A stretch of 64,000 nt of DNA from an uncultured Gammaproteobacteria bacterium. Its GTDB lineage: Bacteria > Patescibacteriota > Microgenomatia > Levybacterales > UBA12049. Below the pieces are notes generated by a model that saw only the letters and a list, made by a program, of their open reading frames with translations, had not been told where the DNA came from and searched no databases. The DNA is taken from the NCBI GenBank assembly GCA_964507055.1, contig CAZDOJ010000001.1:721313-785312 (forward strand). The letters run 5' to 3'. Each line of letters begins with the position of its first letter. Positions within the stretch are counted from its first letter, which is position 1. Below are positions 1 through 64,000 of this stretch, in pieces. The position numbers and the translations under genes were made by a program.

Positions 1-631
1 TAATTCCTGCATTGGATAAATGATAAGTTCCATACTTATCAGTTTCGATTAGCTTTTTAATACCTTCTACCAGATCCAAGGAATATGTAGGCGTACTTAC
101 CTCATCTTTAACCAATTCAATTTTTTTATCTTTTATCGCTTTGTTTAAGACTGCATGGATAAAATTAGAATTCCATTTGCTATAAAGCCAAGAAGTTCGC
201 ACAATAAAATGCTTCTTAACTTTTTCTTTAATAATTTTTTCTGCTTCTAATTTCGTTTTACCAACAATTGTAATGGGATTTGGTTTATCATCTTCATGAT
301 AGGGAGTTTTCTTTTTTCCATCAAATACTTCATTTGTGCTAACGAGCAAAACAGCAGCATCAATCTCTGCAGCTGCTTCCGCAACATATTTTGTACCGTT
401 CACATTTATGTCATATGCTTTATCTGGATGTAATGCACATTCATCGCCTCGTGTGAGTGATGCAAAGTGAAAAATAATATCAGGTTTGAATGCTTTAATC
501 TGTTTATCAACTATTTTTTTGTCAGTAATATCAAGATTCTCTCGGGTGCCAAAAAACAAATCTTTTTGTGGATATATTTCAGCAATTGTTTTCGCTAACT
601 GCCCATTTGCTCCTGTTATAAATATCTTCAT
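1..631 (-). CDS. RmlD-family (dTDP-4-dehydrorhamnose reductase-like) NAD(P)-binding protein; 3' end cut by window edge
   Basis: Absent from the ORF track because it runs off the window. My reverse translation from ATG at 629-631 gives MKIFITGANGQLAKTI (Rossmann GxxGxxG), STNEVFDG, PITIVGKTKLEAEKII and VRTSWLYS, collinear with RmlD. The catalytic-Tyr position reads Val (see findings). Confidence 0.75.
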   Translation of the reverse strand, partial: MKIFITGANGQLAKTIAEIYPQKDLFFGTRENLDITDKKIVDKQIKAFKPDIIFHFASLTRGDECALHPDKAYDINVNGTKYVAEAAAEIDAAVLLVSTNEVFDGKKKTPYHEDDKPNPITIVGKTKLEAEKIIKEKVKKHFIVRTSWLYSKWNSNFIHAVLNKAIKDKKIELVKDEVSTPTYSLDLVEGIKKLIETDKYGTYHLSNAGI

Positions 632-727
632 AGAAAAACTTGATTGTAACTTAATATAACAAATTAAAGCTCAAATTGATAGTAGTGCCTCATGTATGAA
701 GAGGATGAACGAATAGCAAATTTATAA

Positions 728-1420
728 TTAGGAGATCTTTCGAAACTTAAGAAAGATATTATGGAATCCATCTTTGGAATACTCCATATCTTCCTTTTTC
801 AAGAAGAATTCTTGAAAAAATGGCTTTCGTCTAAAAATCCATTTCGACACATATGTGTTCAATTGTGAAAGGACAGTCCATCCTCCAGCAGTAACAACAC
901 ATTCTTCTATTGCAAACTTATTTTTTGTAGCATAACTAAGAAAATCTTTTTCTGTATAATGCCTGTGTCCTATTAACCAGAACGCTGGATCAAGAGAAGT
1001 AGAAATGAATGAACGATAAGGTGTAGAAAGATAAAACACTCCATTCTTTTTCAAAACTCGATGAACCTCTTTAAAGAATTTGTGCTCTGTATTTTGAGGA
1101 ATATGTTCAATAACTTCCCAAGAAACAATTGTGTCAGCACTCTTATCTTTAAACGGCAGATCGATTGCACTACCTACCTTTGTCGAAAAATTCTTATTCT
1201 TAATGTTTTCATTTATTGTCTTTAAATCTTCTTCAGATATTTCTATACCTACAATACTTTTAGGTTTTTTCTTAAATGCATGCAGCTCAAACCAACCATA
1301 TCCACAACCTACATTGATTATTGATTTATTTGTAATATCTTTAACATCTACAAAAGAAAGTGTTTTTTTTAATCTTCCAGTTAATCTTTTATCTGGCTTT
1401 TCGTTTAGTATATTCTTCAT
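728..1420 (-). CDS. class I SAM-dependent methyltransferase
   Basis: Motif I INVGCGYGWF, then DTIVSWEVIEHI and GVFYLSTP (Methyltransf_11-like). 4-nt ATGA overlap with the upstream GT2 gene. Confidence 0.8.
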   Translation of the reverse strand: MKNILNEKPDKRLTGRLKKTLSFVDVKDITNKSIINVGCGYGWFELHAFKKKPKSIVGIEISEEDLKTINENIKNKNFSTKVGSAIDLPFKDKSADTIVSWEVIEHIPQNTEHKFFKEVHRVLKKNGVFYLSTPYRSFISTSLDPAFWLIGHRHYTEKDFLSYATKNKFAIEECVVTAGGWTVLSQLNTYVSKWIFRRKPFFQEFFLKKEDMEYSKDGFHNIFLKFRKIS

Positions 1421-2259
1421 AATTTAGATACCAGTAATCCAATTCCGCCTGAGGAGAATTCAAGTCCTTTTAATACTACTGAACCGATTCCCACAGTTGG
1501 ATTTTTCAAAAATGCTGAACGATTTCGGTAGTAGCACTTAACCTCTTCCAAAAGAAGACTTTGACCAGAGACATTATGTTTTTTGAAATAACTTCCAGCG
1601 GTTTTTCCATAACTAAATTTCTTGTAAATCATTCTACCCAACTTAAGATAGCCTAAGTTGTGATAAACAACATTTTTACAGTACCCTATTTTGCTAATTG
1701 CCTTGTATCTTCTATGTGTATCAAAGTCTTCACCAGAACTTAATTTCTCATCATATCCTCCAACCTTTTTAAAGATTTGAGTTCGGACAAGTCTAGCCGA
1801 TTCAATATTGTCATTACCCCAATAACATTTTCGCTCAAATGCTTTACATTTACTCCAGTAACCATTTGTAATATCCTCCTCATGAACAATCAGTGCCCCA
1901 ATTTCTTTTTCTTGCATAAATATTTTTGCTGCTTCAGTAAGTAATCCTTTAGACAAAATCATATCGCTATCTAAATGATAAAGGATACTTCCCTTTGCTG
2001 CACTTGCACCCTTGTTACGAGATTTTGTTGGTGGAGAATAAAATTTCGGTTTTTGAAGAGTTATTAACTTTACTTTATTTTTGTGGACTATAGATGGTGT
2101 TTCATCAGTGCTCGTTTGGTCTACAACAATAACTTCAATATTTTTATACGTCTGTTTTTTAATAGAATCCAAACATGCTTGTAAATATTTCTGGCTATTG
2201 TATGTAGGAATAATTACGGATATTAGAGGAAGTTTTTCAGACATGATTATGTAAAACAA
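1417..2259 (-). CDS. glycosyltransferase family 2
   Basis: N-terminal ISVIIPTYNSQKYLQACLDSI and DxD-type HLDSDMIL; typical GT-A/GT2 layout. Confidence 0.85.
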   Translation of the reverse strand: MFYIIMSEKLPLISVIIPTYNSQKYLQACLDSIKKQTYKNIEVIVVDQTSTDETPSIVHKNKVKLITLQKPKFYSPPTKSRNKGASAAKGSILYHLDSDMILSKGLLTEAAKIFMQEKEIGALIVHEEDITNGYWSKCKAFERKCYWGNDNIESARLVRTQIFKKVGGYDEKLSSGEDFDTHRRYKAISKIGYCKNVVYHNLGYLKLGRMIYKKFSYGKTAGSYFKKHNVSGQSLLLEEVKCYYRNRSAFLKNPTVGIGSVVLKGLEFSSGGIGLLVSKL

Positions 2260-2321
2260 TATTTAGCCAGTTTATGATACTATTATTCATAGTTTAATAC
2301 AAGAGATAACTTCTTATTTCG

Positions 2322-4946
2322 ATGGATTTATTAATTTTTTCAGAGCTTATATCAAGTAATAATTTCTTTTTACTTTTAAGTCATTATTTTTCGTTTTTTG
2401 TTCCATTTAGTGGACTAGGTATTTATCTGCAAGGAGTACCAACTGCAAATATCTTGGATTTTTTTTGGGGAACAAATGCAGGACTAAGAACACTTCCATT
2501 GCTTTTTTTCCTATCGATACTTCAGTATGTTTTTCAGAATAATTGGAGTACTGCTTATTTGGCTATTTCAATTGTACTGCCATTTATTACATTCTTAATT
2601 GCATGTCGATTTCTGGGAAAACTTTCGCTATTTAATTTTATAGGTGCAATGTTCTATGGAGGAAATGTGTGGATTATTAATAGAATTTTTACGGGATTTT
2701 GGCAATTAAATTTGAGTTACGCATTTCTTCCTTTTCTCATTGTAATTCCATTACGATTAGTTTCTACCAAAGTTCATATAACTGAACTATTATTTCTTGT
2801 TTGTATTTATAGTATTGCAGCAAGCTTTGTGCTTATTTCTCAGCCTCATTTTCTTATTATTACTATACTTTTTGCCGTATTTCAATTTATACAATGTTGC
2901 ATTTCTAAAGATACTGACGCTCTCAAAAGATTGCTTATTTTCTATTTACCATCTGCATTTCTTTTCTTTTGCATCAATGCTTATTTTTTTATACCTGGGA
3001 TATTCTTTCCTGAAAAACTATTTACGGCACCAAATCAATACTTTTCAATAGGATCTGTCATATTCAACGGTCAAGGAAATTTAATCGAACACGTTCTTCG
3101 ATTTGAACCTTTAGGACAATCTTCTCAAAATTTTACATGGACATGGATAAACTTTATACAGTTTATACCTATTCTGTTATTTCTTATCATTTTTCTTATC
3201 AATAAAAACCGACAATATATATATTTACTGCTTGTTTTACTATTTATTTTTTTTGCAAAAGGTTTAAATGAACCTTTTGCTGATATTAGTAGATGGATTT
3301 ATCAAAACATCTTTTTTATGCATTATTTCCGCGATCCAGCAAGATTTATCGCTGGCGTTGTACTTTTTTCTTCAATGAGCATTGCAACATTTCATATAAA
3401 GAAAAAGCTTCCAAAAAAATTGCAACTACTTATAGTTGCTAGCACTATTTTACTTTTTATAACCATTAACATTAACTCGTTCTATCCACCAAAAACGGAT
3501 ATCTTTAAATCTACGAGTATCCCCAAAGAGTATCTTAACCTACAGAAATTTATTGCAAATGATCCTCGTATTGATGCACAACAGCGACTATTAATTCTTC
3601 CAAATAGACATGGATTACAGGGCTACCCTTGGTATACAAATCCTTCTCCAAATACATCCAACACCATATTCGATGCCATCCTACCATTAGAAATTTCTTT
3701 AGCAAATAGCTCAAATTACCCAGATAACTATTCGAATCAAATTAGTGCTTATATTTATGAAGAGTATACGAAAACTTATGATGAAAAGTTACTTATACCG
3801 CTCGGAGTACAATATGTTCTTATAGATGAATCGATTATTAAGCCGCAACTAGAAAAGGATATAGCTACGAGTTCTGCACAGGCATTATTAAACAATCCAG
3901 CGTATCAAAGAGTCTTTTATGAAAAGCCACTTAGTCTTTTTAAAGTGAATACTCAAGCAACTCTTTTTAGCGACCAGAAACCAGTTTTTGCCATTGGTAA
4001 TTTAGCAACAATCACTAAACAATATGTTTCTGGTATCGAAAGACCAACTATTCTCCTTAATCAACCTATTAATAGGGATTTAATAAATAATTCATATTTA
4101 AAAGACAGGGAAATTTTAATTGATGTAAAGAATCCACTTTTAACTATTACGGCAGAATCACTTGCTGAAAAGTATTTTGTGGATATATTAAAGGCTGGAT
4201 GGGATTATGACAAGATTTTTGGAAATTATGAACCATATAAGATGAAATCGGTCATAACTAATGGACAACTCTTTACCAGTGGAAGAGCCGTCGTTTCGCA
4301 ACCTAAAAATGGATTCATGCATATAAATCATGATCTAGAACCCGGAACATATAAAATCCTAATTAAAGCTCTTTCAGAATTCGATAGTGTGGGGATAGAA
4401 CTAGCAGCAGGAAACAAAAAAAACATTCAAGTGGATACAAGTAATCAGCTACTTTGGATCGATGCTGGAACAATTAAAATTGACAAAAAGCAGTCATATA
4501 TAACATTAACAAAAACAGATAGTAATCCTTTAGTAATTGATTATCTACTTTTAGTTCCTGAAACAACTTGGAATGAGTCGAAGAATTCAATGAATCAAAT
4601 TCTTCAAAATATGCGTGCTTATCATCCAATAAATACACAAAACTCAATTACTCAATTTACTATGCAAGATAGAGATATTATAGAATTGGGTAAAGCTTAT
4701 CCTTATATTACTGCTCGCATAAGTTACAGCGATTATTGGAGAAGTGACACTCCTTCAGAAAATTTTATAAGCGATGCATATGGAATAACATTCATAGCAA
4801 AAAACATAAACATAAAAAATATAGATTACTATCCAAGTAAAATCTTCAAAGCTTTATTTCTTATAACATTGACTATTGGTATTATTGTCGGTTCTTATTG
4901 TTATTATTTTATTATAAAGAGACTGAAGAACCACTTATTTAAGTAA
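2322..4946 (+). CDS. large polytopic membrane protein, N-terminal TM bundle + ~480-aa extracytoplasmic domain + C-terminal TM anchor (putative GT-C-fold glycosyltransferase, AftD/DUF3367-like architecture)
   Basis: 874-aa ORF. The first ~390 aa are strongly hydrophobic with many helices. A soluble domain follows, then a terminal helix IFKALFLITLTIGIIVGSYCYYFII. Family assignment rests on architecture only. Confidence 0.4.
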   Translation: MDLLIFSELISSNNFFLLLSHYFSFFVPFSGLGIYLQGVPTANILDFFWGTNAGLRTLPLLFFLSILQYVFQNNWSTAYLAISIVLPFITFLIACRFLGKLSLFNFIGAMFYGGNVWIINRIFTGFWQLNLSYAFLPFLIVIPLRLVSTKVHITELLFLVCIYSIAASFVLISQPHFLIITILFAVFQFIQCCISKDTDALKRLLIFYLPSAFLFFCINAYFFIPGIFFPEKLFTAPNQYFSIGSVIFNGQGNLIEHVLRFEPLGQSSQNFTWTWINFIQFIPILLFLIIFLINKNRQYIYLLLVLLFIFFAKGLNEPFADISRWIYQNIFFMHYFRDPARFIAGVVLFSSMSIATFHIKKKLPKKLQLLIVASTILLFITININSFYPPKTDIFKSTSIPKEYLNLQKFIANDPRIDAQQRLLILPNRHGLQGYPWYTNPSPNTSNTIFDAILPLEISLANSSNYPDNYSNQISAYIYEEYTKTYDEKLLIPLGVQYVLIDESIIKPQLEKDIATSSAQALLNNPAYQRVFYEKPLSLFKVNTQATLFSDQKPVFAIGNLATITKQYVSGIERPTILLNQPINRDLINNSYLKDREILIDVKNPLLTITAESLAEKYFVDILKAGWDYDKIFGNYEPYKMKSVITNGQLFTSGRAVVSQPKNGFMHINHDLEPGTYKILIKALSEFDSVGIELAAGNKKNIQVDTSNQLLWIDAGTIKIDKKQSYITLTKTDSNPLVIDYLLLVPETTWNESKNSMNQILQNMRAYHPINTQNSITQFTMQDRDIIELGKAYPYITARISYSDYWRSDTPSENFISDAYGITFIAKNINIKNIDYYPSKIFKALFLITLTIGIIVGSYCYYFIIKRLKNHLFK

Positions 4947-4972
4947 TTGATTGTATTTGAAATATCTCTTTA

Positions 4973-6097
4973 TTAAAGGTAGGAAGATGTTGCCCTAATT
5001 ATAGTTTTTGAACTTGATCCATATATTCCTACCTGGGCAGCATTAGAAGTACCTGCTTGATAATTTAAGTAATAGGGTGTTTTTGAAGATACTGATAACA
5101 CTTTAGTACGATTAACAGAGTAACCTACTCCTACTGTCCCACCACCTGCAGAATAAGTAATTCCTACTGCTGTAAGATCTGCATCACTTTCGGAATTATT
5201 AGCAGTAGAGAGTGTTGCCAATGCGTGTATTAAACCCGTAGTCCCATATCCCACCACAGCAGCTTGATAACTCGTATCCCAAATACCTATTGGGATATTA
5301 ATCTGTAAAGCATTATACCATGTTCCATATGTTGGATTTGTTGTACCGATGAATGTATTATCCGTTACTTCCACTGTCCATTTGTTTGGATCAAGAGAGA
5401 ATCCAACAGGTGCTTTTTGTGCGGAGAAATAAACAGTGCTAATCGTAGAATTTGCAAGTGTATAATCAGTCCCTCCATAAAGAGTTATTGTTGTATTTGG
5501 AGATGAGTAAGATATACCTGTAATAAGAAAGTATTTTATTGTTGATGATTGAGTAAGCCTGATTCTCATACCTGGAGTGTAAACACCGGTAAGATTTCCA
5601 GATGCAGTAGCAGTGAAGGTAGGCGTATCGGCTGAGGCATACGTCCAAGTCTCGCCAACATTAGTCCAACCACCTGCAATTGCATTTTGAGGTGTATTAG
5701 TGGTTGGTAGAGGTAGAGGATAATTAAGATCCTGACTTGCAAGCCCACTCATCCTTATCTTGACTGTTGTAACTCCATTGTCAGATGCATAGGGGCCTAC
5801 CATAGCAAAACAATGTGAAGATGTACACTCACCCGGGTTATTCGCAAGAGGCTGCCAATAATACACACTATTCGTCGGATCTTTTATTTGAGTAGAGGCT
5901 ATACTAGTCGTAAGATTTGCTCCAGTATAATCCCATTCCAGGCGACCTGTTGTTGGATCAAAAGTTACATTTGTTGCTGTAAAATCACTCGATGCAAATA
6001 CACGTGGCACAAAAGTAAAAATGCTGATGCTTAAAAAACCGAATAGAAGCAAAAGAGAAAAGATTCGAAGATATTTTTGAATCCGAAATTTCTTCAT
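4973..6097 (-). CDS. secreted Ser/Thr/Gly/Tyr-rich protein of unknown function
   Basis: N-terminal signal-like MKKFRIQKYLRIFSLLLLFGFLSISIFTFVPRVFA|SS. The mature part is beta-rich with no TM segment. No family recognised. Confidence 0.6.
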   Translation of the reverse strand: MKKFRIQKYLRIFSLLLLFGFLSISIFTFVPRVFASSDFTATNVTFDPTTGRLEWDYTGANLTTSIASTQIKDPTNSVYYWQPLANNPGECTSSHCFAMVGPYASDNGVTTVKIRMSGLASQDLNYPLPLPTTNTPQNAIAGGWTNVGETWTYASADTPTFTATASGNLTGVYTPGMRIRLTQSSTIKYFLITGISYSSPNTTITLYGGTDYTLANSTISTVYFSAQKAPVGFSLDPNKWTVEVTDNTFIGTTNPTYGTWYNALQINIPIGIWDTSYQAAVVGYGTTGLIHALATLSTANNSESDADLTAVGITYSAGGGTVGVGYSVNRTKVLSVSSKTPYYLNYQAGTSNAAQVGIYGSSSKTIIRATSSYL

Positions 6098-6161
6098 TAT
6101 AATTTTATATTGAAGAGTTTAAATTCTTTTGTCAATAGTGCAAACTCTATAAATAATTTAA

Positions 6162-7262
6162 CTATAATTTAATAAGTTTCTGCATAAAGCGTACACTAAC
6201 ATCTGCTGTTTTATCCCATGAATATTGGAGAGAATCTTTATAAACTTCTTTTTGCATACTTATATATTCTTTCTTATTATGTAATATTTTAATTACTTTA
6301 TTCGCAAGTTCCTCAGGTGTTTTATTGACTAAAATACCTGTCCGATTCTGTTTTACAATATCTCGAAACCCTTCAATGTTATAAACCACAGCAGGAGTTT
6401 TTACCAATCCTGCTTCAGGAATAGTTAATCCCCAACCCTCCTGCGTAGATGCACTTACAAGAAGATGCGATTTAGATAGGAGTAGGAACTTTTCTTTTTC
6501 ATTGACAAATCCCAATAATTTCACGGATTCTTGTAAATGTAGTTTAGTAATTTTTTCTTTTAATTGATCTACAAATTGTTCTTCTCCTGAACCAACAAGC
6601 CAAAGTTTTACTGTTGGTAATTTCTTATGCATTAACGCCAACGCTTCTATAAGGTCCTGTGTTCCTTTTTGTTTATTTAAACGCCCTACAGAAATAAGCG
6701 TTAAATCCTTTTCTTTTTTCTCAATTTTTATATGCTTCGGAATCGTAATTCCCATTGGAAGTACCTCAATATTTTTTTGGTTGTACCCCACCGCAATAAG
6801 ATCAATTTTCGTTGAAAGTGATATAACCATTGTCGGAACATTTTTATAAAGATATAAATACATTTTCTCGATGAATAAGAAAACCAGAGCAATAGGATAA
6901 GGGAAAATCTTAAAAAAAAGTTTACTAGCTACTTCACAAGTTAAGGCAACAGTTTTTTTCGGAGCATAGAGGGCAGAAAAAAAAGGAAACCAATGTACTT
7001 CGTCAACAATTACGTCATACTTATTTTTATTATTCATATAAAACAAAAATGCATGTATATGAACAGTCCACCACTTCCCTCGACGTTTAAAAAGGACATT
7101 ATCTATCTTTTCTTCAGCCTTACTTTCCAAAAACGCAGATGAAAATTGCGTTACTTTATGGCCTGATTTTACCCATCTTTTTGCCATTTCGTGTGTCAGG
7201 ATTTCTGCTCCTCCGCCTGCAGGATTCTTGATATCACGCCAATTTAATATAAGTATTCTCAT
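6162..7262 (-). CDS. glycosyltransferase family 4 (GT-B)
   Basis: EX7E motif EGWGLTIPEAG, and N-terminal MRILILNWRDIKNPAGGGAE typical of GT4. Confidence 0.85.
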   Translation of the reverse strand: MRILILNWRDIKNPAGGGAEILTHEMAKRWVKSGHKVTQFSSAFLESKAEEKIDNVLFKRRGKWWTVHIHAFLFYMNNKNKYDVIVDEVHWFPFFSALYAPKKTVALTCEVASKLFFKIFPYPIALVFLFIEKMYLYLYKNVPTMVISLSTKIDLIAVGYNQKNIEVLPMGITIPKHIKIEKKEKDLTLISVGRLNKQKGTQDLIEALALMHKKLPTVKLWLVGSGEEQFVDQLKEKITKLHLQESVKLLGFVNEKEKFLLLSKSHLLVSASTQEGWGLTIPEAGLVKTPAVVYNIEGFRDIVKQNRTGILVNKTPEELANKVIKILHNKKEYISMQKEVYKDSLQYSWDKTADVSVRFMQKLIKL

Positions 7263-8086
7263 GAGGATTTTGCAGTTTGGACACTCTCAACATTAAAGTT
7301 CTTTTTATTATTATAGTATTTAAGTATTCTCAATCGATAAAATACCGCGGCTGTGTCCCAAAGCATGAGGAAAATGATTCGCCACATACTGCCCGATGTT
7401 ATACTACCACTTTTAAAGTTTATTTCAACTGGTGCCTCATAAATTCTTTTGTATCCTAATGCATATGACACTGCAAGCATCTCTATATCGAAAGCGTATC
7501 TTTTTACTATTAATCTTGGGAGAACATCTTGCACAACTTTTCTCTTAAAAAATTTGATACCCACTTGTGTATCTCGAACTTTAAATCCAAAGAGTATTCG
7601 GGTAAAAAGACGATACCCCCAGGATAATACTTTTCTAAAAAAAGGATAATTAACTTTTGATGCAGAATGGAGCTTTGATCCAACAATAACGTCAGCGTTA
7701 TACCAAATCATATGATTAAGTAACATAGAAAAACCGACAGTATTTATATCCATCCCGGCATCAATAAATCCAATTACATCGCCTTTTGCTAACAACATCC
7801 CATATCGTATTGCATAACCTTTTCCTTGATTCTGTTTGTATGCAACAGTTTTTACTTTATTTGATTTAATTTTCTTTGTATTTTCAAATGTCTTATCAAC
7901 CAATCCATCCACTACAATTATAATTTCATATTTAAACCCAACGGCATCCAATGTATCTGTAATATTTTTAATATCCCGAACAATAGTTTTTTCCTGTTTG
8001 TAAGCTGGGATTACAACTGAAAGTAAATTAATGGAGAAACTGTCGCGGTTATTCATAGAGGTAGTATAGCAAAAGATTTTTCTCAA
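7259..8086 (-). CDS. glycosyltransferase family 2, polyprenol-phosphate-sugar-synthase-like (C-terminal membrane helix)
   Basis: LSVVIPAYKQEKTI, IDAGMD and DTQVGIKFF (DPM1/GtrB-like Q/V-G-x-K-x-F), plus C-terminal hydrophobic MWRIIFLMLWDTAAVFY. The start may be the internal Met at 8056. Confidence 0.7.
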   Translation of the reverse strand: MRKIFCYTTSMNNRDSFSINLLSVVIPAYKQEKTIVRDIKNITDTLDAVGFKYEIIIVVDGLVDKTFENTKKIKSNKVKTVAYKQNQGKGYAIRYGMLLAKGDVIGFIDAGMDINTVGFSMLLNHMIWYNADVIVGSKLHSASKVNYPFFRKVLSWGYRLFTRILFGFKVRDTQVGIKFFKRKVVQDVLPRLIVKRYAFDIEMLAVSYALGYKRIYEAPVEINFKSGSITSGSMWRIIFLMLWDTAAVFYRLRILKYYNNKKNFNVESVQTAKSS

Positions 8087-8095
8087 ACAAAGCTT

Positions 8096-9355
8096 TTAAT
8101 GTTTCCTAATAACAAAAAGATAATAAAGCGATAGTCCTGCTACAAGTATACTTGTTACAACAATTGATGTCCCTACAATCTGAATAAATGTGTCGTGATA
8201 CATATAAATTAAAATAATTTGTGCAAGTGCACCTAACAAAACAGGAATAAACACTTTTACTTGCTTTATAGAAAGATAAAAATTAACAATTATGAATAAT
8301 AGTGTATAAAGAGACATGAATACACCAAACAAAACAAGCAGAGGCCCAAATGCTAAATTCTCTACTTTCTTAGTAAAGAACATTATTGTCGGTTCGGGGA
8401 AGAAATAATAAAATAGTGTTAAAAGAACGGACGGTGTAAGGACAAGCAGTATGGAAAGCTTAAATGTATTTGAGAAACTCTCTTTATTACTATACTTCTG
8501 CACAATAATAGGAAACATGACCGAACTTATGGGTGAAGAGATATAATAAATAACCTTTCCGATTAACGCTAAGCCAGCATATATACCAGCATCGGTCGGA
8601 TTAAAGAAATGTTTTACAAGAATAATATCTATAGAAATTAGTGAGGTTAAACCTATCCAAGTTAAAGTCGATGGAATGCCGTATCGAAACAACTCTTTTG
8701 TGTCAATTGATGGCACATGAAGTTTTTTTGTGAAGACGAACTTTAATGGCCAAAAGCTCGCAACATATGCAAAAAGTGCTGATAAAAATATTGCACCAAC
8801 TGCACCATTAACACTAAAGCCTAGAAGAACAGCAGAGACACCCACAACTAATTTAGCAATAGCACCAACCATGTTCACCATTACTTGAGCAGTAAAAGCA
8901 AGCTTCGCTTGAATAAATGCCATGTTTATAACACTTATAATCCCTAGAAAAATTATAAAACTCGTTAATATAAGCAAAGAGACATCTTTAATATGTAAAA
9001 ATGCACCTATCTGAGGAATAAATATAAGAAAACCAATGAAGAAAACACAGCCAAGAATAAAGAAGAATTTCATTATTTTATAATAAAATCCTCGTGCCTT
9101 GTCGTATTCTTTTTTTGCAAAGTAGCTACCTGCAAATTGTATAACTAATGGAACTGATGCTGAAGCGATGAGTGCGGGAAATGATATTACGGAAATAATA
9201 CTTGCAAGAACTCCGTAGTCCGCATTTGATAAATTCCGAGTCATGTAGACATTAAAAAGGAAATTAAAAAAGTTGGCTGATACATTACCGATAACAACAA
9301 TTGCACTCCCATAAATTAGCGGATGTTTAATAAGTTTTACAGCTTTTTCTCTCAT
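8096..9355 (-). CDS. Wzx-like oligosaccharide flippase (MOP/polysaccharide biosynthesis protein family)
   Basis: About 12-14 TM helices throughout. I trimmed the track ORF (to 9481) to MREKAVKLIK at 9353-9355, which sits 1 nt after the stop (9357-9359) of the upstream gene. Confidence 0.7.
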   Translation of the reverse strand: MREKAVKLIKHPLIYGSAIVVIGNVSANFFNFLFNVYMTRNLSNADYGVLASIISVISFPALIASASVPLVIQFAGSYFAKKEYDKARGFYYKIMKFFFILGCVFFIGFLIFIPQIGAFLHIKDVSLLILTSFIIFLGIISVINMAFIQAKLAFTAQVMVNMVGAIAKLVVGVSAVLLGFSVNGAVGAIFLSALFAYVASFWPLKFVFTKKLHVPSIDTKELFRYGIPSTLTWIGLTSLISIDIILVKHFFNPTDAGIYAGLALIGKVIYYISSPISSVMFPIIVQKYSNKESFSNTFKLSILLVLTPSVLLTLFYYFFPEPTIMFFTKKVENLAFGPLLVLFGVFMSLYTLLFIIVNFYLSIKQVKVFIPVLLGALAQIILIYMYHDTFIQIVGTSIVVTSILVAGLSLYYLFVIRKH

Positions 9356-9356
9356 A

Positions 9357-10412
9357 TTATTTTCTTTGCATAACTTTCTGGTAGACAAGTACTGTTTGCT
9401 CAGCAGTCTTTTCCCATTTAAATTCCTTTGCACGTTCAAGTCCTTTGCGTGATAGCTCTTTTTGTAAAGCTGGATTATCAAATACCTTTTTTATTCCACT
9501 CGCGATACTTTCAATACTATGACTATCGACATAATAACAAGCATCCCCGCCAACCTCAGGAAGTGAGCCTTCTTTTGTGGTTATAACTGCACATCCGGAT
9601 TGCATTGCTTCAATAACAGGCAAACCGAAACCTTCATAATAGGAAGGCATAATAAAAACTGTTGCTATATTATAGAGTATGGTCAAATCTTCGGTAGGGA
9701 CAAAACCTAAAGTAATAACCTTGTCATTACTACGAATCATATCCTGAACTTTCACCAAATCACTATTCCATGGGTTTTCTCTATCAAAATCTGTTTGGAC
9801 AAGACTTTTCCCAACCAAAACAATTGGCAGACCTGTTTTTTTAACTGCTTGAAGTAAATTCGGAAGATTTTTATTCCATGTGACATCACCGACATATAAT
9901 ATAAACTTCTCAGGAAGATTGTACTTGCTTCGTATAACCTTTTTCACTGAACTAGTCTTGTCTAGCTTTTTAAACTCTTCTCCTGCTGCTAAATAGGATA
10001 TAAAGACTTTATCCTCTGGAACACCAATTATTTCTACGATATCATCTTTCGATGATTGTGAATCCGTAATGATGGCATCGACTTTTCGAAGATTCATCTT
10101 TTGTATTTGCCAACGAATAGTACCCTTTACACCCACTGGAAAGTATTTGTGAAATTTAATTGGAGTAAGATCGTGAACAGTAACAATCGTTTTATGTTTT
10201 TTAACTAATGGTAATGTCAAGAAAAATGGATCAAAGTATGGATAGTGAACAATATCAGTATTAGATGGTATTTCGCTCGTTTTTGTAAAAAAGTTATATT
10301 TATTTTTGGGAAAATAAGAAAGAAGTGATCGCTTTAAATAGGTTAAATAAAACCCAACTCCTCGGATCTTATGACCAGTTTGTAATGGGGAGACATCGAT
10401 GGCGATATTCAT
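9357..10412 (-). CDS. glycosyltransferase family 4 (GT-B)
   Basis: EX7E motif EGFGLPVIEAMQSGCAVITT; GT4-type N-terminal domain. Confidence 0.85.
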   Translation of the reverse strand: MNIAIDVSPLQTGHKIRGVGFYLTYLKRSLLSYFPKNKYNFFTKTSEIPSNTDIVHYPYFDPFFLTLPLVKKHKTIVTVHDLTPIKFHKYFPVGVKGTIRWQIQKMNLRKVDAIITDSQSSKDDIVEIIGVPEDKVFISYLAAGEEFKKLDKTSSVKKVIRSKYNLPEKFILYVGDVTWNKNLPNLLQAVKKTGLPIVLVGKSLVQTDFDRENPWNSDLVKVQDMIRSNDKVITLGFVPTEDLTILYNIATVFIMPSYYEGFGLPVIEAMQSGCAVITTKEGSLPEVGGDACYYVDSHSIESIASGIKKVFDNPALQKELSRKGLERAKEFKWEKTAEQTVLVYQKVMQRK

Positions 10413-10427
10413 TATTAAAAATATTTC

Positions 10428-11396
10428 TCATTTAGCACTTTTTTTATGCCATTCCCACGCAGTCTTTATAATCGTTTCTAAGTCTGAGTACTTTGGATTA
10501 AATCCTAATTTTTCTTTTGCTTTCGTATTGTCTGCATATATTATTGCCGGATCACCAACTCTTCGTGGTCCCTCTTCAATTGGAAAATCTACACCACTTA
10601 CTTTCTTTATCATTTCAAGAACTTCTCTATTTGAATAGCCATTTCCCGTACCCAAATTTATTGAATCACTCTGTTTTGTTTCATCAATTAACTTAAGTGC
10701 ATCAATATGTGCTTGTGCAAGATCCAAGACATGAATGTAATCACGTATACAAGAACCATCTGGAGTATCGTAGTCAGTACCTAAGAGTTTAAAGGCTTTA
10801 TTTTGTCCAAGTGCTGTTTTGATAGCGATTGGGATAATATGAGTTTCAGGATCGTGATCTTCACCAAGCGAACCATCTAATAAGGCTCCGGCTGCATTGA
10901 AATAACGCAAATTAATATATTTGATGTTATGCACTTTTTCATACCAAGATAGGATCGTCTCAAACATAAGTTTGGATTCACCATAAACACTTTCAGGTTT
11001 TTTTGATTCATCTTCTGTGACTGGAAGTGACGAGGGATAGCCATAAATTGAGCAACTTGATGAAAAAATTATATTTGGAATTTTTCTTTCATGCATGAAT
11101 TCCAGAAGATTTAGTCCACCTTGAAGATTGCTTTGGAAATATTTATAGGGATTCTGCATTGATTCTCCCGCAAGAGCATACGCAGCAAAATGGATAACTG
11201 CATCAAAAGTACCAGTTACATTTTCTCTTAGATGATCGAGATCCGTAAGATCTCCAATAATGAGTGGGGCTGTGATTGATTCTTTGTGGCCATAAACGAC
11301 ATTGTCATAGACGACAACTTCATGCCCCTCTTTTAACAATTCCGCAACTGTTACGCTTCCAATATAACCTGTACCACCTGTAACTAATACTCTCAT
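10428..11396 (-). CDS. galE: UDP-glucose 4-epimerase (GalE family)
   Basis: MRVLVTGGTGYIGS, catalytic YGESK and DGSCIRDYIHVLDLAQAH; full-length SDR epimerase. Confidence 0.9.
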   Translation of the reverse strand: MRVLVTGGTGYIGSVTVAELLKEGHEVVVYDNVVYGHKESITAPLIIGDLTDLDHLRENVTGTFDAVIHFAAYALAGESMQNPYKYFQSNLQGGLNLLEFMHERKIPNIIFSSSCSIYGYPSSLPVTEDESKKPESVYGESKLMFETILSWYEKVHNIKYINLRYFNAAGALLDGSLGEDHDPETHIIPIAIKTALGQNKAFKLLGTDYDTPDGSCIRDYIHVLDLAQAHIDALKLIDETKQSDSINLGTGNGYSNREVLEMIKKVSGVDFPIEEGPRRVGDPAIIYADNTKAKEKLGFNPKYSDLETIIKTAWEWHKKSAK

Positions 11397-11465
11397 GTGC
11401 AGATCTTATTGTAGCAGAATTTCATGACTATTCAAATGCTGGGGTATAGAAAGAAATTGAGATAT

Positions 11466-12434
11466 TTATTTGCGAGTGTGCCAATCCCATGCAGTTTTTA
11501 CAATTGTTTCCAAATCAGAATATTTTGGCTTAAAACCTAATTCAGCCTGGATCTTACTAGAATCGGCAATGAGTTGATCAGGATCTCCAGGCCTTTTTTC
11601 TACAATCTCTATAGGGATAGCAATTCCACTCACTTTCTTTACAGTTTCAACAATCTGCTTATTAGAATAGCCACTACCAGTGCCCACATTGTAGAAAGAT
11701 GCCCCTCCTGATTTCCAAAGCTTCTCAAGAGCCAGGATATGTGCTTCACAAAGATCTAAGACATGGATATAATCCCGCACACACGTACCATCTGAAGTAT
11801 TATAGGTATCTCCAAATAATTTGAAACTACGCTTTTCTAAAGCTGCTAATATGACATTCGGAATAATATGCGTTTCAGGTTCATGCCTCTCACCTATACT
11901 TGCATCCAAAGAAGCACCTGAAGCATTAAAATAACGAAGAACAACGAAATTTAAATCATATGTTTTGTGATACCACTGCAATATTTTTTCAACCATAAGC
12001 TTACTTTCTCCATAAGGACTTTCTGGATTTTTGGGATGCTCTTCATCTATTGGCAACTTCGTTGGAGTACCATAGACAGCGGCGGTTGAAGAAAAAATAA
12101 AATTATTTACATTTTTCTTTTTCATTTCTTCAAGGACGTTCATTGCACCATCAATATTATTTTCAAAATATTTATTTGGAACTTGCATGGATTCACCAAC
12201 TGCAATGTAAGCTGCAAAATGGATCACACCGTCAAATGTATTCTCAGAGAAAATTTTGGATACGAAGACTTTATCGAGGAGATCACCTTGATAAAATACT
12301 GCATTAGAGGCTACTGCATCGCTAAAACCCTTTTCGAGACTATCCGCAACCACAACTTCATGTCTTCGGGCGAGAAGAGCTTGAACCATATGACTTCCAA
12401 TATAGCCAGCACCACCAGTTACAAGTATTTTCAT
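11466..12434 (-). CDS. galE: UDP-glucose/UDP-hexose 4-epimerase (GalE family), tandem paralog
   Basis: MKILVTGGAGYIGS, YGESK and DGTCVRDYIHVLDLCEAH. Same 322-aa length as its neighbour and collinear with it throughout. Confidence 0.9.
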   Translation of the reverse strand: MKILVTGGAGYIGSHMVQALLARRHEVVVADSLEKGFSDAVASNAVFYQGDLLDKVFVSKIFSENTFDGVIHFAAYIAVGESMQVPNKYFENNIDGAMNVLEEMKKKNVNNFIFSSTAAVYGTPTKLPIDEEHPKNPESPYGESKLMVEKILQWYHKTYDLNFVVLRYFNASGASLDASIGERHEPETHIIPNVILAALEKRSFKLFGDTYNTSDGTCVRDYIHVLDLCEAHILALEKLWKSGGASFYNVGTGSGYSNKQIVETVKKVSGIAIPIEIVEKRPGDPDQLIADSSKIQAELGFKPKYSDLETIVKTAWDWHTRK

Positions 12435-12479
12435 AGCATATGTATTCTAGCAAAAATTATATAATCATGATAAAGAATT

Positions 12480-14015
12480 TTAATTTCGCTTTTCTTTCTT
12501 TATTACGAGTGTTTGATCAGGATAGATAGTAGTTTTAAGAGTTTTATATTTTGTATCTGCACCTCTAAAATTAATAAAATCTTCTTTATTTTTTACATCC
12601 TTAGGAATCACAAGATACATTACTTTTGTTTGATCTTTAATAAGACCTGGATCGTAAGGAACATCTTTTCCTGCATGAATACGGAATAAATAAGAATAAT
12701 CATAAGTATAAATTGCATCGTTTGCAGCATATATCGTGTAGTCATTACTGCCAGCATCCTTTCTTATACCCTCCACTACATTCTCTTTTGCAGCCAATGT
12801 ACCAAAATTCTTTGTAAGATCTTTATTTATGTTTGTTATATATTTAAATCCATTATTTGCAATTAATAGAAAGACAACAAACATAATAATAACCTTAATC
12901 CACTTAAGTTTATTGATAATAATTCCCACAGCGAGCAAGAAGATAATTTCGATTCCAATGAAATGATAATCCCACACTGGATTATTTGCAGTAAGATAAA
13001 TAAAGAGAATTCCTGTAGTTATACTCAGAACCAATATTGATAGTTTTAACTCATTCGGTGTTTGTTTACCTCTGTTTTTGATAAAATAGTAAACGAGCCC
13101 TGCTGCAAAAATAAAAGCAAAAATAGACAATGACATTTGGAATAAATCTGCACCTCTCTCAAAAAATCTACTTATTATTTGTTCACGACTAAGGCCTGGA
13201 AGATCTACGACTCCACCGTAACTAAATAACGCATTGAGTAAGGCTTGTGTTTGTTGAAATTGATGTCGTAATTCGAATAGTAAAAAAGGAGAGAATGAAA
13301 CTATTAATCCTAAACCAAAAAGTATGTTCTTCAGCATAAATTCTTTTAGAGAATGTATTTTATTTTTTTCTTTTAAGAATTCATTTATACCTTCATAGAC
13401 CATATAAATAATAATTCCAAGCATCATTCCTATACCAAATGATAAGTGAAAGTTTAGAACCAATCCTGCACTAAAACCACCTGCAAAAAGGATAAACAGA
13501 TTTTTAAAATGAAAACTGCTCGTTCTAATTAACAGTAAATATATTGTTACAAGAAAAAAGAGCGGAGCTAAATGCGGATTCCATAAATTCGTAAAGTAGC
13601 TTGAATAACTCGTTAGAAATAGTAACCACAAAATTGATATGGTACCTAATGTGAATACTTTTCGCATTTTAAAAAGTATAAAAGGAAAAACGAGAAGATA
13701 AGGCAATGTTTCGACAACAAATGTCACGACCTTTGGATCAGGTGAAAATAATTGTCCAACGCTTAAGAACCATATCCAATATGGTCCATAAAACACACCA
13801 GGAATTCCTGAAGTTGGACCGATTAATGTTGGCTTACTAAGATTTGAGAGTCCAGCAAGCATATCACGGGCAGGATCATACCAAAATGAGAAGTTTCCAG
13901 TAAAAACATTTGTCAAAATAATAGTAATGGGTATAAGAGATACCAAAAAGACTAGTGCAAAAAGAATTTTATTATTTCGATACAATAATTTTTGTGGTTT
14001 TAGTTTATTTTTCAT
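12480..14015 (-). CDS. polytopic membrane protein, putative GT-C-fold glycosyltransferase (family unassigned)
   Basis: Multi-TM protein. The loop motif WYDPARD...LIGPTSGIPGVFYGPYWIWFLSV is shared with the 38461..40047 protein. Start trimmed from 14096 to MKNKLKPQ (14013-14015) to avoid a 92-nt overlap with the upstream GT2. Confidence 0.45.
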   Translation of the reverse strand: MKNKLKPQKLLYRNNKILFALVFLVSLIPITIILTNVFTGNFSFWYDPARDMLAGLSNLSKPTLIGPTSGIPGVFYGPYWIWFLSVGQLFSPDPKVVTFVVETLPYLLVFPFILFKMRKVFTLGTISILWLLFLTSYSSYFTNLWNPHLAPLFFLVTIYLLLIRTSSFHFKNLFILFAGGFSAGLVLNFHLSFGIGMMLGIIIYMVYEGINEFLKEKNKIHSLKEFMLKNILFGLGLIVSFSPFLLFELRHQFQQTQALLNALFSYGGVVDLPGLSREQIISRFFERGADLFQMSLSIFAFIFAAGLVYYFIKNRGKQTPNELKLSILVLSITTGILFIYLTANNPVWDYHFIGIEIIFLLAVGIIINKLKWIKVIIMFVVFLLIANNGFKYITNINKDLTKNFGTLAAKENVVEGIRKDAGSNDYTIYAANDAIYTYDYSYLFRIHAGKDVPYDPGLIKDQTKVMYLVIPKDVKNKEDFINFRGADTKYKTLKTTIYPDQTLVIKKEKRN

Positions 14016-14886
14016 TCTTTCTTTTCTTATATCGTATATATGCTCGAGGGAATCGCAATGCGGAAAAAAGAGAGAAAACAAATCCTTGGTATCCATCTAA
14101 GATACCTTTATGTCTCAGGTATGTTAAAAGGAACCAGCTTGCTGGCTTGAATAACATATAATTTGTTTGAACCTTAAAGGTGTCGCTATCTTTTTTCTCT
14201 GTTAATTCAGAGCTTATTAGATTTATATAACGACTATTTCGTTGAAGGTAACGTGCAAAATTTGGTGAGTCGATATGATAAAGATCATTTTGTAACCATC
14301 CTACTCTGCCATCAACTTCCATTTGTTCATGAACGTCTTTACAAGGCAAATATGCTTTCCCCTTGCGAATCAAACGAATAACACCATCAGGATAGACTCC
14401 TCCATATCGTAGATACTTCCCCAAAAAATAATTTAATCGTGGGATAAAAAACGCAGAATATTCTCCTGATTTTTTGCCAATCCTCCCATCCCTTTGTTCC
14501 AATAATTCTTGATGTTTTAGAAACAGATTTCTATTTGGTAAATTCTCTTGATATTTTTCAATTTCATGATCGGACATTTCTGTCATTTTGACAATCTCTG
14601 CTGCAAGTGCTGGACTTACTCTTTCATCTGCATCTAATTGAAGTATCCATTCAAACTGTGCCATGTCAATTCCCTTTTGCTTATTTATGTGGAATATTGG
14701 GGGATTATCTGTCACAACAATTTTTGCATTATATTTTTTCGAAATCTCTACAGTTTTATCAGTAGAAGAACCATCAATAATAATAATTTCATCAGCAATT
14801 TCTTTTACAGAGTCTAAACAATCTCCAATATTTTTCTCTTCATTAAATGTTGCTAATACTACTGATAACTTCTTATTCATATTCAT
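14005..14886 (-). CDS. glycosyltransferase family 2 (WaaE/KdtX-like subgroup)
   Basis: LSVVLATFNEEKNIGDCLDSVKEIADEIIIIDGSSTDKT, and DxD in QLDADERV. Paralog of 22333..23091 and 23156..24070. Start taken at MNMNKK; the track ORF extends to 14916. Confidence 0.85.
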   Translation of the reverse strand: MNMNKKLSVVLATFNEEKNIGDCLDSVKEIADEIIIIDGSSTDKTVEISKKYNAKIVVTDNPPIFHINKQKGIDMAQFEWILQLDADERVSPALAAEIVKMTEMSDHEIEKYQENLPNRNLFLKHQELLEQRDGRIGKKSGEYSAFFIPRLNYFLGKYLRYGGVYPDGVIRLIRKGKAYLPCKDVHEQMEVDGRVGWLQNDLYHIDSPNFARYLQRNSRYINLISSELTEKKDSDTFKVQTNYMLFKPASWFLLTYLRHKGILDGYQGFVFSLFSALRFPRAYIRYKKRKNEK

Positions 14887-16504
14887 AAATTGTTGTTGCT
14901 GGATTACCATCAGCATAGTTAAATTGTTTTACTTTCTTTCCTTTAAATGCTTCCTCACCAAGTGTCACAAAAAGATCGCCAGTCTTAAGCTGATTTCTAC
15001 ATTCTCCAAAATACGAATTACTTATAGCATAACAGTTCTTCGTTATTTGCCTTAATCCGCCTTCCTGTATATATTTATTTGGATCGTATTGGGTATAGAA
15101 GAGATAGAAAATATACGGTTGTTCAAAATTATTGGTAAAGATAATATTGTGGTCTGTATTTGATGTATATTGAATTGCTTCCTTATATCCATACTGCCAA
15201 TCCTTTTGTACTTCTGTATTTGTATGGACAAAGTATTGATGAAGATAGTAAATAACATTAAAGATTAAGAATAATAAAGGTAAAAGAAGAATCATACGTG
15301 TTCGTACATTTTTAAGAGAAGAAAATGCATACCACCAGCCAAATGCTTCAAATATATGCCATGTTGGAAGGAAGATTAAACTTCTTGATGCATTTGGAGC
15401 ATCAGTAGCTAAAGCCGAAGCCCCAGGGGCAAGTAATAACCATACAAATAATATCCAAGCGGTACGGAATTTATATTTTGTAAGATAAAATATTCCTAAT
15501 AAAATAAATGCTATATTTGTAACATACAAGATCCCCATACCAGGCGTATGATGACGAGGATTATCGCCTTTCATGAAAAGCCAAACTGGATTAAAGTGTT
15601 CTAAGTAATTAGTAATATATTGCTGTAGGTAAACAACTCGCCGGTTATGTACTATTGTTCTTATCGGATCGCCATTTACTTGATCATAGTTCATTTGCTG
15701 GAGTGGCTTTTGCAACAATTGGGTTTGACTACCAGTAAATAATACACCCCTTCCACGTGCAGTTGTACGGCTGTCTACCACCCAAAAAATATTACTAAGA
15801 GCAAAGACAACAAGTAAGCTAATTATAAGCACTTTTTTGCTAAAGAAATATTTCCATCCATATAAAATAAGAACAATAAATAAGGCAGGAGCAAATAATT
15901 TGTCACTGTGATACGTATAAGCACTTAATGCAAGTGCAATTGCTCCCATAAACAAGTACTTATTTCTTTTGGCATTCAATCCCTTAATAAAGAGCCAACT
16001 TCCTAAAATAATAAAGAATAAACCTACATTGGCTTCATACGCAACTCTACTAAATTGAATCGACCATGGAGATATTGCAAAGAAAAGCATTGAGAAAAGT
16101 GCAACTGTCTTTGCATATTTCTCTTTTCTAAAAAGTTCAAATGTAAAAAGATATACAAATAGAATAGTAAGTGTGCCGAAAAAGGCTGAGGGCAAACGAG
16201 TGGAAAACTCATTAAATCCAAATAAAGCAATACCCGGGACTGATGCATAAATATATAATGGTTGTTTATAATCTCCAAATGCCTTAAAAGAAAGAGGAAG
16301 TATATTACCGTGTTCATCTTTACCTGTTTGCAAAATGGAGTATGCACTATAACCCCAAGATACTTCATCCCAATTTAAACTATTAGGAATATTTCCTAAC
16401 TGATAAAATCGCAAAAAGCCGCCAATAAATAAGATTATGAGAAATAAAAGTAAAAACAGTTTTCTATTTAGTTTCATAAATCCAGAAAATCTCTTCCTTT
16501 CCAA
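14873..16504 (-). CDS. GT39/PMT_2-type (ArnT-like) polyprenol-phosphate-sugar-dependent glycosyltransferase
   Basis: First-loop motif LNWDEVSWGYSAYSILQTGKDEHGNILPLSFKAFGDYKQPLYIY, about 12 TM helices, and a C-terminal soluble domain. Alternative start MKLNRK at 16477. Confidence 0.7.
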   Translation of the reverse strand: MERKRFSGFMKLNRKLFLLLFLIILFIGGFLRFYQLGNIPNSLNWDEVSWGYSAYSILQTGKDEHGNILPLSFKAFGDYKQPLYIYASVPGIALFGFNEFSTRLPSAFFGTLTILFVYLFTFELFRKEKYAKTVALFSMLFFAISPWSIQFSRVAYEANVGLFFIILGSWLFIKGLNAKRNKYLFMGAIALALSAYTYHSDKLFAPALFIVLILYGWKYFFSKKVLIISLLVVFALSNIFWVVDSRTTARGRGVLFTGSQTQLLQKPLQQMNYDQVNGDPIRTIVHNRRVVYLQQYITNYLEHFNPVWLFMKGDNPRHHTPGMGILYVTNIAFILLGIFYLTKYKFRTAWILFVWLLLAPGASALATDAPNASRSLIFLPTWHIFEAFGWWYAFSSLKNVRTRMILLLPLLFLIFNVIYYLHQYFVHTNTEVQKDWQYGYKEAIQYTSNTDHNIIFTNNFEQPYIFYLFYTQYDPNKYIQEGGLRQITKNCYAISNSYFGECRNQLKTGDLFVTLGEEAFKGKKVKQFNYADGNPATTIYEYE

Positions 16505-18122
16505 TTATAATCTTTTTTAACTTATTTGTATCGATATCTTTACCTTGAAAATCATCAGGGTATCCAATGATAGAGACATTCTTTTCTTTATAAGCATTAC
16601 TAGGAATACTAAATTGAAGCTTATCTAGTTTCTCTACTTGACCGAACCCATACTCATCCACTGCACTGAGCGATGCTTTCTTTTGATATTGTTCAGGTGG
16701 GTACTTAAGATAGAAAAGCATAAAGATGTAAGGCTCACCATTTTTCTGAGTAATATAAAACTTTTTTAAATTAGAGTAATTATCCTTAACATACCCAGAT
16801 AGGTCCGAATATCCACACTGCCAAGCACGTATTGAAGTCGCTCTTTGAGGATAATGATTTAAATAAAAATCCCATGAATAGAAAAGAGCGATGCTCTCGA
16901 GAGCAACTATTGTAATTAAAATTGGGATAAATTTCTTTCTTTTTCTCGCAAACATCAGGATATTGTAGACTCCATATGCAATCACACATATAAGCGGAAT
17001 AAGCAAGAAGAGCGTTCGTGTTAGTGAATCTCCATTCCATGCAAAAGCAGCAGCTAACGGGGAAATTATAATCAAGGCGAGCAGAAAAAATCTCCATCGC
17101 TGACTGTTTTTAAATAGGTAAAATAGACCTATGAAGATGAACATATATTCAATAACTGTCATCGGAGACATAGAGTTATATCCAAAACGGGGATTGCTAT
17201 CTCCATTGGTTGCAAGAAACTGCGGAGAAAAATAAGTAAGCTCATTAGAAATAACATCCCGCGTGCCCACAGTAAATTTGTTATACAGTGAATGTATACC
17301 ACCTTCGTCTCTCAATTCGACTACCTTGAGCTTGAATCCACTGTTGTTAAATAGAAATAGATTTTCAACTCTTGCAGGTTTATATATAACGTCTGCGATT
17401 GCAGACACACTGATAGCTAGTAAGAAAATGCATATAAACAGCATGTTTTTCTTGAGCTTTTTCTTATAAATAAAATAACCAAGAGCATAACAAAAGAAGA
17501 AGAGAGCAAAAAGTCGACTTGATTGATACGAGAAAAGAGCCAAAAAAAGAGTAGCTATAAAAAATATTCCCAGATTCAGTTTTGTATTCTTTAAAAACTT
17601 TATAAAAAAGTATGTTGATAAGGATATAAGGAAAGCAGCAAGGAGTGCTTCATGTGCATGGCGTGCGATAATTCCTTTTCCTAGTGAAACACTCGTTACA
17701 AGAGCCCCTATTACAGCAATCTCATCTTTTTCAAAAAGCTCTTTTATCAAGAGATATATAACCAAAGGAAACAACAAAGCAATAACAATATTTAATGCAC
17801 GGACGCCTGATTCATTTAAGCCAATCGTGGCGACAAAGGGAACCGAAAGGTAAGAATATAAAGGCATTTTATAATCGCCAAACGATTTAAGGCGAACAGG
17901 CAACGTATTCCCATATTCATCAGCACCAGTTTTGAGTAATGAATAGGCATTATACCCAAATGCTGCTTCATCAGCATTCATACAAGGTGGAGTTTCATTA
18001 AACTTAAATAAAGAAAAAAATAAGGAGAAGCAAATCGAAACTATTAATAAGAAAAGGATAGACTTTTTTGAAGATATAAAGTCTATCCTTGAGCCCGGTT
18101 TTTTAGGCGTCTTTTTTTTCAT
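16464..18122 (-). CDS. GT39/PMT_2-type (ArnT-like) glycosyltransferase, tandem paralog
   Basis: MNADEAAFGYNAYSLLKTGADEYGNTLPVRLKSFGDYKMPLYSY matches its neighbour's motif, with the same architecture. Confidence 0.7.
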   Translation of the reverse strand: MKKKTPKKPGSRIDFISSKKSILFLLIVSICFSLFFSLFKFNETPPCMNADEAAFGYNAYSLLKTGADEYGNTLPVRLKSFGDYKMPLYSYLSVPFVATIGLNESGVRALNIVIALLFPLVIYLLIKELFEKDEIAVIGALVTSVSLGKGIIARHAHEALLAAFLISLSTYFFIKFLKNTKLNLGIFFIATLFLALFSYQSSRLFALFFFCYALGYFIYKKKLKKNMLFICIFLLAISVSAIADVIYKPARVENLFLFNNSGFKLKVVELRDEGGIHSLYNKFTVGTRDVISNELTYFSPQFLATNGDSNPRFGYNSMSPMTVIEYMFIFIGLFYLFKNSQRWRFFLLALIIISPLAAAFAWNGDSLTRTLFLLIPLICVIAYGVYNILMFARKRKKFIPILITIVALESIALFYSWDFYLNHYPQRATSIRAWQCGYSDLSGYVKDNYSNLKKFYITQKNGEPYIFMLFYLKYPPEQYQKKASLSAVDEYGFGQVEKLDKLQFSIPSNAYKEKNVSIIGYPDDFQGKDIDTNKLKKIIIGKEEIFWIYETK

Positions 18123-18140
18123 TAATTATTTATATCAATA

Positions 18141-18866
18141 TTAGTTGATAAAGCGATATTTTACTAGCGTCCAAATAGCCTTTATTCCATCTCTAACGGT
18201 ATTTAATTTCTTGCCTTCTTCATAACTTCTTGGATTCGTCGAAATTGGAACTTCTCTAATTTTGTGGCCTTGCTTGAGTAGCTTTGCTGTAATTTCAGGC
18301 TCTAATTCAAATCCCCTAGCATGTAGCGTAATATCTTTTAAAGCATCCTTTGGAAAAAGCTTGTAACAGCATTCCATATCAGTCAACCAATTGCCAAAGA
18401 ATACACTTGTTATTAAACTTAATGTCTTATTACCAACGTAGTGAATGAAAAACCGTGGCGTTCGTTCATCTTTTGCAAAGTCTGGCATTCTATTTAAGCG
18501 CGTCCCATAAATAACTTTTGCCTCGCCCAGAATGACAAGCTCTAAAAGTTTTTTAATATCTTGTGGATCATATTCTAAGTCTGCATCTTGGATAATTATA
18601 TAATTACCTTTCGCACGCTTGATACCAGTTCTTACAGCGGCCCCTTTACCCATATTTCGTTTATGATGAATAATCTTAAAATTAGCTTTTGTACTTTTTA
18701 TCTTTGTTAAAAATTTTGCGGTGTTATCAGTTGAACCATCATTAACAATGATAATTTCTTTACTTACTACAGGAAGTTTTACTGCAAAAACTTTCTTTAT
18801 TACTTGGGTTATTGTTTTTTCTTCATTGTAGACAGGAACAATAATAGATAGTTTTATTGAATTCAT
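18141..18866 (-). CDS. GT2 polyprenol-phosphate sugar synthase (DPM1/ArnC-like)
   Basis: LSIIVPVYNEEKTI, IVNDGSTDNT, IQDADLEYDP and ECCYKLF; a 241-aa soluble DPM1-like layout. Confidence 0.75.
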   Translation of the reverse strand: MNSIKLSIIVPVYNEEKTITQVIKKVFAVKLPVVSKEIIIVNDGSTDNTAKFLTKIKSTKANFKIIHHKRNMGKGAAVRTGIKRAKGNYIIIQDADLEYDPQDIKKLLELVILGEAKVIYGTRLNRMPDFAKDERTPRFFIHYVGNKTLSLITSVFFGNWLTDMECCYKLFPKDALKDITLHARGFELEPEITAKLLKQGHKIREVPISTNPRSYEEGKKLNTVRDGIKAIWTLVKYRFIN

Positions 18867-18873
18867 TGAAATA

Positions 18874-20886
18874 TCAGTCTTTTATCTCAAGTATTATAAC
18901 ATTTCTGTTTTCAAATCTTTTTACAAAATACTTGGAATTAAACTTAAAGGGTAGTTTTTGATCCTGAACCTTTTGTAAATAAAGATATTTAATATTTTTA
19001 GCTTTTGCGTTTTTAGCAAACGACTCAACATTTTTTGTTGCAAATAATTCAGAAAGAGCATATTCTAATTTTTTAATATTTTGGCCATGTGACTCTATCA
19101 TAGTAATACCAGAAATATAAGAATTTCTATCGGAAAAATATGCGACATATGTTGTGCTATGATCATGTGCATTTCTAGGATGAGATTGTACAAGAGCATC
19201 CCTTGAACTATGCAGACGAAGATAAGTAAGTGCCTCAATCTCTTCAGCAGGGATAATTGCTCCAGTATTTGTGATAATAACTGATGCTGCTGTTGCAGTT
19301 TCATAAAATGCCCTGGGAACAGTTAGGACAATCACAACAATAACTACTATGGTCGCCCATATTTTTTTCTTACGCATAAGCGTATATATTAAATACGCAG
19401 TGAAAAGAGCCATAACAGTAGTTGAGACAACAAAAAAATTAAATACATTAAAGCTCCCTGCTTTCTGCAGTGTTAAGAGGCCAAGGAGTTGGAAAAGAAG
19501 TATCCCAGGCAAAAAGAATAACATATGTTGCCATCCAAGCAGCTTGAATAAATCTTTATGGGGGATAATTCCCAGTAAACGAGTTCCATGGATACAGATC
19601 AAACCCACCAACGCTGCAAAGATATTATAGATAATTATATTTCTAGTATTGTCTGCTGCCTCATAAACTTGCATTCGGAGCCACCATTCTTGCATGTTTA
19701 AATTTTGATATCCCAAAAAGACTTTAGGCCATTCTAAGGGATAATATGCTAAACCACCGGAACTTGCGTTGGGAGGGAAATAAACTATCGATGCAATTGT
19801 TCCAAATAATATGAGTAAAAGAATAGTTCTATACTCCTTTACGAAAAGCTTTTTACAACTTTTGCCAAATGAATATTTTCTTACTAAATGAATAAGTGAC
19901 ACGATTATCCGTCCACAAACAATTAAGGCAAAACCAAGAGCTGTAAATATCCCGAAATAAACTTTAAACCCAACTAATGGAGCAAAGAAAAGTACCGAAA
20001 GGAATCCCCACTTATTTTGGTTTGATTGAATCCAATTATATAAAGGAATCAAGCCACTTATAAATATCATTTTTGCCGCAGCATGTGGCATGTTATAAAA
20101 TTGCGTTATTCCATTATCAATTGCTGGTGTATAAAATCCAAACTTATGCTGTAAAATGAGCATGAAAATATATGCTGCATCTCCACCAAAGTAGAGAAAA
20201 AATAGTGCACATGCACTTGCCATTTTGGATTTTGTCCATAGACGCATTAACAAAAAGGTTGCCATACTGGTTATAACCGCTAAAAATAAGGGGATAAAAT
20301 GAAAGAAAATATGATGGGCAGGAATGAACCAAACTCTGGAGAGCTCAGCAATATTAAGATCCATCCAATAATGATAATTTATAAGTTCTAAGGTAGCAGC
20401 TCCTGGTTCCCTTGGTGGGAAGGTAGTCATCATTTCTTGTATATAAGCCATATGCATTAAACCATCCACGCTATTGGGCCCCAGAAAGCGCATACCTTCA
20501 CTAGTCATCCACCCTGAGCCAAGCATAACGAGTGATTGAAGAATTACCCCAACAAAAATAAATACACTAATAGATTTGTTTTGTCGTATTCTTCCAGTAA
20601 CATAAATAAATATTTTTTTAAGTTCATTTCTATGTGGAATTGCGAGAATGGCTACGAGTAGTAGAAAAATGTAACTTACCCAGCGAAGCTGTAAATATCC
20701 TAAAATATATGCTTGCAATGTCCATAAAATATACCCCAAACATAGGGCAAGAACAAAGTTTGTGATACTCATTTTAGAGTCTATTTTCCGTATGAGCAGG
20801 AAACCTGGAAGATAAAACGAAATAAATACAGCAACGAAGAAGCCTATGAGTGATAACCAAAATTGATAATCAAGAATCGAATACAT
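18874..20886 (-). CDS. large polytopic membrane protein (putative GT-C-like or polymerase; family unassigned)
   Basis: 670 aa, with more than 12 predicted helices and then a ~150-aa C-terminal soluble domain. No motif I can name. Confidence 0.35.
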   Translation of the reverse strand: MYSILDYQFWLSLIGFFVAVFISFYLPGFLLIRKIDSKMSITNFVLALCLGYILWTLQAYILGYLQLRWVSYIFLLLVAILAIPHRNELKKIFIYVTGRIRQNKSISVFIFVGVILQSLVMLGSGWMTSEGMRFLGPNSVDGLMHMAYIQEMMTTFPPREPGAATLELINYHYWMDLNIAELSRVWFIPAHHIFFHFIPLFLAVITSMATFLLMRLWTKSKMASACALFFLYFGGDAAYIFMLILQHKFGFYTPAIDNGITQFYNMPHAAAKMIFISGLIPLYNWIQSNQNKWGFLSVLFFAPLVGFKVYFGIFTALGFALIVCGRIIVSLIHLVRKYSFGKSCKKLFVKEYRTILLLILFGTIASIVYFPPNASSGGLAYYPLEWPKVFLGYQNLNMQEWWLRMQVYEAADNTRNIIIYNIFAALVGLICIHGTRLLGIIPHKDLFKLLGWQHMLFFLPGILLFQLLGLLTLQKAGSFNVFNFFVVSTTVMALFTAYLIYTLMRKKKIWATIVVIVVIVLTVPRAFYETATAASVIITNTGAIIPAEEIEALTYLRLHSSRDALVQSHPRNAHDHSTTYVAYFSDRNSYISGITMIESHGQNIKKLEYALSELFATKNVESFAKNAKAKNIKYLYLQKVQDQKLPFKFNSKYFVKRFENRNVIILEIKD

Positions 20887-20934
20887 CAGTTATTAAAGTA
20901 TATCAAGCTTTTCTTAGCAAGAATATATGTAAAG

Positions 20935-22005
20935 CTAGCTCGTGATTATCTCTTCAATTTTATGATTAAAAACCGCTTCGCTAAAATCCTTAGCTCTTTT
21001 CTCTGCATGTACTGAAAGGTACTTAAGTAATGTAGCGTTATGTACTAATTTTAATGTTTGCTGTATAAACTCTTCTTTTGTACTCCAAACTAATCCATTC
21101 ACTTCATGAGAAACGATTTCTTTTTGTCCTCCGGCATTGATTACAACCGGAACGGTGCCACATCCCATCGCTTCAACAGTGGAAATACCGAAATGTTCTG
21201 CCAATTCAGGTCTTTCTTCTAAATTTTCTCCGAAACCTGAGGCATGCCAATAAATTTTTGCTTTGTTGTAGTACTGGAAAAGTTTTGTATTTGAAACATT
21301 TGTATAGAATTCAACTGGATACCCTTTCGCAGCTTCTCTCAATTTAGTAAATTCTGTTTCATCTTTTTGCAGTAATCCAGCAGCAATAATAAACTTCCAA
21401 TCTTTTAATCCAGCGTCAACCATTTCCTTAAATGCTTCGATCATAAAAGACTGTTTTTTGTAATCGTCTTCACGTCCGCTAATTTTTCGATACCGTCCAA
21501 CATGCAAAATAATGTTTTCTTTTGCGACTGGTTCGTCATGAATTTCGACTGGAGGATATAAGATATCATCATGTATATTGGGAAAATACTTTTTATTAAA
21601 TTGTCGAGTGAAAGAGGAATTATAAAAGATACCTGTAATACGTGTCGTTTTGAATTGCGAAAGTAAACCACTTTCTACTGTAGATAATGGCTGTTGGATA
21701 TGCAGAAATAGTTTCCTAGACAAGGTCAGAGGGATACTTCCGTCACTTAATACGATAATTAAATCATAAGATTGAGTCGCTGAAAGTCGTTGTAATAGAT
21801 TTGTATTGGAAGAAAAAATGTTTGGTTGTAAGTTTACCTTGCGTAAATCAATTGAGAAACGATCTGCTACAGCATCTAAGTCTTTTTTGTTATTCCAAAA
21901 TATAGAGACATCGTGATGTGACGAGAGGCATGATGCAATCGTCATCATATACTTCTCTCCCCCACCTAAGTCATCTAAGTATGGATCATATATTCCAATT
22001 CTCAC
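20935..22005 (-). CDS. glycosyltransferase family 4 (GT-B)
   Basis: EX7E motif EHFGISTVEAMGCGTVPVV and N-terminal MRIGIYDPYLDDLGGGEKY. Confidence 0.8.
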   Translation of the reverse strand: MRIGIYDPYLDDLGGGEKYMMTIASCLSSHHDVSIFWNNKKDLDAVADRFSIDLRKVNLQPNIFSSNTNLLQRLSATQSYDLIIVLSDGSIPLTLSRKLFLHIQQPLSTVESGLLSQFKTTRITGIFYNSSFTRQFNKKYFPNIHDDILYPPVEIHDEPVAKENIILHVGRYRKISGREDDYKKQSFMIEAFKEMVDAGLKDWKFIIAAGLLQKDETEFTKLREAAKGYPVEFYTNVSNTKLFQYYNKAKIYWHASGFGENLEERPELAEHFGISTVEAMGCGTVPVVINAGGQKEIVSHEVNGLVWSTKEEFIQQTLKLVHNATLLKYLSVHAEKRAKDFSEAVFNHKIEEIITS

Positions 22006-22074
22006 TTCTAAATTGTATCAATTTTTACATCTCTTGCATACAGAGATCACTCGTGTTAGGATATTTTTACCACT

Positions 22075-22332
22075 ATGGATCCTAACTTGCAAAACGCTCT
22101 CATTTATTTCCTCTATGTATGGTCACTAATTTGGAAAGGCATTGCTTTATGGAGAGCAGCTCATTATAAACAACGAAATTGGTTTGTAGTCATGCTTGTA
22201 GTTAATACTGTTGGACTATTGGAGATACTTTATTTACTGCGTTTCTCGAAAAAAAGATTAACATTAGATGAAGTCAAACATTGGAAAAATAACTTTGTAA
22301 AGAGAAGCCCTGAAGAAAAGACAAGAGATTAA
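22075..22332 (+). CDS. small membrane protein, DUF5652-like
   Basis: WSLIWKGIALWRAAHYKQRNWFVVMLVVNTVGLLEILYL matches my recollection of the DUF5652 pattern common in CPR genomes. Candidate promoter upstream: TTGCAT-17-TAGGAT. Confidence 0.5.
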   Translation: MDPNLQNALIYFLYVWSLIWKGIALWRAAHYKQRNWFVVMLVVNTVGLLEILYLLRFSKKRLTLDEVKHWKNNFVKRSPEEKTRD

Positions 22333-23091
22333 TTATCTTTGTTTCAAATCTTTCTGTTGTCTTTCCCATAATCTCGCATACGTAATAAACATACTGTACG
22401 ACTGAAAAATACTCTCAATTAATCCCGCAGTACCAATTCTGTATCCTTTCTGCTTTATATATGAATCATAAAATGCGGTAATCATAACTCTGAAAAAACG
22501 CCATGATACCATTTTTGGATGAGCGGCTTTATAACGCAGCTCCGCTTCGATTTTGGACCAGTGAATTGTTTTGTTTAGCATACTGGTCAGATCTTGGTGC
22601 GTGTAATGCTTTATAACTCCTATCGTGATTTCACCAATAGGTCCATCAACTCGTGCTGATTCGTGTACATCTCCATACCACTCAATTAATTTAGATTTTT
22701 TAAATAATCGTTCGAGGAATTCAACATTGGGCCAAGGATTGTTACCTAAATAATAGTTTTGTCGTTGCAATCGATATGCAGAATTTAAATCCCGTTTGCT
22801 ATCTGTGACTTGCTTGATCTCTTCAATCAAACTAGGAGACAACCGCTCATCGACATCCAGATATAAAACCCACTTTCCTTTTGCTTTCTTGAGACCAAGA
22901 TTACGTTTCTTTGCAAAACTCTCTGAAACATAGGGGAAAACAGATGCTCCCATATGCTTTGCAATTTCTGGAGTCCTATCAGAAGAATTATCATCGATTA
23001 CGATAATTTCATCACAAAACGAAACAGAATCAAGACAATCGGCTATAAGATTCTCTGCATTTTTCGCTAGTATAATTGCTGATAATTTCAT
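22333..23091 (-). CDS. glycosyltransferase family 2 (WaaE/KdtX-like subgroup)
   Basis: LSAIILAKNAENLIADCLDSVSFCDEIIVIDDNSSDRT, and DxD in YLDVDERL. Confidence 0.85.
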   Translation of the reverse strand: MKLSAIILAKNAENLIADCLDSVSFCDEIIVIDDNSSDRTPEIAKHMGASVFPYVSESFAKKRNLGLKKAKGKWVLYLDVDERLSPSLIEEIKQVTDSKRDLNSAYRLQRQNYYLGNNPWPNVEFLERLFKKSKLIEWYGDVHESARVDGPIGEITIGVIKHYTHQDLTSMLNKTIHWSKIEAELRYKAAHPKMVSWRFFRVMITAFYDSYIKQKGYRIGTAGLIESIFQSYSMFITYARLWERQQKDLKQR

Positions 23092-23155
23092 AAGTATTCT
23101 AAATGGGTTTTCTTTATATCACAATCTGTGTATTTATTCTAATTTACTGAACTAT

Positions 23156-24070
23156 CTAAACCCGAAGTTTTCTTTTTGTTCGTAAGATATTCTTTTTCAA
23201 TTTGCTTGAAGTTTCTTCAATTTTCTTATTATAGATCCAATATTCTAATTGCTTTTGTGATTTATAAATATTCCCTAAGCTCTTTGTTACTTCTTTCTCA
23301 TCAACCTCTGTAAAGCCTTCTTTTTCCCACATTTTAAGATAAATTGTAAATTCATAAAAAGCCATAAGTATAGACAAAACTAAACCATGCAATCCGTCTT
23401 TATAACCCTTTCTTGCAAAATACCTGCTAAGGAATTCTTGAAACGGTGCGGAAAAAAGCTTGTGCCAAGAAAAAGATTCTTTTGCGATAATACGTTCATT
23501 CGCAGTAACAGAGGTATATCTATCTAATTTTTGGAGGAATTGAGAAACAGATACATAGTTCTGGTGAATTATTGCATATTCTTCTTGCGGCCCGAGATCA
23601 AGAATAGGTCCACTTATCTTTGGCTGACTGTGAATCACATTTGACCATACAACTGAACCTTTCTTGAAGAAACGGATATTATAATCTGGCCACCAACCAG
23701 TATTCTGAATCCACTTCTTAAATATCATATTCTTTCGAGGAATTCTGACACACGATGAGATAGCACCATTAACAACATGATCCTGTAGCTTTGAAGCTAA
23801 TGTCGAGGGAACTTGCTCATCGGCATCAAGTATTAAGATCCAATCATTTGAAGCTTTTTCGATCGCAAAATTCCGACTTGGCTCAACAAAGCCCTGACTC
23901 TTATGAGGGAATATTTTATCTGTGTATTTTTTTGCAATCGTGAGAGTATTATCAGTTGATCCATCATCAACAACCACTATTTCATCGGCCCACTTTACTG
24001 ATTCCAGACAAGATGTAATAGTATTTTCACCATTGAGCACGGTAATAATAACGGATATTTTATTTTTCAT
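23156..24070 (-). CDS. glycosyltransferase family 2 (WaaE/KdtX-like subgroup)
   Basis: ISVIITVLNGENTITSCLESVKWADEIVVVDDGSTDNT and ILDADEQV, plus a C-terminal GYKDGLHGLVLS motif shared with its paralogs. Confidence 0.85.
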   Translation of the reverse strand: MKNKISVIITVLNGENTITSCLESVKWADEIVVVDDGSTDNTLTIAKKYTDKIFPHKSQGFVEPSRNFAIEKASNDWILILDADEQVPSTLASKLQDHVVNGAISSCVRIPRKNMIFKKWIQNTGWWPDYNIRFFKKGSVVWSNVIHSQPKISGPILDLGPQEEYAIIHQNYVSVSQFLQKLDRYTSVTANERIIAKESFSWHKLFSAPFQEFLSRYFARKGYKDGLHGLVLSILMAFYEFTIYLKMWEKEGFTEVDEKEVTKSLGNIYKSQKQLEYWIYNKKIEETSSKLKKNILRTKRKLRV

Positions 24071-25509
24071 TTCTTTAGTAAAAATCTTTTTATTTCAAAA
24101 AGTTCTTTTTTTGCAAAAAAGTAAAAAGTTGCTGTATAACTTATTGCACCGAGTAGAATAATTACTCCAAGCGTAATAAAGTCAGTAACAAAAAGTTTTG
24201 CACCTACGAAAACAATTATACCCATTACCAAAGAACAAAGAAATGGTTTATAGACATTCTTTATAAACTCAAAAGTAATCTTTCTTTTAACGAGATAAAC
24301 TGTGTAGAGAATAGTTAAAGATATGAAAAATGAAGCAGCCGCCACACCATTATATCCATAATAATAAATGAGAATTGGTGTAAGAATCCATGTTCCAATT
24401 GTCCATATGACCATAAGTGATAACGTAGTTTTTACTCTACCTGTTGCATCTAATACATTAATTAAAATTCCTGATAGTGAAGATATTGCGGCATTAAGAC
24501 AGAAAAAGATCAAACTAATAATCGCTGGCTCCCATTTATGCCATTGTGGAATAAACTTTATAAAATATGGACCAGTTACAATAATGCCGACTAATACTGG
24601 AAACATCAGACTTGATACAAAAAACAAAGATTTTTCAATCGCTTTACGCATAATATCTGTATTCTCTTGAATACGAGAATATGTAGAAAATGTGACTTTA
24701 GTTACACTATCGACAATATATCTATATGCAAGAAAAGCAATCCTTTGTGCAAATCCTATGTATCCAATTTCAGTAAACGTAAGAAATTTTGTTAAAATAA
24801 CTGTTAAAAGGTCATCTTTAATTGTAGCCAGAATATTCTTAGCTTGAAATTGAGCACCGAACTTTAGATGGCCTAATGATTCTCTATCTATTCCCAATCC
24901 AATCTTCCACGGTGAAATGTAATAGTAAAGTGGTACGGTAGCAATACTTGAGACTAAGAAAGCATACGTATAACTTTCCAAGCGATACCCCTGCAAAATC
25001 AATACAATTAACAACACATTAAAAATAAGTGACTCTGCGATTTGAGGAATAACGAGTTTTTGAAATTGGATTTTTCTCTCAAGGAGAATTGAAGGAATGG
25101 TTTTGAAGGAGGAAATAAATATTGTAGCAACAAGAGCAACGAGCAAGCCTTCACCTGCTTCACCAATTTTGAAATATACACTTATTTGATCTTTTAGAGC
25201 AAAAATTACTAGGAATATCACAAAAGTGATACTTGCTTGCAAGGTGAAACTTGTTTTTAAATCTTCGGGGGTTAACGCTTCTTTCTTCTGAACCAATGCC
25301 GCACCTAATCCAAAATCAGTAAAGAAACTAATAATTCTTTGAATTGCAATAACTGCGACATAAATACCTACATCTGCTGGGACAAGAATACTTAAGATAA
25401 TTAATGAAGCTGCTGTCTGAATTATCTGAAGAATGAACGTGCGAGAAGCTAGAGCGATAATTGAACGCATTGATGCTCGCCCAAGTTGTTTGAGATTAAG
25501 CTCTTCCAT
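24067..25509 (-). CDS. Wzx-like oligosaccharide flippase (polysaccharide biosynthesis protein family)
   Basis: 480 aa and about 14 TM helices, with an N-terminal region typical of Polysacc_synt proteins. 4-nt overlap with the downstream GT2. Confidence 0.7.
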   Translation of the reverse strand: MEELNLKQLGRASMRSIIALASRTFILQIIQTAASLIILSILVPADVGIYVAVIAIQRIISFFTDFGLGAALVQKKEALTPEDLKTSFTLQASITFVIFLVIFALKDQISVYFKIGEAGEGLLVALVATIFISSFKTIPSILLERKIQFQKLVIPQIAESLIFNVLLIVLILQGYRLESYTYAFLVSSIATVPLYYYISPWKIGLGIDRESLGHLKFGAQFQAKNILATIKDDLLTVILTKFLTFTEIGYIGFAQRIAFLAYRYIVDSVTKVTFSTYSRIQENTDIMRKAIEKSLFFVSSLMFPVLVGIIVTGPYFIKFIPQWHKWEPAIISLIFFCLNAAISSLSGILINVLDATGRVKTTLSLMVIWTIGTWILTPILIYYYGYNGVAAASFFISLTILYTVYLVKRKITFEFIKNVYKPFLCSLVMGIIVFVGAKLFVTDFITLGVIILLGAISYTATFYFFAKKELFEIKRFLLKK

Positions 25510-26227
25510 ATCGAAGATCGTACCATAAAGTAAAACTTTCTATAATTGCCCGAATAATAACTCGTACATTCCCACCACTTTGATCTCCATGCTTTCTTGG
25601 ATAATGTGTCACTTTTACTTGAGCAATTTTCAAATTTTCTTTCTTTGCTTTTGCAAGAATCTCTGTTGTTAACATGGCCCCTTCTGATTTCAATGGGGAG
25701 ATTGCTGCAATAGCTTCTTTTCTAAATAACTTAAATCCGCAATCAATATCTCTAAAATAAAATCTAAAGAAAATAAAATCCCAAACTTTTAGTAAATTCA
25801 TAAGCACATGTCTGAATGGATGATCAATTCTACGATTACGATATCCAATTACGATATCATTATCTTCAATTTTTTCTATAAAGTTTTCAATTTCTGCGAA
25901 ATCAAATTGACCATCACCGTCATTAAATACAACATATTTATATTTTGCATTTTTAAATCCTTCTCGCAATGCAGTCCCATAACCTCTGTTTGGTTGATGA
26001 GAGACAACTCGTAAGCGTTTATCCTTTTCTGCTAATTTTTTGGCAACTTGTAAAGTATTATCTGTCGAACCGTCGTCGACCATAATTATTTCCCATTTCT
26101 CTGCGACTTTTTCTGCAACTGGAATAGCATTTTTTACTACCTGTTTTACATTCGCTTCTTCATTCCAGAAAGGGAAAAATATTGTTAAAGAAGAAAGTTT
26201 ATTTATTTTTTTCTTTTCTTTTTTCAT
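25496..26227 (-). CDS. GT2 polyprenol-phosphate sugar synthase (DPM1/ALG5-like)
   Basis: MVDDGSTDNT, FNDGDGQF and DCGFKLF. Confidence 0.75.
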   Translation of the reverse strand: MKKEKKKINKLSSLTIFFPFWNEEANVKQVVKNAIPVAEKVAEKWEIIMVDDGSTDNTLQVAKKLAEKDKRLRVVSHQPNRGYGTALREGFKNAKYKYVVFNDGDGQFDFAEIENFIEKIEDNDIVIGYRNRRIDHPFRHVLMNLLKVWDFIFFRFYFRDIDCGFKLFRKEAIAAISPLKSEGAMLTTEILAKAKKENLKIAQVKVTHYPRKHGDQSGGNVRVIIRAIIESFTLWYDLRYGRA

Positions 26228-27938
26228 GTAAATGAGTAACCTTTCTACTTGAGATTATACCAGCTACCAATACTATAACTCCAGTAAGAGTTATCATATT
26301 TGCGGCTTTTTCTATGGGAGTTTGTACATATGTTGCAATAACTGTATGCTTACCTTTTGGAAGTGACAGTTGTAATCCTGTAGAAGTATTTTTATATACA
26401 GTATTCTTGCCATCTACAGATATTTGCCAAGCAGGAAAGTATGCAATATTAAGCTTCACTACGCCATCTTTTATCATTAAAATTTCAGCTTTTGCTTGTT
26501 TCGATGTTACAGATTCAGATCGTATACTACCAATACTTTTTTCAACCTCGAATTTTTTAGTTGCAACATGTCGCTTATCTTTAGGCTTCTGGAAACCTGG
26601 AGGCATATATTCATCAGATATTTTTGAAGTATCCCACCGAATAAACGATGTATCTATGTACTGCTGTGAGGATTTAGGGACAATACTTGATGGAGCAAAT
26701 ACATCAATATTTACATAGATAATTGCTACAACGAGGAGTAAACAAAGTATAACTCTTTTCAAACCTGTCAAAGAAAGTACAAAAACACCTCCAAGAAATG
26801 AGATGAAAAAGCTTACTAAGATTAAAAATCTCCATGGGAATTGGAAGAACGACATGAGAGAGAATGTATCCCAAATAAACTTAGAATAGTCGACAGTTAA
26901 TAGTAATGATAATCCTAGTCCACCAATACTTAATAGGATAGGTAAGGTTACCTTCTTATTTTTTCTCAGCAAAATAAGTGGAAGAAGAGATAATACTGCT
27001 AAGAGAAGATGGATTTTACCAACTTTGAATGATAGTCCATCCGTACATCCAGGTACGGATCCACCATATGCCCAAGGACTATCCAATAGTTGTGGAATAC
27101 AGACAAAATGATCATGATAATCAGATCCGCCCCCGACTACAGAAAGTACATTTGTATATTTCATCTCAACTGGCACAGGCAACCAATAAAACGCAGACAG
27201 CATTATTCCAAGTATCAGACTAAATAACAAATATGAACCTGTGGTAAATTTATTTATTTTTGATCTAGCAATAAGAATCACTGTATAAGCAAAAATGAAC
27301 GGAGAAACCATCATCGCTGTCAAGTTATGTGAAAGAATTATGACAGCGAAAGCAATTGAAGCTGTACTGATCCAAACCCATCGTTTGCGTTTTAAAAGTA
27401 ATTTGGTTTCTTTTCCCTTTTCTTGTAACAAAAGTTGATGATTTTGAAACACTTTATAAAGTCCAAAGAAGACTAGGGGAATAAAAGCATATGCCCATAA
27501 TTCAGCTATTGCCCCACGAACATATAAATTGAGAGCATGGTACGGAGCATATACATAAAGCATTGCAGACACAAATCCACCTAATCTTCCCCAAAATTCT
27601 TTTGCTAACAAATACATAAATACCCCAGCAAGAAGTGTTCCCAATCCGATCATAATTTTTGTAGCAATTAAGCTATCAAATCCTAAGATATTAAAAAAGC
27701 CTCCGATGTAATATGAAAAAGGTGCATAAAAATTAAAAATAGGATAACCGTAGCCGTAGCCTAAATTTTCGACCCATCGTACAGGGAAAATACCATCTGA
27801 AAGTGCATCTTTCATTTCCGAAACACGTGCTACTTGAGTATCATCATGCATTGGGAAAAACCCTTGAGAAAATAATGGAAAGATTGCGGGAATACTGAGA
27901 AAGAGCAATATAATTATTAAAAGTATATTCTTTTTCAT
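26199..27938 (-). CDS. polytopic membrane protein with extracytoplasmic beta-rich domain and C-terminal TM anchor (putative GT-C-like)
   Basis: First-loop FFPMHDDTQVARVSEMKDALSDGIFPVRWVENLGYGYGYPIFNFYAPFSYY, about 12 helices, a ~130-aa soluble domain, and terminal helix ITLTGVIVLVAGIISS. Confidence 0.4.
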   Translation of the reverse strand: MKKNILLIIILLFLSIPAIFPLFSQGFFPMHDDTQVARVSEMKDALSDGIFPVRWVENLGYGYGYPIFNFYAPFSYYIGGFFNILGFDSLIATKIMIGLGTLLAGVFMYLLAKEFWGRLGGFVSAMLYVYAPYHALNLYVRGAIAELWAYAFIPLVFFGLYKVFQNHQLLLQEKGKETKLLLKRKRWVWISTASIAFAVIILSHNLTAMMVSPFIFAYTVILIARSKINKFTTGSYLLFSLILGIMLSAFYWLPVPVEMKYTNVLSVVGGGSDYHDHFVCIPQLLDSPWAYGGSVPGCTDGLSFKVGKIHLLLAVLSLLPLILLRKNKKVTLPILLSIGGLGLSLLLTVDYSKFIWDTFSLMSFFQFPWRFLILVSFFISFLGGVFVLSLTGLKRVILCLLLVVAIIYVNIDVFAPSSIVPKSSQQYIDTSFIRWDTSKISDEYMPPGFQKPKDKRHVATKKFEVEKSIGSIRSESVTSKQAKAEILMIKDGVVKLNIAYFPAWQISVDGKNTVYKNTSTGLQLSLPKGKHTVIATYVQTPIEKAANMITLTGVIVLVAGIISSRKVTHLHEKRKEKNK

Positions 27939-27939
27939 T

Positions 27940-29454
27940 TTATTGCTTTAGTTCATACAGTGTGTAATAAGATTCTTTATCTTCTTTTTGAATTTGCAGA
28001 ACCTTTGTGAGTGTCCATGTATCTGGAGCTAAGCCAATCCCTTCGCAAGGAGGACATGGTTGATAAAAGACAACATAAGTTGGCATTGTTTTGCTTGCAT
28101 CGAGTATTTCTTGCGGAGGGGTATCATTTATTGGCCAGTAACCTTGAACTTTTATATTTGGATTCGTGCCAAGATATATATCGAGTGCATATGGCATGAG
28201 GCCAAATGTACCTTGCGTTGCTACATAAATTTTCTCATTTTTTGCTTTCGCTTCGAGAAACTTTACTGTTTCCTTCACGCCATTTCCGGCAGGCCAATCA
28301 GTAACGAATTGTTCTCTATCGCCTTGCGGAATTGCTGCTTTAGAAAAATTAGTCATGATATGAAAATCAGTAACGATCCACATGCCCGTAAATACAACTG
28401 CAATAAGCACTTTTAACCAGCCTGTTTTTACATATGTGAGTAATGTATACAACGAAAATGCACCCAATAAAATAAGCGGCATAGTCATAAAAAGAATAAA
28501 TCGTGGATAGATAACTTTTCCAAAAAACGCCAAAGCCATAAAAGGAACAATAAACCATACAAGTAATAAAAGTTTTTCTCTTGTGTATTTCTTACTGACG
28601 AAGAATGAAGCAAGGACAAGAATAAGGAACGGAAGTGTCATATAACCAATCAACCAACCACTCAAACCTTGTAGGTTGCCAAATACATAAGCAAACGGAT
28701 TCTGGAACCAGTCACTGAATGAATAAATGAACGTAAGATTTTTCTCGCCAATAATATGATAAAAAGGCGACAGTCGTAGAATTGCATAGATTGCCTGAGC
28801 CAATACAAATGCAACTACTGCAAATCCAAACCACTTAAAAAGTTTCTTCCTATCTAACTTTTCTTTGAATGGAAAAAGAAGCAAAGAAAACGGAAGCAAA
28901 ATAAATCCAAAATTTGCACTTGTCTTCGTCAACATTCCTCCTCCAACAATCATCCCCAATAATAATGCTAAGTCTAATCGCACATATCTTGCAAGCAAAA
29001 CGGAGAAATATAATGACCATATGATGAATAAGGCAACCATTGAATCATACAGAGCCATGCGATCATAGACCAAGGCAAACGGGTACAGGACATATAAGAT
29101 GCTCGCTGTTAAACCAATAAACTTATTCTTAAATAGCTCTCTCCCAAGAAGGAACATACCTACCATTGAAGCAAAACCAGTAAAAACAGAGACAAGTCTT
29201 CCTGCAACTAAAGGATCTTTTACAAATTCGATAAGGATCATTGCTGCCCAAATAAATGACGGCTGCTTTCCATCGGTAAGAGAGATAAATCTCCATGTGG
29301 CATCATTATTTGCAATTTGAGCCCAACGGATATAGATGGCCTCATCAGTAAAGATAGGTAGCCCGGTGAGGTTATATAAGCGAGTAAAGAAGTATAATCC
29401 CGCTAACAAAACGAAGAATGTACTGAGATAGAGATGTTTTCTAATATAACGCAT
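27940..29454 (-). CDS. ArnT/PMT_2-like GT-C glycosyltransferase
   Basis: First-loop PIFTDEAIYIRWAQ (DE motif), multi-TM, and a C-terminal ~130-aa soluble domain. Confidence 0.6.
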   Translation of the reverse strand: MRYIRKHLYLSTFFVLLAGLYFFTRLYNLTGLPIFTDEAIYIRWAQIANNDATWRFISLTDGKQPSFIWAAMILIEFVKDPLVAGRLVSVFTGFASMVGMFLLGRELFKNKFIGLTASILYVLYPFALVYDRMALYDSMVALFIIWSLYFSVLLARYVRLDLALLLGMIVGGGMLTKTSANFGFILLPFSLLLFPFKEKLDRKKLFKWFGFAVVAFVLAQAIYAILRLSPFYHIIGEKNLTFIYSFSDWFQNPFAYVFGNLQGLSGWLIGYMTLPFLILVLASFFVSKKYTREKLLLLVWFIVPFMALAFFGKVIYPRFILFMTMPLILLGAFSLYTLLTYVKTGWLKVLIAVVFTGMWIVTDFHIMTNFSKAAIPQGDREQFVTDWPAGNGVKETVKFLEAKAKNEKIYVATQGTFGLMPYALDIYLGTNPNIKVQGYWPINDTPPQEILDASKTMPTYVVFYQPCPPCEGIGLAPDTWTLTKVLQIQKEDKESYYTLYELKQ

Positions 29455-29474
29455 TATGGATATTATACTTAATA

Positions 29475-30929
29475 CTATACCTTTTCAGCAATCAGGTGAT
29501 TCAACCTAACTTTACTAAGAATTACTTCAAGGTCTTTTTTCCTGAACATGTACAATACGTTTAATGTGATCGGAGGAATAAAAATAAGTATATAAGTAAT
29601 GATTGGCCAAATTACTGATTGTGTATTAATCCGATAAATAACCCACAGCAATGGATATGCAAATAAAGATGTAATTGAAAGACCTACTGTAGTTAAGAGC
29701 AACTTTTTATCAAGAACAAGTGGAATTAAAGGCAATATCCAAAGGACATACCAATTCCAATATGCTGTACTAATAAATAATAAATATACTAAGAGTACAA
29801 CGATGTATGCATAGACAGGTTCTATATCATGCTTCCAAACCTGCCACGTAAAATAGAGTAACCATAACAGGAATAAGACAAAAACTACTTGTATTAATTG
29901 CGGCTGGAACAATAGAAGAACTGTAGGTAGCGATTGCCAGTAAACACCACCATTGTATGCAACTCGTTGCAAAAACTCTATAAGATTTACTTGCATAAAC
30001 GAAAATAGTAATGTGTTTATGCTAACGAATCCTGCAACAAAAGAGAGCAATCCAAGATATTTTTTCTTTTTTACTAATGAAAGTAGACAAAAGAAGAATA
30101 AGACAATTGGAATTAATTTTACTTGCACTGCTAGGGCTAAAATTATGCCTGCAAAAAACCATAGCTTCTTACGGAAGAAATAATAACTGAGCAGTGTAAA
30201 GAAAATCATCATACTGTCGTTATGTCCCGAGCCGAATATTTCAAGTATAAAAATTGGATTCCAGAAAACGAATATTAATGCCCAATTTAGATAATTTTTC
30301 TTTTGCTCTTTTAGTACTAAATACAACACATAAAATATCCCAGCTGCAAATAATGCAGGGACCAATTTATAGAGAATAACAAGAGTGACCAAATCATTCT
30401 GTCCAATATACGATGGGAGCAAATATAACAAAAAGTGTATTCCACCATACACACTCGTTGTATCTTTCCAATCTGCTAATACACCAAATTGGTCATCTGG
30501 AAATGTAGCTGGCTTAACTTGCCAAATATTTTCACCATGTACTGTTGCTACACGTTCAGAAAAAATATAAGAGAAAATATCTGTGGATAATATCGGGAAT
30601 GATACAAATGTTACTATTTGGAAAAGTACCGTAAACAGTATTATTTGTTTGAGCGTAAACTTTACCTTGAGAGCAATCAGATATAAAATTACCGCAGCTA
30701 CAGAAACGGCTGCAAATATGATTGTGGGAATAGAATTTAACCCATATCCAGATAATATTGTTTGCATCGAAAAAAGAAAATCTTTTGCTGCTGGATAAAG
30801 ATTTCCAATTCCAATAATTGCTCGAGGGTCTCGAAATAGTAAAACCCATGAGAGGATCAAATATGTAAAAAAACAAAGACTAAGCAAACTAGCAATTATG
30901 ATTGGTAATTGGGATTTATGTAACTTCAT
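29475..30929 (-). CDS. polytopic membrane protein, GT87/DUF2029-like mannosyltransferase candidate
   Basis: STDIFSYIFSERVATVHGENIW (D...Y...G.N pattern) and WNPIFILEIFGSGHNDSMMIFFTLLSYYF. Paralog of 32097..33329. Confidence 0.4.
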   Translation of the reverse strand: MKLHKSQLPIIIASLLSLCFFTYLILSWVLLFRDPRAIIGIGNLYPAAKDFLFSMQTILSGYGLNSIPTIIFAAVSVAAVILYLIALKVKFTLKQIILFTVLFQIVTFVSFPILSTDIFSYIFSERVATVHGENIWQVKPATFPDDQFGVLADWKDTTSVYGGIHFLLYLLPSYIGQNDLVTLVILYKLVPALFAAGIFYVLYLVLKEQKKNYLNWALIFVFWNPIFILEIFGSGHNDSMMIFFTLLSYYFFRKKLWFFAGIILALAVQVKLIPIVLFFFCLLSLVKKKKYLGLLSFVAGFVSINTLLFSFMQVNLIEFLQRVAYNGGVYWQSLPTVLLLFQPQLIQVVFVLFLLWLLYFTWQVWKHDIEPVYAYIVVLLVYLLFISTAYWNWYVLWILPLIPLVLDKKLLLTTVGLSITSLFAYPLLWVIYRINTQSVIWPIITYILIFIPPITLNVLYMFRKKDLEVILSKVRLNHLIAEKV

Positions 30930-32100
30930 GTTTTTTAATTTTATACAAAATTAGCCAGACTGTTAAAGTATACATAAATGGAATAATTAGAAGGAAGTAT
31001 CGTGACCAAACAGGAATAAATGAAAGAAATAGGAGATAGATGATAATCCATATACATGGGAATACTATCATCGATTTGCGATATTTTCTAAAAACAAAAA
31101 CTATAGTTATTGCTGAAATTACGGTAAGTAAAATCCATCCAAAATGCCATTCATCCACAACAGATATTTGCCCCCACCAATTAGCATATTTACCGGTAAA
31201 TATAATTTCCCATGGAGCTGAGAAAGACCCTTTCGCACCTCCGGCATAAAAATTGATAATCCATTTTTGAACGCCTAGAAAATCCATAAATGAATTGCCT
31301 AACAAAAAGTATTGGATATAAGTAGCAACAAACACTATACCTGCAATCGGCAGTGTCATAATATACTTTTTAACTAGTTTGAGTTGCTTCGTGACAACTA
31401 AATAAAGCACAATTGCCCCTATAACGAGAGGAAATGTAGATGCTGTAGATTTAGTTGCAGCCATGAGACCAAGAACAACAGCAGAAGCAAAATACTTTTT
31501 TTTCAGGAAGAAGTAGCAGATCATGAAGAATAGTCCAATATATAAAAGATCTAACAAAGATATTTGAAGTTGTGTAAAAAATAACGGTTCAAAAGAAAGT
31601 AATAAGACTGGAATAAAGGCTGCTAATTTACTCTTAAAGAATAATGTATTAACGAGATAAAAAGCATATAAAGCAAACAGTCCACTTAATAATGCAAAGA
31701 TATTCTGATTCTTAAAAATAAGCTCAGATAAACCAATAAGATACTTTCCAAGGGGTGGAATTTCTGCATTTAAAAGGGTCGGGTCTTTGCCATGAATGTA
31801 TTCCCATCCTGCATATGTATATACACCATCATCGCCTATGGCATTTTTTTTGAGATCAGCTGCTGCTGCATTATTCTTATTCTGTTCAAACCATTGATCG
31901 TCCCAAATACATGTGTAGGGATTTACATGCGGATCCAAATTTTCACATGCAGGTTTGGTGCTCCATTGAGAATTCTCATACTTTAGCTTCCAATAATCTG
32001 CATTAAAAGGGGTAAGATAATCAGTTCTATATTCATATATTCTGAATGCAATATGTACCGCAAAAAGAATCAGTAAACCAATAAATACTTTCTTTCTCAT
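30916..32100 (-). CDS. short GT39 (PMT-like) phospholipid-carrier-dependent glycosyltransferase candidate
   Basis: Loop-1 GDDGVYTYAGWEYIHGKDPTLLNAEIPPLGKYLIG resembles the PMT DE...HPPLGK signature; followed by ~9 helices. Confidence 0.45.
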   Translation of the reverse strand: MRKKVFIGLLILFAVHIAFRIYEYRTDYLTPFNADYWKLKYENSQWSTKPACENLDPHVNPYTCIWDDQWFEQNKNNAAAADLKKNAIGDDGVYTYAGWEYIHGKDPTLLNAEIPPLGKYLIGLSELIFKNQNIFALLSGLFALYAFYLVNTLFFKSKLAAFIPVLLLSFEPLFFTQLQISLLDLLYIGLFFMICYFFLKKKYFASAVVLGLMAATKSTASTFPLVIGAIVLYLVVTKQLKLVKKYIMTLPIAGIVFVATYIQYFLLGNSFMDFLGVQKWIINFYAGGAKGSFSAPWEIIFTGKYANWWGQISVVDEWHFGWILLTVISAITIVFVFRKYRKSMIVFPCIWIIIYLLFLSFIPVWSRYFLLIIPFMYTLTVWLILYKIKKHEVT

Positions 32101-33329
32101 TTCTTTTTCTTTCGTTTAACTTGACGTGCAAAAAGTATTTGCTTGTAAAAAAAGTAGGCGGTAATAATAAGAAATGCTAAAGTATAACTCAAGAAATTCA
32201 TATCTAAAAGAATTTGAGGTATTGGCTTATCCCAGTTACCCGTAAAAAGGAATGGTACATAATTCATCAAGGAGAAAAATGACACAATGACAGCTGGAAT
32301 TAGCACATAATATCGATAGGAAATGAGTGCAGCAAAAGCTAAAACATCAATAAGATACCACGGCTGAAATGTACCTCTATATGATTGTGCCGCCGCTCCC
32401 CCAATAAGAAGTATTACTGCTATGCCAATAATAAAACCCCATTTTCGATGAATCTTCTCGGCCTTCATTCGGTGGATAACGACAAATAGTGGTAATAAAA
32501 CAGCTGTGACAAATTTTATTGCAATGGAAAGAAATAGTAGCCCATACGCTTTACCATGTTTTTCTATAATCATAAAATAGAATGCCCAAAGGGCAAAAAA
32601 CATCATGACAATGTCAATGTGAGGACTTACAACACTTTCTATAAGCATCAGTGGATTTAATCCAAAGAAAATAAGCCCCATTACTTCTCGTTCCGGAGCA
32701 ATCGTCTTTAATATTTTTCCAATAAAGAATACTGAACCGATGAAACAAGCTATCATTAACAATTTAAAAAGGAAAAATGTTGGCAAAAAGAATTGCAAAC
32801 CTATGAAAGAAAGAGGTACTGTAATCACCAACCAGAACGGACCATATGGATATTCTCGATGGGTCCAACGCATAAATGAAAGCATCGGATCCTCAGGATA
32901 ATCTAGAGCTTTTTGTACATAAGGATTGTCTCCATAATGAGTTATAATCTTTGCATCAAATATATAATTAAAAATATCATAGGAAAAAGCGTTGTAGGAA
33001 AAGGTAAGAATAATTGTGGCTGCACCAATCAAAATCCACGTAAACTTTTTTTGAATCTTCTTTTTGGTAGCTAGTCTTAAAAAGATTACATAAAAGACAA
33101 AAAGGATCACAACAAGTGAAACAAAAAGGGTTGCAGAAAGAGGCCTGTCAAAATATCCAATCTGTTGAAAAGAGCGTACAATTTCCTGAAGTGCTTCATT
33201 TCGAGAGAGAGCCAAACTTAAATCAATTTGTGTAAAACTGTAGAAGAATAATCCAACAAGCGGGACACAATAAAAGAAAAGGATTAAATATTCTTTTAAT
33301 GATAAATTTTTAAATAGTGTTTTCACCAT
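32097..33329 (-). CDS. polytopic membrane protein, GT87/DUF2029-like, paralog of 29475..30929
   Basis: SYDIFNYIFDAKIITHYGDNPYV and LNPLMLIESVVSPHIDIVMMFFALWAFYF align with its paralog. Confidence 0.4.
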   Translation of the reverse strand: MVKTLFKNLSLKEYLILFFYCVPLVGLFFYSFTQIDLSLALSRNEALQEIVRSFQQIGYFDRPLSATLFVSLVVILFVFYVIFLRLATKKKIQKKFTWILIGAATIILTFSYNAFSYDIFNYIFDAKIITHYGDNPYVQKALDYPEDPMLSFMRWTHREYPYGPFWLVITVPLSFIGLQFFLPTFFLFKLLMIACFIGSVFFIGKILKTIAPEREVMGLIFFGLNPLMLIESVVSPHIDIVMMFFALWAFYFMIIEKHGKAYGLLFLSIAIKFVTAVLLPLFVVIHRMKAEKIHRKWGFIIGIAVILLIGGAAAQSYRGTFQPWYLIDVLAFAALISYRYYVLIPAVIVSFFSLMNYVPFLFTGNWDKPIPQILLDMNFLSYTLAFLIITAYFFYKQILFARQVKRKKKK

Positions 33330-34087
33330 TAATTATATCTTCCTGCAAGTACATTTCTTTTAATTTTTACAAGATCTTTTACTCCCTGAATCGCATCGCG
33401 TACAGGATTAACTCTTCTCGTCTCTACATGAAGCCAATTTACATGAACTTCTTTTATTTTATAGCCATGATTTCTTGCAATGTAGAGAATCTCAATATCT
33501 GATCCAAAAGTAATTGCTGTCCCCTTAACTTTCTCAAAACCATTTTTTAGAACTTTTAATTTATTAAATACATCGTCCGCTGCTTTTGCAGTAAACAATT
33601 TAAATCCACATTGTGTGTCTGTTATATCATTAATGCCTATTATCATTTTTCTCATAATGATTGCACTTCGAGAAATAAATAAACGTATCTCCGGAGCACC
33701 TTTTCGCTGCGTACTTCTCGAACCAATGGCGATATCATAGTCTCCACTTTCAAGATATGGTAGTAAATTATTAACTTCTTCAATAGGAGTAGCCTGATCC
33801 ATATCAGTAAAAAGACGGTACTCACCTTGTGCTTTCAACATGCCGGTAGTAACAGCACCAGCTTTTCCATAGTGAGGGTTTTTAATTAAGATAAAATGAG
33901 GATTTTCTTTTATAAATTTTTCGATAAACTCGACGCTACCGTCTCTCGATCCATCATCAGCGATGATTACTTCGTAGGAAATCTTTTTCTTTTCAAGAAA
34001 ATGCTGTACTTTTTCAAGCACACCTTTCTGGAGATTAGCCATCTCATCATAGCAAGGAATAACAACAGAAAGAAATATTTTCTTCAC
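33329..34087 (-). CDS. GT2 polyprenol-phosphate sugar synthase (DPM1/ALG5-like)
   Basis: LSVVIPCYDEMANL, IADDGSRDGS, FTDMDQAT and TQCGFKLF. Confidence 0.75.
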   Translation of the reverse strand: MKKIFLSVVIPCYDEMANLQKGVLEKVQHFLEKKKISYEVIIADDGSRDGSVEFIEKFIKENPHFILIKNPHYGKAGAVTTGMLKAQGEYRLFTDMDQATPIEEVNNLLPYLESGDYDIAIGSRSTQRKGAPEIRLFISRSAIIMRKMIIGINDITDTQCGFKLFTAKAADDVFNKLKVLKNGFEKVKGTAITFGSDIEILYIARNHGYKIKEVHVNWLHVETRRVNPVRDAIQGVKDLVKIKRNVLAGRYN

Positions 34088-34195
34088 TCTAGAATTATAC
34101 CACTCTCTTCACTAATACTAAATATTAAACTTTATTAAATAAAATCAAATATTTCAATTTTTAATATAAAAATATAATTATTTAATTTTAATATA

Positions 34196-34224
34196 TTGAC
34201 AACAATATTATTATTTCATATATT
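34196..34224 (+). promoter_or_regulatory. sigma-70-type promoter of glnA (TTGACA-17-TATATT)
   Basis: TTGACA at 34196-34201, a 17-nt spacer, TATATT at 34219-34224, ATG at 34238. No SD in the short leader. Confidence 0.55.
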
Positions 34225-34237
34225 TAACTTAATAAGC

Positions 34238-35677
34238 ATGAATCCTACTCTTTCTTCACTTAAAACTTTTCTCGAACTCCCCTATGATCAACTTGAAGAG
34301 ATGAACCTTACAATCAAAGAAAAAGGCGACACTTTATCCGCAAAGGAATTTGAAAAAGAATACATAGCATATTTATTAAAAGAAAAGCGTATCAAAGCAA
34401 TCACTGTATGCTTCAGTGATATTGAAGGACGCTTTCACATGCTCGATTATGATAAAAAATTCCTCTTAGAATCTTTGGAGAATCTTACCTTTGATGGATC
34501 TTCTATTCGTGGATTCTCAGCCCAACATGAATCAGATCTCAGGCTTGATATTGATTGGCCGTCTATTCGATTTCTCCCAGCAGATGTTTTTGGGCTAGGT
34601 AAAGTTGTAGTCTTTGCATCAGTCCTCAACAGAGATCGTACCCCATATATTTCAGACTTTCGTGGGCAATTAAAGCTATATACTGAAGTGTTAAAAAAGA
34701 AACATGGGATCACTGCATATGGTGCACCTGAAATTGAAGGTTTTCTTGTGGACGGCATCCATGCAGAACAAGAATATGCTGCAAATGATGGATTTAAACT
34801 TATTTCAACAGGAGGATATTTCCACTCACTTCCACTTGATAAGCTTCGCCAATTCATCGATATGGCAGCTGAAGCACAGCGTGCAATGGGCTTCAGAAAT
34901 GAGAAAGACCATCCAGAAGTTGCACCATCACAATTTGAAATGAATTTTTCCTATACTGAAGTTTTACGTGCGGCCGATCAGATACAATTGTACAAACTTG
35001 TCTGTCGCCAAGTTGCAAGAAATCTTGGATTGACTGCAACATTCTTACCAAAACCTGTGATTGGAATTAATGGTTCAGGAATGCATACTAATTTTTCTCT
35101 TTCGAAAAATGGTAAAAATATTTTTTATGACGCAAAAGGACAAGATGGACTATCAACAATAGCATGGGATTATATCACCAGACTGTTAAATCATGCACCT
35201 GAAATTTGCCTAACACTAAACTCATCAGTAAATGCATATCGTCGACTTGATCCCCACTTCGAAGCACCGAATCAAATTAAAGTTTCCTCTTTAGATCGAG
35301 GGTCGATGATTCGAATACCTGTAGCAAATGAAAAAACTGCACGAATTGAAGTGAGATCTGTAGCACCTGATGCAAATCCGTACCTTGTTTTCTACACAAT
35401 CCTAAAGACAGGACAAGAAGGTACACCATTAAAAAAGAATGCAGTTCGTCGCGAACGAATGCGTTTCCTTCCTGATAATGTAAATGATGCGATCCGTATC
35501 TTTAAAGCAAGTAAGTTCATAACGAAAATTCTTGTAGAACAAAATCAGGATAAGTATGCAGCATTTAAGCAAGCAGCAGCAGACAGAAGTCCAAAAGCAT
35601 TAGGTACAATTGTGAAAGAATCAGAAGTAATTTATCACCATGAGGTAACCAATCAAGTCCTCTGGAATAATTTTTAA
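34238..35677 (+). CDS. glnA: glutamine synthetase
   Basis: PSQFEMNFSY, INGSGMHTNFSL, NAYRRL and ARIEVRSVAPDANPYL. Start moved from 34196 (which is the -35 box) to MNPTLSSL. Confidence 0.85.
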   Translation: MNPTLSSLKTFLELPYDQLEEMNLTIKEKGDTLSAKEFEKEYIAYLLKEKRIKAITVCFSDIEGRFHMLDYDKKFLLESLENLTFDGSSIRGFSAQHESDLRLDIDWPSIRFLPADVFGLGKVVVFASVLNRDRTPYISDFRGQLKLYTEVLKKKHGITAYGAPEIEGFLVDGIHAEQEYAANDGFKLISTGGYFHSLPLDKLRQFIDMAAEAQRAMGFRNEKDHPEVAPSQFEMNFSYTEVLRAADQIQLYKLVCRQVARNLGLTATFLPKPVIGINGSGMHTNFSLSKNGKNIFYDAKGQDGLSTIAWDYITRLLNHAPEICLTLNSSVNAYRRLDPHFEAPNQIKVSSLDRGSMIRIPVANEKTARIEVRSVAPDANPYLVFYTILKTGQEGTPLKKNAVRRERMRFLPDNVNDAIRIFKASKFITKILVEQNQDKYAAFKQAAADRSPKALGTIVKESEVIYHHEVTNQVLWNNF

Positions 35678-35720
35678 TCCTCAATAATCATACAAGGCTA
35701 ATAAGGTATAATGTTTTTGC

Positions 35721-36125
35721 ATGAAGAAAAACTATATTGATAAACTTGCTTATATCCTTGTTAGAAACCGCCGAGTGCTTGCGACCTTAAGCCGCGGAAA
35801 AGATACTTGGTTTTTACCTGGTGGGAAAAGGGAAGGAAATGAAACAGATATCCAAGCTTTAACGCGTGAAGTAAAAGAAGAACTTACAGTGGATATAATT
35901 GAAGATACTATCAAACCATATGGCGTTTTTGAAGCACAAGCACATGGCAAACCAGAAGGCACTATTGTCCGCATGACCTGTTATACAGCGAATTGTAGTG
36001 GGTTATTGCGTGCAAGTGCGGAGATTGAAAGAATAGATTTCCACTCCTATGCTGAAAGAGATATTTGCTCCACTGCAAGTAAACTCATTTATGATGATCT
36101 TAAAAAGAAAGATTTGATCGATTAA
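35721..36125 (+). CDS. NUDIX hydrolase
   Basis: Complete Nudix box GKREGNETDIQALTREVKEELTV (Gx5Ex7REUxEExGU). Confidence 0.85.
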   Translation: MKKNYIDKLAYILVRNRRVLATLSRGKDTWFLPGGKREGNETDIQALTREVKEELTVDIIEDTIKPYGVFEAQAHGKPEGTIVRMTCYTANCSGLLRASAEIERIDFHSYAERDICSTASKLIYDDLKKKDLID

Positions 36126-36126
36126 T

Positions 36127-37152
36127 ATGACACAACCATTTGCGAATCTCCCAAAACCAATTGAGGAAGCGATTGTCCAAACGCTCAATGAACATAAAGA
36201 TACAGAATTTGATAGTAAGGCACAGGATCTCCATGCGAGATATATTGCTCAAGATAAAGGTAATCATAAAAGTTATTTTCAGGATTTTGCGAGTACTCTT
36301 GCATATCTTGCTCTCAGATCTCCTGCCACCTATGCACAAATTTATGCGACACTTGCAAATGCAAAAGAACTCCTTCCATCTTGGAAACCACGGACAATGC
36401 TCGATTTGGGAAGTGGTCCCGGTACAACAATTTGGGCTGCACATGAGGTGTGGGATACGATAACAGAGGCACGTGCAATTGACCAACAAAATTCTATCAT
36501 TTCACTTGGTAAACAAATTGCTGATACTGCGATATTGCCAATCACAATAAATTGGAATCGACAAGATATCCGTGAAGGGATAGTAGAAGATGAAAAAACT
36601 TATGATGTCGTTGTTATCGCCAATGTATTAAATGAACTCAATCCAACCACTGCTGAAAAGGTCATAGGACAAGCGTTTAATAAAACATCTGGTGTTCTTG
36701 TAATTATTGAACCCGGTACACCAACTGGAAGTGCAATTGTACAGAATGCTGCAAAGATATTGAGTAAAGCTGGAACTCTTATTGCACCTTATATTGAATC
36801 TTTTGTTGTGCAGCAAAATGATTTTTATGTCCATTTCTCACAGAAGTTTACTCGTCCTGAATTCCAAAGAAGAATTAGACAACAGATGCGTGAAAGTTCA
36901 TTAATGGCATCGGACTGGGAGGATGCAAAATATTCATATACTATTATTAGTAAGCTTCCAGCAGAGATAACACTGTGGGGCAGATGTGTGGGACCCGCAC
37001 AGATACAAAAAGGTTTTCTGGAGATACCAATTCTTACGAAAACCTCTCTTGAGAAACTAAAAGTAATGAAGCGCAATAAACTACAATATAACTTCGCAAA
37101 GGATTTAAAATGGGGTGATTTAATAAAAAATAGAAGTGATATAATTGCATAG
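36127..37152 (+). CDS. class I SAM-dependent methyltransferase, Rsm22-like
   Basis: MLDLGSGPGTTIWAA (motif I) and YDVVVIANVLNELNP. The size and layout resemble bacterial Rsm22-family proteins. Confidence 0.5.
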   Translation: MTQPFANLPKPIEEAIVQTLNEHKDTEFDSKAQDLHARYIAQDKGNHKSYFQDFASTLAYLALRSPATYAQIYATLANAKELLPSWKPRTMLDLGSGPGTTIWAAHEVWDTITEARAIDQQNSIISLGKQIADTAILPITINWNRQDIREGIVEDEKTYDVVVIANVLNELNPTTAEKVIGQAFNKTSGVLVIIEPGTPTGSAIVQNAAKILSKAGTLIAPYIESFVVQQNDFYVHFSQKFTRPEFQRRIRQQMRESSLMASDWEDAKYSYTIISKLPAEITLWGRCVGPAQIQKGFLEIPILTKTSLEKLKVMKRNKLQYNFAKDLKWGDLIKNRSDIIA

Positions 37153-37170
37153 CCTATCACTTCATAAAAT

Positions 37171-37851
37171 ATGGAAAAGAAAACTAAACACATCGTTATT
37201 GTAGGTGCTTCTAGTGGATTAGGTAAAGCATTAGCTACTGCTTTAGCTCAAGAGAATAATCATTTATATCTCCTCTCCAGAAAAATTGAATCAACACAAA
37301 CGAATTTTGATGCTATAAAGATTAACTGTGACATCAGAAGTGGTGAAAGTATCAGTGAAGCTTTCACTAAGATTGATAAACACACACAACAAATTGATGT
37401 CCTCATCAATTGTGCTGGGATAGGTTTGGTAAAAAGCATTGAAGATACAACACAAAATGAAATAGAAGACATTATTCAAACAAATCTTATTGGCTCAATA
37501 ATTTCTTCACAGGAAGCATATAAAAGAATGCTTCTTCACAAATCAGGATATATTATCAATGTAACTTCCACTTCTAGTATAAAAGCTCGCCCAGAAGAAA
37601 CAATTTATTGTGCAAGTAAAGCTGGATTACGACTTTTTACAGAGAGTCTCAGACTTGCAGCAGTTAAGAATAAGGTTCGAGTAACTGCAGTGGCACCTGG
37701 AGGGATGAATACAGCCTTCTGGAAAGAAGGCCACTCTCAAAACATACATGCATTTATGGATGCATCCGAGATTGCAGACCAAATTATTAATCTTATTAAA
37801 ACTCCAACTTCAATTTCTCCAGCTGAGCTCATTATTGAACGAGGTGTGTAA
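37171..37851 (+). CDS. short-chain dehydrogenase/reductase (SDR)
   Basis: IVIVGASSGLGKALA (TGxxxGxG-like), NCAG, and catalytic YCASKAG. Confidence 0.85.
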   Translation: MEKKTKHIVIVGASSGLGKALATALAQENNHLYLLSRKIESTQTNFDAIKINCDIRSGESISEAFTKIDKHTQQIDVLINCAGIGLVKSIEDTTQNEIEDIIQTNLIGSIISSQEAYKRMLLHKSGYIINVTSTSSIKARPEETIYCASKAGLRLFTESLRLAAVKNKVRVTAVAPGGMNTAFWKEGHSQNIHAFMDASEIADQIINLIKTPTSISPAELIIERGV

Positions 37852-37861
37852 CCCCTTCACA

Positions 37862-37890
37862 TTGCTATACGAGCCTCGATAAGGTAAAAT
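37862..37890 (+). promoter_or_regulatory. candidate promoter of tRNA-Glu (TTGCTA-17-TAAAAT)
   Basis: TTGCTA at 37862-37867, a 17-nt spacer, TAAAAT at 37885-37890; the tRNA 5' end lies 15 nt downstream. Confidence 0.4.
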
Positions 37891-37904
37891 AGAGCCTAGT
37901 AAAC

Positions 37905-37976
37905 GGCCCGTTCGTATATCGGTTAGTACACCAGGTTCTCATCCTGGGAAGAGGGTTTCGACTACCCTACGGGTCA
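37905..37976 (+). tRNA. tRNA-Glu (anticodon CUC)
   Basis: Hand-folded cloverleaf, 72 nt. Acceptor GGCCCGT/ACGGGTC (one G-U). D stem GTAT/GTAC with loop ATCGGTTA. Anticodon stem CCAGG/CCTGG with loop TTCTCAT. 4-nt variable region. T stem AGGGT/ACCCT with loop TTCGACT. Discriminator A; no encoded CCA. Confidence 0.85.
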
Positions 37977-38013
37977 CATTTCTTCAACGCTTCAAATTTG
38001 CTATAGTGGATAT

Positions 38014-38460
38014 ATGGTAAAGAAACATCTCAAAGATCACGGTAAGCATATCGATAAACGCCTCCGATTCCGTATCCGCATATATTTACTTATTTCCCTT
38101 ATACTGCTTGGCGTCCTGCTCTTTAATGTGATCCGAGGAGCATTGAGAATTGATTATGGTTTGCTGGGACTAATGGGAGGAACAGGCGTGGGTATTATTG
38201 CTTCACGAATGTTTCACACTTCATGGGATAGTAATGCAAAGAAAGTTATCAGTCGTATCGATACATTTGGTGTAGGAATCCTTTTGCTTTATATTGTTTT
38301 TGAAATTCTGCGTGAAGATATCGTAAAGATATTTACCGGTGACGTTCAAGTAGCGACGACTGGTTTTGCTGTTCTTGCAGGATTGATGCTTGGACAAGTG
38401 ATAGGTATGCGAGGGAAAATTATAGAGATATTAAAAGAACAAAAAGTTTTTGGTAGATAA
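38014..38460 (+). CDS. small membrane protein (3-4 TM), unknown function
   Basis: Hydrophobic segments IYLLISLILLGVLLF, GLLGLMGGTGVGIIA, GVGILLLYIVFEIL and FAVLAGLMLGQVIG. TGcTATAGT lies 6 nt upstream of the ATG. Confidence 0.6.
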   Translation: MVKKHLKDHGKHIDKRLRFRIRIYLLISLILLGVLLFNVIRGALRIDYGLLGLMGGTGVGIIASRMFHTSWDSNAKKVISRIDTFGVGILLLYIVFEILREDIVKIFTGDVQVATTGFAVLAGLMLGQVIGMRGKIIEILKEQKVFGR

Positions 38461-40047
38461 CTATTCTTGAGGTGCTTGATCCGGTGCACGCAGTTCACGC
38501 TTTTGTACGATAAAGTTACCAAACTTTTTCTCTTCAATCATAGTTGAAACAAGATTCTCTTCCTCAACACTGTGTTGAATCCAGTATTCATCAATTCCTT
38601 CTGGTGGTTCTATAATTAAATAACGCACTTTTGTTGTTTCAAGAGATTTTTGCATTGGCAGAAAGCTCAAATATCCAGCTTGATCTTTTCCCCAATAACT
38701 AGGAACATAATCATATTTTGGTTTTCCATATGTTTCAAAAAGATACGACCATGTTGTATTGATATAAAGAGGATTCGTAACTGTTGCTATAGCAAATGGC
38801 TCTTTCGCAGCACTTTGATAAACATATTCAAGAACCTGTCGTTCATAATATGTTGTCATTCCTTTTTGAATAGATAAGGGAGAATTCTGGTTACTCATCA
38901 GTGAATGAACAGAAAGAAACTGTATCGTACTTATAATGAGTAGCACTGCTGCAAGCACCCTCACATCTTTAATTAATTTTGTGAGAAAAATAGCAAAGAG
39001 TATTGCTAAAGGATAAAGGAACGGTGCATAGAAAAATAATATTAATAAATTACCTTTATTAAAGATAAATATAAATAGTATGCCTGTTAACCATATCAAC
39101 GAAAGCTTTGTAAGTTCATCAGTTTTTGTAAAAAGTGTTTTTCTGAAAACAATAAGTACAGATAAAACGATGAAAAAGCCAAGTAGTGCAGGCAATGGCA
39201 AATAGGTCAGCGATAGTAACTTCATCCCATGATCAATGAGAGAAACGACAGTCTGTCCCACTTGAATTTCATGAGCTCCCTTACCAAAAACAAAATCTGC
39301 GATAATCGCTATTACATTGGTTTTAAATTTAATGTACGTAACAAAGAACGGCAACAAGCCGATAATCAATCCACCAATGAGGGCGAGAGTATTTTTAAGA
39401 ATAAATGTTTGTTTAAATGCAAAATGATAAATAGGCAAAATAAATAATATGACAATGAATCCAAAATCTGATTGTATGAGTAACCCAAAGAAAAATCCTA
39501 TTAAAGCTGCTGTCAGTAGTGATTTCTTATGAATATATTTCCATAAAAAGTAAAAGAGCGGAGGTGTGATAAATAATGCTAAAACTGGATTTGATAGCCA
39601 TAATGCAAAGGAAATATAAAGAGGTGCCATTGCATACAATGCTGTTGAGACTGCTGCAACAGTGGTGCTTTGTGACATCTTTTTTGTCAGATACCACAAT
39701 AATGGTATAAAGGCATATAATCCTACAAGTAAAATCGTCAATGCATTTTCAGGTATTCCCTGCCCCAAAGCATAAATAACTGCTAAAAAGTAGTACCACA
39801 GTACTCCATGATTAATCCCAGGAATATCTGATGAAGGTCCTAAAATTTTAATATTATGATCGTGCCAAATTGAATATGCTTCATATGCATCTCGAGCTTG
39901 ATCATAGTAGAAAACTGTGTGAGTAGGAATGAGAGAGAAAGCGTAAAAGAACGAAATGAGGATTAAGAGTATAGCTAAGGCCGAAAGCATAAAGCCTTTC
40001 TTTTTGAACATATCACTTATTATAGTAGGGCAATTACGTAATAGCAA
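38461..40047 (-). CDS. polytopic membrane protein, putative GT-C-fold glycosyltransferase; distant paralog of 12480..14015
   Basis: FYYDQARDAYEAY...ILGPSSDIPGINHGVLWYYFLAV parallels WYDPARD...LIGPTSGIPGVFYGPYWIWFLSV. Multi-TM with a C-terminal soluble domain. The start may be MFKKKGF (40011). Confidence 0.45.
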   Translation of the reverse strand: MLLRNCPTIISDMFKKKGFMLSALAILLILISFFYAFSLIPTHTVFYYDQARDAYEAYSIWHDHNIKILGPSSDIPGINHGVLWYYFLAVIYALGQGIPENALTILLVGLYAFIPLLWYLTKKMSQSTTVAAVSTALYAMAPLYISFALWLSNPVLALFITPPLFYFLWKYIHKKSLLTAALIGFFFGLLIQSDFGFIVILFILPIYHFAFKQTFILKNTLALIGGLIIGLLPFFVTYIKFKTNVIAIIADFVFGKGAHEIQVGQTVVSLIDHGMKLLSLTYLPLPALLGFFIVLSVLIVFRKTLFTKTDELTKLSLIWLTGILFIFIFNKGNLLILFFYAPFLYPLAILFAIFLTKLIKDVRVLAAVLLIISTIQFLSVHSLMSNQNSPLSIQKGMTTYYERQVLEYVYQSAAKEPFAIATVTNPLYINTTWSYLFETYGKPKYDYVPSYWGKDQAGYLSFLPMQKSLETTKVRYLIIEPPEGIDEYWIQHSVEEENLVSTMIEEKKFGNFIVQKRELRAPDQAPQE

Positions 40048-40105
40048 TTAGAATTACATCATGGATTGTCTGGCAATAATCTTATATTTCATGCATAATA
40101 GGTTT

Positions 40106-40648
40106 ATGGCTGAGACAGAACATCAAAGAGTACATACACATAAAACAGCTTCGTATCACAAACGTCTTCACAGTCGGAGACATATCATCAAAAGCTTTAA
40201 AGCTGAAGCAAACGCGAAGAGAACCTTTTCAGAAAAGATAGCAGATACATTAACAGCAAGGCTTGGGACGATGGTCTTTCTTATCGTTAATGCTTTGTTC
40301 TTTATTACTTGGATCGCACTTCATATGGGGATTTTTCCTTACTCTGCACAGTTCGATCCTTATCCATTTAACTTCCTCACATTTGTGGTTTCGTTAGAGG
40401 CAATTTTTCTCGCAATTATTGTTTTGATCTCACAAAACCGATCAGCAAAGATTGATGAAATACGTGAAGAGACAGCACTGCAAATCAATACAATTGCTGA
40501 AGAAGAAATTTCTAAATTACTGGAACTACAGATTAAAATTTTGCAGAAACAAGGAGTTGATCTTTCAAAAGATCCTGAAATTCGAGAGATGCTAGAACCG
40601 ACGTCACCTGAAGAAATAGAAAAAGCTCTCGAAAAAGAAAATCAATAA
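40106..40648 (+). CDS. DUF1003 domain-containing membrane protein
   Basis: FSEKIADTLTARLGTMVFLIVNALFFITWI...DPYPFNFLTFVVSLEAIFLAIIVLISQNR is the DUF1003 core. Start taken at MAETEH, preceded by a -10-like TGCATAAT. Confidence 0.75.
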   Translation: MAETEHQRVHTHKTASYHKRLHSRRHIIKSFKAEANAKRTFSEKIADTLTARLGTMVFLIVNALFFITWIALHMGIFPYSAQFDPYPFNFLTFVVSLEAIFLAIIVLISQNRSAKIDEIREETALQINTIAEEEISKLLELQIKILQKQGVDLSKDPEIREMLEPTSPEEIEKALEKENQ

Positions 40649-40649
40649 A

Positions 40650-41123
40650 TTAACGACTTTCTACTTGAAGTAAATATTCTTTACACTGGATTCCAGCAAC
40701 ATATCCCCCAAATGCTCCATTACTCGCTAAAACCCTATGACATGGAACGATGATACAAATCGGATTTCGACCAACCGCTGATCCAACGGCTCTGACTGCT
40801 TTTGGCTTACCGATCTTTTCTGCCAAATCCGTATAAGAAACTGTTTTCCCAGAAGGAATTTCCTGCAATGCTTTCCAGACAGATTCTTGGAATGGTGTTC
40901 CCGTAAACTTTATTGAGAAATCAAACTTTTTTCTCTTACCTTCAAAATACTCTCGTAACTCTTTCTGTGCTTTTTTTAAAACTGAATTCTCAGAATCCCA
41001 CTTCCAATCTGAAGGGATTTGTGTAAAATATCGATCACCTTCGATATGCAAATGCGTTATGGCCTCTCCATCTGTAGCCAAGGTAATCTCTCCAACTGGT
41101 GAAGTCATCGTACTATAAATCAT
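40650..41123 (-). CDS. ogt: methylated-DNA--protein-cysteine methyltransferase
   Basis: Active site IIVPCHRV, plus TPFQESVWKALQEIPSGKTVSYTDLA. Start ambiguous: 41123 MIYSTM or 41108 MTSPVG. The track ORF reaches 41156 and overlaps the upstream gene. Confidence 0.9.
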   Translation of the reverse strand: MIYSTMTSPVGEITLATDGEAITHLHIEGDRYFTQIPSDWKWDSENSVLKKAQKELREYFEGKRKKFDFSIKFTGTPFQESVWKALQEIPSGKTVSYTDLAEKIGKPKAVRAVGSAVGRNPICIIVPCHRVLASNGAFGGYVAGIQCKEYLLQVESR

Positions 41124-43062
41124 TTCTTTTGAACTTTCTTTTAATTGTAGTTGCACTACTGATGATTATAATAGACACAACAGCAAAAACAAAGCCAGGA
41201 TCTGTAACGACATATATAATTCTATTTAAAAGTAATATATATGGTTTTTGAAGTAATTCTAACTTTGGTTGAGAATACACTGTAACCAAACTTGTTGATG
41301 AAGTATCAACAAAAAGTTCTTCTGAATTATTCACTCTCTTTGACGAAAGTTCTAAGACATAGTCTTTCCCTTTTGCATCAACAATAACTGGAATCCCAAA
41401 CCCAAAGAAGGGAGATCCTTCAGCAGTATTCGCATCGCGAGTGTATGTTGCAATTTCTTTATTTTTACCATCCAACAACCTAATAGTAAATTTAGACAAA
41501 CTACCACGTTCTAGATTCTCTGAAGGATGTTCCTGGGCATAACGCAAACGAATATATATAGCACTGAGATCTTGATCTTTTGCTTTAAAGGGTATCCGTA
41601 AAGCTTTTTCACTTACCTGTAATTCTGATGTTTGAGCGGTGATTGGATGTCGTGATAGTAGTAAAGTGGGAGAAAAACTACCAGAATACAAATAAAATAT
41701 AATGGCAATACTACAAAAAGCAGTAACTACAACTCTACGTGTTGAAAATGATTGTGAAGCTTTTCTGACTTTTTCTTTTGAAGAAGCGAGTGTCGTTTCA
41801 AGTAAGTCTCTCTTGCTTTTGAAATATAATCGCTCGATGAAATAAAATAAGTAACTTGCTACTGCTACTCCCAAAATGATCATCAGGAAAAATACAAATG
41901 TATCGTTAAGATTTGGGAAACTCATTGTTGCTTTATTTACCCATTCAATAATATGAGTATGAGAAAGATACAAAGAATAACTAATTAACCCAAGAAATAC
42001 TAACATTTTAGTACTAAAAATTTTATAAGAAAGCGTTTTAGGAACAATTGCCGAAGCAATGAGTAAAGCAATAATCCAACTTGAGACAAGATAGTAATAG
42101 TTCATGAATACGATACTTTGTCCATGACGAATATGTGTATCTCCCCATTGAAGTCCTACAAATAAGAGTAATATAAAAATTACAGAGAAAGGATTACTAA
42201 CAAATGGTAAAAGCTTTTGCCAAATTTTTCCATTGCTTTGATAAATAGTACCAAGAACAACCCCCGCAACAAACCCACTTGCTCGTGCAATATTCATACT
42301 TTGCAGACCCGCAAATGGAACTATCGCGTAATCTAAATTAAAAAGAATTATTGTAACTGCAGCAATGCACAGAACCGAGAAAAATATTCCAAGCTTTTTA
42401 CAAACATAAATCAAAGGAATAACAATAAAAGGATAGACTACATAAAATAAAACTTCAGGAGCCAAACTCCAAACCACACCACTCAACCGTAGAATATCTT
42501 TTGCAAAAGGCGTCGTCAATGTAAGATTTGAAAGTAAAGTTAGTATGTTTGTAATATCAGTTGCTCCTGGGTTCGCAAAGAAGCGAGGAGTAATGAAGAT
42601 ATTGAGAAAGACCAGTATTATCTGCAAACTAACAAATCCAAAAAAAAGTACCTTCCCAATATATCTTGAAACCATAGATGCTTTGAACAATTTCCACAGA
42701 AAAAATACACCTAAGGCAGTTCCTAAGAATATAAGTGCTTGCAAATAATATGGACTTCCTTTGATTTGTGAAATAAGCCAAAGAGAAGTAATTACAACAC
42801 CTAAAATTGGAAAAATACGTGCATAGCGTTTTTGAATATACTTCCATGTAACGGGTATCGACGGGTACAAAAAAGCCATAAGAAAACCTGACAAAACGAA
42901 AAGTATTTGGACAGAATTTGGCCCTACAGCAAGGGTTTGATAAGCGGTGATAATAATAGGATTCGGTATAAATAATGAGGGAGAATAACCAGTATGAGAA
43001 AGTAGTACGGCGAATGCAGCAAATCCTCGCAATCCATCAAGTGCAGGCAATCTTGTTTTCAC
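41113..43062 (-). CDS. acyltransferase family 3 (OafA/YrhL-like O-acyltransferase) with extra C-terminal domain
   Basis: LPALDGLRGFAAFAVLLSH and about 10 TM helices. These are followed by a ~200-aa non-SGNH soluble domain and a terminal TM helix. Confidence 0.8.
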   Translation of the reverse strand: MKTRLPALDGLRGFAAFAVLLSHTGYSPSLFIPNPIIITAYQTLAVGPNSVQILFVLSGFLMAFLYPSIPVTWKYIQKRYARIFPILGVVITSLWLISQIKGSPYYLQALIFLGTALGVFFLWKLFKASMVSRYIGKVLFFGFVSLQIILVFLNIFITPRFFANPGATDITNILTLLSNLTLTTPFAKDILRLSGVVWSLAPEVLFYVVYPFIVIPLIYVCKKLGIFFSVLCIAAVTIILFNLDYAIVPFAGLQSMNIARASGFVAGVVLGTIYQSNGKIWQKLLPFVSNPFSVIFILLLFVGLQWGDTHIRHGQSIVFMNYYYLVSSWIIALLIASAIVPKTLSYKIFSTKMLVFLGLISYSLYLSHTHIIEWVNKATMSFPNLNDTFVFFLMIILGVAVASYLFYFIERLYFKSKRDLLETTLASSKEKVRKASQSFSTRRVVVTAFCSIAIIFYLYSGSFSPTLLLSRHPITAQTSELQVSEKALRIPFKAKDQDLSAIYIRLRYAQEHPSENLERGSLSKFTIRLLDGKNKEIATYTRDANTAEGSPFFGFGIPVIVDAKGKDYVLELSSKRVNNSEELFVDTSSTSLVTVYSQPKLELLQKPYILLLNRIIYVVTDPGFVFAVVSIIIISSATTIKRKFKRNDL

Positions 43063-43079
43063 AACTCTATTATACAGAT

Positions 43080-43544
43080 TTAATGGGAAGAATGAATCAC
43101 TGCATGACCTTTTCCTCTAGATATCAACCAGAAATTCACAGGATAGGCAAAGACAAAAGCTATAGCTAAAGCAAAAACTAAACTTCCCCAGAATAGTATT
43201 GATGTGAGATGTGCATCCATTGCCCCAGGTATGAAAAACATAATTGCATTATCAACAATCTCCATAATAGTTATCGACAGTGTATCTGAAGCAAAAGCAA
43301 GTGGTAATGCTTTTTTGATTTGCATACCGGATCGCAATAGAGGCAATAATGTTAGCGAATAACCAAAAAAGAAAGCCAAAAGAATTGAAACAATAATCGT
43401 TTCTATATTTGGCCAATGAAAAATTGTCCCCAAAGTCATACCAAGTACTTCACCAATTGCACATCCGGTCAGACAATGCAGCGTTGCCATAAATGAAATA
43501 TTTTTAAGACTTATTTGTTTGTGATTGTAATGTTCGTGATTCAT
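43080..43544 (-). CDS. DUF4396 domain-containing membrane protein
   Basis: ATLHCLTGCAIGEVLGM motif; 4 TM helices. Confidence 0.65.
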   Translation of the reverse strand: MNHEHYNHKQISLKNISFMATLHCLTGCAIGEVLGMTLGTIFHWPNIETIIVSILLAFFFGYSLTLLPLLRSGMQIKKALPLAFASDTLSITIMEIVDNAIMFFIPGAMDAHLTSILFWGSLVFALAIAFVFAYPVNFWLISRGKGHAVIHSSH

Positions 43545-43546
43545 AA

Positions 43547-44128
43547 TTAAGGTTTTTTAAGAAGACTTTGCATTAATGTAATTTCTTCATTCTGCGTTGA
43601 AACGATATCATTACTTAATGTCTTTAGTTCAGTTCTTTTTGTAATTGGTTGGATAGCTTTTGCCATTGATACAGCCGCTTGATGATGGATTATCATGTCG
43701 TTCAGATATGATTGCTCAGCTTCTTCTGTACTTTTTCCAGCAAGTGATTTCATCATTGGTTTGTATATTCCATCATTTTTATATTCTGTACTAAACCATT
43801 CCTTGTACCACATCTTCATTTGTGTAATTTCTTTTTCCTGTGCTGTGATAATATTTTGTGCAAGTTCTTTAACTTCTGGTGTCTGAGCATTTTGTAGTAC
43901 CTGCTGAGAAGAAGTCACCGCCTCTTCATGATGTGGGATCATCTCTTCGATAAAAGTTTTATCGTCTTTGACAGTCATCGCATGTTGGTCATGCCCTACA
44001 AGAGAATGCATATCTTGAGACATTTTTACCATGCCTTGATTGAGAGCATCATTATGGTCTTTTTTTTGCAAAAACCAACCACCAATACCAATGATGATCA
44101 GTATGAGAATAATTACCAAATATTTCAT
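43547..44128 (-). CDS. DUF305 domain-containing (four-helix, HH-motif) exported protein
   Basis: N-terminal TM/signal segment and duplicated MIPHHEEAV / MIIHHQAAV motifs. Confidence 0.8.
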   Translation of the reverse strand: MKYLVIILILIIIGIGGWFLQKKDHNDALNQGMVKMSQDMHSLVGHDQHAMTVKDDKTFIEEMIPHHEEAVTSSQQVLQNAQTPEVKELAQNIITAQEKEITQMKMWYKEWFSTEYKNDGIYKPMMKSLAGKSTEEAEQSYLNDMIIHHQAAVSMAKAIQPITKRTELKTLSNDIVSTQNEEITLMQSLLKKP

Positions 44129-44397
44129 TTGCTGTTACGTTTAAAAAGTTTTACCAGCTCTTCAGTCGCTTTTTCCGGTTCGTTTTTGAATTGCTCTTTA
44201 ATATGTGTCGTTAAATGTCGTTCAAAAAGTACTGTGTCTAAACTTCGGAGCGAACTTTGTATAGCAAGACTTTGATTAAGCAGATCCATACAATATTCAT
44301 CATTATCAATCATTTTCTGCAAACCATCGAGTTGGCCCTTGATAATATTAATCCGCTTTTGTGCATGAACTTTGACATCTTCGTAATGTGATTTCAT
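44125..44397 (-). CDS. CsoR/RcnR-family metal-sensing transcriptional repressor
   Basis: INIIKGQLDGLQKMIDNDEYCMDLLNQSLAIQSSL. Ligand positions are Cys36, His61 and His65 (RHLTTHI), plus His4. Confidence 0.9.
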   Translation of the reverse strand: MKSHYEDVKVHAQKRINIIKGQLDGLQKMIDNDEYCMDLLNQSLAIQSSLRSLDTVLFERHLTTHIKEQFKNEPEKATEELVKLFKRNSK

Positions 44398-44403
44398 AAA
44401 TTT

Positions 44404-44432
44404 ATGATATACCCCTAGGGGGTATATGTCAA
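44404..44432 (-). promoter_or_regulatory. promoter of the metal operon: TTGACA-17-TATCAT, spacer filled by the operator; ATG 6 nt after the -10
   Basis: Minus strand reads TTGACAtataccccctaggggtaTATCATaaatttATG. The -35 is at 44427-44432 and the -10 at 44404-44409. Confidence 0.7.
44407..44427. promoter_or_regulatory. CsoR-type operator, perfect palindrome ATATACCCC-TAG-GGGGTATAT
   Basis: 9-bp perfect inverted repeat with a 3-nt centre. G/C tracts flanked by AT-rich arms are the known CsoR-family operator style. Confidence 0.75.
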
Positions 44433-44460
44433 GAGAACACTAGGAGTATAATAGTAAAAA

Positions 44461-45537
44461 ATGACTACTGAAGATATCCTCAGACACAGACTCTACAATG
44501 AACAACTCGTAACGCATCAATTCAAAACGGTAGCAGAACTTGTCAAATATCTAGGAGCTGTCCAATCACAGGACTATGCTGGAGCGAAATGGGCTTTAGC
44601 ACAAAGACTCTCAAATATATCGGAGACAGAACTTGATAGAGCATATGACAATGGTGAAATATTGCGAACTCATGCACTTCGTCCGACGTGGCATTTTGTC
44701 CATCCTGAAGATATTTTGTGGATTCTTAGTTTGAATGCTCCTGGATTTAAAAGGATTTTAAAATACTATTACACACAACTAGACCTTAATGAAAAAGTCA
44801 TGAAACAGTCCCAAGAGATTATGCAGGAAGCACTTCATGGAGGAAAAGCTTTGACACGAACGGAGATTGGAGAACTTTTATTGAGAGCAAAAATCCCTGG
44901 AAAAGGACAAGCACTTGGCCATATTATGGGCGAAGCTGAAATTGATGGAATTATTTGTAGTGGACCCCGAAAAGGCAAACAATTTACTTATATGCTCATT
45001 TCTGAACGAGCCCCACAAGCCAAAACATTGCAATGGGATGAAGCATTAAAAGAACTGACGAAACGATACTTCACAAGTCATGGACCTGCACAAATGAAAG
45101 ATTTCGCATGGTGGACTGGTCTACCAATTGCAGAAGTGAAAAAAGGCTTGGAGCTAAATAGAGACAATTTGGTAAAGGAATCGATTTATGGAAATGACTA
45201 TTGGCATTCTGAGAAGTCCAAAATCGAGAAGACTGTGCCAAAAAATGTGTATTTGTTACCTAACTACGATGAATATGCAATTGCGTATAAAGATCGCTCA
45301 GCTTTTTATGATCCTGCAAACACTGAAACATTTGATCAAAGAAATAATGTAATCTTTGGACATATGATCTTTATTGAGGGGAAAATTGTCGGAATGTGGA
45401 GAAGAACTATTCAAAAAAAGACAGTCGAAATCGAAACCCTCCTCTATCGTAAGCTCACAAACGATGAAGGAGAACGATTACACAAAGCCGCTAAAGACTA
45501 TGGAAACTTCCTCAGCCTCGATGCCATCATAAAATAG
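44461..45537 (+). CDS. winged-helix HTH_42 protein (AlkZ/YcaQ-like DNA glycosylase family)
   Basis: LGAVQSQDYAGAKWAL (Q-x-Q motif) and LRTHALRPTWHFVHPEDILW; ~360 aa, typical for the family. Confidence 0.65.
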   Translation: MTTEDILRHRLYNEQLVTHQFKTVAELVKYLGAVQSQDYAGAKWALAQRLSNISETELDRAYDNGEILRTHALRPTWHFVHPEDILWILSLNAPGFKRILKYYYTQLDLNEKVMKQSQEIMQEALHGGKALTRTEIGELLLRAKIPGKGQALGHIMGEAEIDGIICSGPRKGKQFTYMLISERAPQAKTLQWDEALKELTKRYFTSHGPAQMKDFAWWTGLPIAEVKKGLELNRDNLVKESIYGNDYWHSEKSKIEKTVPKNVYLLPNYDEYAIAYKDRSAFYDPANTETFDQRNNVIFGHMIFIEGKIVGMWRRTIQKKTVEIETLLYRKLTNDEGERLHKAAKDYGNFLSLDAIIK

Positions 45538-45613
45538 CTTTAGATATTATTTGACATATTAAGTATTGCATCATTCCGTATATTATTATATAAATAGATA
45601 ACAAGCTTTATAT

Positions 45614-46867
45614 ATGTCTGCCCCATATAAAAAGAATTATAAGAAATTGTTTTCTGCTGTATTTATCATATTCAGCCTACTTGGTGCATTTCAAGCCACC
45701 ATTGATCATCAAACACCTACTCACACTACGGTGTTAGGTGCCGAGCGAAAAATTACGCCGACTCCAAAACCTTTGAAGGTAAAAGCAACACCAACTCCAG
45801 TTAATAAACCGCAAAAATCTACACCAGAAGTGAGTCTCTCGGGACTTAAAGTACAAGGTAATATTTTGGTAAATAATCAGGGCAAAACCGTTATTTTACG
45901 AGGAGCAAATAGAAGTGGGACAGAATATATGTGTGTTGGCGGAAATTTCTCTGAAGGCCCAACTGATGTAAATTCACTCCAAGCTATGAAGAAATGGAAA
46001 CTCAATACAGTTCGAGTTCCACTGAATGAATCCTGTTGGCTTGGAATTAATGGCGTGAAATATGGTGGAGCTGCATACCAAAAATCTATACAAAATTATA
46101 TCAATACAATTACCGCAAATAATATGGTCGCAATTTTGGACCTCCACTGGAATGCACCAGGAAATATAAAAGCTGAAGGACAGAACCCTATGCCAGATGC
46201 AGACCATTCACCAACATTTTGGAAGGAAGTTGCAACAACATTCAAAGCAAATGATAAAGTAGTTTTCGATATATTCAACGAACCAGATCCAATTCCTTAT
46301 CGAGATAATTATCCAGGAGGATTTTCAAAATGGCAGCAAGATGATTTCAATTGTCTATTAAATGGATGTGAAGTAACAACGAAAAAAGATAATGTAAAAT
46401 ACCAAGCCGTTGGTACTCAAAAGCTTGTCGATACAGTACGTGCAACCGGTGCAAAGAACGTAATCATGGTGGCTGGTATACAATCAGCTCAAACAATTAC
46501 GCAATACAAAGGCAACAAAAGTTCAAACCCAAGTGGTTATATGCCAATCGATCCCCAAAAGAATCTTGCAGTAGCAATGCATCAATATAATAAAGCCGCC
46601 TGTTCTGACGTAAAGTGTTGGGAAGATACAGTCGCACCAGTCGCAAAAGTCTATCCAATTATTACTGGAGAATTTGGTGATACTGATTGCTCCGATACTT
46701 ATACCAAACAATTACTTCCATGGCTTGATAAAAATAAAATTAGCTATGTTGGATGGACATGGGATGTTTGGGCAAATAGTTGTGAGACCCTTATCAAAGA
46801 TTATAATGGCACGCCTACACAACCATACGGACAAGCGTATTATAATCATCTCCAAAAAGTTAACTAA
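45614..46867 (+). CDS. glycoside hydrolase family 5 (endoglucanase-like), membrane-anchored with Pro/Thr linker
   Basis: N-terminal TM segment LFSAVFIIFSLLGAF and a TPTPKP linker. LRGANRSGTEY, VRVPLNE, acid/base FDIFNEP, nucleophile ITGEFG. Confidence 0.8.
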   Translation: MSAPYKKNYKKLFSAVFIIFSLLGAFQATIDHQTPTHTTVLGAERKITPTPKPLKVKATPTPVNKPQKSTPEVSLSGLKVQGNILVNNQGKTVILRGANRSGTEYMCVGGNFSEGPTDVNSLQAMKKWKLNTVRVPLNESCWLGINGVKYGGAAYQKSIQNYINTITANNMVAILDLHWNAPGNIKAEGQNPMPDADHSPTFWKEVATTFKANDKVVFDIFNEPDPIPYRDNYPGGFSKWQQDDFNCLLNGCEVTTKKDNVKYQAVGTQKLVDTVRATGAKNVIMVAGIQSAQTITQYKGNKSSNPSGYMPIDPQKNLAVAMHQYNKAACSDVKCWEDTVAPVAKVYPIITGEFGDTDCSDTYTKQLLPWLDKNKISYVGWTWDVWANSCETLIKDYNGTPTQPYGQAYYNHLQKVN

Positions 46868-46895
46868 TCAAACTCTTCAAATGATATAATTATGT

Positions 46896-47495
46896 ATGAC
46901 CTTTTCATATCCTCTTAAACTAAACTTCAAGCTTATGGCGTTAGCTCCCCGAATATCAGTAATTGACGCAAATAATCAGGAAATATTTTATATTGAACAA
47001 AAAGTACTTGCACTGAAAGAAGCTATAAAAGTGTTTGATAACCAGAAAGACAAAAACCTACTTTATACTATGCAAGCAAACCAAATCATTGATTTTGGGG
47101 CAACCTATATTTTTAAAGATGCAAAAAACCATCGTGATATTGGATCCATTCAACAAGAAGGTATGCGGTCATTGTTTCAGGCAAGCTATGCTATCACTGA
47201 TAAAAATGGGGTAGATTCATATACTATTAAGCAAACAAATCCTATGATAGCTATATTGGATTCATTAATAAACATTATTCCATTCGCCGAGCTTGTAAGT
47301 GGATTTATACTCAATCCGACATATGCAGTGACAAAAAATGATGATCAACAAGTCATGATCACAATGAAAAAGAAACCAAGCTTTTTCGAATCAAACTTTG
47401 AGCTTGTGAAAGATCAATCAATACCCGAGAAAGACGAACTATTGTTACTCTTATCCATAGCAATGCTTGTTCAATTGGAACGAAATCGTGGCTAA
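46896..47495 (+). CDS. hypothetical protein (possibly tubby-C/scramblase-like fold)
   Basis: 199-aa ORF with TGaTATAAT 5 nt upstream of the ATG. The fold suggestion is only an impression from the sequence pattern. Confidence 0.3.
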   Translation: MTFSYPLKLNFKLMALAPRISVIDANNQEIFYIEQKVLALKEAIKVFDNQKDKNLLYTMQANQIIDFGATYIFKDAKNHRDIGSIQQEGMRSLFQASYAITDKNGVDSYTIKQTNPMIAILDSLINIIPFAELVSGFILNPTYAVTKNDDQQVMITMKKKPSFFESNFELVKDQSIPEKDELLLLLSIAMLVQLERNRG

Positions 47496-48443
47496 TTATT
47501 TGTAAAACTCGAAGATCACAAAAAGCACATACACCACGAGTAACGCTATTCCATTACGCCGCGAAATAAACTTTTTAGTCGTGAAGAAAACATAAAATAG
47601 AAGTAATGCTGTAGCAATAAAAATAAACGTGACAAAGAAGTTATCGACAGTTATGATTTCTCCACTATGCAAAAGCGTGAACACGCCAAAAAGAATTGTA
47701 TTTACTGCTGCTGAACCCAAATAGTCACCCATTGCAACCTCTTTCTTCCCTGAGACAACAGATCGAATCGCAATAGAAAGTTCAGGTAAGTTGGTCCCTA
47801 AAGAAATAACTATCAAACCAATATAAAACGTCGAGATATTAAAAACATCAGCGAAATAAACTGTTTTATCAACAATAATATTACTTGAGAGAAAGACCAA
47901 ACCAATACCGATAAGCATGGTAAGAATGTCTTTCAATGAATATGCTTTCGAATTAAAAAGTTCTTTGTTTTCGCGATTGAGTATCCCATCTTTCCGTTCC
48001 ACAAGATAAAGCAATGCGACATACATGACTACAAGCAACGCACCTTCTAAATTTGTTATTCTTTTATCTAGAACTAATAAAGAAGGGGCTGATATGACAG
48101 CCAGAGTTGCAACAAGTGTCTTCTTATCAAGTTCATGTTTTAAACTTATACCCTTGCCAAAGACCGCAAGGATCGGAATAATAAAAAGAAACATGACGAC
48201 AATCCCCCCGAGTAAATTCCCAACGAAAATCTCAGCATCATGATCTGCAACTGCTTGAATTCCTACAGAAAATTCTGGGATAGAAGTAAGAAGTCCAAGG
48301 AAAATGAAAGAGAAAGCAAAAGCTGAAAGTCGAAGTCTACTTGAAAATTTTGTTGCTGCTGCGACAATGAGCCCTGAACCATACCAAATAAGAACAAAGG
48401 CAGCAATGTAAAGAAGAGTATTGATCGTATTATCAAGAAGCAT
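47496..48443 (-). CDS. Ca2+/cation antiporter (CaCA, YrbG-like sodium/calcium exchanger)
   Basis: Two alpha-repeats, GLLTSIPEFSVGIQAV and GTNLPELSIAIRSV; 10 TM helices. Confidence 0.8.
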   Translation of the reverse strand: MLLDNTINTLLYIAAFVLIWYGSGLIVAAATKFSSRLRLSAFAFSFIFLGLLTSIPEFSVGIQAVADHDAEIFVGNLLGGIVVMFLFIIPILAVFGKGISLKHELDKKTLVATLAVISAPSLLVLDKRITNLEGALLVVMYVALLYLVERKDGILNRENKELFNSKAYSLKDILTMLIGIGLVFLSSNIIVDKTVYFADVFNISTFYIGLIVISLGTNLPELSIAIRSVVSGKKEVAMGDYLGSAAVNTILFGVFTLLHSGEIITVDNFFVTFIFIATALLLFYVFFTTKKFISRRNGIALLVVYVLFVIFEFYK

Positions 48444-48490
48444 GCATTTTAAGTATATAAAGAAACGGCCGAGCAGACAAGTTACACAGC

Positions 48491-48910
48491 TTAATCAAGT
48501 TGATTAGATACTCTACTGAGGAGTTCATCCATAGAGAAAGGTTTTTCCATAAAGTCATTTGCTCCGGCTTTCATTGCAGACCAACCTATATCACGGCTCG
48601 CAGAGAATAGAATAATTGGGATATCTTTTGTTTGTGAGTTCTTTTTTAGATAGCGACAAATCTCTCTACCATCTTCATTATCCATCCAAACATCCATAAG
48701 GATAAGATCGACATCATTTGATTCGAGATCATAGAGCTTACTTGTATCCCGGATTATATGTACTGTATAACCTTCATCAGTCAAAATGAGTTTTATTGCT
48801 TCACAGATAGACTGATCGTCGTCCACAACAAGTATCTTTTTTCTTAAACCAATCGTACTCTTTTGAGACCTTGCTGAGGCATATAAAGTTTGCTTTTGAT
48901 AGAATTCCAT
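48491..48910 (-). CDS. stand-alone response-regulator receiver protein
   Basis: ILVVDDDQSICEAI, phospho-acceptor context DLILMDVWM, ILFSAS and KPF. Confidence 0.8.
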   Translation of the reverse strand: MEFYQKQTLYASARSQKSTIGLRKKILVVDDDQSICEAIKLILTDEGYTVHIIRDTSKLYDLESNDVDLILMDVWMDNEDGREICRYLKKNSQTKDIPIILFSASRDIGWSAMKAGANDFMEKPFSMDELLSRVSNQLD

Positions 48911-49010
48911 ACAATTATATTGTATGGACGGAGTATGGGGATATCGTAAGAGATATGACGGAAATGTGTTTTATTTTCTTAAAAATCTTGTAAGCATACT
49001 CTACCGAGTT

Positions 49011-49517
49011 CTATTTAGCGAACCTTTTCCGCTTATCAGCTGGAATTTCAGAAGAATCTTTTGATATTGTCATAGATGTACTATCAACATCATATGTTTG
49101 TCCCCGCTCCATTGAAACAGGGCGTTTGCCAAATCTTTCAGGATAAAGCTTTACTGCGTGTGCTTCAAAAATACCTATAGCTGCACGTCGTACTGAAAAA
49201 ATTCGAGCAGCTTCCGCAGGGTTCATTTCGTCCGAAGGTTTACTCCTATTATTTCCTAAGGGGTCTGAAAGAACTTCTAAGCGTTCAGTAGACATTCCTC
49301 CAATTACTCGTGCTATAGAGTCCTTAAATTGAATTCCTTTCGCTTCAGATCCATCATTTTTTAAATAACTTGCAACTTCTTCATGATATGCGATGGCAGC
49401 ATCCACCACAGCATTCTTATTTGTTAGTGACTCTGGATCAACAATAGGTTCTGGAAGACGTAAAGCACGTTTTTCAGTTTCTTGAGTATGCGAAATACCG
49501 GATTCTAGTAAACTCAT
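49011..49517 (-). CDS. hypothetical soluble protein
   Basis: 168-aa ORF, no recognised motif. TATAAA lies 8 nt upstream of the ATG. Confidence 0.4.
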   Translation of the reverse strand: MSLLESGISHTQETEKRALRLPEPIVDPESLTNKNAVVDAAIAYHEEVASYLKNDGSEAKGIQFKDSIARVIGGMSTERLEVLSDPLGNNRSKPSDEMNPAEAARIFSVRRAAIGIFEAHAVKLYPERFGKRPVSMERGQTYDVDSTSMTISKDSSEIPADKRKRFAK

Positions 49518-49598
49518 CCGTATAGTTTATATCATACTATAAGATATAACTTGACGATGATCTGACTTGAACCTGACAAAACTGAAGAGCTTTTTGCC

Positions 49599-51968
49599 TT
49601 AAATTGCTTGATGTGCGGTAACTATTGGTTCTTCATCAACTGCTTTATCAGCTACTTTTGCCTTTGGAAGAGGCTTGGTCAAAGCAATTTTCAGTACTTC
49701 ATCCATTTGGCTAACAAACTTGAAATGTAAATCCTTAACTACTTCTTGTGGAATATCTTCAAGATCTTTCTTATTATCTTTTGGTAAGATAATTGTCTTC
49801 AATCCTGCTCTATGTGCAGCAATAACCTTCTCTTTTACTCCACCGATTTCAAGTGCTCGACCTCTTAGTGTAACTTCACCAGTCATAGCAACCTTACGAT
49901 TAACAGGAATCTTAGTCAAAGCTGAAACAATAGCTGTTGAGATAGCTAGCCCCGCTGATGGGCCGTCCTTTGGTACTGCGCCTTCAGGTACGTGGACATG
50001 AATATCAGTTTTTTGGAATAACTTATCAGAGATTCCCATTGTGTGAGCCCGTGATCTGATATAGGAAAGTGCCGCTTGTGCTGATTCTTTCATCACATCT
50101 CCCAATTGTCCAGTCAAGGTAAGAACACCTTTTCCAGGCATCAATGCAACTTCTATAAAGAGGATATCGCCACCAGCCTCAGTCCATGCCAAACCTGTTG
50201 TTTGTCCTATTTCGTCTTTCTTTTCCATCATTGTACCGTGATACTTCATCGGTCCGAGGTACTTTGGTATATCGATCGCTTTCACAGTAATCTTTGATTT
50301 TTCGCCCTCTGCAACCTTCTTTGCAACCTTTCGGAGTACTGTTGCAATTCTTCGTTCTAGATTACGCACACCAGCTTCACGTGTGTAGTGATGAATAATG
50401 TATTGCAATGCTTCGTCAGTCAATTCAACCTGCTTATCTTTCAAACCATGATTTTCAAGCTGTTTTCCGATTAAGAAATCGTGTGAGATCTTGAATTTTT
50501 CATCATGTGTATATCCAGCAAAATGAATAATTTCAAGTCTGTCTCGAAGTGCTGGTGGAATTGTGTCCAAAACATTTGCTGTAGTAATGAACATAACATT
50601 GGAAAGATCAAAAGGAACTTCAAGATAGTGATCAGAGAAAGTACCATTCTGTTCTGGATCTAATGCTTCGAGTAATGCACTTGATGGATCTCCTCGGAAA
50701 TCTGAACCTACTTTATCAATTTCATCGAGCATGAAGACTGGATTTTTTGTACCTGAGTCTTTAATGCCCTGAATGATACGACCTGGAAGTGCTCCAACAT
50801 ATGTTCGACGATGTCCTCGGATTTCAGCTTCATCACGGATACCACCAAGTGATACACGGACGAACTTTCGGCCTAATGCACGAGCAATAGATTTACCGAT
50901 AGAAGTCTTACCAACACCTGGAGGTCCTGCAAAACAAAGGATAGGGCCCTTCATCTTTCCTGAAAGCTTATGAACTGCGAGATATTCAATAATACGCTCT
51001 TTTGCTTTTGATAAACCATAGTGATCCTCATCCAAAATCTTCTCAGCTGTTTTAATATTTGAACTATCTTTACTCTCTTGACTCCAAGGAAGTGCGACCA
51101 TCAAATCAAGATAATTACGGATGTATCCAGCTTCAGGATTGAATTGATTCATATTTTGAAGCTTATTTAATTCCTTACGTGCTTTTTCTTCAACTTCTTG
51201 TGGCATCTTTGCCTCTTTTATTTTGTTAAGAAGGACTCGGATCTCAGAATTTTCTTCCTTATCACCCAATTCTTCTTCAATTGTTCGAAGTCTTTCGCGA
51301 AGCATTGCTTCACGAGCACCTTTTTCAAATCTTTCTTGCGTCTTAGAAGCAATTCGGCGTTCTAATTCGAGGATCTTTATTTCCTTTGCAAGAAGTTCTG
51401 TCAATTTTTGCAAACGTGCTTTTACATCGGTCATTTCAAGCAAATCTTGTCGTTCTTGTGGTTTAAGATCGAGTGCTGATGCAATAAGATCAGAAAGTTC
51501 TGCAGGTGAAGTTTCGGACATGATATTCATGAAAAGCAAAAAATCTGCTGACTTTCCAAAGTTCATAGCTTTACGGAATTCATTTGTAAGGTGATTGCAG
51601 AGTGCTTTAATCTCTTCATTCTTTTCAACTTCTTCTGGGAGCTCGACAACTCGTGCCATGAAATAAGATTCATGTTTTTCATATCCAAGGATTTTTACAC
51701 GGGATAGACCACGAACCTGTGCATTTATTTCGCCATCAGTTCGGATCATACGTTCGATTCGAGATAAAGTACCGATCTCATAAAGGTCATCAGAACTTGG
51801 ATCATTTAACCGAGCATTTTTCTGAAGGACGAAACAAACAACTCGTTCTTTTTGAAAAGCAGATTCAAGAGCTGCAAGACTTTTTGGACGTCCAAACGTA
51901 AGGACTGAATCTGTACTTGGGAAGATTATTCCATCTCTTATTGGAATTATTGGGACAACTTTTTCCAT
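49599..51968 (-). CDS. lon: ATP-dependent Lon protease (LonA)
   Basis: LON N-domain, Walker A GPPGVGKTS, MLDEIDK, and catalytic Ser in PKDGPSAGLA. Confidence 0.97.
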   Translation of the reverse strand: MEKVVPIIPIRDGIIFPSTDSVLTFGRPKSLAALESAFQKERVVCFVLQKNARLNDPSSDDLYEIGTLSRIERMIRTDGEINAQVRGLSRVKILGYEKHESYFMARVVELPEEVEKNEEIKALCNHLTNEFRKAMNFGKSADFLLFMNIMSETSPAELSDLIASALDLKPQERQDLLEMTDVKARLQKLTELLAKEIKILELERRIASKTQERFEKGAREAMLRERLRTIEEELGDKEENSEIRVLLNKIKEAKMPQEVEEKARKELNKLQNMNQFNPEAGYIRNYLDLMVALPWSQESKDSSNIKTAEKILDEDHYGLSKAKERIIEYLAVHKLSGKMKGPILCFAGPPGVGKTSIGKSIARALGRKFVRVSLGGIRDEAEIRGHRRTYVGALPGRIIQGIKDSGTKNPVFMLDEIDKVGSDFRGDPSSALLEALDPEQNGTFSDHYLEVPFDLSNVMFITTANVLDTIPPALRDRLEIIHFAGYTHDEKFKISHDFLIGKQLENHGLKDKQVELTDEALQYIIHHYTREAGVRNLERRIATVLRKVAKKVAEGEKSKITVKAIDIPKYLGPMKYHGTMMEKKDEIGQTTGLAWTEAGGDILFIEVALMPGKGVLTLTGQLGDVMKESAQAALSYIRSRAHTMGISDKLFQKTDIHVHVPEGAVPKDGPSAGLAISTAIVSALTKIPVNRKVAMTGEVTLRGRALEIGGVKEKVIAAHRAGLKTIILPKDNKKDLEDIPQEVVKDLHFKFVSQMDEVLKIALTKPLPKAKVADKAVDEEPIVTAHQAI

Positions 51969-52016
51969 AATATTTTTTTTGATTTACCGACTTTTTGTGG
52001 TTGTCTGCAAATCGTA

Positions 52017-52050
52017 TTAGCAATCTATCATAGATTCTGCTAATTGTCAA
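52017..52050 (-). promoter_or_regulatory. lon promoter (TTGACA-17-TAGATT) overlapped by a CIRCE-like palindrome
   Basis: Plus strand 52017-52043 reads TTAGCAATC-TATCATAGA-TTCTGCTAA, versus CIRCE TTAGCACTC-N9-GAGTGCTAA. On the minus strand the -35 is at 52045-52050 and the -10 at 52022-52027. Confidence 0.4.
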
Positions 52051-52159
52051 TGACTCAGACTAGATCATATATTTTATCTATTTAAGACTGAGCCAATTGT
52101 GGATTACAATGTATCAACTTAACCTTCTACTGTCAACCCTACATTACTTTGTTGATAAG

Positions 52160-52525
52160 CTATTTAGCCTTGGTGTGCTTTTTAACCATAGAGAGAAGAT
52201 CATCTATATTAAATGGTTTAAGGAGAAAATCATCTGCTCCCGATTCTTTCGTGATCTTTTCTGTCTCATTATTTGCAGACATCATGACAAGCGGTATATG
52301 TTTGGTATGGGGTTTTGATTTTATATTCTTTGCTATCTGCCCACCATCTTCTCCAAAAAGCCAAATATCCAAGAGGATCATATCAGGTGCATGCTTGTCG
52401 ACTGTTTTATAGACATGCTCACCTTGATCAGCAGTTAAGACATCATAGCCCTCGTTTTCTAGAATAATCTTAACTACTTCTATGATTGCTTTATCGTCTT
52501 CAGCGACGAGGATCTTTTTCTTCAT
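52160..52525 (-). CDS. CheY-like stand-alone response-regulator receiver
   Basis: ILVAEDDKAIIEVV, DMILLDIWL, VMMSAN and KPF. The ATG abuts the sortase stop codon. Confidence 0.85.
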   Translation of the reverse strand: MKKKILVAEDDKAIIEVVKIILENEGYDVLTADQGEHVYKTVDKHAPDMILLDIWLFGEDGGQIAKNIKSKPHTKHIPLVMMSANNETEKITKESGADDFLLKPFNIDDLLSMVKKHTKAK

Positions 52526-53134
52526 CTATTTTTCAACTAGTTTCGAATATATTACATGTCGATCTGAATATCCACTTTCCTTATTCCAATCACCATCGCA
52601 TGTAATGAGGTTAAGCATCGGTGTTGAAGCATTTCCAAAAACCTCAGCTATTGGAAAATCTTTATTGGGATATTTCTTTGAATCGGTAACTTCAAAAGTC
52701 CATTCCTTTCCTTTATCGTCAGTCACTACAATTTCGTCTCCGGCTTCAAGCTTATTTAAATCCCAAAAGACTGCCGCTGAACCATCTTTTCTATCATAGT
52801 GTCCTGCAAGTACCGCATTTCCATTCATACCAGGTCGGAAACCAGGATTATACCATGCGGTGTTATCATCATTACTGGGAGTGTCCATTCTACCTTCTGA
52901 ATCATTAGCGACAGATTCTACTGAAGCATCAACATTTATTTTTGGGATTCGAACATGCTTAGGAACTCCAGGTAAAGGAGCCTGAGTTACTTTCGCTAGT
53001 TCTTCTTCTGATTGTTTTGACTGGGTTGAAAGGACTTGTTTGTCATTATCATTTTTGACGAAGTGTGAGGCAGAGGTCCCAATTATTATCCCAGAAACAA
53101 TAATGACTACTATTGTTACGAGTGCTTTTAACAT
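52526..53134 (-). CDS. class F sortase
   Basis: N-terminal TM anchor, VRIPKINVDASV, AVLAGHYD (His), LNLITCDG (Cys) and DRHVIY (Arg). Confidence 0.85.
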   Translation of the reverse strand: MLKALVTIVVIIVSGIIIGTSASHFVKNDNDKQVLSTQSKQSEEELAKVTQAPLPGVPKHVRIPKINVDASVESVANDSEGRMDTPSNDDNTAWYNPGFRPGMNGNAVLAGHYDRKDGSAAVFWDLNKLEAGDEIVVTDDKGKEWTFEVTDSKKYPNKDFPIAEVFGNASTPMLNLITCDGDWNKESGYSDRHVIYSKLVEK

Positions 53135-53158
53135 AATAAAAAATTAATTATTTTCAAC

Positions 53159-53198
53159 GGAGCAAGATGTATCAACAATGGTCAACACATCTTGCTCC
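53159..53198 (-). terminator. 12-bp perfect hairpin between the small peptide gene and sortase (partial terminator/attenuator candidate)
   Basis: GGAGCAAGATGT (53159-53170) pairs with ACATCTTGCTCC (53187-53198) around a 16-nt loop. The T-run is not directly adjacent to the stem. Confidence 0.4.
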
Positions 53199-53237
53199 AT
53201 ATTTTTAAACGACATATTAGTTTAACTAATATAAAGC

Positions 53238-53420
53238 TTAGTAAGCTCTGTTACCAGTTGCTGGTGCTTCACTTGGCATAGCTGCACTAGTTGTTGGTGT
53301 TACAGTTGTCGTGTTGTTTGTTGTGTTTGTAGGTGTTGCTGTTTGTGCAAATGTCATTGTTGCCGCTGCCATTGCTGAAACTGCGAATACACCTGTTGCG
53401 ATTACTGCTTTTTTGATCAT
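53238..53420 (-). CDS. small secreted Thr-rich peptide (60 aa)
   Basis: Strong SD GGGAGGTGAgtatATG. Signal peptide MIKKAVIATGVFAVSAMAAATMTFA|Q. Mature part QTATPTNTTNNTTTVTPTTSAAMPSEAPATGNRAY. Confidence 0.65.
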   Translation of the reverse strand: MIKKAVIATGVFAVSAMAAATMTFAQTATPTNTTNNTTTVTPTTSAAMPSEAPATGNRAY

Positions 53421-53824
53421 ATACTCACCTCCCTTCGTGCAATTGAATTACTCTTTATATTTTAAAGCTCATTGAGTAGAAGCTTTATCGACCCATCAAT
53501 AAACTGATGAGGAACGATTAATTCATCCTAACATACTTTTTATTTTGCCGTCAACCGCATAGCTATTTTCTTACATCTAAAAGTACCTGACTCTTTAAAT
53601 ATTCATACATTAAGATAAGCTTTTTACATAAAATCGACTAATATTTTGAGCTCTGTCATCTTGATAATTACATAAAGTTAAGAAAAAGTAGCTCAACATT
53701 TCTTTCTGATTCCTTACAAGATTTTGGTTAATCTCTTATTGTTAAGCATTATCCTAACTGGTGTATACAGAAAAAACTTTAGAACACATTTTAAATAGTT
53801 TTTAGGAAAGGAGGTGAATACACA

Positions 53825-54010
53825 ATGGCTAAAACAATGAAAAAAGGAAAAGGCAGAGGTTTTGCTTCAATGAGCAAAGATAAACAGCGCGAAATCGCAA
53901 GTAAAGGTGGTCGTGCTGCGCATATCAAAGGCACTGCCCACAAATGGACAAGTGAGGAAGCTCGAAAAGCCGGTCAACTCGGTGGTCGTGCTCGCCAAAA
54001 GAAGTCCTAA
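53825..54010 (+). CDS. KGG-repeat stress-induced protein
   Basis: SKGGRAAH and GQLGGRAR repeats. SD GGAAAGGAGGTGA lies 8 nt upstream. Confidence 0.7.
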   Translation: MAKTMKKGKGRGFASMSKDKQREIASKGGRAAHIKGTAHKWTSEEARKAGQLGGRARQKKS

Positions 54011-54101
54011 TGGAATTCGGATTCTCGACCGTTATAGACGAGAAGCGAACTAGGTTCGCAAACTTACTGCCCAATGCAGAGGAAGGAGGTGAAAAGTTTT
54101 T

Positions 54102-54353
54102 ATGAATATTTTATCTTGGTTAATCTTTGGAACTATTGTAGGTATTGTCGCTAATGCTATTGACCCTGCACCTAATAGAGGCGGAATATTTGGTTCAATT
54201 TTATTAGGAATTGTTGGAGCACTCGTTGGCGGATTCCTAGCAAATCTCATATTCGGAATAACGGTGACCGGATTTAACGTAACATCATTCTTAGTCGCAA
54301 TTGCTGGATCATTGCTATTACTCTTTGTCGGCAAAGCAATGCGAAGAGCCTAG
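54102..54353 (+). CDS. GlsB/YeaQ/YmgE-family stress-response membrane protein
   Basis: ILSWLIFGTIVGIVANAIDP...GGIFGSILLGIVGALVGGFL. SD GGAAGGAGGTGA. Confidence 0.85.
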   Translation: MNILSWLIFGTIVGIVANAIDPAPNRGGIFGSILLGIVGALVGGFLANLIFGITVTGFNVTSFLVAIAGSLLLLFVGKAMRRA

Positions 54354-54383
54354 GATATGATACGAAATATATACGGGAGTATG

Positions 54384-54425
54384 AGCAATCCCAAAATTTA
54401 TAGATAAAAGAATATTGGGATTGCT
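54384..54425 (+). terminator. 11-bp perfect hairpin downstream of the GlsB-like gene (terminator candidate, no U-tract)
   Basis: AGCAATCCCAA (54384-54394) pairs with TTGGGATTGCT (54415-54425) around a 20-nt loop. Confidence 0.3.
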
Positions 54426-54483
54426 TCTCTCGTAAATTAAGGATAAAAATAATTAATTTATTTTTGAAAGGAGGTGAAAAAAC

Positions 54484-54795
54484 ATGCAACTTATGCAAAA
54501 TCAACAAAAGAAAAATAATAAACCAATAAGCCCTATTGCTGCCGGTATTACAGGCGTAGTTATCGGGGCAGCGGGAGCAGCTGCAATTGCTTTATCAGAT
54601 AAAGAAACTCGTAAAAAAGCGACTGGTAAAGCGATGAAAGTAAAAGAAGATCTTCATAAATGGAGTTCTAAAACTATTAAAGATATGCAAACTCACGGAG
54701 AAAAAGTCAAAGCGAGTTCTAAAGACGCAATCGATAATAATAAAGAAACAGTCTCAAAACAATTAAAAGATAAAATTGATGAGACATTTAAATAA
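54484..54795 (+). CDS. YtxH-like general stress protein
   Basis: N-terminal Gly/Ala-rich helix PIAAGITGVVIGAAGAAAIALSDKETRKKA followed by a charged coiled region. SD GAAAGGAGGTGA. Confidence 0.5.
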   Translation: MQLMQNQQKKNNKPISPIAAGITGVVIGAAGAAAIALSDKETRKKATGKAMKVKEDLHKWSSKTIKDMQTHGEKVKASSKDAIDNNKETVSKQLKDKIDETFK

Positions 54796-54817
54796 ATGCA
54801 GCGATATTTAATAAAAG

Positions 54818-54847
54818 GAAAGGAGGAGAATTCATTCTTCTCCTTTT
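54818..54847. terminator. bidirectional intrinsic terminator between the YtxH-like and Crp genes
   Basis: GAAAGGAGGAGAA-TTCA-TTCTTCTCCTTT hairpin (one G-U), followed by TTTACTTTTATATT. Confidence 0.6.
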
Positions 54848-54851
54848 ACTT

Positions 54852-55541
54852 TTATATTGCGTCTCTTAAAGAGGAATCATTTTGAGAATATAATGCCACC
54901 TCTTCTTCAAACCGTTTTATATTTCTTATAGTAATTAATCTTCCTGCTTTTCCAAGAAATCCTTTTTTTTCTAATTTTTTCATTTCAACAGAAGTCGTCT
55001 CACGCGTAATGCCAACGAGAGCGGCAACATCTCTATGTGTTAAAGGAACTTCTATGATAACTTCATTATCACCACTTGGCTTCCCAAAACGCTTTGCACA
55101 GACAAGGAGCGTAGTAGCTACTTTGATGTATGCGTTACTTAAGATAAGATACTCCATCCTACTAAATACTCCATCGACCCTACCCATAGCTTGAGTGGCT
55201 AAGTCATATAAGACATCAGGTTTTGTAGTAATAAACTTTATAAATTCTTCTTGTGGAGCACTCCATAATTCAAGCGGCGTAATTGCTTCAAGATAATACC
55301 CATTTACGCTTTTATTGAATCCATAGGTAAAAGGGAAAAAGTCTTTGGGTTTGAGAATCATAAGTGTTAGCTCTTCCCCATCTTCAGTTATTTTATAGAC
55401 ACGAACATATCCGTTCTTTATATAAAAAACATTTTTGGAGGCATCATTTGGTTGGAGGATCATAACTCGCTTTTTATAATAATGGAGTGGATTAGGTTCA
55501 AAAAATTCATCAAGTTGATCTGCTATAGACTTTTTTATCAT
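54852..55541 (-). CDS. Crp/Fnr-family transcriptional regulator
   Basis: cNMP-binding-like beta-roll (VFYIKNGYVRVYKITEDGEELTL) and C-terminal HTH THRDVAALVGITRETTSVEMKKLEKKG. Confidence 0.8.
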   Translation of the reverse strand: MIKKSIADQLDEFFEPNPLHYYKKRVMILQPNDASKNVFYIKNGYVRVYKITEDGEELTLMILKPKDFFPFTYGFNKSVNGYYLEAITPLELWSAPQEEFIKFITTKPDVLYDLATQAMGRVDGVFSRMEYLILSNAYIKVATTLLVCAKRFGKPSGDNEVIIEVPLTHRDVAALVGITRETTSVEMKKLEKKGFLGKAGRLITIRNIKRFEEEVALYSQNDSSLRDAI

Positions 55542-55670
55542 AATCTTAGAATAATATATATAATAGCCATATGCTTTGATAGAAAAATGTGTATCATGTA
55601 AGAATATATTAAGAAACGGCTATAGACTCTTTGTGAATCCCTCATAATTTGGTAAGATTACCTGTATAAA

Positions 55671-56843
55671 ATGAAAAATGATATTTTGGAGCAGATTTAT
55701 CTGACTTCTCTGGATCTTCTTAACGCTAATTCAGCAAAGAAACTAGAATCGACAATCGTAGAATCATCAAAAAAATTGAGCGGAGCGGCTTATGCTCAGC
55801 TTTACTTCAACCAAAAAGACCGATTAAAGAAAATCTATAGCTCTGATGCCGAGATCAAAAAAAGTACGATGGTGAAAATGCCTGGATTTAAGAAATATGC
55901 TCTTAAACATAGTATCGCTACAGTTCCACAAGATGTTCTTAAAACGTGGAATATTGACCATATGCCACCGAATATTCATGCGATTACTGTGATCCCACTG
56001 CTACACAAAGATAATCCTCTGGGATTTCTTGTCCTATTTTTTATTGAGAAAACAGACCTAAGCGAAGAAACGAAAAAAGCCCTTCTTACACTAAGCCAAA
56101 CAGCAGTTCTTGCGATAACAAAATCACGAATTCAGGAGGAATCCAAAAAAGCATTGGAAATACGAGATAGATTTATTTCGCTTGCTTCACATGAACTACG
56201 AACACCTTTGACTTCTTTACATGGATACATCCAATTGCTCCATGCAAGAATGTCAGGAAAAGAATCTGTTGAAGCACGGTGGATAAACGAATTACATATT
56301 GAGAGCATACGATTAACAACTTTAGTAAAAGAATTGCTCGATGTTAATAGAATCAAACAAGGTCAGTTTGCTTTCGTCTTTAGTGAGGTCCCTATGCAAG
56401 AGGTTGTTGAGAAAGCAATTGAACACTATCGATTAACTAGTGCAGATCATCCTATTACTTTCCAGAATAAACTGGAAGATGATGGCAAAGTCGTAGGAGA
56501 TTTCGATAAGCTGGTTGAAATGGTTTCAGGTCTATTAGGAAACGCGATAAAATTTTCAAAGCCACAAGAAAAGATAGCCATTCTACTGAAAAGTACTCAG
56601 GGAATGCTTTCATTAACGGTAAAAGATACTGGAAAAGGTATAAGTAAGAAGGACCTTGCAGCTGTCTTTGATGGGTTTTATAAAAGTTCTCACGCAAGCC
56701 ACCTAGAAGGTATGGGCGTCGGATTACTTTTAGCAAAGCATATCGTTGAGAATCATAGAGGGAAAATCAAAATCACTTCAAAAGAAAATAAGGGAACAAA
56801 AGTGGAAATTACATTACCGACGATTAAGGCTACTCCCCTTTAA
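55671..56843 (+). CDS. soluble sensor histidine kinase (GAF-like N-domain + HisKA + HATPase_c)
   Basis: H-box SLASHELRTPLTSL, N-box LLGNAIKFS, G1 VKDTGKGI, G2 GMGVGL. No TM segment. Confidence 0.9.
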   Translation: MKNDILEQIYLTSLDLLNANSAKKLESTIVESSKKLSGAAYAQLYFNQKDRLKKIYSSDAEIKKSTMVKMPGFKKYALKHSIATVPQDVLKTWNIDHMPPNIHAITVIPLLHKDNPLGFLVLFFIEKTDLSEETKKALLTLSQTAVLAITKSRIQEESKKALEIRDRFISLASHELRTPLTSLHGYIQLLHARMSGKESVEARWINELHIESIRLTTLVKELLDVNRIKQGQFAFVFSEVPMQEVVEKAIEHYRLTSADHPITFQNKLEDDGKVVGDFDKLVEMVSGLLGNAIKFSKPQEKIAILLKSTQGMLSLTVKDTGKGISKKDLAAVFDGFYKSSHASHLEGMGVGLLLAKHIVENHRGKIKITSKENKGTKVEITLPTIKATPL

Positions 56844-58421
56844 AACGCATGCTTCATAGGGACCTAATGTGATTTGTGTTTCGTTATCAGCGATTGTATG
56901 ATCCGCATTTGTAGATACAACTACCTGCATATCAGAAAACGGTAAGGTCCCAATTTGGTCCTGATCAGTAAAATTCAACAGAATAACTCGCATATCATTA
57001 TCAATCGATCGAGTGAATGCAAAAATCTCATTGTTTTTAACGTCTAGACTATCATATGCACCATTAATAATAACCGCATCCTCCTGACGCATTTTTAGAA
57101 GCTTCCTGTAAAGTGAAAGCATTGAATGCACATCCTTACTTTCATTGGAAACATTTCGTTCCTCCCAAGCATTTTCCAAAGGCAACCACGGTGTTCCTTT
57201 CGTAAATCCAGCATTTTTTGAAGCATCCCATTGCATTGGAGTTCGGACTGGATCACGTCCAAATCCTGGCGACGTATATTCTTTCGTGTCATGAATCATT
57301 TCTCGCGGGATATGCACATCTTCCATACCAAGTTCCTCCCCATAATAAATAACAGGCATACCTGGAAGTGTCAAAAGTAATACTGCTGCAATCTTTGATT
57401 GCCCACGACCAAATCGTGTAGATATACGTGGCTTATCATGATTCCCAAAAACAAATGTTGGAAGCTCTGTTGGAGTTAAGGATTTGATATAAGCCGTAAC
57501 AAATTGTCTGTATGAATCCGCACTCCAAGGAATACGTTGGAGTTCAAAGTTGAAGGGGATGACATTCCCACTGGAGATATTCTCGTAATATTTTTTGTAA
57601 ATCGGGATTGCATCAGTTCCTTTTTTATTGAGATACGATTCAGTAATAAGAAATCCGTCACCATGTTCTTTAATGAATGAACCGAGTTCATCGATAATTT
57701 CAAATACTTTCTCTTGATCACGCATATATATATGCAACTTTTTATAAAACGGTTGTATCGCACCTTCAACATAGGTTAGATCATCAGGTTCATCAAGAAA
57801 TCGTGGATCTTTCCAAAGGTAATTTGCAGCATCCAACCGAAATCCATCGACATCTTTATCAATCCAAAACTTGATAACCTTTTTTACTGCTTGCATCACT
57901 TCGGGATTTGCCCAATTGAGATCAGGCTGCTCAGTAAGAAATGAATGGAAATAATATTGTCCCGTTGATTCATCCCAAGCCCACGGTGTCGGCTCAAAAA
58001 CACTCATCCAGTTATTTGGCTCTTTGCCGTCGACTTTGTCTTTCCAAATATACCAATCTCTTTTGGGATTATCACGGCTGGATCGAGATTCTTGAAACCA
58101 TGGATGCTGATCTGAGGTATGATTTACAACAAGATCGATTACCACTTTAATCCCTCGGGCATGTGCTTGTTCAATAAACTTTTCAAAATCTTTCAGAGTT
58201 CCAAACTCTGGGGAGACATCACAATAATTCTCAATATCATAGCCTCCATCCTTCATCGGAGATGGATAAAATGGAGTAATCCAGATGGCATTAATACCTA
58301 ATTCTTTGAGGTAATCGAGTCGAAAAATGATGCCATTGAGATCACCATAGCCATCACCATTGGAATCTTGGAAACTTCGAGGATATATTTCGTATAGAAC
58401 GAGATTATTCTTTGATGACAT
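56814..58421 (-). CDS. GH13 alpha-glucosidase / oligo-1,6-glucosidase family
   Basis: YEIYPRSFQDSNGDGYGDL, DLVVNHTS, GFRLDAANY and FGNHD. Start taken at MSSKNN; the track ORF starts at 58433. Confidence 0.9.
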   Translation of the reverse strand: MSSKNNLVLYEIYPRSFQDSNGDGYGDLNGIIFRLDYLKELGINAIWITPFYPSPMKDGGYDIENYCDVSPEFGTLKDFEKFIEQAHARGIKVVIDLVVNHTSDQHPWFQESRSSRDNPKRDWYIWKDKVDGKEPNNWMSVFEPTPWAWDESTGQYYFHSFLTEQPDLNWANPEVMQAVKKVIKFWIDKDVDGFRLDAANYLWKDPRFLDEPDDLTYVEGAIQPFYKKLHIYMRDQEKVFEIIDELGSFIKEHGDGFLITESYLNKKGTDAIPIYKKYYENISSGNVIPFNFELQRIPWSADSYRQFVTAYIKSLTPTELPTFVFGNHDKPRISTRFGRGQSKIAAVLLLTLPGMPVIYYGEELGMEDVHIPREMIHDTKEYTSPGFGRDPVRTPMQWDASKNAGFTKGTPWLPLENAWEERNVSNESKDVHSMLSLYRKLLKMRQEDAVIINGAYDSLDVKNNEIFAFTRSIDNDMRVILLNFTDQDQIGTLPFSDMQVVVSTNADHTIADNETQITLGPYEACVLKGSSLNRR

Positions 58422-59076
58422 AACCAAAGCCACGAACAGAGTGCAGTAGCTTTTTCTCAGAATCTGAATCTACTTTCTTTCGGAGATATCCCATGTAGAC
58501 ATCGACGACACGGGTTTCAACATCACTTGAGTATAACCAGATTCGGGAAAGAATCATTTCTCGAGTAAGGATACGACCTTTGTTACTCATTAAATATTGC
58601 AATAATTTAAATTCCTGTGGAGTTAATTGGATTTGCTTGCCACTTCTTTTTACTTCCATTGTCTTTGAATCTAGTTCTAAATCTGCAACTTTCAAAACAG
58701 CTTCATTACTAACTTGTTTTCTGAGTCGGGCTTTAATACGAGCGAGAAATTCATCAGCGACAAATGGCTTTGTCATATAATCATCTGCACCAAGGTTTAA
58801 TCCTTCAACAATATCGTTAATTGAGTCTTTTGCTGTAAGAATGATTATTGGGAGGTCTTTATACTTCTTACGAATTTCGCGAGTAACTGCTTCACCTGAC
58901 ATAACTGGAAGTCCAAGATCCATAACTACTAAATCAGGTTCAGTTTTTTTGAAGTAATCTAAGGCTGCGATACCATCAGAAACAGTATGCACGGAGTATC
59001 CGTTATCAAGAAGTAATTCTTTAAGATATTTTTGCAATCCACGGTCGTCTTCGACCACTAATATTGTTTGCATCAT
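58405..59076 (-). CDS. OmpR/PhoB-family response regulator
   Basis: ILVVEDDRGL, DLVVMDLGLP, KPF, and winged helix LTPQEFKLLQYL...GFGYVI. Start trimmed to MMQTIL, with TGcTATAAT 10 nt upstream. Confidence 0.9.
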   Translation of the reverse strand: MMQTILVVEDDRGLQKYLKELLLDNGYSVHTVSDGIAALDYFKKTEPDLVVMDLGLPVMSGEAVTREIRKKYKDLPIIILTAKDSINDIVEGLNLGADDYMTKPFVADEFLARIKARLRKQVSNEAVLKVADLELDSKTMEVKRSGKQIQLTPQEFKLLQYLMSNKGRILTREMILSRIWLYSSDVETRVVDVYMGYLRKKVDSDSEKKLLHSVRGFGYVIKE

Positions 59077-59147
59077 AACTCGTGCCATTATAGCAACAAA
59101 TGTAAGAACGCACAACTCATAAAATAGCGTATGTAAAAAATTTCAAG

Positions 59148-60377
59148 TTAGAGAGATTTTCGTGGCCCATCTTCCGGCCCATCTTCTTCACCTGACCAAT
59201 CAACTTCTCCTCCCAATGAATCAAGGGGAGAGTCGTCTGAATCCAATGGAGGCATAGAAGGTGGCGGCGTTTTAGGAGCTTCATGTGTAATCCACACACC
59301 CATTGGATCAAAGCCAGTTACCTCAGCAGTTCGTTGATCAATAGTTAATGGATCTCGGAGATCTGCAATATAGTATTCGACTCCCAATAGACTTGGATCT
59401 GTTACTTTATATCCTAAAATTTCACTTACTTGGTCAACAACTTTTTGGGTTGCTGTAGCCCGAGCTTCCACAATCTCTTCGGCAGTTGGATCCTCTTTGC
59501 CAGCTAGGGCATCAGTTGTGAAAGCATCAATTTCCAGCTGCCAACGAGACTGTGCAGCTGCTATATTTTCTTTGACTGGTTGTGCATACATTTCCAATTC
59601 TTGAGCATTGGCACGCAATCCTTTTGTTTTGTCTATATATTCTCGAATTGCTTCACGCTCCAAATCTTGTCCTACAGTAGCTTCTCGCATTATTCGTGCA
59701 GCTTGTACACTATCGAATGCTTCTGCATACTTTCCACGTTCGAAATCGCCAAAAAATGTATCCATTCGCTCTCTAAGTCCTTCTGGATCAGTCATCCCTA
59801 CTCTATAAAAAATGGGACCGAGATTTCCATTACTATGGATCTTTTCCCCTGTAATAATACTGACTCTTTTTAGGACTTCTTCTTGTGCTCTTGAGTTGGC
59901 CTCAAATGGTGGATGATATTGCGAGTACCTATTAACAAGAGTTGTATGTTCTTCCTCAAACAGAAACTGAACAGCCTCAATATGACTTACGACCCCATAT
60001 CTAAAATCGGAATATTCGTTTACTTCATGTATACCGTCACTCGTGTGAGAGGGATCTCTGTGGTATCTTTCCCGAAATAATTGTAGGGTTATTTCATCCC
60101 GATGTTGGGTGAATGATTTTTCATCACGACCCTCTGAATAAGTATTTGGATGTTTCGAAGGTCTCTGATGTATATCATGGGTAAAAAGTTGTATCCCGGG
60201 ATCCCTAGGATCTATCATTCCTTTATCCAGCCATTCTTCCTGGGCAATTTCTTGGGCACGACGTGCGTATCTGCCACGGAATGTGAACCGTGAGGTTGCT
60301 TTAAAAGTTTCCCATCGTTCGCGGAAACCTTGTTTGGGTTGATCTGGTCTACCTGGTTGTGATTCTGGGTTTTTCAT
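59148..60377 (-). CDS. acidic soluble protein of unknown function carrying the C-terminal VDWSG-DGPE tail
   Basis: 409-aa ORF with no TM segment and no motif I recognise. The C-terminus DSDDSPLDSLGGEVDWSGEEDGPEDGPRKSL matches the tail of the upstream gene. Confidence 0.6.
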   Translation of the reverse strand: MKNPESQPGRPDQPKQGFRERWETFKATSRFTFRGRYARRAQEIAQEEWLDKGMIDPRDPGIQLFTHDIHQRPSKHPNTYSEGRDEKSFTQHRDEITLQLFRERYHRDPSHTSDGIHEVNEYSDFRYGVVSHIEAVQFLFEEEHTTLVNRYSQYHPPFEANSRAQEEVLKRVSIITGEKIHSNGNLGPIFYRVGMTDPEGLRERMDTFFGDFERGKYAEAFDSVQAARIMREATVGQDLEREAIREYIDKTKGLRANAQELEMYAQPVKENIAAAQSRWQLEIDAFTTDALAGKEDPTAEEIVEARATATQKVVDQVSEILGYKVTDPSLLGVEYYIADLRDPLTIDQRTAEVTGFDPMGVWITHEAPKTPPPSMPPLDSDDSPLDSLGGEVDWSGEEDGPEDGPRKSL

Positions 60378-60385
60378 AAAGAGTC

Positions 60386-60414
60386 ATTATAATCGAAAGA
60401 TTAGGCACAAGCAA
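60386..60414 (-). promoter_or_regulatory. promoter TTGCTT-17-TATAAT, ATG 8 nt after the -10 (leaderless-type)
   Basis: Minus strand reads TTGCTTgtgcctaatctttcgatTATAATgactctttATG. Confidence 0.55.
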
Positions 60415-60437
60415 GTCTACAGTAAATATCTTATAGA

Positions 60438-63239
60438 TTACAGTGTCTTTTGCTGATCTGTTTCTGGACCATCATTGTCGCCAGACCAGTCCACACCAGA
60501 ATTTAACTCCTCCAATGAGATATCATCTTCAGAGAATTGCGGACGATCTTCACCTGATTGACCAGCGTGAGGAGTAGAACCTGGAAGTTTCTTTTCAAGA
60601 AGACCTTCTTTTTGCAGTGATCGGACAATCTTCCTTGTTTCATTAAATGTAAGCCCGGTAATTGTTGCTATTTCGTCCAATGTAGCATGAGGTCGTAACT
60701 GTATAATCTGATCTCGTTGTCGTTGTTGTGCTTCAAGAACTTCCTCTGTTGGAGAAGTATCTATTCCTTTCTTATCGAGAATAGCTTTTGCATCGTATAA
60801 GGATTCCAATGGATAATTGGTCTCTTCATGTATCTGTTTAATTGACTTACCAGCACGTAAACCGATAATCAGTGCTTCACGACGATCATTTCTCACAACA
60901 TCACTTGTATCTTGCCAGTTCACAACATACCCATAATCACCTGCCTCGGTCAACCTTCGAGCAATATTTTCTTCACTAAGATAGACCGTTCTTGAAATAT
61001 CTTTTATTCGGCTTCCTTCGTTATAAAGAGTAATAACCTCATCGTATCGATCACGTATTTCCTCAGCGGTTCGACCCTGAAGATCTGTAGGAATTTGAGA
61101 TAGTACTGTATCTACCATTGGCTTTATAAGTTCCCATGAAACCCTATCTTGCACTTTACTTGCATAGGTACTCCATGCATGACGCATAGATCTTGCATCG
61201 CTTTCTTGATCATCCATATGCGGTGCAAAAATCTCAGCAACTCTTGCTAAGGAGTATGGACTGCCGAAAGGATCTTCATTACCTGCTTGTGATTCAACTG
61301 TTGTAAAGTATGTTTGCTTGAGAGTGGAGAGATCAGTTCTTGAAAGATCCATTCGGCTGAGTAATTCTTCGGCAGCATCTCTTCGGTCAACAGACCAAGC
61401 AGCGTCATTTCCAATTCCCCGAATTAACCGAGCAGCAAGATCTGTGGATTGGTCTGGAGTTAGTTCATTCATAGCAGCCATTGCTTCTGCTCTTACAGTG
61501 GTCCATTCAGCAGGATCACTGTGATAAAACTTCCACAGGTGGTTATCACCTAAATATTTTTCTATTATTTGCACTTGAGGATCAAGTTCATCAGGCCGGA
61601 GTAGTTTTATTTCACCCTTCGCGAGTGCACGTATCGATTCAAGATCACCCTCCACCTTTAAAGCATCTGCGTGGATCAGATGTTCCATCAGATCATCGAC
61701 ACGTCCCATACTTTTATCCCAAGTAGTTGATCCCATACTATTCAAATTAACAGCTCTTACCCATGTATCTCTGATATCCCAAAGCCCTTGGGTATCTGTT
61801 TGCAATACTTCAGCAAGGATAGTTCCTGACTGCAATAGAAGATTTGGATCGGAGGTATTACTCTGATTTTCTACTGCCCATAAATACCGCTCGGTCAATA
61901 CATTAGAATCTAAGCCTTCAAGATCTACCCCTCTTAAAAGCTGTAAAGCAACGTATTTTGCATTCCCCTCTCTCCCCATTTTGCTAATGAGAGCTCTAGT
62001 AAACCACGTTCTTTCTTTTGTGTTTAATCTATTTATATCGTGCACTGCACCTTTGTATTCGTCACTTGCAGTTCGGCGATCAAGAAATCTCTTATACTGA
62101 CTGGCAAACAATCTATATTCCAAAGTTGCGGCATTAAACTCAGTCCTTTTTTCTTCAGCTTCGTTCGTTTCTGGTACTTCAGGGACTTCACCACCTTGTT
62201 GTACCCAATAATCCAGTATATGTTCATCTGTACTTAACTTTTGTAAAGTATTTTTATACACACGTCTAACAGTCATCGAAGAGATACCCATTCTTTCCGC
62301 TATTATCTCTTGTGTTACACCATCTTTGAAAACCGCTTCAAGAATATCCCGCTCTCGTTCTGTTAAACTCTCAGTCACAGTATCAAATACGTTATGAACA
62401 TCAACTGGTGTAGCCATAGACCTAGTAAGATATTCCTCTACTGTATCCTCTGGTACTACTCCTATTTCCTTAAAAATCATTCCAATGGCGGTTTGTATAT
62501 GTAAATCAATTGGCTGAGAATCCATCGTACTGAGATGTTCAGCAATAGCTTGTCTTGTAGGCATTTCTCCGTGTTGCTCGAAATAATTATTAGCAAATGA
62601 ATAGCCCTCCAGATAAACTAACTGAGCAATTCTGGGAATTCTAATCTCATCATCTTGTTGAACTCGTGCCTCAAAAATTGCACTTCTTACTCTTCTTGTA
62701 GCATATTGATAATAATCTACGCCTGAATCAGGATCATAGTCATCGAGTACATTGGTAAGCTCTGCTAGTCCTTCTTGAAACCTATCTTCAATTGTCATAT
62801 GCTTTGTGGTATGCCTTCGGGCAGGTCCAAGGATAATACCGAGACTACAGTTTAAAAGAAGTTGTGATACAGAATTACTCTCTGTAATTACTGCCTCGAA
62901 TTCCTGTTGAAATTTATTACTATTTTCTGGTGTATTGGTTCCAAAGGCTTCATTCGTTTGAATATCTGACAGTAACTCTGTACGCTGCGTATGCATTTGC
63001 TTTCGTGCTGAGGGTGTAGGATTCTCATTATAGTTATTGACTATAGATTTTTCTTGTGTGTATGCTCGAAACAAAACTGACCATTGACGCTGTGACAATT
63101 TCTGAGGATACCGAATAATTTTATTCCAGTAATCTGCATGCAAAGAAATGCTCCCAGCACCTTCTTCACGGGCTCTGTCAGCATATTCTTCTTCCCTAAA
63201 TCGGCGAGCAACCGCACCAGGTCTATTTCTCTCTGTCAT
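60438..63239 (-). CDS. sigma-70-family-like protein with ~570-aa C-terminal extension (internal repeats, three extra HTH modules, acidic VDWSG-DGPE tail)
   Basis: Region 2-like EDRFQEGLAELTNVLDDYDPDSGVDYYQYATRRVRSAI. Region 3-like IRIPRIAQLV...GEMPTRQAIAEHL. Region 4 LTERERDILEAVFKDGVTQEIIAERMGISSMTVRRVYKNTLQKL. Three further HTH-like units precede the tail. Confidence 0.65.
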   Translation of the reverse strand: MTERNRPGAVARRFREEEYADRAREEGAGSISLHADYWNKIIRYPQKLSQRQWSVLFRAYTQEKSIVNNYNENPTPSARKQMHTQRTELLSDIQTNEAFGTNTPENSNKFQQEFEAVITESNSVSQLLLNCSLGIILGPARRHTTKHMTIEDRFQEGLAELTNVLDDYDPDSGVDYYQYATRRVRSAIFEARVQQDDEIRIPRIAQLVYLEGYSFANNYFEQHGEMPTRQAIAEHLSTMDSQPIDLHIQTAIGMIFKEIGVVPEDTVEEYLTRSMATPVDVHNVFDTVTESLTERERDILEAVFKDGVTQEIIAERMGISSMTVRRVYKNTLQKLSTDEHILDYWVQQGGEVPEVPETNEAEEKRTEFNAATLEYRLFASQYKRFLDRRTASDEYKGAVHDINRLNTKERTWFTRALISKMGREGNAKYVALQLLRGVDLEGLDSNVLTERYLWAVENQSNTSDPNLLLQSGTILAEVLQTDTQGLWDIRDTWVRAVNLNSMGSTTWDKSMGRVDDLMEHLIHADALKVEGDLESIRALAKGEIKLLRPDELDPQVQIIEKYLGDNHLWKFYHSDPAEWTTVRAEAMAAMNELTPDQSTDLAARLIRGIGNDAAWSVDRRDAAEELLSRMDLSRTDLSTLKQTYFTTVESQAGNEDPFGSPYSLARVAEIFAPHMDDQESDARSMRHAWSTYASKVQDRVSWELIKPMVDTVLSQIPTDLQGRTAEEIRDRYDEVITLYNEGSRIKDISRTVYLSEENIARRLTEAGDYGYVVNWQDTSDVVRNDRREALIIGLRAGKSIKQIHEETNYPLESLYDAKAILDKKGIDTSPTEEVLEAQQRQRDQIIQLRPHATLDEIATITGLTFNETRKIVRSLQKEGLLEKKLPGSTPHAGQSGEDRPQFSEDDISLEELNSGVDWSGDNDGPETDQQKTL

Positions 63240-63248
63240 AATCGAATG

Positions 63249-63277
63249 ATTATACTCCTGTTCTTCATCAAACTCAA
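63249..63277 (-). promoter_or_regulatory. promoter TTGAGT-17-TATAAT, ATG 9 nt after the -10 (leaderless-type)
   Basis: Minus strand reads TTGAGTttgatgaagaacaggagTATAATcattcgattATG. Confidence 0.55.
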
Positions 63278-63526
63278 CCTATAGTGAGTTGACTCCAAAG
63301 AATAATTTATATTTAATAAAAAAGTTATGGGACATATAAATTATTTTACTATTCAACAATGATGAGCTTGACGAATTATTTTTTAATTGCTATAAATTTT
63401 ACACACCTTAATATTTTTTCAAATACTCTTCTGTATCTAAAATCTCATCATTTTATTAATTCCTTACAAAATATTTAATCATTTACACTTTTCTTACCAC
63501 TTTATGATTGAAAATTTATATGGGTC

Positions 63527-63555
63527 TTGACATAATAAAAGGTTGTTCATATACT
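63527..63555 (+). promoter_or_regulatory. promoter TTGACA-17-TATACT of the GH18-like gene
   Basis: TTGACA at 63527-63532, a 17-nt spacer, TATACT at 63550-63555, ATG at 63572. Confidence 0.55.
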
Positions 63556-63571
63556 GACTCACATAGCTCCT

Positions 63572-64000
63572 ATGAACAACTGCCCAGCCCAAAATCAACA
63601 GAAAGGAAGAACAGAAGTCAGTATTTTAGCCACGAATAATCCCACTCCAAAAGCTTCAAAGAAAGGAATCCTTTTTGCATTTGTAAATTGCTTCCTTATT
63701 ATCGTCTGCCTTTTACTCGCAGTCACCTCTGATCAATATAATTTGAATAAGATTTCAGAACTCGTTTCTCCTATGGCAGCGGCATCTGACACCAAACCAT
63801 CACTTACACCATTAAAAGAAACAAAAAAGGGATACCAAGTATATGGTTATGCTCCACATTGGACCTTTAACAAACTCGATGATGTTGATTTCGATGTCCT
63901 CACTACATTTGCTTATTTTGGAGTTCCGATGCAATCAGATGGAAGTTTAGATAGACAAGATAAAGGATATGAAGTATTCAAAAGTGACAAAGCAACACAA
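63572..64000 (+). CDS. membrane-anchored GH18-like (chitinase/YaaH-like) glycosyl hydrolase, 3' end cut by window edge
   Basis: Absent from the ORF track (open to the window end). My translation gives MNNCPAQNQQKGRTEV..., TM segment ILFAFVNCFLIIVCLLLAV, then YQVYGYAPHWTF...DFDVLTTFAYFGV, typical of GH18 N-termini. Confidence 0.5.
   Translation, partial: MNNCPAQNQQKGRTEVSILATNNPTPKASKKGILFAFVNCFLIIVCLLLAVTSDQYNLNKISELVSPMAAASDTKPSLTPLKETKKGYQVYGYAPHWTFNKLDDVDFDVLTTFAYFGVPMQSDGSLDRQDKGYEVFKSDKATQ

Follow-up and report, generated by a model that had tools for sequence, protein, structure and literature searches.

What is the role of a sortase whose upstream neighbour encodes a secreted peptide of 60 residues that ends in a sorting motif with almost nothing behind it? 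The question is raised by a gene cluster on the minus strand of the window, by which we mean the whole 64-kb stretch of DNA that was analysed. In order of transcription, a 60-aa peptide gene with a Shine-Dalgarno (SD) sequence is followed by an RNA hairpin, a gene for a class-F-like sortase without an SD, and the abutting gene for a single-domain receiver. An earlier note on this DNA had cited the peptide, the hairpin, the sortase and the receiver, and we found all four where it had placed them. The features are listed here in that order.

53426-53432, minus strand: Shine-Dalgarno sequence GGAGGTG, 5 nt 5' of the peptide ATG
53238-53420, minus strand: peptide precursor gene, 60 aa, ATG start and TAA stop; the product reads MIKKAVIATGVFAVSAMAAATMTFA, then QTATPTNTTNNTTTVTPTTSAAMPSEAPAT, then GNRAY
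53346-53420, minus strand: signal peptide, residues 1-25, with a signal peptidase I site predicted at TFA/Q by sequence inspection
53253-53279, minus strand: putative extended sortase recognition motif MPSEAPATG, residues 48-56, with the cut predicted at T55/G56
53241-53252, minus strand: four-residue tail NRAY, the predicted leaving group, with no hydrophobic segment
53157-53200, minus strand: RNA hairpin with a 20-bp stem and a 4-nt loop, containing a perfect 12-bp core at 53159-53198
52526-53134, minus strand: sortase, 202 aa, Pfam Sortase at 86.8 bits, no SD
52160-52525, minus strand: single-domain response-regulator receiver, 121 aa, Pfam Response_reg at 87.6 bits

No convincing regulatory palindrome was found in the 404-bp upstream region. 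No strong terminator was found 3' of the receiver to mark where the transcription unit stops.

The precursor is built like an exported protein. Its N-terminus has an n-region with KK, a hydrophobic core and a TFA/Q site that fits the -3/-1 rule, and a site of the form [AVTISG]-x-[AG]/Q, variable and bulky at -2, is found in 51 of the 51 family members examined (50 from the survey of sortase loci described below, plus the peptide of the window). Inspection of the sequence and the retention of this site therefore bear out the earlier claim of a clear signal peptide. Gln occupies position +1 of the site in all 51 members and in further clusters. Two other secreted proteins are visible in the window, and their mature forms apparently start with S or T. 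Mature regions across the family span 14-42 residues, have a low-complexity T/P/S core and contain 33% T, 20% P, 12% S and 0.7% K; the mature peptide of the window has no Lys. Searches with the peptide returned no Pfam or NCBIfam family at E <= 0.01, and a search of the whole window against Rfam gave nothing for the peptide locus. There is no read-through frame past the TAA of the peptide gene, which is followed by in-frame stops.

At its other end, the mature part finishes in MPSEAPATG-NRAY, with APATG at residues 52-56 of 60. PATG does lie four residues from the C-terminus, as had been noticed, and resembles the xPxTG core of sortase signals; every member of the family combines such a pentapeptide near the C-terminus with a signal-peptide-like N-terminus. 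The observation that the usual hydrophobic helix and basic tail are missing is equally correct: only NRAY, with its single Arg, follows the TG, none of the surveyed small peptides has a hydrophobic membrane-spanning segment after the motif, and no cluster of basic residues occurs in the family. The peptide did not match the curated LPXTG-anchor model, which we take to be among the models of NCBIfam. The candidate substrate sequences around its C-terminus are ...AMPSEAPATGNRAY and TSAAMPSEAPATGNRAY.

The layout of the family is a signal peptide, the cleavage site with its Gln, a variable Thr/Pro/Ser-rich stretch, the motif [V/M]P-x-[G/S/A]-A-P-x-T-G and a short tail. Conservation is confined to the signal peptide, the cleavage site and Gln, the T/P/S-rich composition and the C-terminal [V/M]PxxAPxTG, while the middle varies freely. 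Although P, T and G of the motif were imposed by our search pattern, P at -4 (49 of 51 members) and A at -1 (44 of 51) were not. Tails are 1-9 residues long in the family (median 3); directly behind TG, some members have R, H or K and the rest F, M, L or Y. Compared with the closest genome, three of the four tail codons differ non-synonymously (NRAY here, LRAN there), and no difference occurs in residues 1-56. With residues after TG varying this freely, the tail looks like a leaving group.

The enzyme encoded downstream is a sortase by several measures. It scores 86.8 bits against Pfam PF04203 (cutoff 26.6) over residues 61-200. Class F is by far its best NCBIfam class, with 137.2 bits against model NF033748 over positions 9-154 of 155, which is below the cutoff of 166; class E reaches 41 bits and class C 23.5 bits. 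The enzyme is thus best described, from its sequence, as class-F-like. It consists of an N-terminal membrane anchor (hydrophobic N-terminus LKALVTIVVIIVSGIIIG), a linker of about 35 residues and a catalytic domain at about residues 55-202. All 29 homologues compared share H112 and C179 (in LNLITC) of the catalytic triad, and at least 90% of them have R192, its third member. An AlphaFold model with a mean pLDDT of 80, and above 90 in the core, has the eight-stranded beta-barrel of the sortase fold, and Foldseek matched it to class E, C and A sortases (E 1e-9 to 1e-8, TM-scores 0.5-0.76). Judged from sequence and model, the sortase looks active. The only characterised class F member, SrtF of P. 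acnes, has been reported to use LPXTG (PMC8225981). We considered and rejected a pilin of a class C system, because there is no conserved Lys nucleophile in the family (0.7% K) and the sortase is not of class C (23.5 bits).

One check on whether peptide and sortase belong together is how often they occur together. We examined 80 related sortase loci in species-level genomes and found an upstream ORF on the same strand ending in PxTG-x(0-16) at 54 of them, 50 of which encode small peptides; the other 26 loci have no upstream PxTG ORF. The search for such ORFs covered the 64-kb window and about 600 kb of flanking sequence in relatives. Among 6,913 ORFs in a total of 665 kb, 53 end in [AP]PxTG-x(0-16), and 52 of the 53 lie directly upstream of a sortase. 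Within the window itself, no other ORF has PxTG near its C-terminus. The Logan samples SRR14271343 and SRR14271346 contain the identical locus. From the peptide side, we found 16 close homologues and, among 1.84 billion representative proteins, 52 peptide clusters at 50% identity, of which 51 are 52-89 aa long and have the same architecture; downstream of both P0014 and P0008 comes a sortase. The recurrence of this architecture is far above chance. The pairing holds down to about 36-40% sortase identity, by which point the peptide core has diverged completely. The survey of neighbourhoods that the earlier note had called for thus found what it anticipated: a small Thr/Pro-rich ORF ending in P-x-T-G-x(1-9) is conserved immediately upstream of related sortases across Microgenomates. 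The rule does not extend to all class F sortases, since three high-GC loci (L089-L091, one annotated as Thermomicrobiales) have no adjacent PxTG gene. In the literature on class F sortases, on sortases of the candidate phyla radiation (CPR), Patescibacteria, Microgenomates and Chloroflexi, and on MPXTG, APXTG and DUF4397, we found no account of the peptide family. A preprint on CPR pili describes donor-strand-exchange pili, not sortases (10.64898/2026.03.03.709456).

A close comparison is with Bacillota, whose class F sortases are the best-scoring relatives outside CPR and Chloroflexota (47% identity over the catalytic domain). In Jeotgalibacillus and Alteribacter, too, the genes for substrate and sortase are immediate same-strand neighbours with the substrate first, and the extended double-proline motifs MPSEMPETG (Jeotgalibacillus) and MPEEMPQTG (Alteribacter), often followed by GG, closely parallel the MPSEAPATG found here. 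The proteins that carry them are very different. They are 266 aa and 464 aa long (464 in Alteribacter; the Jeotgalibacillus substrate is a DUF4397 protein) and have the full series of motif, spacer, membrane segment and basic tail, ending in ...MPSEMPETGMGG and ...MPEEMPQTGMGG before the membrane segment begins. In the window, by contrast, the cargo is a low-complexity peptide of 30 residues and the signal stops four residues after TG. In other words, MPSEAPATG looks like a class F sorting signal minus its anchor. The match to Bacillota substrates and the conserved pairing together support the earlier proposal of a peptide that its neighbouring sortase processes.

Conserved neighbours need not be enzyme and substrate. 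The peptide might not be turned over at all, acting instead as a partner or regulator of the sortase, for example as a pseudo-substrate in its active site, or the pairing might be mere synteny of two envelope genes. Cleavage is after all inferred, the sorting signal lacks two of the three classical elements, and the sortase scores under the class F cutoff. We nevertheless regard this as very unlikely: the pairing survives to about 36-40% sortase identity despite total divergence of the peptide core, the motif matches true tripartite signals beside class F sortases, the residues after TG vary as those of a leaving group would, and a stoichiometric inhibitor is not expected in large excess over its target.

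Comparison with other substrates shows which features of the predicted substrate-enzyme pair are unusual. Like classical LPXTG systems (SrtA and protein A of S. aureus; SrtE and the chaplins of Streptomyces), it has a signal peptide, a C-terminal xPxTG and a membrane-anchored His-Cys-Arg transpeptidase, and the chaplins are likewise small. It differs in having no hydrophobic segment or extended charged tail, in having Ala or Met instead of Leu as the first motif residue, and in pairing the enzyme with a dedicated adjacent substrate where the classical systems have a housekeeping sortase with scattered substrates. A parallel for the missing membrane segment comes from Chloroflexota, where Ferritin_2 proteins (L026, L027, L055) end in MPxTG[LR]GG plus 10-14 polar residues and are encoded directly upstream of a related sortase. 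Unlike the peptide of the window, a low-complexity mini-peptide with a Sec signal, they have a folded domain of about 200 aa and use Tat export. At a locus of a Paceibacterota relative (L065), the upstream ORF has a classical LPETG, a membrane segment and an RRMRIRRE tail.

The region between the two genes may bear on how much of each product is made. The perfect 12-bp hairpin core that had been reported is there, and with four G-U pairs the stem grows to 20 bp; because of these G-U pairs, the hairpin forms only in RNA of the minus strand. The 106-nt spacer between peptide and sortase folds at -38.3 kcal/mol (z = -9.7), and none of 200 shuffled sequences was as stable. Within the Levyibacteriota clade, 8 of the 12 consensus pairs show compensatory changes. 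Most loci have a stem-loop between the peptide and sortase genes, with unrelated sequences in other lineages. We rejected a canonical terminator here and at most other loci: the 10 nt after the stem are UGAAAAUAAU, with no U-tract, a terminator scan made no call, and only about 10 of 39 scored hairpins have a U-rich tail.

Translation signals differ along the same transcript. The SD of the peptide gene is strong, and neither the sortase nor the receiver has one. The earlier description of this SD as the strongest type in the window was right in that GGAGGTG is among the strongest, although the type is shared with three neighbouring small stress-type genes; 4 of its 7 copies in the window lie at 53.4-54.5 kb. 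The same SD is found 5' of the peptide gene in L005, L006 and L008. The suggestion that the hairpin sets a high ratio of peptide to sortase is supported in part: the recurrence of the stem-loop and the contrast between SD and no SD speak for it, but the hairpin would not do so as a canonical terminator. At the level of sequence, then, the idea that expression is skewed toward the peptide gains support. In nisA followed by nisB, and after the genes for major fimbrial subunits, an attenuating hairpin follows a highly expressed precursor or subunit gene. The cassette resembles these operons in its small, apparently highly expressed gene, its stable stem-loop and its presumably weakly translated processing enzyme; it differs in having a sortase as its enzyme, hairpins that mostly have no U-tract, and no conserved transporter or immunity genes.

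The third gene of the unit encodes a CheY-like receiver (Response_reg, 87.6 bits against a cutoff of 30.2, residues 5-115 of 121) with no output domain, in which the acidic pocket, the predicted phospho-accepting Asp and the conserved Ser/Thr and Lys positions (D10, D11, D53, S83 and K103) can be read from the sequence. The TAG of the sortase is indeed followed directly by the ATG of the receiver. The coupling that the earlier note had singled out as unusual is real, recurring at 12 of the 80 loci and at L087 and L088, but it is specific to one clade. Loci with a receiver always also have Lon. In the closest genome, a second peptide-sortase pair (L010) has no receiver. Across loci, only the sortase and peptide clusters are widespread. 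The receiver is a lineage-specific passenger or regulator outside the core pair.

Could the cassette instead be a signalling module, in which the peptide is sensed and the receiver relays the signal with a nearby soluble GAF histidine kinase, perhaps to Lon? The abutting start and stop codons would suit such a module, as would a block of genes (histidine kinase, Crp, stress genes, peptide, sortase, receiver, Lon) that is syntenic in the Levyibacteriota clade. We consider it highly improbable. The receiver is directly adjacent at so few loci, is missing beside the L010 pair, and has about as tight a link with Lon as with the sortase; the kinase showed no N-terminal hydrophobic segment in our scan, so it is probably soluble and would not sense an extracellular peptide directly.

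The reading that we favour, with somewhat better than even confidence, is a dedicated substrate-enzyme pair that furnishes the cell envelope with a short peptide, which may be glycosylated. Under this proposal the 60-aa precursor would be made in large excess, as a result of its strong SD, the SD-less sortase and receiver genes, and the stable stem-loop between peptide and sortase. It would be exported by Sec and its signal peptide cut at TFA/Q. The membrane-tethered sortase would then recognise MPSEAPATG and cut at T55/G56, discarding the four-residue tail, and the 30-residue Thr/Pro-rich peptide (Q26-T55) would be attached by its C-terminal Thr to an amine-bearing acceptor of the envelope, most likely a peptidoglycan precursor. 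In this way a dense layer of short, unstructured peptides would cover the cell, each plausibly carrying O-linked glycans and an N-terminal pyroglutamate cap. The window encodes membrane glycosyltransferases: at least three PMT_2, two GT87-like (one below the Pfam cutoff) and one PTPS_related. The run of PMT_2 and GT87 genes lies elsewhere in the window than the cassette and is the sole hint toward glycosylation. Against this reading count the sortase score under the class F cutoff, the 26 related loci with no such upstream ORF, and the class F sortases of the Thermomicrobiales type with no PxTG gene beside them.

One step that the proposal has to explain is how a peptide with no membrane segment stays near the sortase. 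Presumably either its N-terminal signal peptide or its abundance near the membrane would keep it there. If the signal peptide acted as an anchor, the length of the sortase linker might follow that of the peptide. The idea gained no support, because linker length does not track mature peptide length (Spearman rho 0.12, p = 0.41, n = 48; both are about 20-45 residues).

A stronger form of this idea is that the signal peptide is retained for good and the peptide, joined to peptidoglycan by the sortase at its C-terminal Thr, is a covalent tether between membrane and wall, in a role like that of Braun's lipoprotein. This lipoprotein of E. coli is very small and abundant, and its C-terminal residue is linked to peptidoglycan by Cys transpeptidases (L,D-transpeptidases). 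A tether would make a C-terminal membrane segment unnecessary; like Lpp, the peptide is small and seems to be abundant, and mature lengths of 14-42 residues are about right for the span from membrane to wall. Its signal peptide is also unusually well conserved within the Levyibacteriota clade. In the wider family, however, the hydrophobic region of the signal peptide is generic in sequence, and every one of the 51 members retains a textbook site for signal peptidase I, a conservation that points to cleavage and makes a tether distinctly improbable. The likeness to Lpp is one of function: enzyme family, linkage chemistry and lipid anchor differ, and here the signal peptide is apparently removed.

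A different fate follows if the peptide is a sortase substrate whose product never joins the wall. When the signal of S. aureus protein A was left without its hydrophobic domain or charged tail, Schneewind and colleagues reportedly observed, in 1992-1993, secretion and not anchoring; by analogy, and against the reading that we favour, an anchorless signal may have an outcome different from anchoring. The product could be a head-to-tail cyclic peptide, a Thr/Pro-rich homopolymer, or a peptide trimmed and released like a RiPP (a ribosomal peptide modified after translation) or pheromone. In the cyclic variant, the C-terminal Thr would bond with the alpha-amine of the N-terminal Gln, which is invariant, within one copy; in the polymeric variant it would bond with that of another copy. 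A soluble product would be in keeping with the missing membrane anchor, and there is no conserved Lys for a pilin-type linkage (0.7% K). The Gln at +1 in all 51 members differs from the apparent S or T starts of the two other secreted proteins of the window. Conserved ends around a hypervariable core, with genes in the order of precursor, hairpin and processing enzyme, resemble a RiPP operon as seen in the nisin and cyanobactin loci.

Several points weigh against such a product, and we think it unlikely. A low-complexity T/P/S core of variable length (14-42 residues) is unlike a receptor ligand, and the neighbourhood has no conserved gene for a transporter, for immunity or for a receptor. An N-terminal Gln tends to form pyroglutamate, which would block the nucleophile, and pyroglutamate by itself, as a shield against aminopeptidases, could explain why the Gln is conserved. 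Neither a cyclic peptide nor an N-terminally linked polymer that a sortase makes in nature is known to us. The specific idea that the N-terminal Gln serves as sortase nucleophile, so that a ribosomal mini-precursor ends up as head-to-tail cyclic peptides or as a covalent homopolymer fibre rich in Thr and Pro, we hold to be more doubtful still.

The physiological role of class F sortases remains unknown (PMC13251363, 2026). For a large uncultivated group, the cassette offers a testable cognate substrate that is small enough for chemical synthesis. It also suggests that the three-part sorting signal is perhaps not universal, given that the same motif is anchored in Bacillota and anchorless in CPR and Chloroflexota. 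The sortase may be of use as a tool for protein ligation, with what would be a new specificity, [A/M]PxTG, and a minimal leaving group. If the N-terminal Gln does act as nucleophile, the cassette would be a natural counterpart of laboratory cyclisation and polymerisation by sortase, and its products would form a new class of ribosomal peptides. If anchorless sorting signals work as proposed, sortases of Microgenomates and Chloroflexota would have a second mode of action. Should the peptide prove to be both linked to the wall and glycosylated, the ultra-small CPR bacteria that make it would have a major surface component that has so far escaped notice.

The gene order that the earlier note had described, with peptide, hairpin, sortase and abutting receiver, is present in full on the minus strand of the window. 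The features of the locus are as follows.

53432..53426, minus: Shine-Dalgarno (SD) sequence GGAGGTG, 5 nt ahead of the peptide start codon
53420..53238, minus: peptide ORF of 60 codons, product MIKKAVIATGVFAVSAMAAATMTFA/QTATPTNTTNNTTTVTPTTSAAMPSEAPAT/GNRAY (slashes, predicted cuts)
53157-53200, minus: RNA stem-loop with a 20-bp stem and a 4-nt loop, in the 103-nt spacer between the peptide and sortase genes
53134..52526, minus: sortase gene, 202 aa, without an SD
52525..52160, minus: receiver gene, 121 aa, its ATG immediately 3' of the sortase TAG
190 nt beyond the receiver gene: Lon protease gene

The enzyme is a member of the sortase superfamily, scoring 86.8 bits against the Pfam Sortase model. 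Its top NCBIfam class is class F, where 137.2 bits fall short of the curated cutoff of 166 (the next, class E, reaches 41 bits), and we call it class-F-like. Across 29 homologues H112 and C179 never vary and R192 hardly does, and the sortase fold is present in the predicted AlphaFold model (mean pLDDT 80).

Sequence comparison indicates that the peptide belongs to a real, conserved family. A search of 5.8 billion proteins returned 16 homologues, every one with a signal peptide, a middle rich in Thr and Pro, and the end AP[ADS]TG plus 0-4 residues; searching 1.84 billion representatives with a profile gave 52 clusters at E <= 0.001, 51 of which are 52-89 aa long and have the same architecture. 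Neither Pfam nor NCBIfam has a model for this family, and a literature search of open-access texts and bioRxiv found no paper on it; a prior description is possible.

The earlier note had proposed that the adjacent sortase processes the peptide and had called for a survey of sortase neighbourhoods for small upstream ORFs. The survey covered 80 species-level genomes that have a relative of the sortase. In 54 of them an ORF with PxTG within its last 20 residues lies on the strand of the sortase match and ends no more than 600 nt upstream of it. These 54 ORFs encode 50 small peptides, three Ferritin_2 proteins from Chloroflexota and, at locus L074, one protein of about 109 aa rich in Gly and Ser. 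A scan of 665 kb (the fetched loci plus the window; 6,913 ORFs with a minimum length of 40 codons) gave 53 that end in [AP]PxTG-x(0-16), and 52 of the 53 directly preceded a sortase gene. Within the 64-kb window the peptide gene is the only ORF with PxTG close to its C-terminus. From the peptide side, two homologues (P0014 and P0008) are each followed by a sortase, a receiver and Lon. The closest complete genome (OZ246394.1, 1.61 Mb) contains two peptide-sortase pairs, L005 and L010, and the cassette is therefore able to duplicate. The second pair (L010 3617-4519) has the tail KAE, its own 17-bp hairpin and a sortase 54% identical, and is without a receiver. We think that peptide and sortase are a substrate-enzyme pair, the peptide being the predicted substrate, and comparative genomics thus supports the core of the earlier proposal; a rival explanation is that the peptide is a partner of the sortase and not its substrate.

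The motif itself requires some care, because P, T and G are found in every member only as the search pattern demanded them. Conservation was seen at positions outside these three. Relative to the motif P, position -5 is V in 26 and M in 7 of 51 peptides, position -4 is P in 49, position -2 is G, S or A in 43, and position -1 is A in 44 and P in 6; the first residue after TG is R in 17, F in 8, M in 7, L in 6, Y in 5 and H in 4, and the second is G in 31 and A in 15. As had been pointed out before, the window peptide has PATG four residues from its C-terminus, without a hydrophobic helix and basic tail, so that of the three features by which a cell-wall sorting signal is defined it misses two, the hydrophobic segment and the charged tail. 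Across the 51 peptides the stretch behind TG measures 1-9 residues (median 3), with no hydrophobic segment in any. All 51 have an [A/V/T/I/S/G]-x-[A/G] site followed by Q. The region from this site to the motif is variable in length and sequence, and is 33% Thr, 20% Pro, 12% Ser and 0.7% Lys, with no Cys.

In two Bacillota whose sortases are annotated as class F by NCBI, the product of the adjacent upstream gene bears a complete sorting signal: it is a DUF4397 protein ending ...ESMPSEMPETGMGGAANQSNTGMMAVAAMAAGAALLFVFRKRVFQS in Jeotgalibacillus, and a 464-aa protein ending ...GDMPEEMPQTGMGGGAGSNTGMMLWITISALLAASAAVYFKKKSRTGVTDFK in Alteribacter, each with motif, spacer, membrane segment and basic tail. 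The corresponding ends are AAMPSEAPATGNRAY in the window peptide and ...VPSGAPATGMGG in other members from the candidate phyla radiation (CPR). The CPR peptides share the double-proline motif of the Bacillota substrates, and often the GG behind it, but terminate at the point where the spacer of the Bacillota signals would start. Three Chloroflexota relatives are intermediate: their Ferritin_2 genes (L026 3073-3810, L027 2784-3551 and L055 2803-3465), directly upstream of class F-like sortases, encode proteins that end MP[SN]TG[LR]GG plus 10-14 polar residues and have no membrane segment, a Tat signal being scored in two of the three. We regard these proteins as a second kind of predicted anchorless sortase substrate. 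One Paceibacterota relative has a classical upstream substrate of 736 aa, with LPETG, a membrane segment and RRMRIRRE. No adjacent PxTG gene was found at L089, L090 and L091, three loci of high-GC class F sortases (one annotated Thermomicrobiales). A Cys-rich protein of about 110-130 aa with CCGPxC...CRNRC is conserved at all three (L089 3429-3824, L090 2049-2420, L091 2469-2795); its gene is downstream of the sortase in L089 and L091 and is flanked by the sortases in L090, a two-sortase locus; a resolvase gene is also downstream in two of the three.

Divergence from the closest genome is uneven along the locus. Peptide codons 1-56 (window 53253-53420 versus L005 3710-3877) are 98.8% identical in nucleotides, with no amino-acid changes, whereas the four tail codons plus stop are 80% identical, with three of the four codons non-synonymous (NRAY to LRAN). 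The sortase gene is 81.8% identical, the receiver gene 85.2%, and flanking non-coding DNA 90-92%. The tail appears to behave as a leaving group would, and the identity over codons 1-56 suggests either unusually strong constraint, synonymous sites included, or recent gene conversion.

In the most likely mechanism, the precursor would be exported by Sec and then cut at TFA/Q, and the sortase would cut between T55 and G56, freeing the NRAY tail. The 30-residue peptide would then be passed via Thr55 onto an envelope amine, most likely that of peptidoglycan, while its invariant +1 Gln would readily become pyroglutamate, shielding the free end from aminopeptidases. The Gln seems to be a peculiarity of the peptide family, since S or T is the apparent first residue of the two other secreted proteins that can be seen in the window. 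A rival outcome is that the product is released, cyclised or polymerised, with the Gln alpha-amine as the nucleophile. The natural candidate for what holds a membrane-segment-free substrate for the sortase would be its uncleaved signal peptide; in a test of such retention, sortase linker length and peptide length showed no correlation (rho 0.12). If the signal peptide were never cleaved, the peptide could instead be a membrane-to-wall tether, a rival against which the perfectly conserved -3/-1 cleavage site argues.

The Thr/Pro/Ser-rich stalk of the peptide is reminiscent of the O-mannosylated regions in secreted proteins of actinobacteria, and the membrane glycosyltransferase genes in the window make its glycosylation plausible. 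The run of these genes (window 14873-33329, minus) holds at least three PMT_2, two GT87-like (one under Pfam's cutoff) and one PTPS_related gene, together with 6-12-TM proteins without family assignment. The multi-pass glycosyltransferases are candidates for O-glycosylating exported Ser/Thr-rich peptides.

The perfect 12-bp hairpin reported in the earlier note proved to be the core of the 20-bp stem. The spacer folds at -38.3 kcal/mol (z = -9.7 versus shuffles), and since the stem includes four G-U pairs, it is possible only in RNA of the minus strand. Almost all loci with a long enough gap have a stem-loop between peptide stop and sortase start, with stems of 10-24 bp and z typically -4 to -7 (minimum-free-energy folds); their sequences are unrelated from lineage to lineage. 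Members of the Levyibacteriota clade share the stem base GGAGCAARAUG, with double-sided changes at 8 of 12 consensus pairs. A canonical terminator was rejected because, of 39 hairpins scored, only some 10 have a U-rich stretch behind them, and that of the window has none. We interpret the hairpin as an attenuator working without a U-tract or as an mRNA 3'-end stabiliser. Together with the strong SD of the peptide gene and the SD-less sortase and receiver genes, it suggests that substrate should be present in far greater amount than enzyme.

A second stem-loop, AU-rich (window 53206-53240, minus), begins at the peptide stop codon; the minimum-free-energy fold gives it five outer pairs and nine inner ones. 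L005 shares it, and L007 has an altered version. The window (35% G+C) has only seven copies of GGAGGTG, four of them packed into 1.1 kb at 53.4-54.5 kb: one ahead of the peptide gene and one ahead of each of three small stress-type genes (KGG repeat protein, Transgly_assoc/GlsB-like and YtxH-like; 53825-54795, plus strand) divergent from it.

The receiver scores 87.6 bits against Response_reg and, with D10, D11, D53, S83 and K103 legible, reads as a canonical single-domain response regulator. Its coupling to the sortase, which had been singled out as unusual, stands here, where the two genes abut, but is lineage-specific: the receiver is directly downstream in 12 of the 80 loci, all from a Levyibacteriota-like clade, and at two further loci, L087 and L088. 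In that clade a conserved block comprises a soluble GAF histidine kinase, Crp, stress genes, peptide, sortase, receiver and Lon, and a rival explanation is a signalling module that includes the receiver. The receiver is missing, however, from L010 and from all other lineages, and is therefore co-expressed here but outside the core mechanism; its functional partner may be the kinase or Lon instead. More speculatively, a single-domain receiver beside Lon might serve as an adaptor of the protease. Three receiver-domain genes (52160-52525, 48494-48970 and 58408-59142) surround Lon within window 48494-59142, as do the soluble GAF histidine kinase (55671-56843) and the Crp-family regulator (54852-55541), syntenic across the Levyibacteriota clade.

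The host of the window DNA is a member of Levyibacteriota (Microgenomates, CPR). Many contigs titled 'uncultured Gammaproteobacteria bacterium' (among L005-L084) carry the Microgenomates peptide-sortase cassette, syntenic with Levyibacteriota, and their public taxonomic labels look wrong.

The substrate-enzyme pairing is directly testable with recombinant enzyme and synthetic peptide. As we read it, the cassette functions like a sortase and substrate pair, yet with a signal that has neither hydrophobic segment nor charged tail. The variant is notable because the S. aureus protein A signal, when stripped of those elements, reportedly no longer anchors, as Schneewind and colleagues are said to have found in 1992-1993.

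Follow-up and report, generated by a model that had tools for sequence, protein, structure and literature searches.

The window, a 64,000-nucleotide stretch of a 1.32-Mb contig, contains two adjacent genes on the minus strand, which encode proteins of 933 and 409 residues (Table 1). Both ORFs lie exactly where a preliminary description of this DNA had placed them, and both products are, as described, acidic (pI 4.9) and free of transmembrane (TM) segments and signal peptides, with maximal 19-residue Kyte-Doolittle means of 1.16 for the 933-aa protein and 0.63 for the 409-aa protein. The size of the contig and the presence of DUF5652 and of PMT_2-rich clusters make a CPR affiliation of the organism plausible.

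Table 1. Features of the gene pair (window coordinates)
Feature	Position	Strand	Basis or remarks
Promoter-like site of 933-aa gene: TTGAGT, 17 nt spacer, TATAAT	63249..63277	(-)	9 nt to ATG; leaderless-type
Gene for 933-aa acidic sigma-70-family protein	60438..63239	(-)	ORF; pI 4.87; TIGR02937; 1000-aa homologue
Sigma regions 1.2-4.2, residues 102-336	62232..62936	(-)	SigA/HrdB alignment; Sigma70_r4; Sigma70_r2
C-terminal extension, ~560 residues (337-898)	60546..62231	(-)	all-helical; weak HTH-like segments
Shared tail of 933-aa protein, residues 899-933	60441..60545	(-)	BLASTP, HMMER, codon and shuffle tests
Stop codon of 933-aa gene	60438-60440	(-)	
TATAAT box of 409-aa gene	60386..60391	(-)	8 nt upstream of ATG
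Gene for 409-aa acidic helical protein	59148..60377	(-)	ORF; pI 4.92; no known family
Possible degenerate first module copy, residues 159-208	59754..59903	(-)	weak HMM match, iE 6.6e-4
409-type helical module, residues 237-354 (...TDPxxxGVEYY...DP)	59316..59669	(-)	same module in relatives
Shared tail of 409-aa protein, residues 375-409	59151..59255	(-)	BLASTP, HMMER, codon and shuffle tests

Membership of the 933-aa protein in the sigma-70 family, originally read from the sequence alone, is borne out by profile HMMs: TIGR02937 matches residues 139-336 with 69.5 bits (cut-off 42.9), and Pfam Sigma70_r4 matches residues 291-335 with 51.2 bits (cut-off 24.1; E 9e-14). Of the proposed regions 2, 3 and 4, region 4 is clear, region 2 is marginal (Sigma70_r2, residues 139-192, 21.9 bits against a cut-off of 24), and region 3 emerges only from the full-length alignment to SigA/HrdB, in which residues 102-336 align with chains 8dy7_F, 8k60_F and others (E about 6e-9). 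The melting motif YATWWIRQAI appears here as YATRRVRSAI. As for the label "multi-HTH", the HTH matches within the extension (HTH_40 at residues 733-807, HTH_7 at 730-752 and HTH_Crp_2 at 839-883) are all sub-threshold. No phage or plasmid relatives of the extension were found. A sigma-70 core followed by a long C-terminal extension is also present in ECF41, ECF42 and related sigma factors (PMC3426412, PMC8999054), and by analogy the extension likely modulates or adds function. Unlike these factors, however, the core is group-1/3-like rather than ECF, and the helical extension contains neither SnoaL nor TPR and ends in a tag common to non-sigma proteins.

The 409-aa protein belongs to no family in Pfam, NCBIfam, PHROG, PADLOC or the literature, and the idea that it is anti-sigma-like gained no supporting evidence. 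Its recognizable part is a helical module, whose sharers among 1.84e9 representative proteins are confined to two other lineages. Residues 159-208 match the module profile over its C-terminal half, suggesting a degenerate first copy; the match is only suggestive because the 409-aa protein is itself in the training alignment of the profile.

The transcriptional and compositional traits of the pair are largely those of its surroundings. Each gene does have its own TATAAT box just before the ATG, but this is a genome-wide trait rather than a distinctive one, since TAnAAT lies close to the ATG in 18 of the 49 window ORFs. Similarly, an SD sequence is missing as described, but this is the norm here (an SD-like 4-mer precedes only 5/49 ORFs). 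No terminator-like site was detected on the minus strand between the two genes. G+C content is indeed higher than in the neighbors (0.40-0.43 vs 0.351 +/- 0.024), but GC3 is not raised (0.27 vs a window mean of 0.265). The raised G+C stems from amino-acid composition and, because GC3 equals the window mean, is not a sign of foreign origin.

What joins the two proteins is their C-terminus. BLASTP aligns residues 905-933 of the larger protein with residues 381-409 of the smaller one (15/29 identical, E 8e-6), confirming the residue-level match reported earlier, and this tail of about 30 residues is the sole significant similarity between them. The last 40 residues reach a Smith-Waterman score of 88, against a background of 17.9 +/- 4.9 among the remaining ORF pairs, of which only one, formed by two full-length paralogous epimerases, scores higher. 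When 1.84e9 proteins were searched exhaustively with HMMER, the tail alone sufficed to recover the 933-aa protein (52.6 bits, E 3e-9). At the DNA level, the tails are only 50.5% identical, and the same codon is used at just 3 of the 15 identical residues, one of them Trp; thus, the similarity is held at the protein level, as had been proposed. At 12 of the 14 shared degenerate residues the codons differ, so that it is the tail peptide on which selection acts, and this selection is purifying. Each tail carries a net charge of -9 (in the 933-aa protein, over the last 33 residues). In the 409-aa protein it follows a Pro-rich linker, APKTPPPSMPP, and a low-confidence AF2 model of the 933-aa protein has no secondary structure past residue 877. 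Like the 409-aa protein, the tail has no counterpart in Pfam, NCBIfam, PHROG, PADLOC or the literature.

Since each tail is acidic, with many D, E, G, P and S residues, a tail without function of its own was also considered, reflecting either chance likeness of low-complexity C-termini or a trace of recent duplication or gene conversion. This is very improbable. None of 20,000 composition-preserving shuffles reached a score of 88 (the top shuffle scored 60), and the database E-value, the nucleotide identity of 50% and the differing codons all argue against it, as does the recurrence of the arrangement, with different tails, on 2 and about 22 genes in two other lineages. Chance likeness and recent duplication are thereby refuted; rather than a common acidic C-terminus, the tail is a selected functional tag common to a sigma-70-family protein and its neighbor.

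The exhaustive search revealed two remote relatives of the helical module. In both, a tail is common to the module protein and the genes around it, and the proximity of sigma-like and module-protein genes recurs among the relatives. Thus the concept of the tail is kept, yet its sequence differs from lineage to lineage, with cross-lineage scores at background (24 vs 20.6 +/- 4.5). One relative is a pair (L098) whose tail score of 58 was reached by 3 of 20,000 shuffles. The other is a 44-kb contig, SRR30654424_1210551 (L097), which encodes a 1000-aa full-length homologue of the 933-aa protein (E 5e-56). The two homologues are collinear up to the tail, and the extension is kept along its whole length, including the segment RRxxxIxGLRAGKxI; the tails themselves are unrelated. 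The exact VDWSG..DGPE motif is therefore not conserved in the orthologue, whose body is orthologous and whose tail has been swapped for a lineage-specific one. This replacement explains why the suggested motif search of protein sets gave no further match: no third VDWSG tail was found among 1.84 billion representative proteins (sensitivity about 42 bits or more). Nor did the ~83 kb covered of the genome to which the window belongs contain any further tail-bearing ORF.

On SRR30654424_1210551, the core motif is present in 22 of 23 consecutive genes, 21 of which end in [IV][DE]E as well; the five sigma factors and the orthologue of the 933-aa protein are among these 21. The full tail consists of this core and the acidic end ([FY]x[RK]YG..E[IV][DE]E); it falls into two or three parts, and the spacers between them vary. 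In a six-frame scan of a 22-kb part, the motif always lies 18-27 residues ahead of a stop codon; the 64-kb window does not contain it. The protein bodies are mostly unrelated, and codons vary at conserved tail residues. Five sigma-70-family and at least four HTH proteins are among the 23, together with LRR-like, Ser/Thr/Gly-rich low-complexity and enzyme-like proteins. The genes, almost all of which run in one direction, are tightly packed, and every one has a promoter of its own.

The core motif is missing only from the 23rd gene, whose product is a 1879-aa VirD4/TraG-like protein that ends in a degenerate tail. This protein narrowly exceeds the Pfam cut-offs for T4SS-DNA_transf (24.3 bits, cut-off 20.1) and TraG-D_C (25.9 bits, cut-off 22), matches the VirD4-like CD1115 family (E 1.7e-9), and contains Walker A (ARSGVGKT) and Walker B (FVVDE) motifs. 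Two copies of the 409-type module lie in its N-terminal half (hmmsearch iE 8.5e-9 and 7e-4; hhalign probability 90%, E 1.7e-6); the module likewise occurs twice each in P0003, P0004 and an 808-aa protein. No TM helix was detected in the 1879-aa protein (maximum Kyte-Doolittle mean 1.07), and no VirB4, relaxase or channel gene in 39 kb of the contig. The link between tail and coupling ATPase is based on this one contig.

Such an ATPase could serve mobile-element DNA transfer or another role. The contig might then be a conjugative plasmid or ICE-like element and the window pair a domesticated remnant, the tail having an element-specific role distinct from effector export, for example in nucleoprotein or relaxosome-like assembly at the ATPase or in co-transfer with DNA. 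The ATPase among tightly packed, nearly one-strand genes with their own promoters would fit, as would the extreme rarity of the family, whose members are singletons; fast-evolving accessory DNA would be expected to look like this. We nevertheless consider this unlikely: besides the relaxase and VirB4, replication and partition genes were not seen in the 39 kb, comparison with 72,556 plasmids, 50,697 phages and IMG/VR yielded no similarity, and the GC3 and promoter style of the pair are those of its chromosomal neighbors.

Of the docking, degradation and export roles offered in the preliminary description, export or recruitment gains from the module-fused VirD4/TraG-like ATPase amid tailed genes in one relative. 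Since 21 of 23 consecutive genes bear the full tag beside this ATPase, the tag may serve in cargo recruitment, as a type of signal so far undescribed. In the reading that we favor, tentatively and at somewhat less than an even chance, the tail recruits proteins to a coupling-protein apparatus, by a signal specific to each lineage. It would be a selected, disordered, strongly acidic C-terminal recognition peptide, marking otherwise unrelated proteins, mostly transcription factors, for one common, co-evolving partner, most likely a VirD4/TraG-type substrate-recruitment ATPase of a type IV secretion system (T4SS). The 933-aa protein would be a tagged client. The 409-aa protein, tagged as well, would be a free-standing version of the helical module found as the N-terminal half of the relative's ATPase, acting as an adaptor or auxiliary subunit that may read the tail. 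The tail is swapped between orthologues, cluster-wide in the relatives and physically linked to a VirD4-like gene with a module fusion; its binding to the module or the ATPase, translocation out of the cell as the outcome, and the presence of an ATPase of this kind in the genome from which the window comes are inferred.

Several observations weigh against recruitment. No T4CP or other T4SS gene was found in ~83 kb of the window's genome, where only two proteins are tailed at about 42 bits or more. The link comes from a single contig, 39 kb of which showed no VirB4, relaxase or channel gene, and the VirD4-like protein barely passes its cut-offs, has no TM helix and bears a degenerate tail. The tagged proteins are mostly sigma factors and HTH regulators, which act in a cytoplasm, and we know of no precedent for translocated sigma factors. 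A t4cp gene has been reported as non-essential in one cultivated Patescibacterium (PMC12102498).

The predominance of transcription factors, and the sharpness of both motifs, would also suit a tag for docking or turnover inside the cell, the foremost alternative though a less likely one, in which the tail tethers sigma factors, HTH regulators and their associates to a common cytoplasmic partner, with no export, so that the whole tagged set could be controlled together. Docking peptides typically have sharp motifs, as in the chemoreceptor NWETF tether, ssrA/SspB and EEVD-TPR, while many secretion signals are loosely defined. An AAA+ protease or adaptor, a shared sequestering (anti-sigma-like) factor and RNA polymerase are candidate partners. 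The ordinary chromosomal setting of the pair with its native GC3, the Lon gene 7 kb away, and the missing membrane anchor of the VirD4-like protein fit as well. Docking leaves unexplained, however, the module-fused ATPase inside a tagged cluster; the LRR-like, low-complexity and enzyme-like proteins are not obvious transcription factors, none of the loci revealed a candidate receptor, and to our knowledge the acidic ...EIEE terminus is unlike ClpX or Lon C-terminal degrons. Like the tails, the NWETF pentapeptide (CheR/CheB), ssrA (SspB, ClpX) and the Hsp70/Hsp90 EEVD (TPR) are short C-terminal motifs that follow a flexible linker on several proteins; they are read by one partner, as is proposed for the tails, and the relative's tail with its variable spacers resembles the bipartite ssrA tag. 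This is analogy only, without sequence match or receptor, and the genes tagged here form clusters and encode a heterogeneous set of proteins. The cargo-loading peptides of encapsulins are likewise short C-terminal peptides common to nearby cargo genes and preceded by a flexible linker; however, Pfam lists contain no shell gene in any locus, and GSL-type loading peptides are a different, unrelated motif.

For the recruitment reading, the nearest comparison is with T4SS signals and VirD4/TraG coupling proteins (T4CPs), including Legionella DotL with DotM/N/Y/Z, IcmS-IcmW, and the Xanthomonas XVIPCD effectors. The tail motifs match no signal described there, the cargo is mainly sigma-70-family and HTH proteins, and neither channel components nor, near the window pair, a coupling ATPase were seen; the relative's 1879-aa ATPase differs in its two novel helical modules, its degenerate tail and its lack of a TM helix. 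Nevertheless, T4SS substrates are also unrelated proteins with a common non-cleaved, unstructured, often acidic C-terminal signal, and the tails, which occupy the very C-terminus, carry a net charge of -9 and come after Pro/Gly-rich linkers on proteins devoid of signal peptides and TM segments, fit the known signals. As with those signals, the tails are lineage-specific and the genes clustered, in the relative with a VirD4-like ATPase among them. T4CPs are T4SS substrate receptors that work with auxiliary adaptor proteins, which help recognition (PMC12857230), as is proposed for the 409-aa protein.

The 933-aa and 409-aa proteins, whose two minus-strand ORFs are as the preliminary description gave them, resemble each other only at their ends. 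The sole significant BLASTP similarity between them covers the last 29 residues, 15 of which are identical (E = 8e-6). In a comparison of the 40-residue C-terminal ends across all 49 window ORFs of at least 150 aa, the pair scores 88 versus 17.9 +/- 4.9 for the remaining ORF pairs, and the further high-scoring C-terminal pairs are full-length paralogues only. In 20,000 composition-preserving shuffles the maximum score is 60, short of the observed 88. The underlying DNA is indeed unlike (50.5% nucleotide identity), and only 3 of the 15 identical residues, one of them Trp, use the same codon. This low nucleotide identity and the differing codons show that the similarity has been kept by selection on the peptide. 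The same figures rule out a recent DNA exchange as the source of the tail, and a DNA or RNA element at the gene ends is eliminated by the 50% nucleotide-level identity of the tails and by the lack of any Rfam match in the window. That the tails arose by chance or duplication is extremely improbable. They lie at the extreme C-terminus, are common to otherwise unrelated proteins, and lack secondary structure in low-confidence AF2 models. Within the window and about 19 kb of sequence that flanks it in the same genome, the tail is restricted to these two ORFs.

Several other properties attributed to the pair also hold. Both products are acidic (pI 4.9, with most neighbours above 8.5), and both lack hydrophobic segments and N-termini resembling a signal peptide. 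The G+C contents of the genes, 0.43 and 0.40, exceed the 0.351 +/- 0.024 of the other window ORFs. However, GC3 of the pair (0.27) equals the window mean (0.265 +/- 0.03 for the other ORFs) and the excess lies at codon positions 1 and 2, so it is an effect of amino-acid composition and a foreign origin inferred from high G+C is ruled out. A TATAAT sequence is located 9 nt (933-aa gene) and 8 nt (409-aa gene) before the ATG, and the 933-aa gene also has a -35 box, TTGAGT, at 17-nt spacing. Leaderless-type starts are the norm in this genome: TAnAAT occurs 6-17 nt 5' of the start in 18 of the 49 window ORFs, and an SD-like 4-mer in only 5. A 9-mer, TTCGATTAT, is present exactly twice in the 64-kb window, and each copy is on the minus strand at the 5' end of a tailed gene. 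Its count is unremarkable (1.05 expected); its placement, noticed post hoc, is remarkable, and judging from position the 9-mer could be a shared operator of both genes. Between the pair and the response regulator gene downstream (see the table) there is no terminator-like site, so co-transcription with that gene is possible.

Coordinates of the tailed genes, their surroundings and features of the relative's contig (SRR30654424_1210551, read as L097, L107 and L108)
Feature	Sequence	Coordinates	Strand	Remark
933-aa sigma-like protein	window	60438-63239	-	
409-aa protein	window	59148-60377	-	
TTCGATTAT, first copy	window	60389-60397	-	over -10 box of 409-aa gene
TTCGATTAT, second copy	window	63238-63246	-	over ATG of 933-aa gene
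OmpR-type response regulator	window	58405-59115	-	same strand as pair, directly downstream
alpha-amylase	window	56814-58433	-	same strand as pair, downstream
HisKA kinase	window	55671-56843		convergent, after alpha-amylase
Glycan cluster	window	1-34100		continues about 10 kb beyond window start (L106)
1879-aa VirD4/TraG-like ATPase	L107	712-6351	-	
317-aa protein	L097	2926-3879		paralogue of 298-aa protein
298-aa protein	L097	5358-6254		paralogue of 317-aa protein
P0003, 751-aa module protein	L097	10001-12256		
808-aa protein	L108	11270-13696		
905-aa low-complexity protein	L108	13826-16543	+	

Profile and alignment evidence assigns the 933-aa protein to the σ70 family. It matches the family model TIGR02937 over residues 139-336 (69.5 bits, cut-off 42.9) and Pfam Sigma70_r4, the Region 4 helix-turn-helix that in sigma factors serves -35 recognition and flap binding, over residues 291-335 (51.2 bits, cut-off 24.1). 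Residues 102-336 align across Regions 1.2-4.2 to principal sigma factors of known structure, and in the alignment to SigA the QEG and IRIP motifs of Region 2 are retained. Of the σ70 regions originally recognized in this protein, Region 4 is borne out by its own profile; for Region 2, the domain for core binding and -10 recognition, the Sigma70_r2 match of 21.9 bits falls just short of its 24.0 cut-off; the label multi-HTH survives only in its σ70 part, as residues 337-898 are helical and their HTH matches are all sub-threshold. The protein is not an RpoD/SigA equivalog (TIGR02393 RpoD_Cterm, 42 bits versus a cut-off of 354), and the RpoD, RpoS, and SigB/F/G models all score far under their cut-offs. 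The Region 2.3/2.4 melting motif, YATWWIRQAI, reads YATRRVRSAI (residues ~178-188, ~62640-62670). Both promoter-melting Trp residues are Arg, which makes normal sigma-type promoter melting by this protein doubtful; the orthologue in L097, from a relative's contig, retains one (VAMQWIRNSV). Assignment to a defence system (MZA, CARF/Csa3) is ruled out, with matches limited to generic sigma/HTH segments: MzaA aligns with the generic sigma segment only (22.5 bits), and there are no Mza partners among the neighbours. The PHROGs matches are likewise generic sigma/HTH only.

The 409-aa protein, which had been suggested to be a co-factor or an anti-sigma-like partner, belongs to no Pfam, NCBIfam, PHROGs, PADLOC or PDB-sequence family, and no anti-sigma or co-factor family is matched in these collections; its sole PDB match (E = 0.011) is irrelevant. 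Single-sequence AF2 models of both proteins (pLDDT 43) are too poor for fold searches and agree solely in that the bodies are helical and the tails unstructured. Residues 226-350 of the 409-aa protein align with a helical module of ~115 residues (...TDPxxxGVEYY...DP), present in two copies each in P0003 (751 aa), encoded on the relative's contig, and P0004 (772 aa), encoded on a soil contig of another lineage. The module profile finds only coiled-coil-like noise in the PDB, and the module pattern has no match among viral sequences.

These relatives were found by an exhaustive HMMER search of 1.84e9 representative proteins with a profile of the 409-aa protein and both tails. It gives four matches: the query, the 933-aa protein, P0003, and P0004. 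The 933-aa protein is retrieved via its tail alone (52.6 bits) and serves as a positive control. Word-indexed searches with each protein recover only the proteins themselves, and one with a 45-aa tail alignment misses its own query proteins, so its negatives for short acidic queries are untrustworthy. All ten contigs that carry the pair, among them a 1,318,932-bp NCBI contig and Logan runs SRR142713xx, are 100% identical in DNA and represent one strain. The idea that the VDWSG motif could be traced to other C-termini does not hold: there is no third such tail at ~42 bits or more among the 1.84e9 proteins, and the 88 matches to DWSG[DE]xDGP in a DNA scan of 185,579 species genomes, a collection that does not contain the source genome, are about the number expected by chance and include none that is tail-like. 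The long-sigma alignment finds no relatives in JGI metagenomes and IMG/VR. The pattern RRxxxIxGLRAGKxI gives seven metagenome matches, all due to chance by tblastn, and no viral ones. The extension of the 933-aa protein (residues 337-898) has no relatives in phage or plasmid collections, as nothing meaningful is returned by tblastn with the extension and both tail types against 50,697 phages, or with the extension against 72,556 plasmids. An element-specific assembly role of the tail is quite unlikely. The statement that no described family has these features stands: neither the tail motifs nor the 409-type module nor the long sigma-like family has a match, and nothing comparable emerged from the literature searched.

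In both relatives, the module protein and its neighbours again end alike. On the 3.6-kb soil contig, P0004 and the gene upstream share the tail GIxLNGGS...GMFxQxP...DxR-stop, which differs from the window tail (pair score 58, reached by 3 of 20,000 shuffles); a third ORF shows only weak similarity to the long-sigma extension (hhalign E = 0.003, probability 10%). The contig of P0003 is 44.5 kb long, and all but the leftmost 5.8 kb of it, 38.6 kb, was read. Here 22 of 23 consecutive genes carry a core motif, [FY]x[RK]YG[VIL], near their end; 21 of these also end in [IV][DE]E, and an [RK]Y[LF] element often precedes the motif. A six-frame translation of the 22-kb L097 contains 14 copies of the core motif, all placed 18-27 residues ahead of a long ORF's stop codon; the 64-kb window contains none. 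The tail-less bodies are mostly without mutual similarity, and codons vary at the conserved tail positions. In all three module lineages present among the 1.84e9 representatives, the module protein thus has its tail in common with its neighbours; because these lineages were found via the module, its presence is by construction, although the tails of the relatives were not part of the search.

The relative's contig resembles the window pair in G+C (0.42), GC3 (~0.26), acidic products, and a TATAAT 7-10 nt before each ATG. Its tagged proteins include five of the σ70 family (one RpoD-like, two SigB/F/G-like, one ECF-like, and one divergent), four or more HTH proteins, one LRR-like protein, one Ser/Thr/Gly-rich low-complexity protein, and several of no known kind. 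This bias toward transcription factors is better accounted for by a purely intracellular tag for docking or turnover, which would place regulators under common control. Such a tag is the main rival to the recruitment signal considered below, a serious if doubtful possibility, and both element assembly and chance or duplication are less likely than it. The peptides NWETF, ssrA/SspB and EEVD, as tethers, offer an analogy only. If correct, the docking or turnover reading would reveal a new means of controlling a whole set of alternative sigma factors by a single switch.

The tagged cluster contains paralogous pairs and thus grows partly by duplication. The 317-aa and 298-aa proteins are paralogues (E = 8e-21), and P0003 and the 808-aa protein have an N-terminal domain in common and two modules each. 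The 905-aa protein contains ~500 residues of low complexity, rich in Ser/Thr/Gly/Asp and in Pro-Glu, and has no signal peptide; its tail contains the core motif as VFDRYGLDGEE, followed by a longer, different end (...DIDMDEPNM).

One tagged gene of this contig allows a direct comparison with the window. The relative's 1000-aa sigma-like protein aligns with the 933-aa protein collinearly over its full length (residues 46-937 versus 40-887, E = 5e-56), and the similarity ends where the tails start: the 933-aa protein ends in ...VDWSGDNDGPETDQQKTL, the 1000-aa protein in ...IYQKYGVVPVEDTSLTKQYLPEIEE. Across lineages tails score 24, which is background (20.6 +/- 4.5); within the relative's contig the mean is 48. 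Orthologous bodies have therefore exchanged one tail for another. Tails that are uniform within a genome and differ between genomes, on orthologous bodies, are what a ligand would be expected to show if it co-evolved with a shared receptor. The 406-aa product encoded 3' of the relative's sigma gene has no similarity to the 409-aa protein, and homology of these two neighbours is rejected.

The only one of the 23 genes without the core motif encodes a 1879-aa protein, which has a degenerate tail (...VLEKYD...PTIDE) as its C-terminus. Its C-terminal third matches T4SS-DNA_transf (24.3 bits, cut-off 20.1) and TraG-D_C (25.9 bits, cut-off 22), with Walker A (ARSGVGKT) and Walker B (FVVDE) motifs; similarity to the VirD4-like CD1115 family (E = 1.7e-9) is under the equivalog cut-off, and there is no FtsK_SpoIIIE match. 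The N-terminal half contains two 409-type modules (hmmsearch iE 8.5e-9 and 7e-4, the window ORFs giving no false positives; hhalign probability 90%, E = 1.7e-6). By these profile matches, a 409-type domain is fused to a predicted coupling ATPase within the tagged-gene cluster. Long Ser/Thr/Ala/Glu-rich linkers precede the ATPase domain, and no TM anchor is present (maximum 19-residue Kyte-Doolittle mean 1.07); this architecture, with its modules, linkers and degenerate tail, is unusual for a coupling protein. A Type VII (Esx) reading of WSG and YxxxD/E is ruled out on architecture, since Esx substrates have a ~100-aa helical hairpin or an LXG/PE-type N-domain, with the motif placed in the hairpin, and an FtsK/SpoIIIE ATPase (EccC/EssC), whereas the proteins here are 409-1000 aa long and the motif is in a disordered tail; in the relative's tails, the conserved acid after Tyr is more often at +3 than +4.

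T4CPs are the receptors of type IV substrates and typically work with auxiliary adaptor proteins (PMC12857230). The linkage to a coupling ATPase, which a docking or turnover tag leaves unexplained, is consistent with the idea of the tail as a recruitment signal, specific to each lineage, for a VirD4-type apparatus, a reading that we favour tentatively and hold at somewhat less than even confidence. The tail would recruit its bearer to the apparatus by binding to the module or the ATPase, the 409-aa protein would act as a free-standing adaptor module, and the 933-aa sigma-like protein would be a tagged client; such an ATPase would then also be encoded in the window's own genome, and clients would presumably be exported. 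Against recruitment, only two tagged proteins are found in the window's genome, the relative's ATPase is atypical, and neither a coupling protein nor any other T4SS gene is present in the ~83 kb read from the window's genome. Moreover, to our knowledge translocated sigma factors are without precedent. Of the systems known, T4SS C-terminal signals together with T4CP or adaptor receptors come closest, as do sigma factors with fused C-terminal extensions, such as ECF41/42 (PMC3426412, PMC8999054). If the tail is a recruitment signal, a C-terminal peptide shared by unrelated genes that lie side by side would be a simple sequence handle with which to list candidate type IV substrates of ultra-small, uncultivated bacteria; a cargo of mostly sigma factors and DNA-binding proteins would suggest transcriptional takeover of a partner cell. 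New and open to direct test under either reading are the helical module of the 409 type, the family of long sigma-like proteins with an extension of ~560 residues, and orthologous bodies with lineage-specific tails as a rule.

A Patescibacteria-type affiliation of these organisms is plausible, given the small genome, DUF5652, and PMT_2-rich clusters. In Patescibacteria, T4SS are widespread, mostly lack a relaxase, and are essential for epibiotic growth in the one tested case; no substrates are known (PMC12857230, PMC12102498). With this affiliation, the tag would make the question of T4SS substrates testable. In the most far-reaching and in our view unlikely version, a small-genome, probably epibiotic CPR-like bacterium would inject a tail-tagged sigma/HTH kit via a type IV system to reprogramme the transcription of its partner, with a VirD4-like complex of 409-type modules reading the tail, the 933-aa protein as the translocated sigma factor, and the 409-aa protein as the adaptor. 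These would then be the long-sought T4SS substrates of Patescibacteria and the first case of sigma factor delivery between bacteria. Positions 1-34100 of the window belong to a very large, almost uninterrupted cluster for cell-envelope glycans, with more than 30 genes. It encodes glycosyltransferases of GT2/GT4, several enzymes of the PMT_2 and MptA/B types, flippases, and epimerases; a DUF5652 gene is present as well.

Follow-up and report, generated by a model that had tools for sequence, protein, structure and literature searches.

In the ECF41 (SnoaL-like), ECF42 (TPR), ECF52 and ECF56 sigma factors, the sigma domain is followed by a fused regulatory domain (PMC3426412, PMC8999054, PMC7826278). 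A literature search for C-terminal extensions of sigma factors returned ECF-type proteins only. P0001, an open reading frame in the 64-kb stretch of DNA analyzed here (the window), encodes a 933-residue protein on the minus strand (60438..63239 in the ORF listing) that is read as a sigma factor with a regulatory C-terminal extension. It resembles the extended ECF sigmas in having a non-sigma domain placed after a sigma-70-family factor, a likeness that includes their activity-modulating helical-repeat (TPR) domains. It differs from them in that its alignment to primary and group 2/3 sigma factors takes in regions 1.2, 2, 3 and 4, and in an extension of ~590 aa that combines a new duplicated domain (X), three helix-turn-helix (HTH) modules and a tail, and that is also found free-standing elsewhere. 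Along the protein, the sigma core leads through an acidic proline-rich linker into two consecutive X domains, after which come the three HTH modules and, at the end, a short acidic tail.

The group 3 sigmas (SigB/SigF/SigG, FliA/WhiG) are similar to P0001 in the size and regions of the core (aa ~102-340), and the best NCBIfam subfamily similarities are to TIGR02980 and TIGR02479. P0001 falls far under the cut-offs of these subfamilies, however, and its core is flanked by an additional N-terminal stretch of ~100 aa and by the long C-terminal cassette. The earlier note on this DNA covered 60438-62162, corresponding to aa 360-933, and all five peptides that it quoted as duplicated or HTH-like were located in P0001 (aa 417-479, 605-671, 739-767, 794-825 and 848-881). 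Its description of the architecture as atypical for sigma factors is borne out by the ECF-only literature and by aa 360-720, over which no Pfam or NCBIfam model matches.

The sigma core and its gene

The sigma-70-family core was delimited with TIGR02937, Pfam and phmmer to aa 102-340 (62220..62936, minus strand). TIGR02937, the NCBIfam superfamily model spanning regions 2 to 4, scored 69.5 bits, above its cut-off of 42.9. Pfam Sigma70_r4 (PF04545) matched aa 291-335 above threshold (51.2 bits, cut-off 24.1, E 8.7e-14), and Sigma70_r2 (PF04542) matched aa 139-192 at 21.9 bits, slightly below its cut-off of 24. In phmmer, aa 102-336 aligned to residues 257-503 of SigA/HrdB, and the aligned part takes in region 2 and the IRIP motif. 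This alignment is unbroken from region 1.2 via region 3 to region 4.2, and ~90 aa separate regions 2 and 4. ECF (group 4) sigmas have regions 2 and 4 alone; the P0001 core has regions 1.2 and 3 as well. The scores for TIGR02980 (the SigB/SigF/SigG subfamily) and TIGR02479 were 63 bits against 234.35 and 39.7 bits against 189.6, and PADLOC and PHROGs returned generic sigma/HTH matches only, among them a weak MzaA match on the sigma core. Judged by its sequence, the sigma part of P0001 is a divergent yet complete sigma factor with regions 1.2-4.2. The core has R-R at the position of the W-W dyad of primary sigmas, a replacement that is common in alternative sigmas. Promoter melting by P0001 is considered putative because this dyad is replaced and region 2 scores under the Pfam cut-off.

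Several independent sequencing runs yielded 10 contigs that encode an identical P0001 protein, as does a 1.32 Mb NCBI genome contig; recovery of the protein on the 10 contigs indicates that the gene is not an assembly fusion. GC3 of the gene equals the window average, which identifies it as resident in the genome and rules out horizontal acquisition of the P0001 gene together with the gene downstream (P0002). The high GC of both genes is due to amino-acid composition. The window contains no rRNA or tRNA genes. A putative promoter, identified by its consensus match, lies at 63240..63277 on the minus strand (TTGAGT-17-TATAAT), and its -10 box ends 9 nt before the P0001 ATG, so that the transcript is probably leaderless or near-leaderless. 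A repeated operator-like motif, which the earlier note had associated with DNA contacts by several HTH heads, was not found upstream of the P0001 gene; only AT-rich palindromes of doubtful significance occur there.

The duplicated X domain, the HTH modules and their homologues

The internal duplication in the extension is real. Smith-Waterman alignment of the two unselected halves (aa 345-560 and 561-735) gave a score of 68, compared to 32.7 ± 5.6 for 1000 shuffles, none of which reached 68 (Gumbel p ~2e-4). Alignment of family alignments of the two copies with hhalign gave a probability of 99.6% and E = 3e-24 over 134 columns, and an HMM of either copy matches the other copy in every family member. 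The ~65-aa segments in which the duplication was originally noticed are truly related (Smith-Waterman p ~7e-6 for the two segments alone), but the repeating unit is larger, ~150-170 aa. Copy 1 spans aa 367-519 (61683..62141, minus strand) and is an all-alpha ARM/HEAT-like solenoid in the structure model. Copy 2 spans aa 551-721 (61077..61589, minus strand) and has the canonical form, with the motifs W-x-V-D-R-R-D-x-A and D-P-x-G-S-x-Y-S-L; the copy-2 HMM matches it with E 3.7e-58.

Neither the extension itself nor profiles of X and of the extension had a match among PDB sequences, and X had none in PHROGs or PADLOC. Foldseek found no match with E < 1e-3 in PDB or BFVD, and every E-value against PDB was above 4e-3. 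X is thus a previously undescribed domain as far as Pfam, PDB-sequence, phage and plasmid comparisons extend. It resembles ARM/HEAT/TOG alpha-solenoids only in fold class, with no sequence relationship. Solenoids of the predicted kind typically serve protein-protein interaction and are not DNA-binding folds.

AlphaFold2 (AF2) was run on the extension with a 24-sequence alignment and gave a model with a pLDDT of 89, in which two ARM/HEAT-like solenoids are followed by three consecutive tri-helical bundles. This result supports the three HTH-fold modules proposed near the C-terminus. HTH1 (aa 723-770; 60930..61073) corresponds to the bundle at aa 725-768, HTH2 (aa 779-826; 60762..60905) to the bundle at aa 781-823, and HTH3 (aa 830-884; 60588..60752) to the bundle at aa 832-877, all on the minus strand. 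Block-mean pLDDT is ~61-84 for HTH1 and its flanking linker, ~80-93 for HTH2 and 92-95 for HTH3. The relative orientation of the domains is not fixed by the model because its pTM is 0.51.

The three units had been described as a repeat. They align in register with three successive repeats of poly-HTH_23 proteins over aa 723-888 (E 3.8e-11 with the extension as the query against the whole library, E 9.8e-10 with full-length P0001), but their pairwise similarity within P0001 is not significant (p 0.10-0.28), and the three are not detectable as a sequence repeat. The tandem HTH_23/HTH_7/psq-type repeat proteins to which they are likened (P0016, P0021) have ~55-aa repeats, whose three-helix units recur in the structure model; P0001 differs from them in having only three units, strongly diverged from one another and embedded in a sigma/solenoid protein. 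A single-unit HTH profile built from the poly-HTH_23 proteins matched HTH1 (E 9.2e-11), HTH3 (E 1.1e-6) and sigma region 4.2 (E 1.6e-5), and its match to HTH2 was not significant (E 0.25). HTH2 is a module of the structure model only. No stretch in aa 723-884 reaches a Pfam HTH gathering score. The closest on HTH1 are HTH_40 (23.8 vs 27) and HTH_7 (22.8 vs 23.8); aa 839-884 score 19.2 vs 27 for HTH_Crp_2, 17.1 vs 22 for HTH_IclR and below threshold for MarR_2. The best stretch of the above-threshold HTH_23 match on P0001 is sigma region 4. The pI values of HTH1-3 are 4.8, 6.5 and 7.2, acidic to neutral, and a basic recognition helix is conserved across homologues in HTH3 only. HTH3 is followed by K-K-x-P-G, of which P886 is invariant in the family alignment. 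HTH3 is the most credible candidate for DNA contact in the array. The earlier note's idea that the three modules, with region 4, would act as four DNA-reading heads and might bridge RNA polymerase to extended sites is conjectural and gains no support from the acidic to neutral modules or from the upstream sequence.

An exhaustive phmmer run recovered 43 relatives of the extension. Three of them, P0003, P0006 and P0009, have the same sigma plus X-X-HTH architecture and come from other metagenomes. The cassette is free-standing, with no sigma domain, in P0004, P0005 (three X copies) and P0007 of other genomes, and the genes upstream of these three are unrelated. The exhaustive search also placed X at the N-terminus of >30 other protein clusters, and the X-only proteins stand in ordinary chromosomal contexts. 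P0001 is identified as a sigma-regulator fusion because the cassette also occurs free-standing and X heads these other clusters. A word-indexed homologue search with full P0001 returned the query itself only; with the family alignment it returned only ordinary sigma factors, and with the tail alignment nothing. Scans of the GTDB representative genomes with P0001 and with the X-domain motif gave no match, nor was there one in IMG/VR, the INPHARED phages or the PLSDB plasmids; a scan of JGI metagenomes gave three loci.

The shared C-terminal tail and the proposed role of the fusion

P0001 ends in an acidic tail (aa 885-933, pI 4.05; 60438..60587, minus strand) with the motif L-x-x-L-x-x-G-V-D-W-S-G-x-x-D-G-P-E...K-[TS]-L-stop. 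The downstream ORF P0002 (59148..60377, minus strand) encodes an acidic protein of 409 aa with the same type of tail (nt 59148-59285), and a separate -10 box lies 8 nt ahead of its ATG. The two proteins have their last ~45 residues in common (47% identity over 34 aa, E 5.5e-7), and the motif is confined to these two genes in ~74 kb. The tail residues in common are conserved as peptide and use different synonymous codons, which rules out a recent DNA duplication of the tail. P0002 has no match in Pfam, NCBIfam, PHROG or PADLOC. Its residues 225-358 resemble proteins of 750-810 aa in the P0006 and P0009 loci (E 5.5e-9 to 1.5e-5). The relative in the P0009 locus lies directly after the sigma-fusion gene; the closer relative, in the P0006 locus, is set one gene further downstream, and a third relative is found upstream. 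The tail may serve as a signal for sorting or for a partner.

The explanation we prefer, with confidence somewhat short of even, is that P0001 joins an alternative sigma factor (regions 1.2-4.2) to a regulator cassette that is self-contained and specific to the lineage, and that would work as follows. The sigma part would dock on core RNA polymerase and recognize -10/-35 elements. Extra DNA contacts, or anchoring close to target promoters, would come from the HTH array and most credibly from HTH3. Both X solenoids and the tail would offer surfaces for binding proteins and so couple the sigma factor to one or more genome-specific partners, shared with the tail-bearing neighbor P0002. Against this reading count the acidic to neutral pI of the HTH modules, the non-significant sequence signal of HTH2, the failure to find candidate operator repeats, and the region 2 score and R-R dyad of the sigma core.

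It is doubtful that the extension is instead an in-cis, anti-sigma-like module, with X solenoids that bend back onto regions 2/4 of the sigma part. In such a protein X would hold the sigma factor inactive, or be needed for its activity, until a P0002-like partner or a signal acts. The fused C-terminal domains that regulate ECF41, ECF42, ECF52 and ECF56 sigmas provide the precedent (PMC3426412, PMC8999054, PMC7826278), and the protein-binding fold of X, the flexible acidic/proline-rich linker after region 4 and the conserved neighbor with the same tail are all in keeping with it. Intramolecular sigma-X contacts may be compatible with the pTM 0.51 model, but the only full-length model is a single-sequence AF2 prediction with a pLDDT of 43, which is uninformative. 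A further objection is the distribution of the cassette and of X in many proteins that have no sigma domain, which indicates that X is not specialized for binding its own sigma.

The tails bear on a second alternative. Conserved C-terminal type IV translocation signals include the XVIPCD of Xanthomonas X-Tfes and the Glu-rich Dot/Icm signals. The tails here are like them in being hydrophilic, charged C-terminal sequences on unrelated proteins of one genome, but they are shorter (~40-50 aa) than XVIPCD and differ between genomes, and any link to secretion machinery is hypothetical; this likeness is a lead and not a finding. At the loci of three sigma-fusion homologues and of the free-standing P0004, runs of 3-10 adjacent, mostly unrelated proteins have a common tail of ~40-50 aa, and the runs include other sigma-like and winged-HTH proteins. 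The tails are specific to the locus or genome: orthologous sigma-fusions bear the tail of their own neighbors rather than that of their orthologues. Leave-one-out tail HMMs had their best match at the extreme C-terminus in all 25 of 25 proteins. There is also an enrichment of M-x(0-4)-E-R at the N-terminus (13/24 vs 1/48, p 4e-7), and no Sec signal peptide or N-terminal TM segment was found in the tail-bearing island proteins, only two of which have an internal hydrophobic stretch, near residue 235. A sorting signal accounts for genome-specific tails on mostly unrelated neighbors no less well than a regulatory partner motif does.

These features, together with the conservation of the P0001 and P0002 tails as peptide despite the codon differences, would suit a tail-tagged cargo set whose tail, possibly with the E-R motif, directs sorting or secretion by, e.g., a type IV-like system; the sigma-like protein would then be delivered to another cell and redirect the RNA polymerase of that cell. 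Many small-genome Patescibacteria have T4SS genes, for which no substrates are known (PMC12102498). We regard this account as quite unlikely. There are no secretion genes within the 64-kb window, this genome has only the two tail-bearing genes in ~74 kb, the likeness to T4SS C-terminal signals is tentative, and a degron, or a motif that binds a common intracellular partner, would explain a shared tail equally well. Distinctly improbable, too, is the broader form of the idea, in which P0001 and P0002 would belong to a large undescribed class of tail- and E-R-tagged transcription-factor-like proteins of small-genome bacteria that are exported by a non-Sec route into a partner or host; the translocated sigma would capture the recipient RNA polymerase, and X and HTH would bind host factors or DNA. 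Chance similarity behind the repeat and HTH pattern, or an artefactual two-gene fusion in the ORF, could appeal to the non-significant HTH pairwise comparisons and to word-indexed searches that found no relative of the extension, and is refuted by the shuffles, the profile-profile comparison and HMM cross-matches, the confident AF2 model, the phmmer relatives with three of the same sigma-fusion architecture, and the identical ORF on 10 independent contigs.

Sigmas with built-in regulatory domains have so far been essentially ECF only, and P0001, read as a sigma-regulator fusion, is a non-ECF case. It joins a non-ECF sigma, a new duplicated domain family and a tandem HTH array in one protein, and the cassette also circulates independently. 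P0001 thereby makes the fusion of a transcription-factor module to a sigma factor accessible to testing. The genome-specific tails, an unexpected feature shared within arrays of sigma-like and HTH proteins, suggest that small-genome bacteria, which are poorly studied, have a signal for sorting, partner binding or turnover that has so far gone undescribed. Should the tail turn out to direct export, P0001 would become the first candidate translocated sigma factor.

The sigma-fusion gene and its sigma core

The sigma-fusion protein P0001 (933 aa) is encoded by a single ORF on the minus strand (60438..63239), of which the range 60438-62162 in the earlier note is the 3' two-thirds. Exactly this protein is found on 10 contigs, which come from several independent sequencing runs, and again on a 1.32-Mb NCBI genome contig; the long ORF is therefore not an assembly artefact. 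The sigma core scores 69.5 bits against TIGR02937, the NCBIfam sigma-70 superfamily model (cut-off 42.9), and matches Pfam Sigma70_r4 at 8.7e-14, while the Sigma70_r2 match lies slightly below threshold (21.9 vs 24). Residues 257-503 of SigA/HrdB, from solved structures, align without a break to P0001 aa 102-336, taking in regions 1.2, 2, 3 and 4.2 and the IRIP motif. P0001 scores far under the SigB/F/G and FliA subfamily cut-offs. The family scores and the continuous alignment identify a predicted complete, divergent, non-ECF sigma factor. The N-terminal ~100 residues are peculiar to a small sigma-fusion family in the homologue alignment. Residues 126-320 (62280-62864) also match, weakly (E 7e-6), positions 432-636 of the 683 in MzaA, a protein of the Mza defence system in PADLOC. 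The probable cause is a sigma-like domain within MzaA, rather than a functional link.

Duplicated domain and helix-turn-helix modules of the extension

All five peptides quoted in the earlier note are present (aa 417-479, 605-671, 739-767, 794-825 and 848-881), and the internal duplication it described is borne out by a shuffle test, profile-profile comparison and HMM cross-matches. Local alignment of two unselected halves of the extension scored 68 vs 32.7 ± 5.6 for 1000 shuffles, none of which reached 68 (Gumbel p ~2e-4). Exhaustive searching by phmmer, starting from the extension, returned 43 relatives. Profiles of the two copies built from these relatives matched in hhalign with a probability of 99.6% (E = 3e-24, 134 columns), and an HMM of either copy detects the other in every family member. 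The repeated unit, the X domain, far exceeds the ~65-aa segments aligned earlier and spans aa 367-519 (copy 1) and aa 551-721 (copy 2), the second carrying the canonical motifs W-x-V-D-R-R-D-G-A-x-E-L-L and D-P-x-G-S-x-Y-S-L-x-E-A-G. X has no match among Pfam, NCBIfam, PHROG or PADLOC models or PDB sequences.

AF2 run on P0001 as a single sequence was uninformative (pLDDT 43); modeling aa 361-890 with a 24-sequence alignment gave an all-helical structure with a mean pLDDT of 89. Each X copy forms a bundle of 9-10 short helices, and behind the second bundle come three units of three helices each (aa 725-768, 781-823 and 832-877). Foldseek found no match with E < 1e-3 for this model in the PDB or among viral models. 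The predicted bundles and the Foldseek result point to X as a new sequence family in the ARM/HEAT fold class, whose typical role is in protein-protein contacts.

The same model (pLDDT 89) confirms the HTH folds proposed for the three modules near the C-terminus. Within P0001, the units have no significant similarity to one another or to region 4 (p 0.10-0.60), and none reaches a Pfam gathering score. Three consecutive repeats of proteins assigned by Pfam as poly-HTH_23 align in register with aa 723-888 (whole-library E 3.8e-11 with the extension as query; 9.8e-10 recomputed with full-length P0001). A single-unit profile from these proteins matches HTH1 (9e-11), HTH3 (1e-6) and sigma region 4.2 (1.6e-5), and finds no match in HTH2. 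The unit pIs are acidic to neutral (4.8, 6.5 and 7.2), and HTH3 with the subsequent K-K-x-P-G is the best-conserved stretch among homologues. DNA binding by the modules is plausible from these features, most so for HTH3. The idea of four DNA-reading heads is only partly supported: the predicted folds agree with it, but the unit pIs and the missing HTH2 profile match do not.

Shared tails and genomic setting

The last ~45 residues of P0001 (60438-60587, minus strand; pI 4.05) resemble the C-terminus (59148-59285, minus strand) of P0002 (409 aa), the next ORF product, which has no family match. The two share 47% identity over 34 aa (E = 5.5e-7) and the motif L-x-x-L-x-x-G-V-D-W-S-G-x-x-D-G-P-E...K-[TS]-L-stop, with no further occurrence in about 74 kb. 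The common residues are encoded by differing synonymous codons, which argues that the tail peptide itself is conserved. At the loci of the relatives P0003, P0006, P0009 and P0004, runs of 3-10 adjacent proteins share a locus-specific 40-50-aa tail on mostly unrelated bodies, several of them sigma-like or winged-HTH, and each orthologous sigma-fusion bears the tail of its own neighbours. Leave-one-out tail HMMs found their best match at the extreme C-terminus in 25/25 proteins. Motifs at other loci (L007, L009, L010, L014) include E-P-x-I-G..S-I-A..E-A..K-x-K, I-F-x-K-Y-G-[IL]..P-E-[IV]-E-E and S-G-A-W-T..H-R..P-x-V..V-G. The tail could be a sorting signal, degron or partner motif.

Tail-bearing proteins have no signal peptide or N-terminal TM segment, and in just two is there a hydrophobic stretch inside the protein, near residue 235. 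These islands of tail-bearing genes are enriched for proteins that begin with an M-x(0-4)-E-R motif and continue with a hydrophilic R/P/G-rich stretch (13/24 proteins vs 1/48 other window ORFs; Fisher p = 4e-7). The motif occurs at the P0001 start (63228-63239), at N-termini in L007, L009 and L010, and in 12/39 X-family proteins (P0003-P0044). P0002 aa 225-358 resemble 750-810-aa proteins of the P0006 and P0009 loci, encoded directly 3' of the sigma-fusion gene in the P0009 locus and, as a closer relative, one gene further downstream in the P0006 locus. Further tail-bearing island proteins are sigma-like (Sigma70_r2 or r4 only) or multi-winged-HTH (MarR/Penicillinase_R/IclR-type), encoded at L009 3700-4848 and 4909-6390, L010 5034-5936, and L007 8826-11777 and 12057-14450. 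The islands thus resemble transcription-factor-like genes set out in arrays.

The window represents an ordinary piece of chromosome (glutamine synthetase, GH5, GH18, alpha-amylase, Lon, sortase, two-component systems), and its 64 kb hold no rRNA, tRNA or secretion genes. A same-strand cell-envelope glycosylation cluster of ~29 kb (4973-34087, minus strand) contains mainly GT4/GT1 glycosyltransferases, PMT_2 and GT87-type membrane glycosyltransferases and Polysacc_synt flippases; among the ORFs within or adjoining it, several of 370-870 aa lack a Pfam match (e.g. 2322-4946, 12480-14096, 18874-20886). No other gene in the window reaches the overall GC of the P0002 and P0001 genes (59148-60377 and 60438-63239; 0.428 and 0.404 vs 0.351 ± 0.024), an excess arising from amino-acid composition. 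Recent transfer is not indicated because their GC3 is average (0.27 vs 0.265). A low GC, a small genome, the sortase and the DUF2079/PMT_2 content hint at a possibly Patescibacteria-like bacterium.

Shine-Dalgarno motifs are nearly absent (1/49 window ORFs). A TATAAT-like -10 box, often G-A-G-T-A-T-A-A-T, lies 5-11 nt before the ATG in 12/49 ORFs, including both genes and, for example, those at 44461, 41113-43062, 33329-34087 and 27940-29454. Nearly every homologue-island gene has its own such box in the L007/L009/L010/L014 intergenic regions. The scarcity of Shine-Dalgarno motifs and the proximity of the boxes to the ATG suggest that individually transcribed, leaderless genes may be widespread. 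An inverted repeat with perfect, AT-rich 12-nt arms (AATAATTTATAT / ATATAAATTATT, 21 nt apart; 63301-63345) lies ~60-100 nt 5' of the start codon of the sigma-fusion gene; its significance is doubtful because the surrounding 350-nt intergenic region is very AT-rich.

Modular relatives and the proposed role of the extension

P0003, P0006 and P0009 (922-1000 aa, other metagenomes) have the sigma + X-X-HTH architecture of P0001. P0004 and P0007 are X-X-HTH proteins and P0005 has three X copies with HTH modules, all without a sigma domain and with unrelated upstream genes. More than 30 further protein clusters have X alone at the N-terminus. Among them, a conserved ~775-aa family (P0013/P0017/P0022/P0026/P0035/P0043; genes at L016 6370-8694, L017 6289-8613 and L011 645-2972) continues with a ~600-aa region that has no Pfam match and contains G-D-L-T-G-D-C-T-A-Y-H-L. 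Its gene lies directly 3' of uvrA, a transglutaminase-core gene and uvrC in two unrelated metagenomes, and another X-headed protein is encoded on a 594-kb bacterial contig amid bipA, dinB, DUF2079 and ykuD. A motif scan of GTDB representative genomes and IMG/VR found no relatives, nor did tblastn of phage and plasmid collections. The sigma-fused, free-standing and X-only relatives mark the extension as an autonomous cassette that, in a few lineages, has become joined to a sigma factor.

The best-supported reading, held tentatively, is that P0001 joins an alternative sigma factor to a lineage-specific regulator cassette, whose HTH array would provide additional DNA contacts or anchoring, and the X solenoids and tail would offer surfaces for partner binding. 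By analogy with ECF41/42, the extension might instead be an in-cis regulatory module of its own sigma; this is unlikely, and is weakened by the many X proteins without a sigma domain. That P0001 is a tail-tagged exported cargo fits the tail pattern well, but secretion machinery is not seen in the 64-kb window and the proposal is quite improbable. A chance or artefactual repeat/HTH pattern is excluded by the shuffle test, the hhalign E value and the identical ORF on 10 contigs.

A literature search returned fused regulatory extensions for ECF sigmas only; P0001 shares such an extension with ECF41/42 and differs in its non-ECF sigma part. None of the literature searched describes the sigma + X-X-HTH architecture, the X domain or the tails that neighbouring proteins share. 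The shared-tail phenomenon is the element likeliest to prove categorically new.
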